Shown here: positions 1 through 46,477 of the stretch, piece by piece | Numbering within the stretch: position 1 is the first letter of the stretch | Layout: each line of letters begins with the position of its first letter | Virus record (IMG/VR): IMGVR_UViG_3300031760_000013 | Span: 66,458-112,934 of that record | Length of the DNA stretch: 46,477 nucleotides | From: a virus | Taxonomy: Duplodnaviria > Heunggongvirae > Uroviricota > Caudoviricetes | Direction: 5' to 3' (one strand) | The notes under the pieces: model-generated | What the model was told of the DNA's origin: nothing | What the model saw: the letters and a program-made list of their open reading frames with translations, nothing else | Databases searched by the model: none | Made by a program: the position numbers and the translations under genes

Positions 1-162
1 GTTGCCCACATGCTTAAAGTCAAGAACGCCAATACTGCACTTTATGACGACGCAATCAAGAAGTATCGTGTTGAACGCCCTGAGTACAACGATGAAGAGG
101 ACGAAGTGATGTTGTACGATATTTTCAAGGGTAGTGACGAAGACGATGACGAGACAGGATAA
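1..162 (+). CDS. 3' end of upstream gene, 5'-truncated (position suggests terminase small subunit or neighbour)
   Basis: Frame 1 open from base 1 to TAA at 160-162 (VAHMLKVKNANTALYDDAIKKYRVERPEY...DDDETG*), overlapping the TerL start. Confidence 0.6.
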   Translation, partial: VAHMLKVKNANTALYDDAIKKYRVERPEYNDEEDEVMLYDIFKGSDEDDDETG

Positions 163-1924
163 GATCGCGGAGGGCGCTGCGTATTGGGCAGCGTTCTATA
201 GAGCTAATCCTTGGCGGTTCGTCAGAGACTATCTGCATGTCGATCTAAAACTATTTCAAAAGATACTATTGACGATGATGATGGTGTCATCGTCATTTGC
301 GTTTATTGCCGCACGTGGCATTGGTAAAACCTTCCTAAGCGCGATATATGCAACAGTTCGCTGTATCCTCTACCCCGGCACGAAAGTCTGCGTTGCATCC
401 GGTGTTCGCAGTCAAGGTGTCGCAGTTATAGATAAAATTCGTCTCGAGCTCATCCCAAATTCAAAAGAGCTCGAAGCCGAAATAGATAGCATCAAAATCA
501 ACGGAACGATATGTGAGGTCGTATTTAAGAATTCAAGCTTTATCAGGGTCGTCACCGCAAGTGACTCAAGCCGAGGCAACCGTGCAAACGTACTGCTGCT
601 TGACGAGTGCAGAATGATCAACCCGAACACGATCGATGTCGTTCTTCGTAAGTTTCTTACACAGCGGCGTATGCCGAGATATTCCGAACTCACAAAAGAG
701 CAACGTGAGCGAGAATATGATAAAGAGAAAAACATAACCATGTATCTCACCTCTGCATATTGGGAGGATTCATGGGTATTTGCCAAGTGCCGCGACATCT
801 TCAAGAACATGCTTGACGATTCACGAAGGCAGTTCGTGTGTGGGTTCCCCTACCAGCTTTCAATCGCAGAAGGCTTGCTTGACAGAGAGCTGATTGAGGA
901 TGAGATGATTGAGAGCAGCTTCAATGAAGTAAAGTTCTCGATGGAGTACTGTGCTGAGTTCTATGGTTCAAGCGACGGGGCGTTCTTCGATTTCGATTCT
1001 ATTTCTAAAAATAGAAAGCTGAAGTACCCGATGTACCCAGACGCTGTATCATCGCAGCTCTCCGGCACATTAACACGAATACCGCAAAAGATAAATGGCG
1101 AAATAAGAATACTATCTGCCGATATCGCATTGATGTCTTCGAAGAAGAACAACAATGACGCTACGGCGATTTTTATTAATCAGATGATGCCGACCAAGGC
1201 AGGAAGGTATACAAGCAACATTGTATACACTGATGCAATGGAAGGTATGCATACTGAAGACCAAGCGCTGATCATCCGCAAACTCTTTGATGAATACCAG
1301 TGTGATTACATTGTGCTTGACTGCCAGGGTGCAGGTATAGGTGTGTATGACGCTTTAGTCAGAGACGTTGTGGACTCTGAATCCGGAGAGATTTATCCTG
1401 CGTTGTCTTGCTGCAATGACAAGACAATGGCAGAGCGTTGTTCTTCTCCGAACGCAGATAAAGTAATTTGGTCTATCAAGGCTAACGCTCAGATGAACTC
1501 TGATTGCGCCGTGCTTCTCCGTGAAGGGTTCAGAAGTGGCAAGATCAGGTTGCTCACATCTGAATATGATGCCGAGGAACTGCTTGGCGAGATCAGAGGC
1601 TATAGCTCTATGAGCCCAGCAGAAAAAGTGAAGTATCAGATGCCGTACATTCATACGACGCTGCTCATCAACGAGTTGGTAAATCTGCGGTATGAAGAGC
1701 TTGGCGGCAAGGTCCGAGTATACGAAAGGTCTGGTATGCGTAAGGACCGATACTCCAGCTTGGCATATAACTATTATGTTGCAACACAGCTTGAATCGCA
1801 GATGAGTAGAAAGAATGCAATCTCATCTGGCGACAATGATGTGTTTATAATAAGACCTCCAAAATATACAGGAAAGGTGGTGGGAACTAGACGTGGCAGT
1901 AAAGAAAACAGCAGATGGTATTAA
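146..1924 (+). CDS. terL: Terminase large subunit
   Basis: Walker A AARGIGKT, Walker B LLLDE, C-terminal RNase H-like SADIAL...DCQG...KDRYSS; lies before portal. ATG 146 preferred to GTG 134. Confidence 0.93.
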   Translation: MTRQDKIAEGAAYWAAFYRANPWRFVRDYLHVDLKLFQKILLTMMMVSSSFAFIAARGIGKTFLSAIYATVRCILYPGTKVCVASGVRSQGVAVIDKIRLELIPNSKELEAEIDSIKINGTICEVVFKNSSFIRVVTASDSSRGNRANVLLLDECRMINPNTIDVVLRKFLTQRRMPRYSELTKEQREREYDKEKNITMYLTSAYWEDSWVFAKCRDIFKNMLDDSRRQFVCGFPYQLSIAEGLLDRELIEDEMIESSFNEVKFSMEYCAEFYGSSDGAFFDFDSISKNRKLKYPMYPDAVSSQLSGTLTRIPQKINGEIRILSADIALMSSKKNNNDATAIFINQMMPTKAGRYTSNIVYTDAMEGMHTEDQALIIRKLFDEYQCDYIVLDCQGAGIGVYDALVRDVVDSESGEIYPALSCCNDKTMAERCSSPNADKVIWSIKANAQMNSDCAVLLREGFRSGKIRLLTSEYDAEELLGEIRGYSSMSPAEKVKYQMPYIHTTLLINELVNLRYEELGGKVRVYERSGMRKDRYSSLAYNYYVATQLESQMSRKNAISSGDNDVFIIRPPKYTGKVVGTRRGSKENSRWY

Positions 1925-3422
1925 TCCGATCAGCGCGGATAAGCTTGGCATGATCGGCATGTCGGAAAAATTTGCCATCATAAATAAATTGATTACCAGA
2001 GATCTGAATGGTCGGGTAAGGAACCCTTACTTTACAAGATACAGTAAGGATGACATCACGAAGTTTCTGGAAGATCCAAACAAGTATGAGAAGGAATTAC
2101 GCGATGCAATCACATACATCTATAGCGCGAGTTCTCATTTCCGCAGATTAATACAGTATTTTGTTTCGCTCTCCGATTTGCGGTATGTGGTGTCTCCGTA
2201 CAAGATTGACCCGAAGAAGGCAAATGTAAGAACGACTGCAATCAACTACAGAAAAGTTCTGAACATCCTCTCGTCTATGAGCATCCCAACACAGTTCCCG
2301 AAAATACTTACGGTGTGCTTGCGGGAAGATACCTTCTACGGGACGATGCGTATATCCGCTGACAGTATTATCATTCAGCAGCTGCCTAGCGATTATTGCA
2401 AGATATCATCGATCGAGAATAACGTGCTGAACGTTACGTTTAACTTCTCGTACTTTGACTCACGGCAGGATCTGCTACCGTTCTTCCCGGAGGAGTTCGC
2501 AAAGAAGTACAACATGTACAGAAATAACAGAACGCTCATGTGGATAGAGCTTGATGCGCCGACTTCCTTTGCGATCAAGTGCACGAGCGATATCTTGGAT
2601 TATGCAGTACCTCCGTTTGTAGGGCTCCTCAGAGAGATATACGACATTGAGGACTACGCACAGCTCAAGCTTGCGAAGACTGCACTTGAAAATTATGCGA
2701 TGGTCGCCATGAAGCTGCCGATGGACGAAGAAGGCAGATGGAAGCTTGACTTTGATAAAGCGAAAGACTTCTGGTCAAATCTGGACAATGTGTTGCCTGA
2801 TGAAATCGGTTCGATCCTTACTCCAATGGATATTGAGAAGGTTAGTTTCGAACGCAGCCATGCAGACGATACGAACACTGTAACGCAGGCAGAACAGGAT
2901 CTCTATACAGCAGCCGGGGTCTCCTCCCTGCTGTTCAATAACGAGAAAGCTTCTGCGAATGCGCTGCTACTCTCAATTAAAGTTGACCAGGCGCTCACCT
3001 TCGGTATTGTGAAGAGTATTGAGGATATGGTCAACAGGTATATCCAGTACCAGAGCTTCGGGAAGAACTTTAAAGTTACGTTCCTCGATGTGTCTCCGTT
3101 TAACCGCAAAGAGGTTGGCGACGCATATCTTAAGGCGGCCACATACGGTCTCCCGACAATTAGCATGTATGCTGCTTCTCAGGGGCTCGGTCAGGCTGAG
3201 CTTGACAGCATGAGCTTCCTCGAGGGCGATGTGCTTGGACTTGTCGAAATGTTTGATCCTTTGCAGAATACGGCGCAGATGTCTTCTGATGATCAGAGTT
3301 CCAGCGGTTCATCTAATGTAGAAGTGGATGAGAATCCAGAAGGAGGAAGGCCTGTGGAAGAGATCGACGAGCTGACTGATTCTGGAGAACAGACACGAGA
3401 GGATTCTTCTGACTGGGGTTAA
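1893..3422 (+). CDS. Portal protein
   Basis: 509 aa directly after TerL and before protease/capsid; acidic C-terminal tail (GGRP..E motif) typical of portals. Confidence 0.8.
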   Translation: MAVKKTADGINPISADKLGMIGMSEKFAIINKLITRDLNGRVRNPYFTRYSKDDITKFLEDPNKYEKELRDAITYIYSASSHFRRLIQYFVSLSDLRYVVSPYKIDPKKANVRTTAINYRKVLNILSSMSIPTQFPKILTVCLREDTFYGTMRISADSIIIQQLPSDYCKISSIENNVLNVTFNFSYFDSRQDLLPFFPEEFAKKYNMYRNNRTLMWIELDAPTSFAIKCTSDILDYAVPPFVGLLREIYDIEDYAQLKLAKTALENYAMVAMKLPMDEEGRWKLDFDKAKDFWSNLDNVLPDEIGSILTPMDIEKVSFERSHADDTNTVTQAEQDLYTAAGVSSLLFNNEKASANALLLSIKVDQALTFGIVKSIEDMVNRYIQYQSFGKNFKVTFLDVSPFNRKEVGDAYLKAATYGLPTISMYAASQGLGQAELDSMSFLEGDVLGLVEMFDPLQNTAQMSSDDQSSSGSSNVEVDENPEGGRPVEEIDELTDSGEQTREDSSDWG

Positions 3423-3425
3423 AAT

Positions 3426-3602
3426 ATGAATAATGCATTTATCTATGTCTTTAGTGTTGATGATAAGAACACCATGATTAGTAATGGATACACTATGCTA
3501 AAGGCAGACGAAGAGAATAATATCTATATTTTTGAAAACAGTGGCGCTAAGTATGAAGAGCTTGGCGTCGCTTTTGTATTATCCAACACTTTGACATTCT
3601 AA
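3426..3602 (+). CDS. Small hypothetical protein (58 aa)
   Basis: MNNAFIYVFSVDDKNTMISNGYTMLKADEENNIYIFENSG...; starts 4 nt after the portal stop; below the ORF-track cutoff. Confidence 0.7.
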   Translation: MNNAFIYVFSVDDKNTMISNGYTMLKADEENNIYIFENSGAKYEELGVAFVLSNTLTF

Positions 3603-3620
3603 TAAAAGGCAAGCAAGAAA

Positions 3621-3648
3621 AAAAGCAAGCAAATTAATGCTTGCTTTT
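3621..3648. terminator. Intrinsic terminator-like hairpin, possibly bidirectional
   Basis: Perfect 11-bp stem AAAAGCAAGCA/TGCTTGCTTTT, loop AATTAA, A-tract upstream. Confidence 0.65.
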
Positions 3649-3769
3649 ATACCGGTGGACAAAGTACCGATCAACTAAGTATGACACAAATGTTATGGAT
3701 TGTGTCATTAAGTGAATCAACAATTGAACCAAATAACATAACCGAATGTAAAAGTGAAGAGTTAATACG

Positions 3770-4054
3770 TTTAATAAAAAGATAGCCGCTCAGACTGTAA
3801 CAATCTTACTTCATGATGAAGATTTTAAACTTCACAGTTTTCTTACTGTAATTAGTCTTAACTACCTTGAGATGTTTTGTATAAGTAGTTTTCACCATAA
3901 TATCACCCCGCTAATCGAGACACACCCGACATAAAGAGTGGGTGCGGCGCACAAGCGCTGCACGGCAACGCCGTTCAAGCTAAAAAGAGCGGATGCTGGC
4001 AAGTCGACAATGTGGGAAATAAATATAGTTAAGCGGCTATCTCTTTTTATTAAA
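3770..4054. repeat. Segment bounded by a 21/23-bp inverted repeat, with an internal GC-rich multi-hairpin
   Basis: TTTAATAAAAAGATAGCCGCT (3770-3790) vs AGCGGCTATCTCTTTTTATTAAA (4032-4054): complementary except a 2-nt indel. Confidence 0.75.
3806..3898 (-). CDS. Putative 30-aa basic peptide
   Basis: MVKTTYTKHLKVVKTNYSKKTVKFKIFIMK*; GGGGTGA RBS-like sequence a few nt upstream of ATG. Confidence 0.3.
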   Translation of the reverse strand: MVKTTYTKHLKVVKTNYSKKTVKFKIFIMK

Positions 4055-4116
4055 GCATAAATCTAAAAGAATGTAAAGGGTAATCAACAAATAACAATTA
4101 CCAGGAGGTGGTTATC

Positions 4117-5676
4117 GTGAACCATTTGATGAAGCTTCGTTTTGATGATGCTTCTATTACAGACCTCGAGGATATCAACCCGTCGTTTGCTAGCGGGAAT
4201 CTGAAGGTTATGTACACAGGAGAGAATCCGAACGGGACAAATTTCTCAAAGGAAGTTATTGAGGCCGCTCTCCCTACCATTCGTAACGTACCGATTGTCG
4301 CACATTATGATGCGGAAGAGAATGAGATTGGTTCCCATGATATGGAAGTGGTCGCAGATAAGGAAGGGAATCTCCGTCTGCGCAATCTGACTGAACCGTG
4401 TGGTGTCGTTCCAGAGAGTGCTGAGGCAACTTTCACTACTGAGAATGATAGCAACGGAGTGGCGCACGAGTATCTCAACATCTCCCCTGTTATTTTGTGG
4501 AAACGCCAAGAGGTTTACCGCCATATTGTGAACGACCTTGATGGTAGGGTCGACCACTCTATGGAAGTTAATATCACCGCATATCATAAAGAAAAAGATT
4601 CCAGCGTCGTTACTGTTGACGCGTTTGAATTTCAGGCTCTCTGCCTTCTGGAAAGCGCCAAGCCGTGCTTTGCAGGCAGCGAGCTTGAACTATATTCGGT
4701 CGACTCTTTTAAAGAGAAGATGGCAGAGATGATGGCGGAACTCAAAGAGACATACTCTTTGGGAGATATTCAGGTCAATGCTCATGAAGATGAGATTGAT
4801 ATAAATGTTGACTCTGTTACGAAAGGAGGAAGAGTTTTGGACGAAAAACTTAGTCTGATTGAAGAGTATGCTATCGACAAAGACACACTCGATTTTTCGC
4901 TCGACGATTTCTCTCTTGAAGAGCTGCGTGAAAAGTTTGAAGCAATGAAGGAGGAGCAGGCCGAGGCGGAGCGTGTTGCGAAGTTTGAGCTGTCTTCCAA
5001 TATGCGTAAGGCGCTTTGCGATGCTCTTCAGGAAAAGACAGTGCAGAAATACTGGGGTGAGTACCAGCTGTACTGGCTTGAAGATTTCGATATGGATGCT
5101 GGCATGGTATACGCATGCAATTGCGACAACTACAACATCTACGGCTTCTCTTATTCCATGAATGGCGATGCCGCTGTTATTGACTTTGAGTCTGGCAAGC
5201 GGATGAAACGCGCATTCGTTGAATACGATGAAGGTGCAGATGACGATGTTATCACTGTTATGTTTGCTGATATCGAGAAGCACTATACCGAAAATGAGAC
5301 GCAGCTTACTGAAAAATATAATGCTGTTTCCGAAGAGCTCTCTCAGCTCAAAGAGGCTACGGCTGATATTGATGAACTGCGTAAATTCAAAGCCGATGCT
5401 GAAGTTGCCGAACTGAATGCAAAACGCGAAGCTGTGTTTGCTAAGTTTGAAGATCTTTCTGGTGTTGAGGCATTTGAGAATCTCCGCCTGAATTGTGCGG
5501 ATTATGAGTTGGATGCTCTCGAAGAGAAGTGCTACGCGATCCGGGGCAGAAACGGATTCGTTGCAAAGTTCTCCGCTGAGGAGAAACCGACCAAGATTGT
5601 CGTGGATACGACTAAAGTGAATGACGACCCGTATGGCGGGATCGTCCAGAAGTACGGCGCTGCCGCACGTGATTAA
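4117..5676 (+). CDS. Prohead protease / scaffold fusion
   Basis: Between portal and capsid genes; N-terminal protease-like part (HSMEV motif) and acidic coiled C-terminus; AGGAGGT RBS favours GTG 4117 over 4108. Confidence 0.7.
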   Translation: MNHLMKLRFDDASITDLEDINPSFASGNLKVMYTGENPNGTNFSKEVIEAALPTIRNVPIVAHYDAEENEIGSHDMEVVADKEGNLRLRNLTEPCGVVPESAEATFTTENDSNGVAHEYLNISPVILWKRQEVYRHIVNDLDGRVDHSMEVNITAYHKEKDSSVVTVDAFEFQALCLLESAKPCFAGSELELYSVDSFKEKMAEMMAELKETYSLGDIQVNAHEDEIDINVDSVTKGGRVLDEKLSLIEEYAIDKDTLDFSLDDFSLEELREKFEAMKEEQAEAERVAKFELSSNMRKALCDALQEKTVQKYWGEYQLYWLEDFDMDAGMVYACNCDNYNIYGFSYSMNGDAAVIDFESGKRMKRAFVEYDEGADDDVITVMFADIEKHYTENETQLTEKYNAVSEELSQLKEATADIDELRKFKADAEVAELNAKREAVFAKFEDLSGVEAFENLRLNCADYELDALEEKCYAIRGRNGFVAKFSAEEKPTKIVVDTTKVNDDPYGGIVQKYGAAARD

Positions 5677-5696
5677 TTAATAGGAGGATAAATACT

Positions 5697-6218
5697 ATGG
5701 CAAATTATGCTGTTGTCCGTACGGATAAACTTATGGGCACGGATGTCCGCTCCATGCTTGAAACTGTGAAGTACATGGGCGCTGGTTCTACCGCAACCGC
5801 TATTGAAAACGGTAATGTTGTTAAAGTTGACGGCACTCTGCTTGCCGACTCCGATGGTGTTACCATTCGTGAAATTAAGAAGGGTGTTACCCCTGCTGCT
5901 ACTTCCAAGCTTGATGAGATCGTTCTGATCGCGACTCCGGAAGTTATGTATGATGAGCGCAAGAAAGGCCTTGATGAGTTCAGAAATGAAGCCGGTAAAC
6001 TGGCTCGTGGCTATCACCTGCACTCCGGCGACATTTTCTCTGTGACCGCCGAGGCTCTTGTAAACGCAAGCCCCGCTGTTAACCAGATCATTGAGCTCGC
6101 CGCTGGCACTAAGTTGAACAACGTTGCAACTGCAACCTCTGGTTCTACCGTTATTGGTAAGATTATCGCTATTGACGTTGTCGGTCGTTACACTTACTAC
6201 GTCATCCAGGTAGCATAA
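5697..6218 (+). CDS. Head decoration / capsid-associated protein
   Basis: 173 aa, Ala/Gly/Thr-rich beta-type sequence immediately upstream of MCP, highly biased codon usage, GGAGG RBS. Confidence 0.6.
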   Translation: MANYAVVRTDKLMGTDVRSMLETVKYMGAGSTATAIENGNVVKVDGTLLADSDGVTIREIKKGVTPAATSKLDEIVLIATPEVMYDERKKGLDEFRNEAGKLARGYHLHSGDIFSVTAEALVNASPAVNQIIELAAGTKLNNVATATSGSTVIGKIIAIDVVGRYTYYVIQVA

Positions 6219-6250
6219 TCACTGGACAATTAAATAAGGAGGATACTATC

Positions 6251-7264
6251 ATGGCTGATATGAAAGATATTGTAAAGCTTGCTATTGATAATTATCACGG
6301 CAGAGTACAGAAATACTCCGCTAGCGAAGCTAACGAAACACTTCGCCAGGCTCTGATCGAAGCCAACAACGGCTCTACCAAGCTTGACTATAAAGCAATC
6401 CGTGACGGCAAGTGCCCGAATCTGTTTGCTCTGATTGAGGAAGTTCTGTCCGCAACTGTAGTTGAGGGTCTGACTCAGAACGACTTCTTCAACAATTTTG
6501 TTGAGTATCACAACGTTGCTCTCGGCGACGCTCCTGTGTTTGTGACCGAAGACAGCAATCTGTATGTTGTTGCAGAAGCTGCTGATGGCACTCAGGGCAT
6601 CCGTCGTCAGCGTCTCGCTGGTGAGTCCGAGTTTACCATTCCGACAACCTTCAAGGCTGTCCGTATTTATGAAGAGCTCAACCGTGTCCTGTCTGGTCGC
6701 GTAGACTTCAACACCATGATCGGCAAGGTTGCTGAGTCCTTTGAGAAGAAGATCCTTGACGATATCTATGCTCTGTGGAGCAATGTTGCTGCTGCCGACC
6801 TCGGCGGTGCAACCTATGTTGTTACTTCCGGTAGCTATTCCGAGAGCGACCTGCTCGACCTTGTAGCACATGTTGAAGCTGCTGCTGGCGGCAAGACTGC
6901 TACTCTCGTTGGCACCAAGAAAGCTCTCCGTACGATCGCTCCTTCTGTTCAGGGTATTGACTCTCAGAACGATCTGTACCATCTGGGCTATTACGGCAGT
7001 TTCTATGGCTCTCCCGTCATGGCACTCCCCAACCGCCACAAAGTCGGCACGACCACTTTCGTTCTTCCTGACGATGTGATCACTGTTGTGGCTGGCGACA
7101 TGAAGCCGATCAAGTTCGTTTACGAAGGCGATCCTCTCATGATCATGGGCGATCCTCTGCAGAACGCCGATCTTACCCAGGAATATTTCTTTGGTGAGAA
7201 ATATGGTCTCGGTATCGTCCTCGACGGTGGTAAGAACACCGGCGTTGGCCGTTACGAGTTCTAA
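6251..7264 (+). CDS. Major capsid protein (HK97 fold)
   Basis: 337 aa, position in head module, strong RBS, biased codons, followed by a GC hairpin at about 7294-7316. Confidence 0.8.
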   Translation: MADMKDIVKLAIDNYHGRVQKYSASEANETLRQALIEANNGSTKLDYKAIRDGKCPNLFALIEEVLSATVVEGLTQNDFFNNFVEYHNVALGDAPVFVTEDSNLYVVAEAADGTQGIRRQRLAGESEFTIPTTFKAVRIYEELNRVLSGRVDFNTMIGKVAESFEKKILDDIYALWSNVAAADLGGATYVVTSGSYSESDLLDLVAHVEAAAGGKTATLVGTKKALRTIAPSVQGIDSQNDLYHLGYYGSFYGSPVMALPNRHKVGTTTFVLPDDVITVVAGDMKPIKFVYEGDPLMIMGDPLQNADLTQEYFFGEKYGLGIVLDGGKNTGVGRYEF

Positions 7265-7344
7265 TAGGCTATCAACCTAATTAAATTGTTTACAGCGGGG
7301 CTTAATCCGCCCCGCTCATCTTATGGGATTAAAGGAGAATAGAT

Positions 7345-7905
7345 ATGGCAACTACTACGAAATCTACTTCAACAAAATCTAGAGCTACTCAGAAGCAGAA
7401 GGCAGCAGAAGCACCTGTTGTGACTGAGCCCCAAGAGGAGAAGAAGCTTACCCCTATTGAGATTGATCTGCATCAGTACATTACAGTACGTAATGGCTCT
7501 CGCGGCCGCCTAGTGTATATCAGCCCTAGGACTGGAGAACGTTTTGTATGGGAAGAGTTTGGCGATTCACAGGAAATGGAACTTCAGGAACTTCGAAATG
7601 CGAAGGCTGCTAATAAGAAGTTTTTTGAAAGAAACTGGTTTATGTTCGATGACGAATTCGACTGGGTGATTGATTACCTTGGTGTTCGTGCATTCTACAA
7701 GAACTCTATCGGAATTGATAACTTTGATGAAATCTTTTCGATGAAGCCAGCTGACCTTGGGAAGATGCTAGACGGAATGTCTGAAGGGCAGAAGCGGTCC
7801 GTATCCTATAGGGCAAGGCAGCTGCTCGCAGAAGGGGAAATTGACTCGATGAAAGTAGTCGAGACTCTTGAAAAGAGCCTTGGCATAGATCTTGTTGAGA
7901 AATAA
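7345..7905 (+). CDS. Hypothetical head-module protein
   Basis: 186-aa ORF with AAGGAG RBS between MCP and connector genes. Confidence 0.6.
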   Translation: MATTTKSTSTKSRATQKQKAAEAPVVTEPQEEKKLTPIEIDLHQYITVRNGSRGRLVYISPRTGERFVWEEFGDSQEMELQELRNAKAANKKFFERNWFMFDDEFDWVIDYLGVRAFYKNSIGIDNFDEIFSMKPADLGKMLDGMSEGQKRSVSYRARQLLAEGEIDSMKVVETLEKSLGIDLVEK

Positions 7906-7916
7906 GGAGGCGGTTT

Positions 7917-8366
7917 ATGAGCCTCTCATATGACGTTTTTACTGAAGCATTCATTGCTAAAGTGACCGAGTATGATTTCATTCGGCTCAGCGAAGATGAC
8001 CGTCAGATAATTATAGATGGATATTTGAAGCGTGCGCTTACTGCATTTAAGAAGAACTGCCTGTATGATTTGTTCACAACGGCAGATGACGATAAGCGCG
8101 AATTCAATGTTGACATATCTGGCGATGATCTCGATGAGATAGTAGATATAGTGTCCGAAGGGATGCTTATCCAATGGATGAAACCATTGGTCTACAGGCA
8201 GGAGAACCTGGAGAATCTTCTGAATACAAAAGACTTCACGGTGTACTCCCCTGCTGAATTGCTGCTTCGTATTGGTAACGCTTATACGAAGGTGCAGAAA
8301 GATTATCTGCAGCTGATTCGTGAATATAGCTATAATCATGGTGCGCTGACAGAGCTGCACATATGA
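7917..8366 (+). CDS. Putative head-tail adaptor/connector
   Basis: 149 aa, helical, position after capsid genes, GGAGG RBS. Confidence 0.5.
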   Translation: MSLSYDVFTEAFIAKVTEYDFIRLSEDDRQIIIDGYLKRALTAFKKNCLYDLFTTADDDKREFNVDISGDDLDEIVDIVSEGMLIQWMKPLVYRQENLENLLNTKDFTVYSPAELLLRIGNAYTKVQKDYLQLIREYSYNHGALTELHI

Positions 8367-8707
8367 TTGTAGAGACTATGTCCGGTATATCGATCGACGG
8401 GAGTCTGGTGCGCAATTACTTCGAAAATCTTGTCGGGTTGTACTTTAAGATTCTGCCGTTATATGAAGAGGGCGAGGAGTCGCTCAGAATATATATGGAA
8501 GAGCTTAGAGACGAACTTGAGGCGAGCAGCCATATAATTAAATGCGTCGGTAGTGATTCAATGTTCATGTCGCTTATCGTTATTCTGCAGTGCTTGATCG
8601 ACAGGGTTGAAGATCCATATTTCACCAAGCGGGAAGTAAAGCGTAAAGTATTCAACGCTATTAGTATCTGCCATAAGCTCGCCGATAGATATGGCGGGGA
8701 GGGTTGA
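8363..8707 (+). CDS. Hypothetical protein (head-tail joining region)
   Basis: 114-aa ORF overlapping both neighbours by 4 nt. Confidence 0.55.
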   Translation: MIVETMSGISIDGSLVRNYFENLVGLYFKILPLYEEGEESLRIYMEELRDELEASSHIIKCVGSDSMFMSLIVILQCLIDRVEDPYFTKREVKRKVFNAISICHKLADRYGGEG

Positions 8708-9483
8708 ATATGAGCGTATGGGACTCTTATGAAGCTTTAGCAGAAGTTCGTGGCCTGACGCGTAGGGATACGAGACTACAGCGTGAGAAGCGTTATCTTA
8801 CCACGAAGCTTCCAGATAATCTGTCATATTTTACTGTGACTATCGATGGCGTTAGCCAAGAAGTCGCAATCGTCAACTCAGATAACTTAGACCAGAAATA
8901 TATATATTCCATGCCTGGAGAAGATATCAAGCATGGTGGGATGGTTTACTGGATGGATTGTTACTGGCTTGTTGACGAAAAAGATGCAAACAGAGAAATA
9001 TATACCAGAGCGAAATTGCTTCAGTGTAACTATCTGCTTAAGTGGGTAGATCCTGATGGCATTATTCGCGAGCAGTGGTGCAATGTCGAGGACGGCACTA
9101 AATATCTCACCGGCGAGTTTGAAGACAGGAACTTTATTGTGTCTCGCGGCGACTCTCGTATCGCGATCACAATCCAGAGAAACGAATTCACTAAAAGACT
9201 TAACCGTACTAGTCGGTTCCTTGTTGATGAAGCTGGGAACGGCGACATGATGGCATTCACGAACTCTAAACCTCTGAAGGTAGGTCGATCTTTTTACGGG
9301 AACGACCCTGGTGTGTATAAATTTGTTATGCAGGAAGTGAATTCTTCTGAGGATGATAATTTTGAACTTGGGATAGCTGATTACTATAAGTATTTTCCGC
9401 ACGAAGATGAACCCGCTGTTGTCCCGCACGTAACGCCTAGCGTTGAGACGAATGAGACTACAGGAAAGAAGGTGTGGTTATAA
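8704..9483 (+). CDS. Putative head closure/stopper protein
   Basis: 259 aa, beta-rich, position in the head-tail joining block. Confidence 0.5.
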   Translation: MNMSVWDSYEALAEVRGLTRRDTRLQREKRYLTTKLPDNLSYFTVTIDGVSQEVAIVNSDNLDQKYIYSMPGEDIKHGGMVYWMDCYWLVDEKDANREIYTRAKLLQCNYLLKWVDPDGIIREQWCNVEDGTKYLTGEFEDRNFIVSRGDSRIAITIQRNEFTKRLNRTSRFLVDEAGNGDMMAFTNSKPLKVGRSFYGNDPGVYKFVMQEVNSSEDDNFELGIADYYKYFPHEDEPAVVPHVTPSVETNETTGKKVWL

Positions 9484-9983
9484 TGCAGCTACAGGAGTTC
9501 TATGATTACAAGAACCAACTGATGAAGGATCTCCTTACAAATGAGAAAATTGTAAAGTTAATTGATGAAGACATCGCCTTCGAAGATGCTTATAAATTGG
9601 CGTACACGAAGGTGTTTCCATATGAGTATATACCGGAAACAGTTCAACACGGAGCTACGTATATCTGCTTTGATGTTGATGTGCAGCGTACAAGCAACAA
9701 GACATTCTACTCTCCTACAATCTACATTTGGGCATTTACGCACAGATCGTTGATGCGGCTTAAAGAAGGTGGCGTGCGCATTGATAGGCTTTGTGCCGAA
9801 ATTGCGGACACTATTAATGGCAGCCGTGAGTATGGTCTTGGAGAGCTTGATCTCTATTCAGTCAAACGGTTTGCGCCGATGACTGACTATCAAGGGAAAG
9901 CAATGACGTTCTATGCTGAAGACTTTAACAGGCTATCCCCTACTGGTAAACCGATTCCGGCAAACAGAAAGAGGGAATTTTGA
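9483..9983 (+). CDS. Putative tail terminator/completion protein
   Basis: TAATG stop-start coupling with the previous gene; size and position before major tail protein. Confidence 0.5.
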   Translation: MQLQEFYDYKNQLMKDLLTNEKIVKLIDEDIAFEDAYKLAYTKVFPYEYIPETVQHGATYICFDVDVQRTSNKTFYSPTIYIWAFTHRSLMRLKEGGVRIDRLCAEIADTINGSREYGLGELDLYSVKRFAPMTDYQGKAMTFYAEDFNRLSPTGKPIPANRKREF

Positions 9984-10700
9984 TTGGCATTAAATCTGCT
10001 ATATAAGCATGAATGGCCTATCAATGATAAGCTAAGCATAGTTGTTCCGACTGTTGGTGACATTCTCAAGGATGAGGATGCATATTATGGCCTTGTCGGA
10101 TCATTGACAGCATCTCCACTTGATATGATGGTTACGCTTGACGATGCTGGTATAGACTTTACCAAACTTAACGACTACGATTTATTCATAATTTTATTTA
10201 ATGGCTTACGATCATTGGATACAAGCCTCATCTTCAATAATATAGACTTGAATAAGTTTAAGCTCAAGAAGAGCGACAAAAACGATCAAATCATTCTTGT
10301 AGACGAGGAGAATGGCATCATTATAGATCGTGCTATATATAATAAAATCGCAACTTCACTTCGTACAATTCACGGGCTTAAAAAGAACGTGAGAAAAGTA
10401 AACGATGAGGAGACGAAAAAATATTTGCTTGAGAGAGAGCGCTTAAAACAACAGAGGCGCAAGAATAGGAAAGCGACTCAAATGTCACAGCTCGAACCTC
10501 TCATTGTAGCTATGGTGAACACAGAACAGTACAAGTATGATTATGAGGGGACGTTGGGTCTAACAATCTACCAGTTCAATGAAAGTGTTCGCCAGATTAT
10601 TAAGAAGGTTGATTACGACAACCGAATGCATGGTATATATAGCGGCACAATTAGTGCTAAAGATATATCGAAGGACGAGTTGAATTGGCTCGTCCATTAA
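9984..10700 (+). CDS. Hypothetical tail-region protein
   Basis: 238-aa ORF, TTG start, between terminator-like gene and MTP. Confidence 0.55.
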   Translation: MALNLLYKHEWPINDKLSIVVPTVGDILKDEDAYYGLVGSLTASPLDMMVTLDDAGIDFTKLNDYDLFIILFNGLRSLDTSLIFNNIDLNKFKLKKSDKNDQIILVDEENGIIIDRAIYNKIATSLRTIHGLKKNVRKVNDEETKKYLLERERLKQQRRKNRKATQMSQLEPLIVAMVNTEQYKYDYEGTLGLTIYQFNESVRQIIKKVDYDNRMHGIYSGTISAKDISKDELNWLVH

Positions 10701-10720
10701 TTTTATAGGAGGGAAATATC

Positions 10721-11542
10721 ATGGTAAAAATTGGTGATATTGCCATTACCAGCCTTGAAACAATTTCTTGTTTTGATATTACGACTGGTGCTTATCTGTT
10801 CATGCTGGATGAACTCCAGAATGCAAATATTTCCCAGACCGAAGAGAAAGTCGACATCACCGGTAAACAGGGCCGTAAGATTACCTCTCTGAAGCGTAAT
10901 AAGGCTGTTACTGTTTCTGGCGATAACGGCCTCGTTTCTGCTGGTCTGTGGGAGAAACAGGTTGGTGCTGAGTTTGTCGATAGCAACACCGCTATTGTCG
11001 AGTGGACTGACTATCTCACTGTGGGGACTGGTAATAAGGCAAATACTTCTTACATTGCCGTTGGTACTGCTGGCGCTGAGATTGAAGGCTGCTTCATCAA
11101 GGATGCTGATGGCGTTCTGAGCACCGAGCTCGAGCAGGCTGGCTCTGCTGCTGCTGGCAAGTTCGCTTATACTCCGTCCTCCAAGCTGCTCCAGTTCCAT
11201 ACTGATGTTGCTGTTGGTACCGAAGTTGTTGTGTTCTATAAGCGCCGCATCCAGGCTTCTGTCCTGACTGACTATAGCGACAAGTACTCTGGCAAGTGCA
11301 AGATGTACATCGACGCTATCGGCGAAGACAAGTGTGCTAACATTAAGCATATCCAGATCTACATCCCGAAGGCTGACTTCTCTGGCGAGTTCTCCTTTGA
11401 TATGGGCGACAACCAGACCATTCACTCTTTCGAGATCGAAGCTCTGTCCGGCGGCTGCGGCGAAGCAAACATGTTCTTCACTTATACTGTGTTTGGGCAG
11501 GATGCTGTTGACCGCGATGCTTCTGGTAACGAAGTAGCATAA
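10721..11542 (+). CDS. Major tail tube protein
   Basis: 273 aa, biased codon usage, beta-rich (IQIYIPKADFSGEFSFDM...FEIEAL), strong RBS, position. Confidence 0.75.
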   Translation: MVKIGDIAITSLETISCFDITTGAYLFMLDELQNANISQTEEKVDITGKQGRKITSLKRNKAVTVSGDNGLVSAGLWEKQVGAEFVDSNTAIVEWTDYLTVGTGNKANTSYIAVGTAGAEIEGCFIKDADGVLSTELEQAGSAAAGKFAYTPSSKLLQFHTDVAVGTEVVVFYKRRIQASVLTDYSDKYSGKCKMYIDAIGEDKCANIKHIQIYIPKADFSGEFSFDMGDNQTIHSFEIEALSGGCGEANMFFTYTVFGQDAVDRDASGNEVA

Positions 11543-11568
11543 GACTAATAACAGAGGTGGTAAGGTAA

Positions 11569-11826
11569 ATGGCTAATGTAACAAAGATTTGCAAAGTCTG
11601 CGGGAAGAGCTATCTTGGATGCACCAATGCTGAGAAGTATGATGGCATCTTTAGATACCAGACCGTTGCCTGCTCCCCTGAGTGCGGGGCTATTTACCTT
11701 GCACGAGTATTAGAATCCAGAGGAATTAAGCAGGAATCTGCTGAACCTGAACAGGTTACTGAGGCTCCCAAAGCGAAGAGAAAATCTTCGAAGAAGGTTG
11801 AGCCGGTGGAACCTGAGGAGGTTTAA
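11569..11826 (+). CDS. Small Cys-rich (putative Zn-binding) protein
   Basis: CKVC...C...CSPEC plus a charged low-complexity tail. Confidence 0.6.
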   Translation: MANVTKICKVCGKSYLGCTNAEKYDGIFRYQTVACSPECGAIYLARVLESRGIKQESAEPEQVTEAPKAKRKSSKKVEPVEPEEV

Positions 11827-11838
11827 ACCAAATTTTAT

Positions 11839-11871
11839 TAGGAGGTGGCTTTTGAGCCATCTCCTATTTTT
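11839..11871 (+). terminator. Intrinsic terminator
   Basis: Stem TAGGAGGTGGC/GCCATCTCCTA followed by TTTTT. Confidence 0.7.
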
Positions 11872-11886
11872 CAGTGAGGTGGGCAG

Positions 11887-12480
11887 TTGAAAGAGTTGAA
11901 ATTGGTATCAGCCATACCACCGTCTGTCAACCATTATCTTGGGTATCGTTCTGTGAAGCGCGGAGGCAAGCATGTGGCAATGTCATATAAGACATCTGAG
12001 GCTTCCGATTACAGGAAGAATTTTGCAGACTATGTTTCCGAAGAGGTAGAGAGACAGGGTTGGGATTTAGAGCCCAATAGTACTCAGCACTTCTATGTTG
12101 ATACTGTTTTCTATTTTAACAGGATTGATATGGACTGTAATAACTACTTTAAGGTTATGCTTGACGCGATTACAGATACACAGAAGATCTGGCTTGATGA
12201 CAACGTGGTATGTGAGCGCGTGCAACGAATATATTATGATTCGGCAAATCCGCATGTCGAATTAACTATACATCCAGTGGAGTATATAGGCGTTTTTGAC
12301 AATGCGTCTCAGTTGGAGGAATTCGAGTCCAACTGCGTCGGGTGCACGCGATATATGAGCGGTAAATGTTCAATATCAAAGAAAGCGAAGGAAGGGAGAA
12401 TACAAAGCGAAATCACAAATTGTGTATGTTCGGCTTTCAGGCGAAGGAGGGACGTTAAAACAAATGTGGACCGACAATGA
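11887..12480 (+). CDS. rusA: RusA-family Holliday junction resolvase with Cys-rich C-terminal extension
   Basis: PPSVNHY N-terminal motif, DMDCNNYFKVMLDAI and WLDDNVV acidic motifs of RusA. Confidence 0.75.
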   Translation: MKELKLVSAIPPSVNHYLGYRSVKRGGKHVAMSYKTSEASDYRKNFADYVSEEVERQGWDLEPNSTQHFYVDTVFYFNRIDMDCNNYFKVMLDAITDTQKIWLDDNVVCERVQRIYYDSANPHVELTIHPVEYIGVFDNASQLEEFESNCVGCTRYMSGKCSISKKAKEGRIQSEITNCVCSAFRRRRDVKTNVDRQ

Positions 12481-13417
12481 GAAGGAAGAGCTTATTCGTT
12501 TGTACCCAGACCACTCTAACAAGGAATTGTGTAGTATCCTAAATAAAACGGAAGGGCAGATTCGTGGAATGAAGGAGCGGCTTGGACTAAACTCTAAGTT
12601 CAAGCCGTTCACAGACGAAGAGAAAAGAAAAATAAGAGAATACTATATTAGTCACCCAGATGCCATAGATATAAACGCATTGGCTGATGAAATGGGCAGG
12701 CAGAAAACATCAATCTCACGCTTCGCTCGAAGTGAGGGGCTCACTAAATACGACAGGCATTTTACAGCGGAACAAGCGAAGAATTATGCTACTGGATTTA
12801 AAAAATATATCAATTCCGAATATTATAACGAATGCGTAAAGCCAGCACATACCGCAAGACTGATTGATATCCTACATAATAACCATCCTAGAGGAATGCT
12901 TGGGAAACATCATACCCAGGAAGTTTGTTCTAGGATATCAGAAGCAATGATTAATAGATGGGATTCGATGACAGACAGTGAAAAGGCAGAGCAGATAAAG
13001 AAAAGGAAAGAAACTTTAATTGCTCATGGTGGTAGAGCTGCGAATAAAAATGCTTACTCCAGATGCCATGGTCGTTATAGAGAGGATATTGGCCAGTATT
13101 TTCGCAGCGCATGGGAAGCAAATATTGCACGATGCTTCAACCATCTTGGCATCCACTGGGAATATGAACCTAAGCGTTTCATATTTGAAGACACAGGGGA
13201 CGGAATCCTTAGTTATTGTCCAGACTTCTATTTATCTGGAACGGATAATTGGGTTGAAGTCAAAGGGTGGATGGACGACAAGAGTATTGAGCGTTTAGAA
13301 AAGTTTTCGGAATATTACCCAGAAGAGTACGCTAAACTAATTTTGATTGATGAGCAGAAATACAGGGATATACAGTACGAAGCAGACGGCGTTGTGGAAA
13401 ATTGGGAATATACATAA
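12464..13417 (+). CDS. Putative free-standing homing endonuclease (HTH repeats + NUMOD3-like + PD-(D/E)XK nuclease)
   Basis: WTDNEKEELIRLY and FTDEEKRKIREYY HTH-like repeats, GMLGKHHTQEVCSRISEA NUMOD3-like motif, RSAWEAN...YCPDF...VEVKG nuclease motif; AAGGAGG RBS supports ATG 12464. Confidence 0.65.
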   Translation: MWTDNEKEELIRLYPDHSNKELCSILNKTEGQIRGMKERLGLNSKFKPFTDEEKRKIREYYISHPDAIDINALADEMGRQKTSISRFARSEGLTKYDRHFTAEQAKNYATGFKKYINSEYYNECVKPAHTARLIDILHNNHPRGMLGKHHTQEVCSRISEAMINRWDSMTDSEKAEQIKKRKETLIAHGGRAANKNAYSRCHGRYREDIGQYFRSAWEANIARCFNHLGIHWEYEPKRFIFEDTGDGILSYCPDFYLSGTDNWVEVKGWMDDKSIERLEKFSEYYPEEYAKLILIDEQKYRDIQYEADGVVENWEYT

Positions 13418-13439
13418 TTTGAAATAAAGGAGAACTGTT

Positions 13440-14042
13440 ATGAAGAAGATCGCAATTAAGACTTGGAAAGAAATCGTGAATAGAGAACTCCCGGCAGAAA
13501 CAAAGGTAGATTTTTATGGTGCAGAGCTGATCATCAAGCGTCAGCTCTCTTTGGAGGAAATGATCACCTTCGTAAATGAGTGCGTCGATCCGTGCTTTGA
13601 TAACGACGAGCATAGATTCAATGCCGAGATCAAAGACTTTGTTATTCGGTCAAATATGATTAAGTACTATACGAATCTTACGCTCCCGGAGGATATGTCT
13701 GAACGGTATGATATGCTGTGCAAGCTTGGTGCTAATACCAATTTCACAGATGTGCTCTATGAGAACATTGATTGCAACCAGTTTGAAAAGATGGCTGACG
13801 CTATCGAAGCTAAAATTGACGAAGAGAACCTTATGAATGAGCTGCTGTTCACTAACAAGATTACTAAGGTCATTACTTCGATTGAAACTTTGATTAGCTC
13901 TATTGGCGCTGCAATGTCCACAGTAAGCGAAGAGGATGTAGCACAGCTGATTAAGAAGCTGAAGGATGACGGCTTTAATGAGGAAAAGCTTGTTGAGGCT
14001 GTTCTGGAACACGAGGCGAAAGAGGATGGCAACTCTAACTGA
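13440..14042 (+). CDS. Putative tail assembly chaperone
   Basis: 200 aa, acidic and helical, upstream of tape measure. Confidence 0.45.
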   Translation: MKKIAIKTWKEIVNRELPAETKVDFYGAELIIKRQLSLEEMITFVNECVDPCFDNDEHRFNAEIKDFVIRSNMIKYYTNLTLPEDMSERYDMLCKLGANTNFTDVLYENIDCNQFEKMADAIEAKIDEENLMNELLFTNKITKVITSIETLISSIGAAMSTVSEEDVAQLIKKLKDDGFNEEKLVEAVLEHEAKEDGNSN

Positions 14043-14520
14043 TTTTAATATACAGGCGGCATATGAGGCTATTAATCTAACTGATAGTGGCGTCGGCGAA
14101 GAAATTGCACGAGCGCTATTACCAGAGGCCGCAGAAGATCTACGACGAATGATTATGATGAACGCAGACAAAGAATTCACTACAAGCCAGATGTCTATAT
14201 ACAATCATATTAATAATATGAGTGTAAGTGGAGTTAGTAAGGGTGCTGGTGGAACATACGGGGTAGATCTAGTCTTGAATGGAAATTTGGCACGCCCATC
14301 GTTAAGCCCTAAGAGTTCTGGGGTTTATGATATTGTCGGGCTCTTCATTAATGGATGGAGCCTGCATAATGCTAAAAGGCGACCATGGGGTGACTGGCAT
14401 GGTAGGTTCGTTGGGGCTCGTGTTAGTAAGCCAGGTATGAGCTTTTTAGACGACGCAATTGAACAATTTGAAAATAAGTACGGTGGAACTGGAATCACCG
14501 TTTCTAGGGGCGATTATTAA
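14026..14520 (+). CDS. Putative tail component (HK97 gp10-like, tentative)
   Basis: ATG 14026 with GAGG RBS overlapping the previous stop; C-terminal FLDDAIEQFENKY motif resembles gp10-like proteins. Confidence 0.4.
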   Translation: MATLTDFNIQAAYEAINLTDSGVGEEIARALLPEAAEDLRRMIMMNADKEFTTSQMSIYNHINNMSVSGVSKGAGGTYGVDLVLNGNLARPSLSPKSSGVYDIVGLFINGWSLHNAKRRPWGDWHGRFVGARVSKPGMSFLDDAIEQFENKYGGTGITVSRGDY

Positions 14521-14591
14521 TAAGGGTGATGTAAAACGCCACCCTTAATATGCCTGTAAAATTCAGGAATAATAAAGGTGGTGGTAATTAA

Positions 14592-17500
14592 ATGGCAGGT
14601 ATAATTGGTCATGTTGGCATTGGCCTAGATAAAGGTGCGACCACGGCGGAGTTCAGTCAACTACAAGGAATAGTTGCTGGCGAAGTTGCAAAACTAAAGC
14701 CAGTAACTTTGAAGCTCGATGTTGCTGGGACTACAAAAGAATTTGGTGAACTTTCAAAAGTTATTAAGGAAGTAGCTAGCAACATAAACAAGATTAACAT
14801 GGCGAACATCGGTGGCGGCGATGCTGAACAAGCACAGAAGGCCAGAGAACGTGCCCAAGCATATAAAGAAGTCACACGTGAATTCCAGCGCTTACAGCAT
14901 TATCAGCAGAGCGCTGCGAAGCTTGATACTGGCAAAGATCCATTTGGAATGGAAAATGCTGTTAAGAAGTTGGATGAATATCGGCAAAAGTTCAATGAAG
15001 TTTTCAATGCAAACAAAAATAAGTTGTCATCGTCGCAGATTGATGACTTAAATTATAAATATCGAGTTTTAAACGAAACGCTTGATGAAATAAAGGCAAA
15101 ACAGACAGACAAAGCATTAGCGCAGGTAAATGCGGCTGCAGCAAAAGAACAGGCGCAAGCACTAAAAGAGCAGGCTCAAGCACAACGAGAGGCCGCTGCT
15201 GCGGAGAAAGAACGAAGTGGTGGGTTATCAGACTTAGAGAACCGCATCTTAAGTATGGTTAGTTTGACCGCTATATTAACAGCGTCTATTAGACAGATGA
15301 AACAGATGGTTAATACAACCATCGAGTTGGACTCTGCGATGACACAGCTTCGTATAGTAACTAATAACTCAGAGGCTGAGTATGCTGCATATGGCTCTCA
15401 AGTTGCAAAAACTGCACAAGAGATCGGCGCATCTATGACAGATATTGTTGACTCTACGACAGTATTTTCAAGACTCGGTTACAGTTTGAGTGAATCAAGC
15501 GAATTGAGCCGATTAACTGCGATGCTGCATAATGTCGGCGATATTGATGTATCATCGGCACAGAATGCATTAACCGCAATTACAAAGGCATTCGCTGACG
15601 CAGGTAGTGACATTGAGCTTGCAATGGATAAGGTGGTTACTGTTGGTAACAGCTTCCCGATCAGTGTTGCTGAACTTGCAGAAGGTATGAATAATGCTGG
15701 GAGTGCTCTTGCTGCCGCTGGCAATAGTTTTGATCAATCTATTGCATTATTGACAGCTGCAAACGTTACTGTTCAAAATGTGTCGAAATCATCGACAGGT
15801 TTAAGAACAATCGCCGCAAGGATTCGAAAAACAACAACAGAATTGAATGACCTCGGAGAGGTTGTTAATGAGGCAAAATATCAACAAGTCATCGACTTGC
15901 TAACAGGCAATGGAGTTAGACTCACGGAGAACGGCGAGTATCGAGCTACATATGACATACTAAAGGATATTGCAGATATTTGGGACAGACTAAGCAGTAT
16001 GGATCAGGCTGCAATAGCTGAGCAGCTTGCTGGCAACAGACAGCAAAATGTATTCTACTCTATCATAGGGCAGTTCCGCGAAGCTGAAGAGGCTATGGTT
16101 GCAATGCAGAATAGCCAGGGCGCAATGGCAGCGGCTAATGATGAATTCATGAATAGTATTCAAGCACATATCAATAGCTTTCAGTCGGCGTATCAGCAGC
16201 TTGCTTCTACAGTAATTGATTCAGATGTAACGAAGAATATAGTAGATTTTGGGACTGCTGCAATAAATGTACTAACAAAAGTTTTTGAGCTGCTAGATAA
16301 AATAGGTGGAGCGTTGCCGATAATCAGTGGCATAGCATCGTCCTTCTTAGCGTCAATAGGCGGAAAAGTCGGATCAAAACTGCTGGATATTACAGGGCTC
16401 ACAAAGACGATAGACGCTGTAAAAGGTGTTGTCGACGCAGCTGGTGGGCTTAAGGCTCTTGGCGGCAAAGGATTACTAGACGCTATACTTGGCAACCTAG
16501 GTTCATCGGCCAAGTTTGGAGCTACCGTAGCAGCAATGACAGCGCTAGCTTCTTTGGTAATGCATCTCGCCACTATGCCGACAGGGCTAGACGCTGCCGT
16601 TCAGAAATCGGAAGAATTAGCAGAAAAACTCGACAGCGTATCTGATAAATATACAGAAAACGAAAATAGAATATTAGAGTTATCTGTTGCGAAGAGTTCT
16701 GGCAATTGGACTGTGCAACAACAGATGGAGATGGACAATCTCATTGCAGAAAATGTTCTAATAGAAACGCAAATTGAACTACTTAGACAGAGAAATGAGG
16801 CTGCCCAAGAAAGCAAAGAAAAAGAGGCTGTCGAGTTAGCAGACGAACTTTTAGGTGGAAGTAGCAAGTCTGGGCATTCTCGTTCTTTAACAGATGCCGC
16901 TGAGAACTACCAGCGTGCTGTAAAAAGTGGTAACGGATTTGCCAGAAATTTCTGGTCTAATTATCTAACGACAGGTTTAGACAAAGCGGGGCAAGCGTTA
17001 CAGAATCTTGATCCTCAAAAGCACGCTTCAAAAATTGAGGCGCTGAACGCCGCAATTGCGGAGGTTAATGCAACGCTTGGCGCAACAGCAAAAACAGCAA
17101 TTGCAGCTGATGATGTTGTATCTCAGCTAATGGAATATGGGCAAGGCGGTAATGTCGATCTCTTGGCTCGGCCAGTAATAGAAGCTGCTACGTTGGCAGA
17201 GGCTGGGTGGAAAGAAGCCGGAGAAGGTATCGCGACAGTGTTTTCTTCGACGTTTTCAAATGCGGATGGTACTCTTGCAGCGAATTTCACACCAATTATA
17301 GTTGGTGAAAACGGCAAAGCTGTTGGTGTAATGACGCCAGATACATTGCAGAGTTATGCAGAAGATGTAATCAATGGTGTCCACGGTGATTTCTTAAATC
17401 TGCAAATTGGAGCATCGTTTAACGGCGAAGATGCGATCGAGCGTGCTGATGAGGCTGCAGAGAAAATACATGAGCTGCATGCTGAGTTTTATGACGGAGC

Positions 17501-20500
17501 CGACGCCCAGTCGATGGACGGTATGCTTATTTTCGATAGAGTCCGCGACAAGGCAGCAGAGGCGAAAGACGCTATTTCGAAGATGTGGGATTCGGATGAT
17601 TTTGCAGACCAACGTAATGAACTTATCGAACTTGCGCATACTGCAGATGGTATAACTGCAGAATCGATTGAGACTTTAGCATCTAAGAACGCAAGCCTCA
17701 AAGCCGTAATGGATGAAACTGGGATCAGTGCACAATTCTTAGCTCAAATATTATCGAGAGAAGCATTACATGGTGATGGGTTCGACCTTATTACAGAGAA
17801 GGCTCTCAGAGTTGATGCTGCTCTTTTAGAGATTGAGAATAGATGTGCAGGAGCAACAGCTGCGTTAGAGCAGTTTAATAAAGCTGCAGCTGGTGATAAT
17901 GCTGATGTGGCAAATTCCTATACGCAGGCTTACAAGCAGTTCCTTGAGGATTGGGAGGGTGGCCGCACAGGAAGTAATACAGTTGATGCTGCAGTTAACC
18001 TATTCTTTTCACCTGATCAGCTCGAGAGTATGGGGTACGATTTGCAAGCTGCTGGGGAAGCTTTATCATCTAGTTTCTACCAAGCAATATTCTCGACAGA
18101 GGGAGACCCTGGTGCAAATTTTGCAACCTATATTCGTAGTCATTACACCGATGCGCTTAAAGAAGTAGTTGACATTACCGAGAACGCTGACGGCACATTT
18201 GATATAGCAATTAGTTCGGCTGAAGAACTAGCGAATGCTTTGGCAAGCATAGATGGTTCAGAAGGGCTGGATGTTAATGCCGTTAATGCATTTATTGAAG
18301 CGATGGGTGCATGGGGTGTCCACTTATTTGCAACTGGTGCTGAGTTAGAAAATCTAGCAAACGAACTCGACCTAGTTGGCAATAAGGCGTCTTCTCTCCA
18401 AGAGATCTCTGATATTATTGATACACTTGCTGCTCGCGGCGATAGCGGAACTAAAATATCTGCGACGCTCCAAGCATTAGAAGATGCTGGCTATATTGAC
18501 ACATCTGGAATTGATACATCTGGGTTAGACCAACTTGAACAGAAGATTTCAGAAGCTGTAGCAAAATATAAAGAACTCAATGACCAAGATACAGAACTCC
18601 GTGTTACAGACAATATAGATGATGTAAAAAGCAGACTAGAAGCACTAATTGGTACGAAAATACCAGATAAGTATTTCACTGTTCATGAGATCCATAAAGT
18701 CGAGGGTGGAACTGATGCCAGTGCATCTGGAACTAAGAACTCCCCCGGTGGACCGACACTTGTCAATGAGCTCGGACCGGAACTTATATCTGAAAATGGG
18801 CATGCCTATATTGCGAATGGTGGCCAGCCAGGAATTGTTAATTTATCAAAAGGCGCAATAGTACTTGATACGCATACAACACGTAATGCGTTAGGTGGCC
18901 TTGGCCTAAACGGTACAATCGGAGCTATGTCGAGTGGCTCAAGAGCGACATTCCCAACGAACTACAACCCGGGCGGCGGTGGCGGTGGAGGGGGCTCTTC
19001 CAGTAAATCATCTAGTTCTAGCTCAAGCAGCAACTCTTCATCTACAAAGAAAGAAAAAACATGGTTTGAGCAGCAATATGATTACCATAAACACCTTGTG
19101 GAAATGGATCAAGAGCTGCAGTCTGACTTTTTGGATTGGCTTGATGAAGCATATAAGAAAGCATATGCCGAGGGGATTATCGATCTTGAAGAGTATATGC
19201 AGCGTGAAGAAGAAGTCTATAAAGGCCGCCAAGACCAATTCAAGGACTATATTAGCGATCTCGATTACGCTATCGACATGGCGAAGAGGGCTGGAGCTAA
19301 TTCTGAAGATGTTGCAAATATGTACCAGAAGATGCTCGATGAGATCAATCGCGCTCTTGAAATTGCATTTGCTCGCGGTCTTGACGAGAACGACGATTAT
19401 GTTCAGTATCTTCAGAACCAGTGGTATAACTATTACGACAATCTGAAAGAGGCTCGCGAAGATGCTCAGGACGACGCGATGGATGCTGTTGACGATCTCG
19501 TCCAGTATCGCATCAAGATGCTCAAGCAGTACATCAAGAATGAAGTCGATGCGCTTAAGGAACGTCTCAGCAATCTTAAGGACTTCTATTCTAAACAGAA
19601 GGATCTGCTTAAGGATGTCGCCGATACAGAGGACTACCTCGATGAGCAGGCAGAAAAGCGCAAGAGTGTTACAGATATTGAGTCTCAGCTGGCCATGCTC
19701 GATCTTGACAATTCCGCATGGGCGCAGAAACGTAAGGCAAAACTTAAAGAAGAGCTTGCCGATGCACAGAAAGAGTTAAACAAGTTTGAGCGCGATCATG
19801 CCATAGAGGTGGCATCTGATCAACTTGATGCTGCATACGAAGTACAAGAGCGTGCGATTAATGCGAGAATTGATGAGCTTAATGACTTAGCGGATAATCC
19901 GAAAGCTCTGTATGACAGAGCATTAGCAGATGTCCGAAATAATTCTGTTGCTCTATACGAGGAAATGATCGAGTTCAATAATAAGTATGGCGACGGAATA
20001 AAAGAGACTGTAGTTGACATGTGGGAACAGGCATACATATCCCTCAAGAATTATGCCGAGCTCTATCATGAATTCTACAATGGCATCAATCTCGTTAATG
20101 CTACCGGATATCAGCCCGGAACTGAAGGTAACGTTGGCGGTAACTATATAGCGCGTAACCCAGGCGGCAGCGCAATTAAAGTTGCAGGGGCCATGCCAGC
20201 GGAGGTTTCCGATTCTGGAACCGCTTCGCCATATTCTGATCTCGACCCTGCCGTACAAGCACAGATTGAAGCAGCGCAGGCAGCAATGCAGGCTCAGCTT
20301 GATGCTGTTATGAATAACATTCAGGCTGCTACAAACAATCTGCTCGATCAGGTTACGGCGAATACTCAGGCAACACTAAGCAATCTCACAAGCAACTACG
20401 CACTTAGTGGTGTTAATATGGGCGATATTATTATCCAAGGCAATGCCACTATGGATACAGTGTCTGAAATTCGCAGAGCACAGAGAGATAATATCTCTAA

Positions 20501-20537
20501 CATGCTCAAGGCTTTTAATACATTAAATAATAAATGA
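14592..20537 (+). CDS. Tail tape measure protein
   Basis: 1981 aa, Ala-rich helical; TP901-type core (IELDSAMTQLRIVT...SKSSTGLRTIAARI); ASG...LVNELGPELI C-terminal motif. Confidence 0.92.
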   Translation: MAGIIGHVGIGLDKGATTAEFSQLQGIVAGEVAKLKPVTLKLDVAGTTKEFGELSKVIKEVASNINKINMANIGGGDAEQAQKARERAQAYKEVTREFQRLQHYQQSAAKLDTGKDPFGMENAVKKLDEYRQKFNEVFNANKNKLSSSQIDDLNYKYRVLNETLDEIKAKQTDKALAQVNAAAAKEQAQALKEQAQAQREAAAAEKERSGGLSDLENRILSMVSLTAILTASIRQMKQMVNTTIELDSAMTQLRIVTNNSEAEYAAYGSQVAKTAQEIGASMTDIVDSTTVFSRLGYSLSESSELSRLTAMLHNVGDIDVSSAQNALTAITKAFADAGSDIELAMDKVVTVGNSFPISVAELAEGMNNAGSALAAAGNSFDQSIALLTAANVTVQNVSKSSTGLRTIAARIRKTTTELNDLGEVVNEAKYQQVIDLLTGNGVRLTENGEYRATYDILKDIADIWDRLSSMDQAAIAEQLAGNRQQNVFYSIIGQFREAEEAMVAMQNSQGAMAAANDEFMNSIQAHINSFQSAYQQLASTVIDSDVTKNIVDFGTAAINVLTKVFELLDKIGGALPIISGIASSFLASIGGKVGSKLLDITGLTKTIDAVKGVVDAAGGLKALGGKGLLDAILGNLGSSAKFGATVAAMTALASLVMHLATMPTGLDAAVQKSEELAEKLDSVSDKYTENENRILELSVAKSSGNWTVQQQMEMDNLIAENVLIETQIELLRQRNEAAQESKEKEAVELADELLGGSSKSGHSRSLTDAAENYQRAVKSGNGFARNFWSNYLTTGLDKAGQALQNLDPQKHASKIEALNAAIAEVNATLGATAKTAIAADDVVSQLMEYGQGGNVDLLARPVIEAATLAEAGWKEAGEGIATVFSSTFSNADGTLAANFTPIIVGENGKAVGVMTPDTLQSYAEDVINGVHGDFLNLQIGASFNGEDAIERADEAAEKIHELHAEFYDGADAQSMDGMLIFDRVRDKAAEAKDAISKMWDSDDFADQRNELIELAHTADGITAESIETLASKNASLKAVMDETGISAQFLAQILSREALHGDGFDLITEKALRVDAALLEIENRCAGATAALEQFNKAAAGDNADVANSYTQAYKQFLEDWEGGRTGSNTVDAAVNLFFSPDQLESMGYDLQAAGEALSSSFYQAIFSTEGDPGANFATYIRSHYTDALKEVVDITENADGTFDIAISSAEELANALASIDGSEGLDVNAVNAFIEAMGAWGVHLFATGAELENLANELDLVGNKASSLQEISDIIDTLAARGDSGTKISATLQALEDAGYIDTSGIDTSGLDQLEQKISEAVAKYKELNDQDTELRVTDNIDDVKSRLEALIGTKIPDKYFTVHEIHKVEGGTDASASGTKNSPGGPTLVNELGPELISENGHAYIANGGQPGIVNLSKGAIVLDTHTTRNALGGLGLNGTIGAMSSGSRATFPTNYNPGGGGGGGGSSSKSSSSSSSSNSSSTKKEKTWFEQQYDYHKHLVEMDQELQSDFLDWLDEAYKKAYAEGIIDLEEYMQREEEVYKGRQDQFKDYISDLDYAIDMAKRAGANSEDVANMYQKMLDEINRALEIAFARGLDENDDYVQYLQNQWYNYYDNLKEAREDAQDDAMDAVDDLVQYRIKMLKQYIKNEVDALKERLSNLKDFYSKQKDLLKDVADTEDYLDEQAEKRKSVTDIESQLAMLDLDNSAWAQKRKAKLKEELADAQKELNKFERDHAIEVASDQLDAAYEVQERAINARIDELNDLADNPKALYDRALADVRNNSVALYEEMIEFNNKYGDGIKETVVDMWEQAYISLKNYAELYHEFYNGINLVNATGYQPGTEGNVGGNYIARNPGGSAIKVAGAMPAEVSDSGTASPYSDLDPAVQAQIEAAQAAMQAQLDAVMNNIQAATNNLLDQVTANTQATLSNLTSNYALSGVNMGDIIIQGNATMDTVSEIRRAQRDNISNMLKAFNTLNNK

Positions 20538-20636
20538 TGCAATAGGCACTTAAATGATAATAGTGCTTAACGGAGTAGATGGGTGCAATGAAACGTCTGG
20601 TGAAGACATTGCAAACAGGAGAAACGTTAAGAGCTT

Positions 20637-20665
20637 AAGGGGAGTTTCTACATGACTCCCCTTTT
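20637..20665 (+). terminator. Intrinsic terminator
   Basis: Stem AAGGGGAGT/ACTCCCCTT followed by TT. Confidence 0.6.
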
Positions 20666-20734
20666 ATAAATAATTGGACAATTTAAAATATTCAAGCCGC
20701 ATTGTCGGCTTGTTACGAAAGGAGGACAGCTGCA

Positions 20735-21565
20735 ATGGATTTAGCTGGATGCCATTTCACATATGCAGATATCTCTTCCAGAGAATACAGCCTGTGGTTC
20801 GCACACTGCGAAACATCAGACTATACAGCGATCAATGGCACGACCAAGTCCCTTACCGTATTTAACTCTCGTGGGAACAGGCGGTATTTTGTGGCGGATT
20901 CCTATACCGACTCCCCTGTTTCGATTGACGTTGAATTCATTACGGACGACGATCGCACTCTATCTGTACAGGAGATTCGCAATATTGAGAGATGGCTGTT
21001 CAACAGAAAGAATTACTATAAACTCTTTATAGATATCGCAGACGACTGTTTAGCTGAGTCTTATCAGATTATCGACGGAATAGAAAAGCGCTTTTATTTC
21101 AACTGCCGCTTCACAAATCCGACAAAAATCTATGGCAACGGTGGTACGGTTGGATTCAAAGCGAAGATGGAATGCGACAGCTACGTGCTTTGGCAGGAGG
21201 CTATTGACGCAGAATTTGAGATCGGACACACATCAGCGTCTGATAGCTCTGTCGTATCTGTGAATATTGACAGCGAAGTCGATGATTATGTATATCCGAA
21301 AATTACTATCACTATGGCTGCTGCCGGTGGTGATATTTCTATTACAAACAACACAGATGACTCTACCCGCATAACTTCATTCAAGTCGTTGACAGGAGAG
21401 ATCGAATTCACAATGAACGGGAATTTGAATTATATCTCTGGAGATAACTATGTTAAGTTTTATGACCGGAATTTTGTGCGGTTTATCCCTGGCATTAACA
21501 ATATTTCTATTGTTGGGGCGGTAGACAAAATTAAATTTGAATGGGAGAACCGAAGATACATATAA
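20735..21565 (+). CDS. Distal tail protein (Dit)
   Basis: Follows TMP; C-terminal VYPKITI...RFIPGINNISI...EWENR motif typical of Dit; GGAGG RBS supports ATG 20735. Confidence 0.75.
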   Translation: MDLAGCHFTYADISSREYSLWFAHCETSDYTAINGTTKSLTVFNSRGNRRYFVADSYTDSPVSIDVEFITDDDRTLSVQEIRNIERWLFNRKNYYKLFIDIADDCLAESYQIIDGIEKRFYFNCRFTNPTKIYGNGGTVGFKAKMECDSYVLWQEAIDAEFEIGHTSASDSSVVSVNIDSEVDDYVYPKITITMAAAGGDISITNNTDDSTRITSFKSLTGEIEFTMNGNLNYISGDNYVKFYDRNFVRFIPGINNISIVGAVDKIKFEWENRRYI

Positions 21566-21581
21566 AAAGGAGGTGGCATGA

Positions 21582-24500
21582 TTGATCGCCAGATTTAACA
21601 GCTATCGGGAATTTGAAACGCCGATGCTGTATGTGTGCGCACCGGGCTGCAAGTATGTGGACGGTATGCTCACGAACACATCGGGTATCCTGACAGATGT
21701 TAGTGATATTGAAATTATTCCAACTTTCAATGCCACTTCTGAACTGAACTTCAGGTGCTATAGAGTTCATCGCGAAGACGCAGAAGAGAATTCTCATTTC
21801 TACAGTTTATTCCGTTCTCTGCGAAATAGACGGATGATCTATGTTGAAGACATTGGGTTCTTCGTTATAACGAATGTGGAAGATGGATACGATCTGAATA
21901 TCGGCACAGACTATAAGGACATCTCCTGTGAGTCTTGTGAAGAGGAACTTCGGTCTAAGAATATTCCATACATCGAGGACGGTACCTACAAGTTCTTTAC
22001 TGGAGAAGAAGGGAATCCTGGCATGCTTGAGACTCTCGTGCAGTCTACTCCCCTCTGGTATATTGGGGATGTCGACACGGAGGTTGCAAACAGATACAGG
22101 ACGTTCGAGGATATTGATTTTACGGACAATGTCCTTGGGTTTATGTTGGAAGATCTACAGAATGCGTATGAATGCATTTTTGTTTTTGATATCCAAAACA
22201 GAATAATCAACGTGTACGATCAGGCAAACTACGTACACGAAACAAACATTCATCTGACTAGAGACGATCTGATTACAAGCATCAGCGTGTCCGAATCGTC
22301 AGATGATCTTTATACCGCACTCAGTGTGACAGGCGAAGACGAGCTTAGTATTAATGCCGTCAATCCGCTTGGCACGAATGTTATTTATAACTTTGACTAC
22401 TATCTTGACTGGATGACTCCGAGCCTACGTGAGAAAGTGGAAGAGTGGCAGGATCTTGTCGCATCTTATAGCGATCAGTATTATAACCTGCAGATGGCGA
22501 GATATTCAGGTCTTACTTCCCTATCGACTCTTAATGCGGAGTACGACCAGCTTAATACACAGTTGACGATGTACAAACGCTGTAGAGAAAATATGGTTGC
22601 ACAGGCTAGTGACGAGCAGATTGCTGAGTACAATGCGGTTATCACTTCGGTTGGCGGTACGCCAATTCCTGAAGATAAAGGGTATCTGTGGATCATGTTT
22701 GGCGATGATGCATCTGGTACAAACATTACGACCAATCCATATGGGAAACGTTATATTGGTCTTGCTTGGGATAAAGGTACAAATGTTGCCAGTAATAGCG
22801 CTTCTGATTATACATGGTTTACATTCAGAAGTGGCGAAAGCTTCCCGAGGCAGAAGAACGGTACGACGCTATATACATGGATTGTGTTCGCAGACTCTGT
22901 TACGTCAGGAATGTCGAATGAACCGGAAGATGTAGCATCGTCTTCTGCAAAGCCATATATTGGCATTTCAGTAGATAACAGTTCTAGCCAAAAATCATCT
23001 ACGTATGATGACTATACTTGGTCTCTCACGAACGTTGGTGGAATCAGCGTTAGTGAGGCATTAGGTACAATCGACGAATTAGTCAAGCAGACTGAGGCTG
23101 CCCTTACGGCAAAGGCTGCTGAAATTGCCGAAGGTGATGAGTATATAGACACGAGCGAAGCGAGTGTAATAAACATACAGAACGCCGTTTCCATGCAGAA
23201 TTTCTTTACCGAAGAAGAGCTTGAAGAACTTAGCAACTATATTGTTGAAGGCTCATACTCCGACGACTATATAGGTATTACGGACACTATGTCTTACAAC
23301 GAGATCTTTGAGCAAATGAAGACGCTGTATGACCGTGCGGTTGCGCAGCTGGAGACTGTATCTGTACCGACACAGCAGTTCACTATCGATGTTGAGAACT
23401 TCATATTCGTGAAGGAGTTCGAGCAGTGGAGTGATCAGCTTGAGACTGGTTGCCTAATTAATGTTGAACTGATGGAAGGCGATGTCGCCCAGTTGTTCCT
23501 TACTTCCTTTGAAGTTAACTATGAAGACAAGAAACTATCGATGACGTTCGGTAATCGGTATAATCGGTTTGATTCAAAGGCATTATTCGATAAGTTCCTT
23601 GGTAATGTATCCAAAACACAGAACACGCTTTCTTATATTCGTAGCACGATTTATCCGATTAAGAACGGTGAGTTCAATCAGATGAAAGAGGCTCTTGAGA
23701 CTTCTCGTACTCTTACGAAAAACGCCGCTCTTTCTTCAACAAATGAACAGGTCACGATTGATGACACTGGCTATACTGGTCGCAGAGTTTTACCTGACGG
23801 CACGATCGACCCACATCAGATTAAGATCAATGGTAGGAACATCGTGTTCACAGATGACGCATGGAAGACATGTAAGACGGCAATTGGCGAAATCATTCTT
23901 GGCTCTGGCGAATCTAAATATGGTATCAACGCCGAGATTATTCTTGGCAATATGATATATGGTAACGAGCTGCATATTATTGATAAAGATGGCAATGATA
24001 TGTTCGAAGTTACGGAAGACAAGATAATGTTGAGCGTCGGTGATATTTACGCCGAGAAGGAAGATACTATATCTGGTGTTGACGTGATGTACTGTCGTGC
24101 ATCATCTAGTATAGCATGTAATATTAGCACGATGACGACACAGTGGAGTACAGCTGCGCCCGGATGGGTCGATGGTGAATATATCTGGCAGAAGACCGTT
24201 ACGACATATGACGATGGTCATACATCTGAATCCACAGCGACATGTCTGACAGGCGCGACTGGTCAGTCTGGTAGAGGTATCGCTTCTACGGTTATCAAGT
24301 ACGCCCGCTCATCCGACGGTGTTAATCACCCGACGGCAGAGAGCGACTGGTATTCTGATATCCCAGATTACGTCGAAGGCGACTTTGTTTGGACGCGCAC
24401 AGTTATCACATATACTGATAACTCTACTTCAACATCATACTCCGTTGGGAGAAACGGTGTAAATGGTGATCATAATGCAGTCGTATATCTATATAAGAGA

Positions 24501-27500
24501 TCTCCTTCGCAGGTGTCTATCGACTGGACGACGCAGGTCGCGTATGACTTCCAGTTACATACACTCGCCCCTGTGCCTAGTGGTTGGAGCACGACGATCC
24601 CCGCTGGTGTTGATACTCTGTATGTGACGGCTGCGACAGCAAGCTCGAATACGCAAACGGATATCATTGAATATACTGAGTGGTCTACGCCTGTGGCGAT
24701 GGCTCGAAGTGGTGCAAATTCTGCAACAGTTCTCTTATACAAGAGATCTGCTGATGTGCCAGAAATACCTACGACAGAACTCACCTACACATTTGCAGAT
24801 GGTTCATTAGACCTCTCCCCTCTTAGTATAACTGGGCATACGGTGGTCGCTGACGACAACACAGTGGAGAATCTCTTCTACGTGAATAACGAAGTGCTGC
24901 GTTTGACATCTGCGATTACTGGCACTGGATATACATATCAGTGGTACTACAAGACACCGTCCAGTTCATCTTATTCTGCCGCTACTTCTACATCAGCAAC
25001 AGCGCCGACGTATACGATAACAGCGCAGAGCCGACATGATGGTTACCAGTATTATTGCAGAGTAACTGATACATACGGTAATAGCACAAGCACAAGGGTA
25101 GTCAGAATCAATCTTGGGAAATGGTCTCAGCATATTCCTGCATCTGACGGCAATCCGTGTTATGTGATTCAGGCGACTGCGATAGGGTTGGACGCGACGG
25201 ATGATATAACTGGAGCCGAGTGGAGCACTGTGACAGAACTTGTCACAGATGGTGTTGGTATCAGCGGAACGAGCATTACATACGTTACTTCCACAAATGG
25301 ATCTACGCCGCCAGCAGCTACAGCGGATTGGTCTACAACCTTCCCTGGTGAGTTAGAAGAGGGAGAATACCTCTGGACGAAGACCGTCACAACCTATACG
25401 GACGGGACTGATTCAACGGTATACTCCGTTAGTCGCAATGGTGTGATGGGACAGGACGGTGAGGCTGGACGTGGTATTACACACGTATCAAACAGATACG
25501 CTGTTTCTACGAGTAGCAGTACTGCGCCGAATGTGTGGGTGGATTCACCGCCTACTCTCACTGCAACAAATAAATATCTCTGGAATTATGAGATTATCAC
25601 ATACACAGATAATACATCTGATGAGACGGAGCGCCGCATTATTGGCGTATACGGCGATCAGGGTGTTACTGGTAATGGTATTAACAAAATAACTGAGTAT
25701 TACCTCGCATCGGCAGCAGACAGCGGTGTGACGACATCCACTAGTGGGTGGACTACAACTGTCCAGGCTGTAACTGGTGCAAAGAAGTATCTCTGGAATT
25801 ATGAAGTAGTTGAATATACAAACGGCAACTCATTCACGAGTACTCCGGCTATTATTGGTATGTTCAGCAACAGTATCGTGTCGTCATCTGTAGTGTATAC
25901 GACATCCGATAACGGCACTAATGTTCCAACGTCCGGTTGGCAGAACTCTGTACCAAGCGTAGCGGCTGGCAGATACTTGTGGACTCGTACAACTACGAAC
26001 TATGCGTACGGCGATCCAACGGTATCTTATTCCGTGAGCCGTAGTGCTACGAACGGTAATCATACTGCGGTTGTGTACCTATATAAGAGATCCTCATCCG
26101 CAGCGACGATAAACTGGACTAGCAATCTTACATATAACTTTACGACAAACAGCTTAACATCTGTACCGTCTGGGTGGTCTGCCACTGTTCCAACTGGTAC
26201 TGACCCGATCTACATGACAGCAGCAACAGCAAGTTCAAACGGTGACACTGACACGATCGCTTATACAGAATTCGCGGCTCCTGTTATGATTGCGCAGAAT
26301 GGCACTAACGGTTCGGATGGTGCAGATGGTTCTAACGCCGCAACGATTTTCTTATATCAGAGAGCGGCAAGCTCATCTTCATTGTCCAAACCTACTGCAA
26401 CTCTCACATATACGTTCAGTACCGGCACGCTATCTGGCACTCTTGGAAACTGGTCTCAGGCAATACCGGCAAACGACGGCAATCCGTGCTTTGTGATACA
26501 GGCAACTGCTGTAAGCGCTGGTACAACTGATACTATATCTTCGTCTGAATGGAGCAGTATCAGAGAACTGGTAGCCAATGGCGAAGACGGTGTCGGTGTA
26601 TCTGGAACAGAGATTGCTTATGCAACTTCAACTAGCGGTACTACACCGCCGAGTTCTGGATGGGGTTCATCCGTCCCAACTGTTTCTGAGGGGCAGTATC
26701 TGTGGACTCGCACAACTACGAACTACACGAACAGCGAACATTCTACATCTTATTCTGTAAGCCGTAATGGTATGAACGGTACGAATGGTACAAACGGTAA
26801 ACATAGTGCAGTCGTATATCTCTACAAGAGATCTGCGACAGCTGCCACTATAGACTGGAACACTGATCTCCCATATAGTTTTACATCCAATGCGCTTACG
26901 GCACTGCCGAGTGGCTGGAGCCTTTCTGTCCCAACTGGACTGAATCCGATTTATGTTACAGCGGCTACTGTCAGCTCTGCTGCTGATACCGCAACAATAC
27001 CGTATACAGCATGGGCTACACCGGCGATGCTTGCCCAAAATGGTGAGGCTGGCGCAGCAGGTAGTAACGGCTCTGATGGTTTAAGCACGGCAATTGTATT
27101 CTTGTACAAAAGAGCTGCAAATTCTAGTGCTGTAACGAAACCGTCTGTCGACTTGGATTATACATTCTCGACTGGTGTTCTGTCTGGCAATCTGAACGGA
27201 TGGTCGCAGAGCATACCTTCTACTGATGGTAATCCGTGTTTTGTGATACAGGCTACGGCTGTAGGTACTGGTGCGACGGACAGGATACTGACAACAGAAT
27301 GGAGCGACATTGCAGAGCTTGTTGTCGACGGGGACGGCGTTGGTGTTGAGAGCGCTGTAATTGCATACGCAACATCGAACGACGGAACCAATCCACCTAC
27401 TGATGATTGGTCTGATATCATACCGTCTGACATCGGCGAAAAGAAATTTATGTGGACTCGAACCACAACGAACTATACAGATGGTTCGCAAACAGTAGCA

Positions 27501-30149
27501 TACTCTGTAAGCTCAAGTGGTGTCGGCATTGCCGAGATTGTGACAGAATATTATCTGTCAACTTCAAACACAGAGCTGCTCGCTGGTGAGTGGTCTGATA
27601 CCCCACCAGCTTGGACGAGTGGTACATATATCTGGACGCGCAGCCACTTATACTGGGACAATGGCGACGAAAGCACCACGACTCCAGTATTGGATAATTC
27701 GTTGAATCAAATCAACGCAGATATCTATGACTGCCAAACAGATATAGAAGTCAACAAGCAAGGTATTCAGCAGAACACTCAATACTATCAGGAACTGTAT
27801 GGGCAGGTTGCTAAGATCAATGCCTATATTCAGACTGGTGTTATTGGTGTTGACGAAACTGGTAAATCATCTTTCGGTGTTAAGATCGGCGAAAATCTTT
27901 CGACGGTAAGCGCCTATATTATTAATGGGTCTGTCGCCTTCTCTGAAGGTTGGCTTTCTTCGACGGATGGTGGAGTACCGCTCTCCCCTGATGAGTCTGT
28001 GCTTTATCAGATCCAGACACCGGGTACCTATTATGGAAAGACATATAGGTGGAACGGTTCAACGTACTCTGAGGCAGAATCCGAAGGAACGCTATCTTCG
28101 ATTTTCACGTCGAGCGAACTTGGGTTCTATGACACTGGTGAGAAGACGGCGTATTTCTCAAACAAGAATCTGAACGTCACTACGGTCAGAACGACACGTA
28201 TTCTTTTCAGCCAAGACGTTATTTCAGACACATCTTCCAATAACTGGCAGATCGGCATCGATAACGGGTTCTATCTGAAATGGGTTGGTGCAGCCGATGG
28301 TAGTAGCGGTGGCGACGATACAGAGGAAGATACTGCGTCCACCTTTACAGCAACATCGCCTGTTACTAATAACACCGACGCCTGCACAATCACTATCACA
28401 AGGGCTAAGAATACATATATCCACTCCTTGCAGTATTCGACCGATGGGTCTAACTGGACTACCATCACTGCGTCGACTACAGGTGAAAGTGCAATTTCAT
28501 GGACGCCGAATCTCACATTTAGTGGTAGCGCAACAAGTATTTCTTGTACTGTGCGTTGCATAACATATAAAGGTAGCGTCACTGCAAGCAACCTTGTCGG
28601 TAGTTACGATAGAATTGTTGTTGTTAACAAGGAAGGTCAAGTCGTTGCACCGACAATAACTTCGCATCCGAGTAATGTGACAGCTGCGCCTAATACAACA
28701 GTCACATATGGTGTCATAGCAAATGGTAGTGACCTAACATATAACTGGCAGTTTGAACTGAGTAATGTTAGTGGGTACGTTAACATGAGTGGATACACAA
28801 GTGTCTACACCGACTGCTATTCTGGGTATGATACAGCGACTTTGACGATAACAGACACAACATATTTCAATGGCGTTAACTTCAGATGCGTTGTGACTAA
28901 CAGCGCTGGTTCTGTAATAAGTAATTCTGCTTCACTTACAATCCAAGAAACTGTCACAGCGCCAACAATCACATCACATCCATCTGACGCGTCGGTGCAG
29001 GAAAATGTAGACGCTTTGTTCTCTGTAACAGCGTCTGGTACGAGTCTCAGTTACCAGTGGCAGTCAGCAAGCAGTAGTTCTGGCACGTTCTCGAACGTTA
29101 CAAATCTTACTGGGTATAATACTGCGAGCCTTACCGTACCTGGCACGTCAACATATAACGGATATGCGTTCAGATGTGTTGTGTCGAACAGTGCTGGGTC
29201 TGTAACTAGTAATTCTGCTACGTTAGATGTTCAAGCTGCTCAGGCAGTACCACAAATAACGGTACAACCACAGTCAACGACAGTATATACCGGGGAACAG
29301 GCAACATTCTCTTTAACGGCAACAGGAGACAATCTATCTTACACGTGGTACATGAGAACAAGCTATAGAGTCGCGTGGGCTGAAATGGGGAGCGGATATA
29401 AAACAGCGTCTATTACATTGACTGCCGGCGATACTGAGACTAATAATGCTGCTAATGGATATCAATACCGTTGCACAGTATCTAATAGCGTAGCATCTGT
29501 TAATAGCGATATTGTTACGTTGACAGTTAAAACCAGCAGGTTGCCATTAGGGTACCATGAAGTAGAATACCTTGAGTCAACTGCTGGCGGTGGGCAATAT
29601 ATACAGACTGGTATAACTTCATTTAACTCTACAGATGAAATAGACATCGCATTTATGTACTTTGCTATTCCTGCTGCAGGGAATCAGAACGTTATCAGTA
29701 TAGCTGGTACAGGGGATGCTCAGCACTATATGCGAATACCCGCAATTAATGATAACTACAATGCATATATCATAAGTGATTCTGATTCTCTTGTATCAAC
29801 GCCACAGGCAAACAAACGTTTTGATGCCGTTATCAATAATTCAAGTCACAAAGTTCTTGAAAACAATACTGACCTTGGAACATTAACGAGTTATACAGGT
29901 GATTTCTGGTACAGTTATCAGATAACACTGTTCGGAATATCGAATACGGCAGGAACACTGAGCGGGACAGGGTCACGTTGCAGGATTTATTCGTTTGTTC
30001 ACAAGAATAATAGCACAAATAGGTATTTGCGCAATTACGTCCCATGCTATCGCACATCTGATAATGAGCCTGGTTTCTATGATCTTGTTAATAACACATT
30101 CATTACAAACGCTGGTGATGGTACATTTGTTGTCGGACCTGAGGTGTAA
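21582..30149 (+). CDS. Giant mosaic tail protein (Tal/hub + internal repeats + four Ig-like domains + C-terminal lectin-like domain)
   Basis: 2855 aa after Dit; repeated YLYKRS and YLWTRT..NY modules; Ig-like modules with YQW and Y.C.V motifs; C-terminal LPLGYHEVEYLEST...YIQTG...FYDLVNNTF domain. Confidence 0.85.
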   Translation: MIARFNSYREFETPMLYVCAPGCKYVDGMLTNTSGILTDVSDIEIIPTFNATSELNFRCYRVHREDAEENSHFYSLFRSLRNRRMIYVEDIGFFVITNVEDGYDLNIGTDYKDISCESCEEELRSKNIPYIEDGTYKFFTGEEGNPGMLETLVQSTPLWYIGDVDTEVANRYRTFEDIDFTDNVLGFMLEDLQNAYECIFVFDIQNRIINVYDQANYVHETNIHLTRDDLITSISVSESSDDLYTALSVTGEDELSINAVNPLGTNVIYNFDYYLDWMTPSLREKVEEWQDLVASYSDQYYNLQMARYSGLTSLSTLNAEYDQLNTQLTMYKRCRENMVAQASDEQIAEYNAVITSVGGTPIPEDKGYLWIMFGDDASGTNITTNPYGKRYIGLAWDKGTNVASNSASDYTWFTFRSGESFPRQKNGTTLYTWIVFADSVTSGMSNEPEDVASSSAKPYIGISVDNSSSQKSSTYDDYTWSLTNVGGISVSEALGTIDELVKQTEAALTAKAAEIAEGDEYIDTSEASVINIQNAVSMQNFFTEEELEELSNYIVEGSYSDDYIGITDTMSYNEIFEQMKTLYDRAVAQLETVSVPTQQFTIDVENFIFVKEFEQWSDQLETGCLINVELMEGDVAQLFLTSFEVNYEDKKLSMTFGNRYNRFDSKALFDKFLGNVSKTQNTLSYIRSTIYPIKNGEFNQMKEALETSRTLTKNAALSSTNEQVTIDDTGYTGRRVLPDGTIDPHQIKINGRNIVFTDDAWKTCKTAIGEIILGSGESKYGINAEIILGNMIYGNELHIIDKDGNDMFEVTEDKIMLSVGDIYAEKEDTISGVDVMYCRASSSIACNISTMTTQWSTAAPGWVDGEYIWQKTVTTYDDGHTSESTATCLTGATGQSGRGIASTVIKYARSSDGVNHPTAESDWYSDIPDYVEGDFVWTRTVITYTDNSTSTSYSVGRNGVNGDHNAVVYLYKRSPSQVSIDWTTQVAYDFQLHTLAPVPSGWSTTIPAGVDTLYVTAATASSNTQTDIIEYTEWSTPVAMARSGANSATVLLYKRSADVPEIPTTELTYTFADGSLDLSPLSITGHTVVADDNTVENLFYVNNEVLRLTSAITGTGYTYQWYYKTPSSSSYSAATSTSATAPTYTITAQSRHDGYQYYCRVTDTYGNSTSTRVVRINLGKWSQHIPASDGNPCYVIQATAIGLDATDDITGAEWSTVTELVTDGVGISGTSITYVTSTNGSTPPAATADWSTTFPGELEEGEYLWTKTVTTYTDGTDSTVYSVSRNGVMGQDGEAGRGITHVSNRYAVSTSSSTAPNVWVDSPPTLTATNKYLWNYEIITYTDNTSDETERRIIGVYGDQGVTGNGINKITEYYLASAADSGVTTSTSGWTTTVQAVTGAKKYLWNYEVVEYTNGNSFTSTPAIIGMFSNSIVSSSVVYTTSDNGTNVPTSGWQNSVPSVAAGRYLWTRTTTNYAYGDPTVSYSVSRSATNGNHTAVVYLYKRSSSAATINWTSNLTYNFTTNSLTSVPSGWSATVPTGTDPIYMTAATASSNGDTDTIAYTEFAAPVMIAQNGTNGSDGADGSNAATIFLYQRAASSSSLSKPTATLTYTFSTGTLSGTLGNWSQAIPANDGNPCFVIQATAVSAGTTDTISSSEWSSIRELVANGEDGVGVSGTEIAYATSTSGTTPPSSGWGSSVPTVSEGQYLWTRTTTNYTNSEHSTSYSVSRNGMNGTNGTNGKHSAVVYLYKRSATAATIDWNTDLPYSFTSNALTALPSGWSLSVPTGLNPIYVTAATVSSAADTATIPYTAWATPAMLAQNGEAGAAGSNGSDGLSTAIVFLYKRAANSSAVTKPSVDLDYTFSTGVLSGNLNGWSQSIPSTDGNPCFVIQATAVGTGATDRILTTEWSDIAELVVDGDGVGVESAVIAYATSNDGTNPPTDDWSDIIPSDIGEKKFMWTRTTTNYTDGSQTVAYSVSSSGVGIAEIVTEYYLSTSNTELLAGEWSDTPPAWTSGTYIWTRSHLYWDNGDESTTTPVLDNSLNQINADIYDCQTDIEVNKQGIQQNTQYYQELYGQVAKINAYIQTGVIGVDETGKSSFGVKIGENLSTVSAYIINGSVAFSEGWLSSTDGGVPLSPDESVLYQIQTPGTYYGKTYRWNGSTYSEAESEGTLSSIFTSSELGFYDTGEKTAYFSNKNLNVTTVRTTRILFSQDVISDTSSNNWQIGIDNGFYLKWVGAADGSSGGDDTEEDTASTFTATSPVTNNTDACTITITRAKNTYIHSLQYSTDGSNWTTITASTTGESAISWTPNLTFSGSATSISCTVRCITYKGSVTASNLVGSYDRIVVVNKEGQVVAPTITSHPSNVTAAPNTTVTYGVIANGSDLTYNWQFELSNVSGYVNMSGYTSVYTDCYSGYDTATLTITDTTYFNGVNFRCVVTNSAGSVISNSASLTIQETVTAPTITSHPSDASVQENVDALFSVTASGTSLSYQWQSASSSSGTFSNVTNLTGYNTASLTVPGTSTYNGYAFRCVVSNSAGSVTSNSATLDVQAAQAVPQITVQPQSTTVYTGEQATFSLTATGDNLSYTWYMRTSYRVAWAEMGSGYKTASITLTAGDTETNNAANGYQYRCTVSNSVASVNSDIVTLTVKTSRLPLGYHEVEYLESTAGGGQYIQTGITSFNSTDEIDIAFMYFAIPAAGNQNVISIAGTGDAQHYMRIPAINDNYNAYIISDSDSLVSTPQANKRFDAVINNSSHKVLENNTDLGTLTSYTGDFWYSYQITLFGISNTAGTLSGTGSRCRIYSFVHKNNSTNRYLRNYVPCYRTSDNEPGFYDLVNNTFITNAGDGTFVVGPEV

Positions 30150-30198
30150 CAATATATTAATATAACAATGTTTATTCTGAATTAAAGGAGGTGAGTTA

Positions 30199-31794
30199 GT
30201 GGCAACATATACGGGAGTAAGAGATATAACTGTAAGTAATGCTACCTTAAGATTTAATTATCGTGAAGTTGTAAATGAATCAGCTGGTACATCTACTGTT
30301 ACTATAACCTCTGTGCAGGCGAAAGTACCAGTATCCGGTACGTTGACTCCGTGGGGATATGTATCATTCAATGACGATGTATACGTCGAGTTTGGTGAGA
30401 ACGCAAGGACTTCTTGTACTGCTGGTACATACACGACATTGTACTATTCTGGGACTATGTCCGGCACATTCACAAATAATGGAGTTAATTCAACAGCTGG
30501 CATACAGCTAATAGCCGGTCCGACAATTTCTGCATTTAGGTTCTTACTTGAGACTAGTACATCACAGCAGGTGTATGATTTTAGCCCTGGTGTTTATTAT
30601 ATTTCTCTTACGAATTACACGACTGATAGTTATTCTACTCTGTCAGCACCTACTGGCGTAGTACTTGGTGAAGACATCACAGCAACGATTACAGTAAAGA
30701 ATACGTCGTATACGCATACACTGCAATATAGTTGGGACAATGCGTCGTGGACTAATATTGTAACTGGGCTAAAAACAAGTGGTAGCAGCACACAGATCGT
30801 ATATGCGTGGGATACAGACAACGTAGCTTCTTATTTTGAGCGAACAACCGGCGCGACCTGTTATATTAGATGTCTATCATATAACGGTAGTTCTTATATT
30901 GGTTCTGCCCAGGTATCTGTGGTGATCTCGTCTTCGGGCAATCCAGTAATATCAGATATTGTCATAACACCTGTTAATGACGACCCGACTGTCAACAGCT
31001 GGAATAACGGGGATATATTTGTTCAGGGTTATACCAGAGTGCAGATCCAACCGCAATTTACTTTGGCGGCTGGTGCAACATTGGCTGCTTGTAAGATATA
31101 CATCAGTGGCATGCAGGTCGCCGAATACGGTTCTGAAGCTTCAAGCTTTGTGTACACGTCTTCGTCACCAATGACCGATTACGGCACAGTTGAAATCAGC
31201 GCACTCATTCTTGACTCAAGAAATAACTCGACAACTGCCAGAAAGTCTATCTCGATATACGCATATTCTAGACCGTATGTTACAGATCAAGAGGTGTTCA
31301 GAAGCGGCAATGACGCAAGCACAAAAGATGATGAAGGCTTGTATATAAGTGCAAAAGGCTCTGTAAAATATAGCTACGTTGGCGGTTATAACACGCCGGG
31401 GTTAAAAGTGAGATATAAAGAGCCTGGTGGAACGTGGTCTACTGCCGTAGACTTCGGGTCTGGCACATCAACTTATACACATATTAATTCCAGTCTGTGT
31501 AGCGTCGATAAGACATACATCGTACAGTTCCTTGCTTACGATAGCCTCCACACACTGGAGAACGACCCGTCGACCTATGAAGTAACCCTTGCTACTAACG
31601 CCGTTCTTATACATGCTGCAGATGGTGGTAAGGGGATCGCATTCGGTGGATATAATAATATTGAGGCGATTCAGAATTGGTTAGATACGTATCTATACGG
31701 GAAGCTTATACTCCCATCTGGCATGTACAACACGACTGAGCCGTCTACGACTGGTGCTGTCGTTGGGCAGATTTACTTCCAGCTTATCGACTAG
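30199..31794 (+). CDS. Minor tail/baseplate structural protein (DUF859-like, tentative)
   Basis: 531 aa, Thr/Ser/Tyr-rich beta sequence, position after Tal. Confidence 0.55.
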   Translation: MATYTGVRDITVSNATLRFNYREVVNESAGTSTVTITSVQAKVPVSGTLTPWGYVSFNDDVYVEFGENARTSCTAGTYTTLYYSGTMSGTFTNNGVNSTAGIQLIAGPTISAFRFLLETSTSQQVYDFSPGVYYISLTNYTTDSYSTLSAPTGVVLGEDITATITVKNTSYTHTLQYSWDNASWTNIVTGLKTSGSSTQIVYAWDTDNVASYFERTTGATCYIRCLSYNGSSYIGSAQVSVVISSSGNPVISDIVITPVNDDPTVNSWNNGDIFVQGYTRVQIQPQFTLAAGATLAACKIYISGMQVAEYGSEASSFVYTSSSPMTDYGTVEISALILDSRNNSTTARKSISIYAYSRPYVTDQEVFRSGNDASTKDDEGLYISAKGSVKYSYVGGYNTPGLKVRYKEPGGTWSTAVDFGSGTSTYTHINSSLCSVDKTYIVQFLAYDSLHTLENDPSTYEVTLATNAVLIHAADGGKGIAFGGYNNIEAIQNWLDTYLYGKLILPSGMYNTTEPSTTGAVVGQIYFQLID

Positions 31795-31805
31795 GCGGTG
31801 GTGTT

Positions 31806-33095
31806 GTGGCAGAAACTAGATCTTTTTCATTTGCGGGGTTCAACGCTGGAGCATACGCTGGGCTGCAGACCGTATATTGGACTGTCTCGTGGAATCTTGG
31901 ATCTACAGAGTTCACGGTTACTGGGCATGATTCTGGGTCACCGGCTGATCTAAGTGTCGGTAAGTGGCAAGTGTATATCTTCTGGGATAACTTCAACACC
32001 GCAGTCACGTCTGGCAGGCAGGGTAGAGATTACGATTATTATGAGTTCGGCCCCGGTGAAGGACAAACGTCATATGGGCATATGTTCTATTTGTCACGAG
32101 TGCCGACAGACACAACGACGATTGGCGTTCGAATTTACCCGACTGCCTCATATATAGCTACTGGGTATACACATACTCAGGATGGTACGGCGCTCGTTAG
32201 CGAAAGCACATTAAGTGGTTCATGGAACCCAGCTTTCACAGTGACAGTGTATGATGCAAAGAAGGTTCAGACGAATCTATTCCGCGATGAAACTGGAGCG
32301 ATCCAAACAAATTCGTGGAGTCAACACGTTGTTGAGATGCACACCAGCTGGCGGTCTGACCAGTTGCGATACCCAAGCCAATATCCACATAATGGATACA
32401 CATATAATTCGTCGACTGGCTATACAAGTGTAAGCAATATTACGAAGAATACTATTCTTTATAATATCTACTTCCCTAACACTTACACAGCAACCTACGT
32501 AGCGAATTCTGATGTGGATACAGTTTATAATATCCCTTCGAGTGGCACGGTTGAATACGAGAGTATTATCCCACCGGACGATGATGATGTTAAACCGACG
32601 AAGGTATATGTTGTTACTCTTGACCCGAAAGGTGGCTATGTAACTGACACATTTCTCCGATCGGAAGTGCCTTTCAATTATTGGCAGGCAACTATAAACG
32701 GAGTGATAACGCAGGTGCAAGGCGGCTCGTCATATGTGTGGACGCAGAACGTAACATTCACAGCGCAATGGGGATCAGTTCCGGCGGTCAACTTGCCGGT
32801 GCCAAAACGCGCCGGTTATAAGTTTGCTGGATGGGGCTGGGAAGATGGCCTATCGCCAGATACATCATACAAGTATCCGGCTGGCGATCTTGTGCCACAA
32901 GGCAATATAACCCTTTATGCGCTATGGGAAGAAAGTGGAATTGTCCACATCTATAGCGATGGTCAATTCAAGACGTATGCTGTCTGGATATACCTTGGTG
33001 ATGGCGGTGGCCCGAATCAGGATGGCTGGCATCACGCTACGCCAATGATCTATTGCACAGTAAACGGAACGACAGGATTTCATATGTGTGGATAG
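31806..33095 (+). CDS. Tail-associated protein with InlB B-repeat (Listeria-Bacteroides repeat)-like domain
   Basis: VTLDPKGG...PKRAGYKFAGW...NITLYALWE motif. Confidence 0.6.
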   Translation: MAETRSFSFAGFNAGAYAGLQTVYWTVSWNLGSTEFTVTGHDSGSPADLSVGKWQVYIFWDNFNTAVTSGRQGRDYDYYEFGPGEGQTSYGHMFYLSRVPTDTTTIGVRIYPTASYIATGYTHTQDGTALVSESTLSGSWNPAFTVTVYDAKKVQTNLFRDETGAIQTNSWSQHVVEMHTSWRSDQLRYPSQYPHNGYTYNSSTGYTSVSNITKNTILYNIYFPNTYTATYVANSDVDTVYNIPSSGTVEYESIIPPDDDDVKPTKVYVVTLDPKGGYVTDTFLRSEVPFNYWQATINGVITQVQGGSSYVWTQNVTFTAQWGSVPAVNLPVPKRAGYKFAGWGWEDGLSPDTSYKYPAGDLVPQGNITLYALWEESGIVHIYSDGQFKTYAVWIYLGDGGGPNQDGWHHATPMIYCTVNGTTGFHMCG

Positions 33096-33200
33096 CGATA
33101 TGTCTCTTAAGAAACTGAGGCAGCTCAGTTGTTCGAGACGCTGGGTAACTCCTGCGACTCGTCGTTTATAACTGCCAGCATAATTATATATTAGTGAAAC

Positions 33201-33227
33201 AACCCGCTCTGTAATAGGGCGGGTTTT
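33201..33227 (+). terminator. Intrinsic terminator
   Basis: Stem AACCCGCTCT/AGGGCGGGTT then TT. Confidence 0.6.
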
Positions 33228-33252
33228 ACTATATCGAAAATGGGGTGAGAAA

Positions 33253-33966
33253 TTGAATTATACACGCCAAATTTATCTTGATGTAAATGCAACGTCTGCC
33301 GTGACTGTTGTGAAAGCGAAAGAGGGCGATGACTCTCTGCGGTATGTCAACGTGATTTTGCTGCGCGATGGTACGCAAATTGTACCTGACAACGGGATGT
33401 CTGCTGTCTTTCGTCTTGAGAAGCCGGATGGCAAAGCTGTTGTAAACAACGCAGCGATTGAATCTGACGGGTCAATTACTGTGCAGCTCACATCACAGTG
33501 CACTGCCGTTGCCGGACGATGCAAAGCAGATGTCCTGCTTATGGCAAATGGGGAAACAATTAGTACTGCTCTATTTATTCTCGAAGTGGTCAAGTCCCCT
33601 GATGTTGCAAACCAGCTGAACTCCAGCGATGAGTTCGGAGTCCTTGCCGACATGATGGATCGTGCAACAGCAGTTGTAACCGAAGGTGAAATCAAGTTGT
33701 TTAACATGACGCTCCGTGCCAACTGGTCTGGGAATGCAAGCCCGTATACACAAGCAGTTACGCTTACTGGTTTTGCTCCAACAGCAAACACAAGGGTCGA
33801 CCTTTACTGTGATGCCGCGAATGTTGAGAAGCTCATAGCTGATGGTGTTGGCAGAATCTATATCTCAAATGATAACGGTACACTTACCGCATATGCAACG
33901 AACAACAAGCCTACTTCTAATATTGTTGTCCAAGCTGTTGCCGTTGAGGAACATCTGAATTCATAA
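33253..33966 (+). CDS. BppU-like baseplate upper protein
   Basis: N-terminal VKAKEGDDSLRYVNVILLRDG...FRLEKPDGK pattern typical of the BppU N-terminal domain. Confidence 0.7.
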   Translation: MNYTRQIYLDVNATSAVTVVKAKEGDDSLRYVNVILLRDGTQIVPDNGMSAVFRLEKPDGKAVVNNAAIESDGSITVQLTSQCTAVAGRCKADVLLMANGETISTALFILEVVKSPDVANQLNSSDEFGVLADMMDRATAVVTEGEIKLFNMTLRANWSGNASPYTQAVTLTGFAPTANTRVDLYCDAANVEKLIADGVGRIYISNDNGTLTAYATNNKPTSNIVVQAVAVEEHLNS

Positions 33967-33978
33967 AGGAGGAGAACT

Positions 33979-34143
33979 ATGGTTACTCACAAAACAAGTG
34001 GCGGTCAGACTAACGCCTACTACGGCAAGTCCTCTGACACCAAACCGACAGCTGATGTGCCGAATGCAAGCTTTTTCTATGAAATGGATACCGGCGACAT
34101 CTATATGTTTGACGAAGATTCACATCTTTGGATTAAACAATAG
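33979..34143 (+). CDS. Small hypothetical protein (54 aa)
   Basis: MVTHKTSGGQTNAYYGKSSDTKPT...FYEMDTGDIYMFDEDSHLWIKQ*; AGGAGG RBS; not in ORF track. Confidence 0.75.
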   Translation: MVTHKTSGGQTNAYYGKSSDTKPTADVPNASFFYEMDTGDIYMFDEDSHLWIKQ

Positions 34144-34227
34144 TTTTATAATCAAAATCATACATCATATTGTATGCAAAAAAATTAATGCATACAACAT
34201 ATTGACATCAAAAGGAGGGATTAGTCT

Positions 34228-34587
34228 ATGTTTGTAATGGATGACATCTCTATGCCGACATATGCTTTGTGTAAGAGGCTTATTGACAAACAGGGAGGTG
34301 GCTCTGCGGCAACAGCCGGAACATCTGGAACGATTACCTTCGGTACAGACTGGAATGGTTCTGGCGATGGCCCGTTTACTCAGGTTGTTACTGCAAGCGG
34401 GTACACCGTTACAGCACATACTGTTGTTGACCTTGTCGCTAATTCTGCTGTAATCGCGAGCATGACTTCCGATGGAGTCACACAGATCTATGTCAGTAAT
34501 GATAACGCCACACTGACAGCTGTTGCAATTGGCGCGAAACCTACGCAGCAGATGACGGTACAGGCAATTTTTTCGGAGGTGAATTAA
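34228..34587 (+). CDS. Hypothetical tail protein, paralogous to the C-terminal domain of 33253-33966
   Basis: DW.G...PFTQ.VT..G..VDL....DGV.QIY.SNDN.TLTA.A...KPT shared with the BppU-like gene. Confidence 0.65.
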   Translation: MFVMDDISMPTYALCKRLIDKQGGGSAATAGTSGTITFGTDWNGSGDGPFTQVVTASGYTVTAHTVVDLVANSAVIASMTSDGVTQIYVSNDNATLTAVAIGAKPTQQMTVQAIFSEVN

Positions 34588-36021
34588 ATGGCATTAATTG
34601 GTAATCCTATTGTAGCGTCACAGCCTGTTGATGATGCTATATCTTCTACTAGCAAAAATCCAGTCCAGAATAAGACCGTCAAATCGGAACTGGACAAAAA
34701 GGTAAATAAGTCAGATATCGATACCACTCTATCTACTACTAGTACCAACACTGTTCAGAACAAAGTTGTTAAAGCTGGTATTGATAAAGTACAGGAGAAT
34801 CTTGATGACCTCGGCTTGTCCCCTGTTGAAGGTGCTCTAAATACAACATACGGTGATACAACAGCTGAAATTATTAAGGATTCTACTGGAAAGAAAATTG
34901 TAAGCGCACTCTATAAGATTGCTGGAGTTTATGATCTGAATGACTATCGCAGCATTACTCAGGCAGTTAGAAAGGGAGACGAAGCGAAGATCCCGTACGG
35001 TACTGTATTTACTGTGCCGCATAGCACTTATGGAAATATCGATTTTGTTGTACGCAGACGCGATGTTGATAAAGTTTATAACGACGCTGATCGCCCGACT
35101 CTTACTATCCAGACGAAGCATCTTCTTTCAAACAATGGCGGTTCTTCTGTAGCAACGTTCCAGTATGATCGCCCTGAAGCATTCGCAAGCGTTGAAACTG
35201 AAATCTCCGCTGGCACTGTAGTTCAGTTTACTACAATCGCATATGGTGGCTGGGTAGCTGGTACATTCCACTTCACTGCGACTGACGCAATCCCTGTTGG
35301 CGCGAAGCTTTGTATCAGCGGTGTTCAGAGCACAGCACTCGACCAGTTGAATGTACAGGTATTTACCGATGCTAAGCAGACAACCGCATCTGCTGCTTAC
35401 GCTATCGCATCTGGGGTTGGAGACGCTACTGTTGATCTCGGCACATGGGGCACCGACCTCAATCATCCGCAGCGCGTTTCTTATGGCTCTAACAATGAAG
35501 CAGAGTCTAATGTGTTCCAGTTCCTGAATGGTATTGGGCTCATGTCCGATATTTGGACACCGATGACAAAATACGACATGATGAGCACAACTTATACTAC
35601 GCTGAATGGATTCCTTGGTGGGTTTGACGAAGAGTTTAGGCAGTGCCTTGGCCTCGCAACGATTAACAATATCAGTAACAACGTGTTTGAGTCTCAGGAT
35701 TCTCCTTACGAGAAGAATGCGGCATATACACACCGTGGCTATTTCTGGCTGCCTTCTCGTATGGAGATCTACGGCACTCTGGAGAATAATAACGAGAATG
35801 CAGAGACGCAGTTCCCGTATTTCGAGGAAATCGGTATTACAGACTCGGACAAGCTTATGTATGCAAAAGGCGCAACATCCCCGACATCGTACTGGCTCCG
35901 GACCCCGACCGCGGGTAGCAGTGGCTATGTGCGTCTTTGCCTCACGGGGTACGGCGGCGGCCTGTACAGCAACTATGCCAGCTATAGCTACGGCCTCTCG
36001 CCGCTTGCGATTTTGGCGTAA
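34588..36021 (+). CDS. DGR target protein 1 (putative receptor-binding/tail fibre; C-terminal CLec/DUF6273-like domain)
   Basis: N-terminal D..S.TS.N.VQNK repeats; C-terminal YWLRTP...GLSPLAILA carrying VR1. Confidence 0.85.
   Translation: MALIGNPIVASQPVDDAISSTSKNPVQNKTVKSELDKKVNKSDIDTTLSTTSTNTVQNKVVKAGIDKVQENLDDLGLSPVEGALNTTYGDTTAEIIKDSTGKKIVSALYKIAGVYDLNDYRSITQAVRKGDEAKIPYGTVFTVPHSTYGNIDFVVRRRDVDKVYNDADRPTLTIQTKHLLSNNGGSSVATFQYDRPEAFASVETEISAGTVVQFTTIAYGGWVAGTFHFTATDAIPVGAKLCISGVQSTALDQLNVQVFTDAKQTTASAAYAIASGVGDATVDLGTWGTDLNHPQRVSYGSNNEAESNVFQFLNGIGLMSDIWTPMTKYDMMSTTYTTLNGFLGGFDEEFRQCLGLATINNISNNVFESQDSPYEKNAAYTHRGYFWLPSRMEIYGTLENNNENAETQFPYFEEIGITDSDKLMYAKGATSPTSYWLRTPTAGSSGYVRLCLTGYGGGLYSNYASYSYGLSPLAILA
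35896..36003 (+). repeat. DGR variable repeat VR1
   Basis: 108 nt colinear with TR; 16 mismatches, all at TR adenines. Confidence 0.97.
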
Positions 36022-36078
36022 GCCAAAAGCGAAATAAGCAAATCTTAAATCTTTCAATCTCCCCCGCTAGGGGGAGAT
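36011..36078 (+). promoter_or_regulatory. DGR homing hairpins downstream of VR1
   Basis: TTTTGGC-GTAA-GCCAAAA (36011-36028) and ATCTCCCCC-GCTA-GGGGGAGAT (36057-36078). Confidence 0.75.
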
Positions 36079-36166
36079 ATTCATGTAGTTTGTTAGGCAA
36101 CATGTTGGTCGCCCGTTAGGGCGACGGTGGTTGTCAACTTTTTTTTGTAGATAAAGGAGGGCTCAT

Positions 36167-37348
36167 ATGAGCAAAATTACTGATCCTGTACTGCTCGACT
36201 CTACCGGGCAGGAAATAGAATTTGCGCTTAGACAGATCGCTGGTCAGTACGATACAACTGATTATAGAAGTATTGTTTCAGCGGTGCGTCGTGGCGATGC
36301 AAACAAGATCCCAAATGGTGTGACATTCACTGTCCCGCATAACTATTATGGAGATATCGACTTCGTTGTACGTAGGAAGGGCGTGGATAAGGTGGCAAGC
36401 GAGCCTGATCGTCCTACAATCACCATCCAGACTAAGTATCTTCTTTCTAGAAACGCCGGGTCTTCCGCCGCCACATTCCAGTATGACAGAGGTGAAGCAC
36501 TGGCATATGTAGATACAGCCATTCCAGCCGGAACAGTTGTTAAATTCTCTATTGGAGCTAAATCTGGTAACTGGCTTGCTGGCGATTACCACTTTACAGC
36601 AACCAACGCTATTGCTGCCGGAAAGAAGCTCAGTATTTCTAGCACAAACTACGATAATACTAATTTGGAAGACCTTGATATCATTGTTTACACTGATAGC
36701 AAAGGTACGGCAACGGAGGCCACTTACGCAATTGAAGCCGGTGACGGCGATGCAACAGTTAATCTTGGTACTACTGGTACAGAATTGAATCTGCCCGGAA
36801 GAATGCGCTATGGATCTAATAACGCTGGCGAAGCGAATGTCCATCAGTTCCTTAATGCTATTGGGACCGTTTCCGATTCTTGGGAGCCACTCTCCAAGTT
36901 TGACCTCATGCCTTCTGGGTATACTTCTCTTGCTGGATTCCTTGGTGGGTTTGATGAGGAATTCAGGTCTTGCCTTGGCTTGGCACGTGTCCACGATATT
37001 GCAAATGATATATTTGAGGCACCAGGTTCTACGGCAACAATTAGTACTGAGTACTACCACAACGCATATTTCTGGCTCCCGTCTCGTAAGGAGATTTATG
37101 GCTCGAATGAGAATGCCCGCGAAGCATCCGAAACACAGTTTGAATATTTTGCCGAGCTTGGGACGACCAACTCGGATAAGCTTATGTATGCGAAAGGCGC
37201 AACATCCCCGACCTCGTACTGGCTCCGGACCCCGAACGCGGGTAGCAGTTCCACTGTGCGTAATTGCTACACGGGGGTCGGCGGCGGCCTGCACGACGTC
37301 ACTGCCTCCAATAGCTCCGGCCTCTCGCCGCTTGCGATTTTGGCGTAA
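36167..37348 (+). CDS. DGR target protein 2 (paralog of target 1)
   Basis: Shares DYRSI..AVR.GD..KIP.G..FTVPH..YG.IDFVVRR through YWLRTP...GLSPLAILA with target 1; carries VR2. Confidence 0.85.
   Translation: MSKITDPVLLDSTGQEIEFALRQIAGQYDTTDYRSIVSAVRRGDANKIPNGVTFTVPHNYYGDIDFVVRRKGVDKVASEPDRPTITIQTKYLLSRNAGSSAATFQYDRGEALAYVDTAIPAGTVVKFSIGAKSGNWLAGDYHFTATNAIAAGKKLSISSTNYDNTNLEDLDIIVYTDSKGTATEATYAIEAGDGDATVNLGTTGTELNLPGRMRYGSNNAGEANVHQFLNAIGTVSDSWEPLSKFDLMPSGYTSLAGFLGGFDEEFRSCLGLARVHDIANDIFEAPGSTATISTEYYHNAYFWLPSRKEIYGSNENAREASETQFEYFAELGTTNSDKLMYAKGATSPTSYWLRTPNAGSSSTVRNCYTGVGGGLHDVTASNSSGLSPLAILA
37223..37330 (+). repeat. DGR variable repeat VR2
   Basis: 108 nt colinear with TR; 16 mismatches, all at TR adenines, a different set from VR1. 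Confidence 0.97.
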
Positions 37349-37405
37349 GCCAAAAGCGAAATAAGTCAATCTTAAATCTTTCAATCTCCCCCGCTAGGGG
37401 GAGAT
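37338..37405 (+). promoter_or_regulatory. DGR homing hairpins downstream of VR2
   Basis: Same two hairpins as after VR1 (37338-37355; 37384-37405). Confidence 0.75.
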
Positions 37406-37454
37406 AATTATGTAGCTTGGACAACAACAAAAAAATAAGAGATGAGAGAAAGGG

Positions 37455-37895
37455 GTGATAGAAATAGTTCGCAAGGGAGATCAAGACCAAGGTAGGCTTG
37501 GTGTGATTGAAGCTAGCAAGAATATGTTTAAATATACTTATGATCGCGTAAAAGACAATAAGACTTTTGCGAAATCTGATAGGTGGATTATGGCCAAAGC
37601 AGTGTGGGATGCTGCAGCGAAAGCGAATGCAAATATTATCGCCGCAAATGGTATTCGTGTAGAAACATCATCTGATGCAGAGGCAAGATTACTCTATGAA
37701 AAGGACGCTGTAGCGCAATTAGATGTATTGCTTGCTTTGATAGACACGTGCTACACAGTAGGAATTATTTCTGACCGTCGTGCTGAATACTGGCTCGGTT
37801 TAATTAATGATACGCAAATTCTTGCAAAAGCTTGGCTTAAAGGCGATCACAGAAGATATTTAGGTATGGTTGTAGGTAGTATCGAAACAGAATAA
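37455..37895 (+). CDS. avd: DGR accessory variability determinant (Avd, four-helix bundle)
   Basis: 146 aa helical, between targets and TR; L..LD.L..LID....II...AEYW..LI......KAW pattern. Confidence 0.85.
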   Translation: MIEIVRKGDQDQGRLGVIEASKNMFKYTYDRVKDNKTFAKSDRWIMAKAVWDAAAKANANIIAANGIRVETSSDAEARLLYEKDAVAQLDVLLALIDTCYTVGIISDRRAEYWLGLINDTQILAKAWLKGDHRRYLGMVVGSIETE

Positions 37896-37948
37896 TAATA
37901 TTTGGGAGGCGACTACATATGACGCCGTCTAGTGGTGTCGTTGTTGCG

Positions 37949-38056
37949 CTCCGGACCCCGAACGCGGGTAACAGTAACAATGTGCGTAATTGCAACACGG
38001 GGAACGGCGGCGGCCTGAACAACAACAATGCCAACAATAGCAACGGCCTCTCGCCG
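37949..38056 (+). ncRNA. DGR template repeat (TR), part of the DGR RNA
   Basis: CTCCGGACCCCGAACGCGGGTAACAGTAACAAT...AACGGCCTCTCGCCG; 14 AAY triplets; non-coding position between avd and RT. Confidence 0.95.
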
Positions 38057-38228
38057 ATTGGGGACTAGTGCGATTCTAGTACCGACTTTTTGTTGAGAAA
38101 GCAGTGCTACCTCCAAGGAGTTACCTTCCAGTCTCACATTACGATGTGAGCAAACAGGCTAAAGACGCGGATGTCTTACGAGATGCGCCGCTATCGGCTT
38201 TAGCGAATTCTTTAATTAAGGATAATTT

Positions 38229-39296
38229 ATGGATCACGATTACTTTGATGAGGCTTTTACATATGCAAATATGAGAAGCGCTTTAAATAAGTGTTGCCGC
38301 AATGTAAGGTGGAAAGATTCTGTTGTAGGTTATGAATTACATGCGGCACAGAATACTTTAAAGCTTATGAAACAAATTAAAAATGGTACGTACAAGATTA
38401 GTGAGTATCAAAGATTTATAATCAATGAACCAAAGCGGAGAGAAATCGTCGCAACACGTATTGCAGACCGACAAGTTCAAATGGCACTGTGCACTGCAGG
38501 GTTATATGAGGATTTTGTCGAGCATTTTATAGCTGATAATTGTGCTTGCCAGAAGGGTAAAGGCACAGACTATACGTTGCAGCGTATTAAGAAACATCTA
38601 TGCAGACATTATCATGATCATGGGAAAGATGGTTTGGTTCTTAAAATGGACGTACATCATTTCTTCCCATCAACAAGACATGATGTTGCAAAAGCTGCTG
38701 TAAGAAAACGCATCAGTGATGAGCGAGCGTGCCAGATGGTTTGTGATGTCATCGATAGTTTTGGCGGCGATGCTGGTATCGGTCTTGGTTCACAAATTTC
38801 GCAGTTAGTTGAGCTTTCCGTATTAGATGATCTTGACCATTTTATAAAAGAACGTCTCCGGATCAAACACTATGTGCGGTATATGGATGACCTTGTTTTA
38901 ATACACGAGGATAAAGAATATCTGAAATATTGTTGGGATGAGATAGGGAAACAGCTTAATGCAATTGGGCTTGAGCTAAATAAGAAAACATCTCTATACC
39001 CGTTAAAACAAGGTGTGAAGTTTCTGCAGTGGAGATTCGTTTTGACCAATTCAGGTAAAGTCATAATGAAGATGAGCAATAAAAAGATGGGCAGACAACG
39101 TAGAAAGATCAAGAAAATATTATTTAAAGAAGAGACTGGTGAATACGCTATCGGTACTGCGTTCACCAGCCTAACTGCGTGGTGCGCAAATGCTAAACGT
39201 GGAGACGCATATTTTCAGCAGAAGCGCATGAAACACTATTATTACACAGTAAAGGCAGGTATTGAAAATGGTAAACGAAAAAGAAAGACTGCTTAA
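38229..39296 (+). CDS. DGR reverse transcriptase
   Basis: LKMDVHHFFPS, GIGLGSQISQ (DGR-type SQ motif), YVRYMDD catalytic motif, FLQW. Confidence 0.96.
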   Translation: MDHDYFDEAFTYANMRSALNKCCRNVRWKDSVVGYELHAAQNTLKLMKQIKNGTYKISEYQRFIINEPKRREIVATRIADRQVQMALCTAGLYEDFVEHFIADNCACQKGKGTDYTLQRIKKHLCRHYHDHGKDGLVLKMDVHHFFPSTRHDVAKAAVRKRISDERACQMVCDVIDSFGGDAGIGLGSQISQLVELSVLDDLDHFIKERLRIKHYVRYMDDLVLIHEDKEYLKYCWDEIGKQLNAIGLELNKKTSLYPLKQGVKFLQWRFVLTNSGKVIMKMSNKKMGRQRRKIKKILFKEETGEYAIGTAFTSLTAWCANAKRGDAYFQQKRMKHYYYTVKAGIENGKRKRKTA

Positions 39297-39435
39297 GGCT
39301 GAGCACGATGCATGGCTCGCAAACGCCGAGGCTGCGAAGAACACAGCAAACATCGATTTCATCGCCATGATGACCGGCGTCGATATTGATGATGAAGAAA
39401 TCGTTGAGGAGGATTTTGAAGATGGAGCATTCTAA
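39268..39435 (+). CDS. Small acidic protein, XkdW-like position (55 aa)
   Basis: MVNEKERLLKAEHDAWLANAEAAKNTANIDFIAMMTGVDI...; overlaps RT 3' end; precedes the XkdX-like gene. Confidence 0.65.
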   Translation: MVNEKERLLKAEHDAWLANAEAAKNTANIDFIAMMTGVDIDDEEIVEEDFEDGAF

Positions 39436-39580
39436 GTATTTTGCAAAAGTGAAGAAGTACTACGATACTCACCGTTGGAGCAAAGAGCGCGTACGTCTCG
39501 CAGTGACTAATCCCGAGAGCAATCCGTGGATCACTGCTGAAGAGTACGAAGAGATCACCGGCGAGGTATATGAGGCGTGA
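39422..39580 (+). CDS. XkdX-family protein
   Basis: MEHSKYFAKVKKYYD...W...V..AV...WITAEEYEEITG pattern; GAGGAGG upstream. Confidence 0.8.
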   Translation: MEHSKYFAKVKKYYDTHRWSKERVRLAVTNPESNPWITAEEYEEITGEVYEA

Positions 39581-39759
39581 GTAAACCGAGCCCGTGTGAT
39601 AAATGTATCCACAGGCACATTCAACCATGTTCTCAATCTGAGTCGCAATACGACAATTGGCTCTATATTACGTTAAGGCGTATATGGGGCAGAGGAAAGA
39701 AAGAGACCGCTCAAACAATGGGCGGTCTCAACTATATTGAATTAAAGGAGGAAGTCTAA
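39577..39759 (+). CDS. Small hypothetical protein
   Basis: 60-aa ORF coupled to both neighbours; CDKC..C. Confidence 0.4.
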   Translation: MSKPSPCDKCIHRHIQPCSQSESQYDNWLYITLRRIWGRGKKETAQTMGGLNYIELKEEV

Positions 39760-40814
39760 TGACTAAAGTAGAACATTACGTTCTTGACGCGATTAACGTT
39801 GCCAATGATGATACTCATGGCTATAGCATGGCAAATAGGAACGGCGATCCCGACTATGATTGTTCCAGCCTTGTGTGTTTTGTTGTTGATCGGGCAGGGA
39901 TTCCTGTAAGAGCGGCAGGCGCTCACTATACTGGAGATATGCTGGATGCGTTTATAAAATGCGGATTTAAAAATATCATCGATAAAGTCAATATTAACAA
40001 TGGCGCAGGCATGAAACGCGGCGATGTACTTCTGAATCAGGCCGCACATGCAATGCTTTATATTGGCGACGGTCAGGTCGTAAACGCCGGAGGCGATAAC
40101 GGCCATCCGCAGCCTGGTGATCAGGGTGGCGAGATTAAAGTGCAGCCGTATTGGAACGGGAATTGGGATGCGGTTCTTCGTTACATGGGTACAGAGGAAT
40201 ACACTGGTACTGATGAACCTGAAGCACCTGAAGCTGAGCTTGCAGAAGGCATGGTTTATCCAAGGCCTGATGCTCCATGGGCGGCAGACAGCAATAACTT
40301 TGACTATCCAGAAATTCTGAAGTTCGGTGATGCTGGTACTGTTGTGCAGGAGATGCAGGCAAAGCTGAACGCTCTTGGCTATCCGTGCGGCAAAACCGAT
40401 GGCTACTATGGCGAGAAGACGCTTGAGGCTGTTACAAACTTCCAGACTCAGAAGGGCTGTCTGATCGATGGTGAGGCTGGCCCGGAAACTCTTGGTAAAC
40501 TTGCTGAATGCTACAAAGCACTGACTGGTAACGATGAAGCATTCTATGCCCAGTGGGAGAAACCTGTGAACGATCCAAAGACCGAGGCAAAGGAAAATGT
40601 TGCTGGATTCTACGCTGGTGAGAAAGTTGAGTTTATCGGCGGCAATGTATATCTTGTACCGAATGGTACTGTAAGCAAGACATACGAAGCTGGCGAAGCT
40701 AAGATCACTGCTCTGAATGCAAAGGCCAAACACCCGATTCACCTTGTGTTTGTGCGTGGCGCAGCCACTAAGGTGTACGGATGGGTTGATGTTGAAAGTC
40801 TGAAGAAGATCTAA
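39759..40814 (+). CDS. Endolysin (NlpC/P60-like amidase + PG_binding_1 + SH3-like domain)
   Basis: DYDCSS catalytic Cys, GDVLLN...HAMLYIG; V.EMQAKLNALGY...DGYYG..T..AV..FQ...DG.AGPET; C-terminal HPIHLV...VYGWVD. Confidence 0.88.
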   Translation: MTKVEHYVLDAINVANDDTHGYSMANRNGDPDYDCSSLVCFVVDRAGIPVRAAGAHYTGDMLDAFIKCGFKNIIDKVNINNGAGMKRGDVLLNQAAHAMLYIGDGQVVNAGGDNGHPQPGDQGGEIKVQPYWNGNWDAVLRYMGTEEYTGTDEPEAPEAELAEGMVYPRPDAPWAADSNNFDYPEILKFGDAGTVVQEMQAKLNALGYPCGKTDGYYGEKTLEAVTNFQTQKGCLIDGEAGPETLGKLAECYKALTGNDEAFYAQWEKPVNDPKTEAKENVAGFYAGEKVEFIGGNVYLVPNGTVSKTYEAGEAKITALNAKAKHPIHLVFVRGAATKVYGWVDVESLKKI

Positions 40815-40817
40815 GCT

Positions 40818-41111
40818 ATGAAGAAAAAAGAACTAAGCTTTTCGAAGAAGTACTTCGCCTATCTGATTGCGCTTGAGTTCTTTGTGATTTTGTTTACGGG
40901 AGTGATGATTGTTATCACTTGTGATACCACTCCCCTTCAATGGATTATTACTGCACTGGCTGCCGAGATTTCTGTATACAGTGCATGGTATCTGGCTAAA
41001 GCCAGAACCGAGAATAGACATAAATATGCACAATTATACGTGAAGGATATCGCGGATAAGTACGGTGTGGATGTTGCAATCAGAATCGCCGAAGTAGTAT
41101 TACGTGAATGA
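40818..41111 (+). CDS. Putative holin-like membrane protein
   Basis: Two hydrophobic segments; directly after the lysin. Confidence 0.55.
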   Translation: MKKKELSFSKKYFAYLIALEFFVILFTGVMIVITCDTTPLQWIITALAAEISVYSAWYLAKARTENRHKYAQLYVKDIADKYGVDVAIRIAEVVLRE

Positions 41112-41124
41112 AAGGAGTTCCCAA

Positions 41125-41298
41125 ATGAATAAATCCAGATGGCAGGTTTTTAAACGCGAGAATGATGAAGTAGTTATTTGCCGCAGATGTGAAGCGACCT
41201 ACTTTATTGACTATAAAGATATCCGGGATGGCAAACAGCATAGTCTGCCGAAGCGTTGCCCTGTGTGCAAGGCTCTTATGATTACTGACAAACGCTGA
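41125..41298 (+). CDS. Zinc-ribbon protein
   Basis: CRRC...PKRCPVC; AAGGAG RBS supports ATG 41125. Confidence 0.6.
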   Translation: MNKSRWQVFKRENDEVVICRRCEATYFIDYKDIRDGKQHSLPKRCPVCKALMITDKR

Positions 41299-41317
41299 TC
41301 CCTGAAGGAGCGAAACG

Positions 41318-41596
41318 ATGGTTTGTATAGACGACAAAGATGGCCAGCAGGTAATGCGGATAGACCGTTCTATCAAGCTTTATCCTGAGAACACAGAAAT
41401 ATTGAAGTGCTCCAAATGTGGGGCTGAGTTCGCCTGCAGAGGTTTGGAAGACTTTGCGTTCGCTTACATGCACAACGGTGTGCCTGTATATGTACCGAAA
41501 GCGGATGTTTTGTGCTACAACTGCGAAGACGAAAAGAAATACGAGGAAGCCAAGGAAAATATGATTGGCGGCCCGCTTAATAATGTGGAGGTGTAA
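41318..41596 (+). CDS. Zinc-ribbon protein
   Basis: CSKCGAEF...CYNC; AAGGAG RBS. Confidence 0.6.
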   Translation: MVCIDDKDGQQVMRIDRSIKLYPENTEILKCSKCGAEFACRGLEDFAFAYMHNGVPVYVPKADVLCYNCEDEKKYEEAKENMIGGPLNNVEV

Positions 41597-41598
41597 CT

Positions 41599-41889
41599 AT
41601 GCAGATCGATCTTACACAGATCGCTTTGGGTATCATATCTCTACTTTCCACTATCATAACTGCTTATGTCATACCGCAGCTTCGTAATAAACGAATTCTC
41701 CGTCTGATTAGAATCGGCGTTAAAGCTGCAGAGAAGAAGTTTAATGAACCTGGTATGGGTGAAAAGAAGAACGAATACGTTAAAAAGTATCTCGCCAGCA
41801 AAGGGTATGCTCTGAGCATGGAAGAAGTAGACGTTATGATCGATAGCGTTCTGTTCGATATTGAACACGCTCTCCCAGAAGAAGACTAA
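41599..41889 (+). CDS. Holin (LL-H-like)
   Basis: One N-terminal TM followed by VKAAEK.F...GMGEKKNEYV...IDS pattern. Confidence 0.7.
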   Translation: MQIDLTQIALGIISLLSTIITAYVIPQLRNKRILRLIRIGVKAAEKKFNEPGMGEKKNEYVKKYLASKGYALSMEEVDVMIDSVLFDIEHALPEED

Positions 41890-41901
41890 GAAAGGGAGGT
41901 C

Positions 41902-42336
41902 ATGAAAATGGAAATACTCATGAACCTTACTTTAGAACAATTGGTGGGAAGGATAGCAGGGATAATTGCGGTATTGTCCGTTTTCATAGAGATTACCCCG
42001 ATTAAGTTTAACCCGATCTCTAGCTTATTGAAGTTTATAGGGTCTAGACTAAATAAAGATATCACCGAGAAACTGAATACAATGGAAAAGAAAGTCGATG
42101 CGCTTGAACGAGCTGATATTGTGTCATGCCGCGTGAGGATTCTGATGTTCGCTGACGAGCTCAGAAGTAATTGTAGGCATTCCCAAGAGATGTTCGATCA
42201 GACGCTTTCGGATATAGACGTTTATGATGCCTACTGCGACTGCCACCCAGACTTTAAGAATAACAAGACAGTCGCGGCAAGGCAGAGGATATTAGACGCG
42301 TATAATAAGTGTATGCAAGACAACGACTTTCTCTAA
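41902..42336 (+). CDS. Lysis-cassette membrane protein
   Basis: N-terminal TM, IEITPIKFNP...RVRILMFADEL...YC..HP.FKNNK. Confidence 0.55.
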   Translation: MKMEILMNLTLEQLVGRIAGIIAVLSVFIEITPIKFNPISSLLKFIGSRLNKDITEKLNTMEKKVDALERADIVSCRVRILMFADELRSNCRHSQEMFDQTLSDIDVYDAYCDCHPDFKNNKTVAARQRILDAYNKCMQDNDFL

Positions 42337-42349
42337 TTGGAGGTAGAAG

Positions 42350-42595
42350 ATGTATAGGATTCTTACTGTTTATTCCAAGAAAGATAACTACCAGTCGCTG
42401 TATCAGCTTATGACGACCGAAGGGACGGATAGCGACGGCAATGTCATCACTGTTCCGCTGGAGCTTGCTGACAAGTCTGAGCTGGACGCAAAGGTTGAAT
42501 CTATGCTGAATGACGAGGGTTATGCAAAGGCCGACTTTATGGTCGTCCAGTATATTGATTATAACATTGATGCGAAGGATTATTCTGACGATTAA
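42350..42595 (+). CDS. Hypothetical protein
   Basis: 81-aa ORF with GGAGG RBS. Confidence 0.6.
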   Translation: MYRILTVYSKKDNYQSLYQLMTTEGTDSDGNVITVPLELADKSELDAKVESMLNDEGYAKADFMVVQYIDYNIDAKDYSDD

Positions 42596-42615
42596 TCTTT
42601 CCAGAAAATAAAGGA

Positions 42616-42644
42616 TTGAAAGGGTGACGAAATATGGGTATAAT
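42616..42644 (+). promoter_or_regulatory. sigmaA/sigma70-type promoter
   Basis: TTGAAA (42616-21), 17-nt spacer, TATAAT (42639-44). Confidence 0.7.
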
Positions 42645-42666
42645 ATCTCCGGGTGAGATTTATACT

Positions 42667-43281
42667 GTGAGCACTATTATTACATGCTGCGGCATCAATT
42701 TCTGCATGATGGCTGCGGATAAAAGAAAAACTTTCCAGAACGGTGATGAGAGCATCGTGCTGGATGACAACACAGAAAAAATTTTCAGAGTCAACAACAA
42801 CATTTTATTTGGTGGCTCCGGTGTGTTCTGGGGCAACGAGAAAATTTATGAGCCTATCAAAGATCGTATGAATGATAGGCTCACTATAGTCGACGCCGTC
42901 AAGATGACGGAAGATTATATGTATAATAACTTGGCGTTCGTAAGGGCGCTCAAGCGGTATTACTTCATTTCTGGTAGAGACGATGACGGGATATATTATC
43001 TTGTTAGGGTGTGCCTGCGGGAAAAGGATAAATGCGTGCACACTGATTCGTTTGTGCCGATGAGGAAAGATCAGAAGGCGTATATGATCGCTCTGCCGAA
43101 ATCAATGGAGAGCGATGAGAACGCAACGAGGTTTAACCAGATGCTCGATAAGGCGGTTGGTAGCGCTGAGTCGTTGCCTGATCTTTACTTGGAGTGTGCA
43201 AAGATAATTCGAACTGTCGAGAAGGAAGACTCTAGTAAGTCTGTCGGCGACAGTATATCATTCCAGTCTATCCACGACTGA
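42667..43281 (+). CDS. Proteasome-beta/HslV-like Ntn-hydrolase-fold protein (204 aa)
   Basis: After Met removal S1-TIITCCGINFCMMAA-D17-K-R19-KT...EKIFRVNNNILFGGSG aligns by eye to the beta-subunit N-terminus; C-terminal EDSSKSVGDSISF; GGGTGA RBS 10 nt before GTG. Confidence 0.6.
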   Translation: MSTIITCCGINFCMMAADKRKTFQNGDESIVLDDNTEKIFRVNNNILFGGSGVFWGNEKIYEPIKDRMNDRLTIVDAVKMTEDYMYNNLAFVRALKRYYFISGRDDDGIYYLVRVCLREKDKCVHTDSFVPMRKDQKAYMIALPKSMESDENATRFNQMLDKAVGSAESLPDLYLECAKIIRTVEKEDSSKSVGDSISFQSIHD

Positions 43282-43289
43282 GGCTCGCC

Positions 43290-43457
43290 ATGCTTTACAG
43301 GTGTGACGATTATGGTTGCACTGTAGATGAGTTATTCCAGATAGTTAAGAATGACAAGGCGTGCAGACAACCAGATGATGATTCGACCGATATTATTATC
43401 GGTGGTATATTAGACACGAGCACTGGTGAAGTGTCTCAATTCTTTATTGAATGTTAA
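43290..43457 (+). CDS. Small acidic hypothetical protein (55 aa)
   Basis: MLYRCDDYGCTVDELFQIVKNDKACRQPDDDSTDIIIGGILDTSTGEVSQFFIEC*; GAGG RBS. Confidence 0.35.
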   Translation: MLYRCDDYGCTVDELFQIVKNDKACRQPDDDSTDIIIGGILDTSTGEVSQFFIEC

Positions 43458-43460
43458 GTT

Positions 43461-43494
43461 AAGCGTCCGGCTTCGTGCTGGGCGCTTTCTTTTT
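43461..43494 (+). terminator. Intrinsic terminator
   Basis: 11-bp stem AAGCGTCCGGC/GCTGGGCGCTT (two G-U) followed by TCTTTTT. Confidence 0.7.
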
Positions 43495-43658
43495 CTCCAG
43501 AATTTGTGAAAAAGAAGCCTCCCAGACTAAGCTGAGAGGCGTTTAGTTTCGTAAAGAAAAGTGCATAGTTTATATTACAAAGAGCGGGTTTGGTCGCTCT
43601 GATATCCAAACAAGTTATGTATAAGCAAGAGTACATATATGTCATAGCTCCTGCTCGT

Positions 43659-43681
43659 AGTTCTAACAAAAGTTCTAACAA
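43659..43681 (+). repeat. Tandem AGTTCTAACAA repeats, putative integrase arm sites (left arm)
   Basis: Copies at 43659-69 and 43671-81 (12-bp period). Confidence 0.7.
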
Positions 43682-43757
43682 ATGTGTCGGAAAATTTTTC
43701 CAAGAATTACTGGGGTTTATGAATGTCGCACAAAAAATTGCGGATTTTTACTGCAGT

Positions 43758-43802
43758 AGATTAGAGCAGATTTGGTTAGATTGCACTAGATTTGAGTAGA
43801 TT
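43758..43802 (+). repeat. Five AGATT pentamers at exact 10-bp period
   Basis: AGATT at 43758, 43768, 43778, 43788, 43798. Confidence 0.85.
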
Positions 43803-43814
43803 AGAAATGGGACG

Positions 43815-43862
43815 CTTGGTTCGGGACCAAGAGGCCTCGGGTTCAAATCCCGACACTCCGAC
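43815..43862 (+). other. attP core: 3' fragment of tRNA-Pro (anticodon CGG)
   Basis: Anticodon arm CTTGG-TTCGGGA-CCAAG, T-arm TCGGG-TTCAAAT-CCCGA, acceptor 3' strand CACTCCG; no 5' acceptor strand or D-arm upstream; next to the integrase 3' end. Confidence 0.85.
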
Positions 43863-43864
43863 TG

Positions 43865-43902
43865 AAAAGTGCCTGATTTCGTTGAAATTGGGTACTTTTT
43901 TT
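43865..43902 (+). terminator. Intrinsic terminator after the tRNA fragment
   Basis: 16-bp stem AAAAGTGCCTGATTTC/GAAATTGGGTACTTTT with G-U pairs, then a T-tract. Confidence 0.7.
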
Positions 43903-43916
43903 ATGCAATTCTCAAA

Positions 43917-43939
43917 AGTTCTAACAAGAGTTCTAACAG
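43917..43939 (+). repeat. Tandem AGTTCTAACA repeats, putative integrase arm sites (right arm)
   Basis: Copies at 43917-27 and 43929-39, with degenerate AATTCT copies flanking. Confidence 0.7.
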
Positions 43940-43951
43940 AAATTCTAATTT

Positions 43952-45115
43952 CTACTGCGTTAATAGCTCTGCACATAGGTCAGAGCCGACCGATTTTAAG
44001 TGCTGATTCGTTAAATGCCCGTAAACATTTCCTGTTGTTTGGATATCAGAATGACCAAGCCACTGTTGTACATCCTTGAGATTATGCCCTGATTCTAGCA
44101 GTATGCTTGCACATGAATGCCTTAAATCGTGAAGCCTTATATCCGGCATCCCATGTCGCTCTAGAATCTTGTGAAAAGTTTTTGTGATATAGTCTGGCGA
44201 ATAGGGCTTGCCGCTATCCCACTTGAACACATAATCGTTCTTGATGTATTTGTCACCAAGAAGTTTTTCATTTAATTCTTCCCTCGCCTTAGCATCAGTG
44301 AAAATCTTTTCTATCTCTGGAGTCATAGGGTACACTCTGTAGCTATCGTCGGTTTTGGTGTCATCCTTCTCGACGATCGAACTGCATCTGCATACGACGT
44401 GCTTTATAACTACCTGCTTGTTATTGAAGTCTATACTATCCCATTTTAGCCCCAACAACTCACTGCGTCTCAACCCATACAACGCAGTAACTGTTATGAG
44501 CGGAGCAAGTTTCTCACCCTGGATTAATTGGAATAGGTTACGCATCTGGCTTGAAGCGTAGAAAGATGGTTTAAACTTCTGTTTCTTTGGCCGCTTTATT
44601 TTGCTGACCGGATTCTCAGAAATCTTTTTCTTATTCACAGCATCATCACAGATAACGCTTAGAACAGTGAGATAGTTCCTTACCGATTTGTTTGAAAGAC
44701 CGCCGCCAGTTTTTACATTGCCGCATTCAGACATATGCGCAGAAAAGTCTTCAACGATTTCAGGCGTGAGATCTTGTATCGCAACCTTGCGCTTCTTGAA
44801 GTATGGAACGATGTGGCTCTCAACACCGATCTTGTATCCTTGGAATGTGATGGGATCGTACACACGCTCAGCGTATATTATCCATTTCTCTGCATATTCA
44901 GCGAGTGGTTCTTTCTTAACTGTTGCGACTTCAAATGACTTATCTTGGTATTCAGTTATAGTATCGTCGAGGAATTTTTTAGCAGCTCTTTTGTTGTGCC
45001 CATCGACACTCAGCTTGGTCGGAATCCATTTCTGTTTCCGAACGCCATCCTTATCCGTTATATTAAGGACGGCATAGTACATATTCTTTTTAATTTGTAA
45101 GCTTCCGGTTATCAT
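43952..45115 (-). CDS. int: Tyrosine integrase
   Basis: GLRRSELLGL (R), HDLRHS (HxxR), LGHS, VYGH (Y); GGAGGT RBS supports ATG 45115. Confidence 0.95.
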   Translation of the reverse strand: MITGSLQIKKNMYYAVLNITDKDGVRKQKWIPTKLSVDGHNKRAAKKFLDDTITEYQDKSFEVATVKKEPLAEYAEKWIIYAERVYDPITFQGYKIGVESHIVPYFKKRKVAIQDLTPEIVEDFSAHMSECGNVKTGGGLSNKSVRNYLTVLSVICDDAVNKKKISENPVSKIKRPKKQKFKPSFYASSQMRNLFQLIQGEKLAPLITVTALYGLRRSELLGLKWDSIDFNNKQVVIKHVVCRCSSIVEKDDTKTDDSYRVYPMTPEIEKIFTDAKAREELNEKLLGDKYIKNDYVFKWDSGKPYSPDYITKTFHKILERHGMPDIRLHDLRHSCASILLESGHNLKDVQQWLGHSDIQTTGNVYGHLTNQHLKSVGSDLCAELLTQ

Positions 45116-45180
45116 ATTACACCTCCGTCGAACGGAAGCCATGACATATATGTATTTTGATTATAAGTGACGGAGAGCGT

Positions 45181-45363
45181 TTATTCAAGCACTGATTCTT
45201 TAACAAATCTGATCACCTCCGACTTTGGAATCAAATACGGCTTGCCTATGTCGAGGCGTCTGATTCTCTTTTCTTGTACGAGCTGATACGCTCGGTATAC
45301 TTTTATTTGTAGCATTTCTGCCAGTTCTTTTATCGTAACGATATCGCTGTATTTTTCAAAAAT
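45181..45363 (-). CDS. xis: Excisionase-like helix-turn-helix protein; start codon uncertain (ATT 45363 or GTG 45411)
   Basis: FEKYSDIVTIKELAEMLQI...AYQLV...I...IGKPYLIPKSEV; directly upstream of int. Confidence 0.75.
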   Translation of the reverse strand: MFEKYSDIVTIKELAEMLQIKVYRAYQLVQEKRIRRLDIGKPYLIPKSEVIRFVKESVLE

Positions 45364-45566
45364 ATTATTCACCTCTGTTTTTAAGTGCTCAAGCCTTCTC
45401 CCAACAAGCACTCATTGCTCCCAACCGTCCGATATTTACAGCCTCGCACTACGGCTTTGGCTAGCAGGAGCGTCCCTTGTTATTCACGTGGTGGAAATAG
45501 CTGCCGGGTCTAAGCCTCATCAGTTACACGGCTATCGCAACCACATGGTATTTATATAAAACGCGC

Positions 45567-45595
45567 TTGACATTACTTCAGATTTAGACTAAATT
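45567..45595 (+). promoter_or_regulatory. sigmaA/sigma70-type promoter
   Basis: TTGACA (45567-72), 17-nt spacer, TAAATT (45590-95). Confidence 0.7.
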
Positions 45596-45600
45596 ATTGT

Positions 45601-45958
45601 TGCCCATTCACAGCGTAAATGTGAGGGCAGGAAAGGAGCGTGGTCAATTTGGCCAAGTTTTTGATTCTGCCTGTCTCTGAAGTAATATCAATGCATTGGG
45701 CAGAAACGGCTTAATGCCGTTCTTTGCAGAACCCGACTGCTAAAGTGCGATCGCCTTGGGTAAGAGAGGGTGGCACATCACACCCATGTTCATAGCGGGG
45801 AAATCGAGCGTCGCCAGTTACTCACCTGCATATACAGAATGAAAGGAATCTTGTTTTGTGAGTAGCGGAACAAGTGTCGCTATGTTCATTGCGCCAAGGC
45901 TCAGGGAAAACAAATTGGGAAAATACTGCCGGTAGATGTGACCGGTGGTATTTTATTT
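45601..45958 (+). ncRNA. Candidate structured non-coding RNA (~355 nt)
   Basis: Own promoter and terminator, at least 7 helices including nested long-range stems, no ORF of 60 aa or more. Confidence 0.55.
45920..45958 (+). terminator. Intrinsic terminator
   Basis: 14-bp stem AAAATACTGCCGGT/ACCGGTGGTATTTT; its two wobble pairs work only on the + strand. Confidence 0.7.
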
Positions 45959-45959
45959 G

Positions 45960-46127
45960 TTACCACTCTTCGAAGTCATCGTAGTCCTGTTTCTCGCGTC
46001 TGCCTTTAAATTTTTTAGCGTGCCAATCCTCTTTCTCGACAAACATCTCAAAATCATTGCCGCCTTTATTCTCTTTGGCACGACTATTATCTTTCTGCTG
46101 CCAATTCTTATTTTGGTTTCTACTCAT
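45960..46127 (-). CDS. Small charged hypothetical protein (55 aa)
   Basis: MSRNQNKNWQQKDNSRAKENKGGNDFEMFVEKEDWHAKKFKGRREKQDYDDFEEW*; GAGG RBS; ATGA overlap with the upstream ORF. Confidence 0.65.
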   Translation of the reverse strand: MSRNQNKNWQQKDNSRAKENKGGNDFEMFVEKEDWHAKKFKGRREKQDYDDFEEW

Positions 46128-46267
46128 TTCAGCCTCGGCTCGATCAGATATTTAAATATAAACATACCAATTGTGACCCCAATGATATCATAGACTGAGA
46201 TCTGCCAGCGTGGCAGAGGCGACGGAGCGCACCAGTATGCAACAAAATTACTCAGTAGATTCGCCAT
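46124..46267 (-). CDS. Small membrane protein (47 aa)
   Basis: MANLLSNFVAYWCAPSPLPRWQISVYDIIGVTIGMFIFKYLIEPRLK*; GAGG RBS; coupled to both neighbours. Confidence 0.55.
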   Translation of the reverse strand: MANLLSNFVAYWCAPSPLPRWQISVYDIIGVTIGMFIFKYLIEPRLK

Positions 46268-46475
46268 CGTCCTCGTCCTCCTTCATGTAATACCCGTCTG
46301 GGCTATAATAGTTTAAATCTGGGTTAGATGGTTCGCATATACAACACGGTTTGCCATCAGATGAAGACGGCGGTTCATATATACATCCTTTACACGACCA
46401 TGTATTTTCTTTTACATGGTCGTTTTCTTTTCTCATTTTAAGCAGCTTATTAAATATATCGATCTCTAAACTCAT
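46248..46475 (-). CDS. Cys-rich hypothetical protein
   Basis: CKGC...CCIC; the start lies at the window edge. Confidence 0.5.
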   Translation of the reverse strand: MSLEIDIFNKLLKMRKENDHVKENTWSCKGCIYEPPSSSDGKPCCICEPSNPDLNYYSPDGYYMKEDEDDGESTE

Positions 46476-46477
46476 CA

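Follow-up and report, generated by a model that had tools for sequence, protein, structure and literature searches.

A probable moron-type prophage cassette encoding a propeptide-less, Ser1-type proteasome-fold hydrolase in a phage of gut Clostridia

The IMG/VR record IMGVR_UViG_3300031760_000013 comprises 112,934 bp, and the window analyzed here, i.e., the whole stretch of DNA under study, corresponds to its last 46.5 kb. The gene order in the window runs from a siphovirus-type structural module through a reverse-transcriptase cassette, an endolysin gene, a holin-like gene, and small ORFs to the gene of a proteasome-like hydrolase, beyond which, on the integrase side, lie an integrase gene and an HTH_17 excisionase-like gene. 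The features that bear on the hydrolase gene are as follows.

39759-40814: endolysin gene
41599-41889: holin-like gene
42616-42644, plus strand: sigma-70-type promoter (-35 TTGAAA at 42616-42621, 17-nt spacer, -10 TATAAT at 42639-42644)
42634-42666, plus strand: 12-codon extension MGIISPGEIYTV of the called ORF
42652-42658, plus strand: Shine-Dalgarno-like GGGTGAG, 9 nt ahead of GTG 42667
42667-43281, plus strand: coding sequence of the proteasome-beta-like Ntn hydrolase from the proposed GTG (204 codons plus stop)
43290-43457, plus strand: Cys-containing ORF of 55 aa
43461-43497, plus strand: intrinsic terminator closing the unit (hairpin 43461-43487 plus T run)
43517-43540, minus strand: convergent terminator-like hairpin that faces the integrase side
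43796-43854, plus strand: partial tRNA-like sequence (anticodon arm to T arm), candidate attP core
43952-45142, minus strand: tyrosine integrase gene (Phage_integrase, E = 6e-26, plus SAM-like N-terminal domains)

The carrier is a temperate phage of gut Clostridia. Proteins with at least 90% identity to the window hydrolase were found on metagenomic contigs of 113-119 kb, and the phage can therefore be considered recurrent, with a genome of about 113-119 kb. As proposed in an earlier note on this DNA, the hydrolase gene lies at the attachment side, where it adjoins a candidate attP, a tRNA 3' fragment, and the integrase gene. The tRNA-like sequence covers model positions 7-64 of 71 and scores 27.5 bits with the Rfam tRNA model, below the gathering score of 29 bits, and no complete tRNA was found by ARAGORN.

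Translated from GTG 42667 and after Met removal, the hydrolase would be a protein of 203 aa. From Ser1 on it reads S-T-I-I-T-C-C-G-I-N-F-C-M-M-A-A-D17-K-R19 ... K37-IFRVNNNILFGGSG ... EDSSKSVGDSISF, and all residues that had previously been listed for it were found in place. The key positions are Ser1 (S13 of the called ORF), D17, R19, K37 (equivalent to K33), G51 (equivalent to G47), and D187 (equivalent to D166). The match to the Pfam family PF00227 (Proteasome) reaches 23.3 bits, with a cut-off of 22.4, and covers residues 13-64 only, and no meaningful match for the hydrolase was obtained with PHROGs, PADLOC, or NCBIfam. An AlphaFold2 model was obtained with a pLDDT of 96.6 and a pTM of 0.92. 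A Foldseek search with this model returned 500 PDB matches at E≤1e-3, the top ones all being 20S beta subunits with E of about 2e-9, and the VIA-align Z scores were 16.8-18.8 for 20S beta, 16.5 for Anbu, 14.9 for HslV, 13.2 for connectase, and 12.7 for BPH. Structural comparison with other Ntn hydrolases, such as acid ceramidase and penicillin acylases, gave Z scores of 8-11. Model residue 13 (Ser) was aligned by VIA-align with chain residue 1 of mature human beta, Anbu, HslV, BPH, and connectase. Three helices follow the first sheet (73-78, 85-98, and 100-105), only strands are present between residues 32 and 66, and the C-terminus is formed by a strand (208-214) with no helix after it. The earlier assignment to the proteasome-beta/HslV-like Ntn group stands, because the fold seen in the AlphaFold model, by Foldseek, and by VIA-align is the four-layer alpha-beta-beta-alpha Ntn fold, and among the five reference groups proposed for comparison (proteasome beta, HslV, Anbu, BPH, and connectase) 20S beta was the best match. 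The model thus supports an Ntn fold of the proteasome-beta/HslV type in which Ser occupies the nucleophile position.

An exhaustive HMMER search identified 102 representative clusters of this family, all of them metagenomic. Nearly all have a length of about 200 aa, and none is fused to other domains. Conservation was counted over 79 aligned representatives. D17 and the G47 equivalent are present in all 79, R19 and the K33 equivalent are each found in 75, and position 1 is Ser in 74 and never Thr. The D166 equivalent is Asp in 61 of the 79 as well as in the window protein, and the full catalytic set together with a start-codon-compatible residue at -1 is retained in 71. The absence of the GSG motif around S129, noted earlier, is real: in the sequence alignment the G-S129-G region reads A-L-P in the family, with Pro in 76/79, so that a conserved L-P takes its place. 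PF00227 is matched at E≤1e-3 by 41 of the 79 relatives, and the profile built from the 79 sequences detects 20S beta chains in the PDB with E = 1e-7, aligning D17, R19, K33, and G47; it also matches archaeal alpha subunits at about 4e-4 and differs from 20S beta by an S2-S3 hairpin that is 4 residues longer. Given the PF00227 score above the cut-off, this profile match, and the fold match, the likeness to proteasome subunits goes beyond chance. All 15 sampled members of the 90% cluster of the window protein keep S1, D17, R19, K37, G51, and D187. Among the closest relatives, the Ser of P0004 (50% identity) is preceded by Ala, and R19, K33, and the S2-S3 hairpin are all missing from this protein; P0005 and P0006 carry Asn at position 1. 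Because these relatives have lost the nucleophile or R19/K33, catalysis may be dispensable in this sub-branch of the family.

The TTGAAA-17-TATAAT promoter that had been described as overlapping the called ATG 42634 was confirmed at 42616-42644. It agrees with the consensus at 11 of 12 positions and holds ATG 42634 inside its spacer. Matches of at least 11/12 occur in ~0.3% of random 80-nt windows of the homologue loci, and the number of weaker promoter-like sites in the region does not exceed that in shuffled sequences. Transcription is predicted to start at ~42651, about 7 nt past the -10 element. Such a transcript would open with GGGTGAG, and the first canonical in-frame start that follows is GTG 42667, with the Ser codon directly after it. 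According to the earlier note, a transcript from this promoter could use only GTG 42667. This codon does come first on the gene's own transcript, but ATG 42634 would be usable on read-through: there is no terminator between the lysis genes and the hydrolase gene, read-through from the lysis operon would carry ATG 42634, and this codon would not be devoid of a ribosome-binding site, since GGGTGA is located 6 nt upstream of it.

A comparison of the eight independent loci (the window, L002, L003, L004, L006, L007, L008, and L012) and of the 79 homologues backs the proposal of an independent promoter and a GTG start. At the DNA level, residues G-I-I of the extension MGIISPGEIYTV are ggTATAATa, i.e., the -10 element, and P-G-E is ccGGGTGAG, i.e., the Shine-Dalgarno sequence, and this extension is most likely not translated from the gene's own transcript. 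Extended homologues show the leader pattern M-x-I-I-x-P-G/R-x-V-x-x-M, the DNA of which is again a promoter and a ribosome-binding site. At the -10 spot their proteins contain II, TI, or TM, where the DNA reads TATAAT, TATTAT (L004/L005), or TACAAT (L003 and L008, read as T-M or T-I). The purine-rich ribosome-binding site is translated as PKGA, TERV, or NSGV, and GGG(G/T)G runs occupy the equivalent place in L003, L004, L005, and L008. The amino acids of the leader thus shift non-conservatively, whereas the promoter hexamers stay consensus-like. A promoter with -35, 17-nt spacer, and -10 lies upstream of the M/V-Ser start in all eight loci, according to a relaxed criterion that was chosen after the data had been seen and that 2% of random 80-nt windows satisfy; a stricter scan retains only the window and L002 among the loci. 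Six of the eight have a TGn extended -10, and in four the distance from the -10 to the start is exactly 22 nt. The residue before Ser1 is compatible with a start codon in 73 of the 79 homologues (M in 60, V in 6, L in 6, and I in 1), and 24 homologue proteins begin exactly at this residue, 23 of them with M-S. Because the promoter is found just upstream of the start codon in eight independent loci, the 12-residue "leader" is read as a translated promoter and not as a propeptide. We conclude from these comparisons that a propeptide is probably absent from the family and that translation of the window gene probably begins at GTG 42667, which makes Ser1 the predicted N-terminus. This agrees with Fuchs et al., who report propeptides only in 20S beta and HslV (PMC8665760).

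The terminator reported at 43461 was also confirmed; it has an 11-bp stem with 7 G-C pairs, a folding energy of -20.2 kcal/mol, and a z score of -4.9 in comparison to shuffled sequences. The 55-aa ORF that had been included in the same unit is present at 43290-43457, but it is not conserved. In L014, a metagenome locus that is 94% identical to and collinear with the window, the only difference is a 157-bp gap that corresponds to window positions 43288-43444 and takes out most of this ORF, so that the conserved terminator directly follows the hydrolase gene. Homologues of the ORF were found in only two clusters (80-89% identity) in this phage lineage. Since L014, the only locus to show the surroundings of the nearest relatives, lacks the 55-aa ORF, this ORF is not an obligatory partner, and judging from sequence it appears to be a real-looking but dispensable lineage-specific accessory.

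A search for related loci using the family alignment recovered four viral and three genomic loci; with P0001 alone as query, no viral loci were found. The L002 homologue comes after an Amidase_2 endolysin gene, with a promoter matching 10/12 positions and with a strong terminator, and that of L003 comes after the tape measure gene. In L004/L005 the homologue is flanked by a tape-measure-like gene on one side and a Prophage_tail gene on the other. The L007 homologue sits at the host DNA boundary, beside SRAP and metallophosphatase genes. Acutalibacter and an Oscillospiraceae MAG are the named hosts among the genomic loci, and a truncated copy was detected on a contig binned as Muribaculaceae. 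No conserved neighbor or partner gene was identified, as the downstream genes differ in every homologue locus compared. The gene is rare, occurring in 3 of 401 sampled genomes of one Clostridial order and in 1 of 401 of one family, numbers from which no taxonomic pattern can be drawn. Searches of GenBank phages by blastn/tblastn with P0001 and P0037 and of PLSDB plasmids by tblastn gave no match. BFVD holds other phage proteasome-fold proteins, and published functional work on phage proteasome homologues was not found in a literature search. In temperate phages of low-GC Gram-positives, morons or lysogenic-conversion genes are located between the lysis module and the attachment site, and the known genes in this slot encode toxins, exclusion proteins, or membrane proteins; we know of no characterized precedent for a proteasome-fold enzyme at this place. 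The hydrolase gene resembles morons in several respects: it stands alone between a promoter and a terminator of its own (both seen in the window and L002), it adjoins attP/int in the window, and its insertion sites vary among otherwise unrelated prophages, for example after the endolysin gene or after the tape measure gene.

Clear links emerge with the 20S beta subunits (MEROPS T1A, PF00227), which provide the best fold matches (rmsd of 2.5-2.9 Å over ~175 residues). D17, R19, K33, G47, and a C-terminal D-x-x-x-G motif align, and an R-x-Y...GG(K/R)D motif follows H2 in both. In contrast to 20S beta, the family has Ser and never Thr at position 1, apparently lacks a propeptide, replaces the GSG(S129) motif by L-P, has the longer S2-S3 hairpin, and is phage-encoded, with neither an alpha subunit nor a regulatory ATPase accompanying the phage protein. 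HslV/ClpQ, including CodW and S. aureus HslV, is likewise bacterial, compact, and proteasome-like, and in E. coli-type HslV the nucleophile is exposed by Met removal alone, as proposed here. However, the phage protein is larger, with longer helices, and the profiles favor 20S subunits over HslV. In addition, HslV works with the AAA+ ATPase HslU, usually encoded adjacently, whereas the neighbors in the phage are lysis genes and the integrase gene. Identity with HslV was rejected because the 113-kb phage record contains no HslU, AAA_2, or AAA gene, while positive controls were detected in 14/14 genomes; an HslU-type ATPase partner may be encoded by the host. Gram-positive HslV has a cleaved N-terminal sequence, the S. 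aureus protein exposing Thr9 (PMC7468587), and the present family appears to lack such a sequence. Anbu has a long C-terminal helix H5 that forms a coiled coil (PMC8665760). As the model has no C-terminal helix, this identity was also rejected; its Z score of 16.5 is high, but high Z scores are common to all T1 members. Connectase is defined by the absence of H1/H2 and by two helices inserted between S3 and S4 (PMC8665760), whereas the model keeps H1/H2, has no helical S3/S4 insertion, and gives a lower Z score, so that this identity was discarded as well.

Proteins of this kind are already known, since Fuchs, Alva, and Lupas (2021) catalogued 22 new proteasome-like subfamilies, without functions, that include the phage-associated PPH, AAH, and CPH and the Firmicute-specific group II clusters FC1-FC5, with WP_075525441.1 as the FC1 representative; PPH, AAH, CPH, and FC1-FC5 are without known function, propeptides, or AAA+ partners (PMC8665760). 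The present family shares with these uncharacterized homologues the small stand-alone proteasome fold, the Thr1/Ser1-D17-K33-G47 site, the apparent lack of a propeptide and of an AAA+ partner, and a narrow, patchy Firmicute/phage distribution. Like group II, it is of Firmicute origin and its profile matches both beta and alpha subunits. PPH differs from it in comprising only about 140 aa and in lacking H2, and the FC clusters differ in that they have not been reported from phages, whereas the present family is prophage-borne with a conserved private promoter. The family, likened here by description, may coincide with an FC cluster.

Taken together, we consider it quite probable that the locus is a moron-type prophage cassette encoding a propeptide-less Ser1 proteasome-fold hydrolase. 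An alternative, judged unlikely, is that translation begins at ATG 42634 and that MGIISPGEIYTV is a genuine propeptide, removed autocatalytically between Val12 and Ser13 as in 20S beta or Gram-positive HslV. The GGGTGA ahead of ATG 42634, the extension of similar length in 55 of the 79 called homologues, the placement of residues 9-12 in a strand by AlphaFold, and the short N-terminal sequence cleaved from S. aureus HslV (PMC7468587) are consistent with this alternative. However, chance alone would yield a 12-codon open frame about half of the time, and 24 homologues lack any extension. The residue at -1 is of the start-codon type in 73/79 and not the Gly typical of proteasome cleavage sites, and the conserved letters of the extension track DNA signals (II/TI/TM and PGE/PKGA/TERV/NSGV) and not protein chemistry. 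Furthermore, the upstream frame of L007 is closed by a stop codon, the -10 of L006 lies in a different frame, and the restriction of reported propeptides to 20S beta and HslV (PMC8665760) argues in the same direction.

Two further alternatives concern the activity of the protein. It would seem improbable that it is a pseudo-enzyme, i.e., a protein of proteasome fold retained as a non-catalytic scaffold or binder that would serve binding or assembly and not hydrolysis. Such a function would fit the nearest relatives P0004, P0005, and P0006, which lack catalytic residues in full-length and otherwise conserved ORFs, the missing S129 motif, and the observation that the best PDB sequence matches are inactive beta subunits (beta6, beta3, and beta7). 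Yet the window protein and all 15 aligned members of its 90% cluster keep the catalytic residues, and the retention of the catalytic set in 71/79 relatives, with D17 and G47 invariant, is hard to explain without selection for catalysis. The suggestion in the earlier note of a connectase-like transpeptidase or ligase, or of an anti-defense enzyme that removes or attaches protein modifiers, is very improbable, and its connectase-like part did not hold up. In its favor, phage accessory genes often counter host immunity, connectase has the same fold (Z of 13.2), and 4 of the 79 relatives show weak matches to the connectase N-terminal Pfam model. Against it, H1/H2 are present and the S3-S4 two-helix insertion is absent in the AlphaFold model (see PMC8665760), 20S beta, Anbu, and HslV all have higher Z scores, and, as a weak argument, a promoter that looks constitutive and lies at the prophage end would be expected of a gene expressed in lysogens more than of an early anti-defense gene.

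For the propeptide-less Ser1 hydrolase, the following mechanism can be proposed. A cassette of promoter, gene, and terminator would have entered a temperate phage of ~113 kb between its lysis module and attP/int. The sigma-70 promoter would start the mRNA about 16 nt ahead of GTG 42667, translation would begin at this codon, and methionine aminopeptidase would then expose Ser1. Following established proteasome chemistry (Huber et al. 2016, as cited in PMC8665760), the Ser1 O-gamma, activated by the free alpha-amine and by K33, itself held by D17, would attack a peptide or amide carbonyl, the backbone amide of G47 would provide the oxyanion hole, and the acyl-enzyme would then be hydrolyzed. 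The enzyme of about 203 aa would act without a dedicated AAA+ unfoldase. Catalytic activity and oligomeric state are properties that we infer, and the position on the attP side and the sigma-70-type promoter suggest expression in the lysogen. The proteasome fold does not predict the role, because orphan homologues such as Anbu and BPH have no established substrates. The likeliest role, which we suggest only tentatively and with low confidence, is that of a lysogen-expressed peptidase involved in conflict between phage and host or between phages, where it might degrade a host regulator or proteins from superinfecting phages. More speculative, and rather doubtful, is the notion of a prophage immunity enzyme, namely a constitutive, ATPase-independent serine peptidase that would shield the lysogen or control its host through cleavage of specific proteins of incoming phages or of the cell.

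Many proteasome-like proteins exist outside 20S and HslV, and for hardly any of them is a substrate or role known. New in the present case are the anatomy of a prophage moron, a private promoter that is conserved, the correction of the start, and the strict reliance on Ser. The family offers a clean test case, as it combines a single gene, a private promoter, no apparent propeptide, no partner ATPase, and an intact Ser-only active site with a location that is clearly accessory in the temperate phages of gut Clostridia carrying it. Most database entries of the family carry an apparently spurious leader of about 12 residues, and expression of the leader-bearing form is predicted to bury the nucleophile. 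If the protein is active, phages would use a proteasome-fold enzyme as a lysogenic-conversion or conflict factor, and if the reading as an immunity enzyme is true, this would be the first biological role for orphan proteasome homologues.

The nearest homologues of the window's hydrolase, the protein clusters P0004, P0005 and P0006, have all lost catalytic elements. In P0004, a deletion of 17 residues has removed the S2-S3 hairpin together with R19 and K33, and in P0005 and P0006 the nucleophile position is occupied by Asn. Since all three proteins are still full-length and are conserved elsewhere despite these losses, they may be pseudo-enzymes of sister phages.

In two independent phages a homologue is encoded immediately 3' of the tape measure gene, within the tail module:

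L003 2584-3231, homologue 3' of the tape measure gene
L004/L005 5908-6600, homologue 3' of the tape measure gene

The tail region of the window's own phage, of ~113 kb, contains two very large, putatively structural ORFs, of 2855 aa (window 21582-30149) and 1981 aa (window 14592-20537).

Small Cys-containing ORFs accompany the hydrolase gene of the window and its homologue in L006:

Window 43290-43457 (+), 55-aa ORF
L006 6617-6772, 51-aa Cys-rich ORF (C-x5-C-x2-C...C), 3' of the homologue on an Acutalibacter contig

The two ORFs do not evidently resemble each other. Copies of the 55-aa ORF are confined to the phage lineage of the window and are 80-89% identical. The phages of the window and of the metagenomic locus L014, which are 94% identical, differ here by a 157-bp indel (window 43288-43444 versus L014 6654-6655), so that L014 lacks most of this ORF but retains its final codons and the terminator.

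On sequence grounds, the window contains a diversity-generating retroelement:

35895-36007, variable repeat, at the 3' end of ORF 34588-36021
37222-37334, variable repeat, at the 3' end of ORF 36167-37348
37948-38060, template repeat of 113 nt, preceding the reverse transcriptase
38229-39296, reverse transcriptase (RVT_1)

Differences between the template and variable repeats are nearly confined to template adenines (AAC codons).

Approximately 100 nt from the integrase gene lies a partial tRNA:

Window 43796-43854, anticodon arm, T arm and 3' acceptor strand

It has CGG in its anticodon loop and is possibly of the Pro type. This segment is likely the attP core; given where it lies, the cassette with the hydrolase gene would be at the very end of the prophage once integrated.

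Follow-up and report, generated by a model that had tools for sequence, protein, structure and literature searches.

The interval 45567-45959 of the window (the whole stretch of 46,477 nucleotides that was analysed) very likely holds a gene for an RNA of the FuFi-1 family. The reading that best explains the evidence overall, and one that we consider probable, is a complete structured RNA gene of ~355 nt, a diverged and expanded FuFi-1 member placed antisense to its surroundings. Much of the preliminary description stands: the region is an autonomous, highly structured RNA gene within the lysogeny module of a temperate phage, and it has a sigma-70-type promoter and a terminator of its own (Table 1).

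The near-consensus promoter and the terminator bracket the unit, as had been proposed. Transcription is predicted from the promoter to start at ~45601, and the -35 and -10 elements and the 5' hairpin downstream of them line up with their counterparts in other FuFi-1 units. Two further observations were borne out: the longest ORF within 45597-45958 has 36 aa, with none of 60 aa or more, and the gene is oriented against both neighbors, the xis-like gene and the 55-aa ORF. A terminator-like signal is also predicted on the minus strand (45945-45929), and the element is probably bidirectional. Folded as a whole, the plus strand of the unit was more stable than its shuffled versions (z = -4.17; 0 of 100 shuffles as good), while the minus strand showed a weaker excess (z = -2.14). 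An attenuator or 5'-UTR reading was rejected for the window because no gene follows the RNA on the plus strand.

Table 1. Features of the RNA gene and its surroundings, by position in the window
Feature	Position	Strand	Remarks
Tyrosine integrase gene	43952..45142	-	downstream of xis, same strand
xis-like HTH_17 gene	45181..45411	-	divergent from RNA promoter; sole HTH_17 in genome
Sigma-70-type promoter TTGACA-17-TAAATT	45567..45595	+	10/12 consensus match
16-nt inverted repeat	45567-82 / 45676..45691		15/16 match here; 16/16 in sister copy L190
P0, 5' strand UUGCCCA	45600..45606	+	pairs with 45697-45703; MFE of 5' domain
UGCCC/GGGCA and UCACA/UGUGA helices	45601-29	+	found as first described
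Small hairpin UCACA/UGUGA	45608..45624	+	local insertion within 5'-terminal hairpin
Long imperfect hairpin	45625..45672	+	MFE; purine strand GGGCAGGAAAGGAGC pairs with conserved block GUUUUUGAUUCUGCCU
SD-like element GGAAAGGAG	45630-38	+	within long hairpin
Apical hairpin UGGUCA/UGGCCA	45641-55	+	in long hairpin; UUG at 45649-51
Short ORF	45649..45714	+	21 codons from UUG (24 from GUG 45640); coding status uncertain
Promoter-like site TTGATA-16-CAGAAT	45691-45664	-	predicted; 9/12, weak -10
UUCUGCC/GGCAGAA helix	45665-71/45699-705	+	found as first described
P0, 3' strand UGGGCAG	45697..45703	+	overlaps 5' strand of Rfam-model P1
Hairpin AACGGC/GCCGUU	45705..45721	+	at internal-loop position of Rfam P1
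Hallmark hairpin GCAGAACC..CUGC, then AAAGUG	45726..45747	+	motif identical in canonical members
GCAG/CUGC helix	45726-40	+	aligned to model with high posterior probability
P2 GCCUUGG/CCAAGGC, 7 bp	45753..45759 / 45894..45900	+	closes multistem junction (P3, P4)
P3 hairpin GGGUG/CACCC	45768..45785	+	loop CACAUC (45774-79) complementary to terminator loop
P4 with ~80-nt insertion	45786..45893	+	closing stem CAUAGCG/CGCUAUG, 45791-97/45878-84
UUACUCAC/GUGAGUAG helix	45818-25/45858-65	+	complementarity present; inside P4 insertion
Single-stranded linker AGGGAAAACAAAUUGGGAAAA	45903..45923	+	conserved; between P2 and terminator
Intrinsic terminator and U-tract	45920..45959 (stem 45920-45954)	+	14-pair stem
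Terminator loop GAUGUG	45935-40	+	predicted 6-bp kissing contact with P3 loop
55-aa ORF	45960..46127	-	last small ORF of long leftward operon

Against the Rfam covariance model for FuFi-1 (RF02986), 45699-45954 on the plus strand scored 49.2 bits (E = 2.7e-9) over positions 1 to 175 of the 175 in the model, and this was the sole match to the model across the 112.9-kb genome. The gathering score of RF02986 is 59.6 bits, under which the window copy falls, and an Rfam search of the window at gathering thresholds listed no family. The preliminary description had called the RNA novel and had named a match to a known Rfam family as what would speak against this; the match to FuFi-1, sub-threshold as it is, effectively disposes of the novelty. 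A structured RNA with no kinship to any catalogued family is accordingly a highly improbable reading. It can draw on the empty search at gathering thresholds and on blastn, which returned no match for the unit among 50,697 phage records and no similarity between the canonical FuFi-1 loci and the unit, but it is contradicted by the full-length model match and by the linker, the kissing loop, and the 5' domain, all independent of the model, which fit FuFi-1. These three features, none of them scored by the covariance model, support homology. The sub-gathering score and the absence of Rfam stem P1 count against the assignment.

The FuFi-1 RNA motif was described by Weinberg et al. (2017; PMC5737381). 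That paper reports that such motifs are rarely in 5' UTRs and that self-cleavage was not seen, that FuFi-1 ends in a Rho-independent terminator, and that it is one of the motifs so well conserved that a sophisticated biochemical function is suggested. The window copy shares with the family the hallmark hairpin followed by AAAGUG, the P2 junction with its two hairpins, the linker AGGGNAAACAAAUUNGG, the 3' intrinsic terminator, and the pairing of the P3 and terminator loops; it is likewise a stand-alone gene, not a 5' UTR, as are members in phages and prophages of Firmicutes (temperate phages of Clostridia, gut bacteria). It differs in having P0 and a local hairpin in place of the outer stem P1, in the P4 insertion of ~80 nt and the score of 49.2 bits versus the cut-off of 59.6, and in its position at the xis-int junction of a 113-kb phage instead of beside a Cro/CI-type repressor. 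Stem P1 is unformed, the model alignment placing GGCAGAA opposite a mismatched UGCGAUC, and the 5' strand that the model assigns to it is taken up instead by P0 or by the pairing with UUCUGCC.

The core is otherwise retained. P2 covaries across the family. The linker consensus of the family is AGGGUAAACAAAUUUGG, and the window copy reads AGGGAAAACAAAUUGGG at 45903-19, with the invariant AGGGNAAACAAAUUNGG present; the linker pattern AGGGNAAACAAATTNGGNAA is diagnostic, since 48 of the 50 matches to it on viral contigs were true FuFi-1 RNAs (118 to 148 bits; 96% specific). The contact between the P3 loop and the terminator loop was derived here from family covariation: at least 10 different complementary sequence pairs occur across lineages, and two to three pair types are seen in each of eight alignment columns (pairs counted in Python). 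By our own estimate, a 6-bp match between two loops of 8 to 9 nt would arise by chance in ~0.3% of cases. A pairing of the conserved 5' block with the linker was considered as well and dropped, the complementary segment in the window being at a non-homologous position.

Every helix listed in the preliminary description was found where it had been placed, as was the 11/12 direct repeat at 45786 and 45882, but presence did not always amount to support. The interior of the nested domain (45786-45893) folded no better than shuffled sequences (z = -0.50), so the inner P4 helices, including UUACUCAC/GUGAGUAG, are unsupported, and within these limits the closing stem CAUAGCG/CGCUAUG alone is well supported. 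The same hairpin is expanded in L200, where the extra length could be traced to it, and P4 is also enlarged in L204 and L207, as judged by length and sequence. All three of these RNAs are much longer than canonical members and score 79 to 97 bits, above the gathering threshold.

The part matched by Rfam is the 3' 255 nt of the unit, and the catalogued model spans the 3' two-thirds of the transcription unit. The 5' ~100 nt proved homologous to a 5' domain of other FuFi-1 members that the model leaves out: an nhmmer profile built from eight other lineages, with the window excluded, matched 45625-45677 with an E value of 1.1e-6, the next best match in the window being at 0.23. An alignment of 10 lineages has a common order of promoter, 5'-terminal hairpin or helix, SD-like element, start-codon hairpin, and CUUUUGAnUUUGCC block. 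The outermost helix, P0, joins the 5' end to the core with a duplex energy of -11.3 kcal/mol in the window copy, and the corresponding pairing extends over 15 bp in L207, 9 bp in L204 and L200, and 7 bp in L069. When the 5' domains were aligned with MAFFT and folded with RNAalifold, only the SD/anti-SD helix and hairpins were recovered, and the 5' ends were misaligned; P0 was therefore tested through duplex energies and permutation, and a comparison of own with swapped partners across the family indicated covariation (p = 0.008). Within the 5' 100 nt, the pairings first described compete with a swapped set (45600-06 with 45697-703 and 45625-32 with 45665-72). The complementarity that had been reported is there, but the MFE fold favors the swapped set, and family covariation backs its outer helix. 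The counterpart of the long hairpin at 45625-45672 measures 14 to 18 bp in L204 and L200.

Our assignment to FuFi-1 thus rests on the full-length model match, the diagnostic linker, the pairing of the P3 and terminator loops, and the homology of the 5' domain, and also on the covariation of P0, on the enlargement of L200, L204, and L207, and on the differences between the window copy and its sister, L190, whose three substitutions in the RNA are all at unpaired positions. The last observation bears on another reading, that the locus is the decaying, nonfunctional remnant of a FuFi-1 cassette acquired through recombination. A score under the threshold, the loss of P1, a P4 insertion with no stable fold, and closest relatives that lack the RNA would all suit a remnant. 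We nevertheless regard it as very unlikely, for the promoter, the terminator, every core helix, the kissing loop, and the linker are intact, the substitutions spare paired positions, and the RNA is 99.2% identical between the two phages versus 93 to 97% for the flanking genes.

The preliminary description had noted that RBS-like motifs could drive short peptides. An SD-like element with a UUG or AUG start at an aligned column was found in all 10 lineages, while a functional peptide is weakly supported. That the product is the peptide of 21 to 24 aa (from 45649 or 45640 to 45714) or its translation, the unit being either a small mRNA or an RNA of dual function that the ribosome refolds, appears improbable. 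In L200 and L204 the SD and start lie in an apical loop, apart from the helix strands, and the first 10 codons are alike, of the type M-x-K-L-L-x-L-P-V/A-P; L201 has 3 nt inserted in frame, and several of the differences are synonymous. Translation would open the 5' domain, since the ORF runs through the 3' side of the long hairpin and, in roughly half of the lineages, the window included, ends next to the 3' strand of P0; here the stop codon UAA (45712-14) sits in the loop of the hairpin at 45705-21. However, the start is UUG in 8 of the 10 lineages, and the third codon position shows no excess of variation (summed entropies by codon position of 5.7, 5.6, and 6.6). The ORF can be as short as 11 codons or longer than 36, and nothing past codon 10 is conserved. 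In L200 and L207 the loss of one nucleotide throws the ORF out of frame, yet the nucleotide sequence is still conserved, and pairing with the purine strand accounts for the conserved block. In Firmicutes, an RNA can be stabilized by an SD-like element close to its 5' end even when productive translation does not follow, as with the STAB-SD of cryIIIA. A type I toxin-antitoxin mRNA was rejected, the ORF being unconserved in length and sequence past codon 10 and the 21- to 24-aa peptide having a hydrophobic run of only ~8 residues, short of a membrane helix.

The RNA gene lies antisense between the end of a leftward early/metabolic operon and the xis-like HTH_17 and integrase genes. The operon, which encodes a dUTPase, a permease, a PTH2 domain protein, and an NrdG-like protein, abuts the RNA terminator from behind. 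A gene of the HTH_17 type occupies the same divergent position at the canonical loci L069 and L198; the L069 protein aligns over the HTH_17 region of the window protein (BLASTP E = 3e-5), and the L198 call was made from the translation by eye. Around members of the family lie small genes for HTH regulators of the lysis-lysogeny switch, but unlike most members the window copy has no adjoining Cro/CI-type repressor gene, and a genome-wide search of the 113-kb phage found no Cro/CI-type HTH and no S24 peptidase. The second arm of the inverted repeat recreates the -35 and spacer of the plus-strand promoter on the minus strand, and the promoter-like site predicted there would face the RNA promoter with an overlap of ~55 nt. 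In 5 of the 10 lineages a promoter matching the consensus at 10 to 12 of 12 positions faces the gene from just past the terminator; no such strong promoter was found beyond the terminator of the window copy.

Because the gene faces transcription entering the xis-like and integrase genes, it may serve as an antisense or convergent-transcription brake on excision, and we tentatively put forward a brake acting in cis on transcription into xis-int as a possible function. The terminator, if it works in both directions, would block read-through from the operon toward xis-int; the strong RNA promoter would fire head-on against any leftward promoter, a candidate being the weak promoter-like site 55 nt into the gene that copies its -35 and spacer; and any xis-int message begun upstream would have a leader to which the RNA is complementary throughout. 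On this view, the compact fold, conserved as it is, and the SD-like element might mainly keep the RNA stable or bind a factor. The opposite-strand neighbors, the terminator signals on two strands, the inverted repeat, and the facing promoters in 5 of 10 lineages favor such a brake; phages with related integrases, which do without the RNA, speak against it.

Simple antisense action fails to explain the strong conservation of the junction nucleotides and the tertiary contact, which argues for a protein or ligand partner or some other function in trans. A FuFi-1 RNA acting in trans, with its antisense placement incidental or secondary, is a reading that we think rather unlikely; its fold would bind a protein or the ribosome, or the RNA would be an immunity factor like the P4 CI or P1 c4 RNA. 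The invariant junction nucleotides and linker, together with the covarying contact, exceed what antisense action needs, the RNA has its own promoter and terminator, the genome lacks a Cro/CI-type HTH and an S24 peptidase, and kissing-loop sequences differ sharply among otherwise near-identical phage copies, as specificity determinants do. Yet no candidate target or partner for the RNA was identified, the loop variation is explicable by free covariation or module exchange, and the gene is repeatedly placed head-on to transcription for lysis or excision, an arrangement for which an RNA acting purely in trans would have no need.

The preliminary description had suggested that homologs be collected beside related integrases. 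No FuFi-1 RNA was found in six viral contigs with integrases 44 to 82% identical (in the closest, L056, small minus-strand ORFs fill the slot) or within 1.5 kb at eight Clostridia loci with integrases 36 to 45% identical, where tRNAs are present, so the RNA is not tied to the integrase lineage. A linker pattern specific to the variant recovered from JGI metagenomes one true relative, 98.5% identical, and 10 chance matches; in 185,579 representative genomes, 2 true FuFi-1 RNAs were among the 80 stretches listed of 95 matched. As the one other copy of the variant is ~99% identical, covariation cannot be drawn for the variant itself. HTH_3, absent here, is present in three sister phages without the RNA, but in G001 the HTH_3 gene is far from the integrase, on an island that is not shared and that also holds a PemK-like gene, so the anti-correlation is no evidence that the RNA replaces a repressor.

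Several known systems resemble parts of this arrangement. In coliphages 186 and P2, the promoters pR/pL and Pe/Pc stand face to face with a short overlap, and both transcripts are regulator mRNAs. The overlap of ~55 nt predicted here, between the plus-strand promoter and the site on the minus strand that copies its -35 and spacer, is similar, and transcriptional interference would let the stronger promoter keep the weaker one down where lysogeny or excision is decided. Here, however, one partner is an elaborately folded RNA that ends at a terminator of its own, and the minus-strand promoter matches the consensus only weakly. The OOP RNA of lambda and the sar RNA of P22 are antisense RNAs of 69 to 77 nt from lambdoid lysogeny modules that act by complementarity only; they too are small terminator-ended RNAs with their own promoters opposite a regulatory message of a temperate phage, whereas FuFi-1 units have 300 to 450 nt and a conserved tertiary structure. 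The CI RNA of P4 and the c4 RNA of P1 and P7 are structured immunity factors that pair with sites on a target transcript. The likeness lies in a structured phage RNA of an immunity region with complementary-site loops that vary among related phages; in FuFi-1, however, both complementary loops are within one RNA, and neither sequence nor fold of these RNAs resembles the window RNA (no Rfam match). In prgQ/Anti-Q of the Enterococcus plasmid pCF10, too, the promoters converge, an RNA that stops at a terminator carries a short ORF at its 5' end, and a gene for an HTH regulator is read in the opposite direction. There, however, prgQ encodes a secreted pheromone-inhibitor precursor, whereas the short ORF here has neither signal-peptide character nor a conserved C terminus.

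FuFi-1 has been an orphan since 2017, and a functional study of it was not found in the literature searched. The practical upshot of our analysis is that the window RNA belongs under FuFi-1, as a diverged gene, and does not define a new class of RNA. It extends the family below the Rfam threshold, into large (113-kb) phages and to the xis-int junction, and together with the relatives gathered here it shows that Rfam describes the unit incompletely: beyond the modeled part there is a conserved 5' domain, which carries an SD-like element and a helix from the 5' end to the core. In addition, a covarying contact locks the terminator loop to the P3 loop. P0, the SD-like element, and the kissing loops are concrete handles for experiments. 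With no Cro/CI-type HTH and no S24 repressor found in the genome, the RNA and the divergent HTH_17 gene might conceivably be its main control of lysogeny or excision. It is conceivable, though doubtful, that FuFi-1 units are RNA components of the lysis-lysogeny/excision switch whose covarying kissing loops form a specificity code; if so, they would represent RNA-based immunity in phages of Firmicutes, in a role comparable to that of the P4 CI RNA or the P1 c4 RNA.

The structured RNA of the window, put forward in the preliminary description as a candidate novel ncRNA, belongs to a phage RNA family that is already catalogued. No match was returned for the window by an Rfam search at curated thresholds, but with reporting by E value the whole FuFi-1 model (RF02986, positions 1-175) aligned with 45699-45954 at 49.2 bits (E 2.7e-9), below the gathering score of 59.6. 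This was the sole match of its kind in the 112.9-kb phage genome. In the alignment the second inner hairpin is enlarged by ~80 to 85 inserted nt, and the outer stem P1 is the one feature of the Rfam model that the window RNA lacks.

Because the score was below threshold, evidence outside the covariance model was sought, and three lines of it fit. The single-stranded linker of the window RNA matches the pattern AGGGNAAACAAATTNGGNAA; among the first 50 of 54 matches to this pattern in viral contigs, 48 were FuFi-1 RNAs scoring 118 to 148 bits, mostly in ~45-kb phages with terminal repeats, and the other two were plainly coding or unrelated sequence. The P3 loop is complementary to the terminator loop in every family member, with at least 10 different sequence pairs, among them GGUCUCGUC/GACGAGACC, GCGCUAU/AUAGCGC, GCACCAU/AUGGUGC, AGUGCCGUU/AACGGCACU, GGUUGCGG/CCGCAACC, GGCAUCU/AGAUGCC, and CAGUUGCAUU/AAUGCAACUG; in the window, CACAUC (45774-79) faces GAUGUG (45935-40). 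This contact is a pseudoknot, outside what a covariance model can score, and in an eight-sequence alignment eight of its column pairs keep pairing almost throughout, most of them through two or three kinds of base pair. Outside the Rfam model, the 5' 100 nt of the window RNA are homologous to the region that precedes the core in other FuFi-1 units: with the window left out of its construction, an nhmmer profile matched 45625-45677 (E 1.1e-6; next best in the 46 kb, 0.23).

Members of the family can carry long insertions: the loci L200, L204, and L207 score above threshold (80.8, 78.9, and 97.3 bits) at lengths of 212 to 277 nt, compared with ~160 nt in canonical members, and the alignment of L200 places its added nucleotides in the hairpin that is also expanded in the window. 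RNAalifold applied to eight canonical members confirmed the core helices, with compensatory changes in 23 of 47 pairs, and the fold covaries. We conclude that the window RNA is a diverged, expanded FuFi-1 gene. Canonical FuFi-1 RNAs (118 to 148 bits; L016/L069 and 47 other IMG/VR contigs) occur in complete ~45-kb phage genomes with terminal repeats, and all 24 of the IMG/VR contigs at least 90% complete carry one. Their kissing loops fall into several discrete types within otherwise near-identical RNAs.

Every helix of the preliminary description, and its direct repeat, was recovered at its coordinates, and the predicted fold of the RNA unit's plus strand is far more stable than those of shuffled sequences (z -4.17; the advantage is smaller on the minus strand, z -2.14). 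The observation of a highly structured RNA is therefore confirmed, with two qualifications: the nested-domain interior (45786-45893) has no folding advantage over chance (z -0.50), and a swapped set of pairings competes with the 5' helices. Across 10 lineages the 5' domain keeps a common order of promoter, 5'-terminal hairpin, SD-like purine tract, small UUG/AUG hairpin, and CUUUUGAnUUUGCCUGyUCC block. A closing helix joins the extreme 5' end to the motif immediately upstream of the GCAGAACC hairpin; it measures 15 bp in L207, 9 bp in L204 and L200, and 7 bp in L069, and is UUGCCCA/UGGGCAG in the window (45600-06/45697-703, -11.3 kcal/mol); own partners pair better than swapped ones (permutation p 0.008). 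Enclosed by this helix is a second one, formed by the purine strand and the conserved block (45625-32 with 45665-72 in the window), which extends over 14 to 18 bp in L204 and L200. The UGCCC/GGGCA and UUCUGCC/GGCAGAA pairings originally proposed are an alternative joining of the same four elements.

It had also been cautioned that short peptides might be encoded here. In keeping with a peptide gene, an SD-like element and a start codon occupy the same alignment column in 10/10 lineages, the first ten codons are similar, and L201 carries an in-frame 3-nt insertion. However, the start is UUG in eight of the ten, ORF length ranges from 11 to >36 codons with nothing conserved past codon 10, two lineages change frame yet keep the nucleotides, and third codon positions carry no excess of variation, so that a peptide gene seems improbable. 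A further point in its favor is that the SD and start of L200 and L204 occupy an apical loop, apart from the helix strands, and hence look like a feature of their own. On balance, a ribosome-binding stabilizer or a translation-coupled folding element is the more likely reading. In L208 (1501-1603) a short form of the RNA, 103 nt long and scoring 48.9 bits, has kept the 5' domain, the GCGGAACC hairpin, the linker, and the terminator and appears to be without the P2-P4 junction; its short ORF runs on with no nearby stop.

Features of the RNA gene in the window and of FuFi-1 loci in other lineages
Locus	Feature	Coordinates	Strand	Basis
Window	xis-like gene	45181-45411	minus	Pfam HTH_17
Window	Promoter of RNA unit, TTGACA-17-TAAATT	45567-95	plus	Near-consensus match
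Window	Intrinsic terminator of RNA unit, 14 pairs and U-tract	45920-59	plus	
Window	55-codon ORF	45960-46127	minus	
L016/L069, L198	HTH_17-type gene divergent upstream; HTH_3 gene downstream			
L201	LexA-like HTH_3 and S24 repressor downstream			
L199	Cro/CI-like genes flanking unit			Pfam support
L203, L207, L208	Cro/CI-like genes flanking unit			Translations judged by eye

The anatomy of the gene is as first described: a plus-strand promoter and terminator bracket a unit whose longest ORF is 36 codons, below the 60 aa set as a limit, and which lies head-on between two minus-strand genes, the xis-like gene and the 55-codon ORF. The terminator registers as such on the minus strand too. To the left are the xis-like gene, the integrase, and the att region. 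To the right, a long minus-strand operon abuts the back of the terminator (positions 1-6800 of L190, a metagenome contig with a near-identical sister copy, and 1-6808 of G000, the full phage record); it encodes a dUTPase, a xanthine/uracil-type permease, a split PTH2 peptidyl-tRNA hydrolase domain protein, an NrdG-like Fer4_12 protein, a weak nucleoside deoxyribosyltransferase-like protein, and small ORFs. To reach xis-int from upstream, transcription must thus traverse the RNA gene in the antisense direction.

A 16-nt inverted repeat (45567-82/45676-91; 15/16 in the window, 16/16 in L190) places a minus-strand copy of the promoter's -35 and spacer inside the RNA gene. The resulting site, TTGATA-16-CAGAAT, is a weak promoter-like match that would oppose the RNA promoter with an overlap of ~55 nt; in L207, two TTGACT-17-TATAAT promoters are arranged as a similar inverted pair. 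The arms, ~109 bp apart, might act as paired operator sites, provide a facing promoter, or form a stem in leftward read-through transcripts. Between the xis-like gene and the RNA promoter, the spacer (45468-45540) holds imperfect direct copies of two RNA pieces (45468-90 versus 45806-28, 78% alike; 45493-507 versus 45918-32, 80%), possibly the decayed remains of a partial duplication of the RNA's 3' part, and a hairpin-like AUAGCUG...CGGCUAU.

In other lineages the FuFi-1 unit sits among small HTH regulator genes, and in 5 of 10 a promoter matching at 10 to 12 of 12 positions faces it from just beyond its terminator. The preliminary description had suggested collecting homologs beside related integrases, but the RNA was absent from phages with 44 to 82% identical integrases and from Clostridia loci with related integrases. 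In L056, the closest sister phage by integrase (82% identical), four or five small same-strand ORFs replace the RNA gene (1750-2780), between the xis-like gene and a conserved 65- to 75-aa Cys-rich ORF, so the RNA cassette has been exchanged in or out at that junction. The RNA is a movable module.

G000 is classed as linear, but L190 (98.5% identical) spans its end to its start, from 44757-46477 of the window into G000 1-6808, so that 46477 joins position 1. The record is circularly closed or permuted, and closure fits a free or circular phage form. No HTH_3, HTH_19, HTH_26, or Peptidase_S24 was found in the whole integrase-bearing 113-kb genome, and the xis-like gene beside the RNA is its sole HTH_17. 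An HTH_3 gene is present in each of three sister phages that lack the RNA, but this does not speak for replacement of a repressor by the RNA, since in one of them, G001, the gene sits together with a PemK-like gene in an unrelated island that is not shared. Since neither a Cro/CI-type HTH nor an S24 was found, the main switch in G000 might be the RNA together with its HTH_17 partner, although this is improbable.

PMC5737381 reports that FuFi-1-type motifs are rarely in 5' UTRs, that their function is unknown, and that self-cleavage assays were negative; no later paper on FuFi-1 was found in the literature searched. The finding is real: it adds to a known family without a known function a new member that scores below threshold and lies in a new setting. 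The main rival to a local role is that the conserved fold acts in trans, for example in protein binding or as an immunity RNA; although unlikely, it would better explain the invariant junction nucleotides and would also explain the sharp kissing-loop differences between otherwise near-identical phage copies. Somewhat more plausible, if still tentative, is that the RNA unit is a brake on xis-int transcription, acting through bidirectional termination, promoter interference, and antisense pairing. While the RNA promoter is active, such a brake would keep the excision functions silent.
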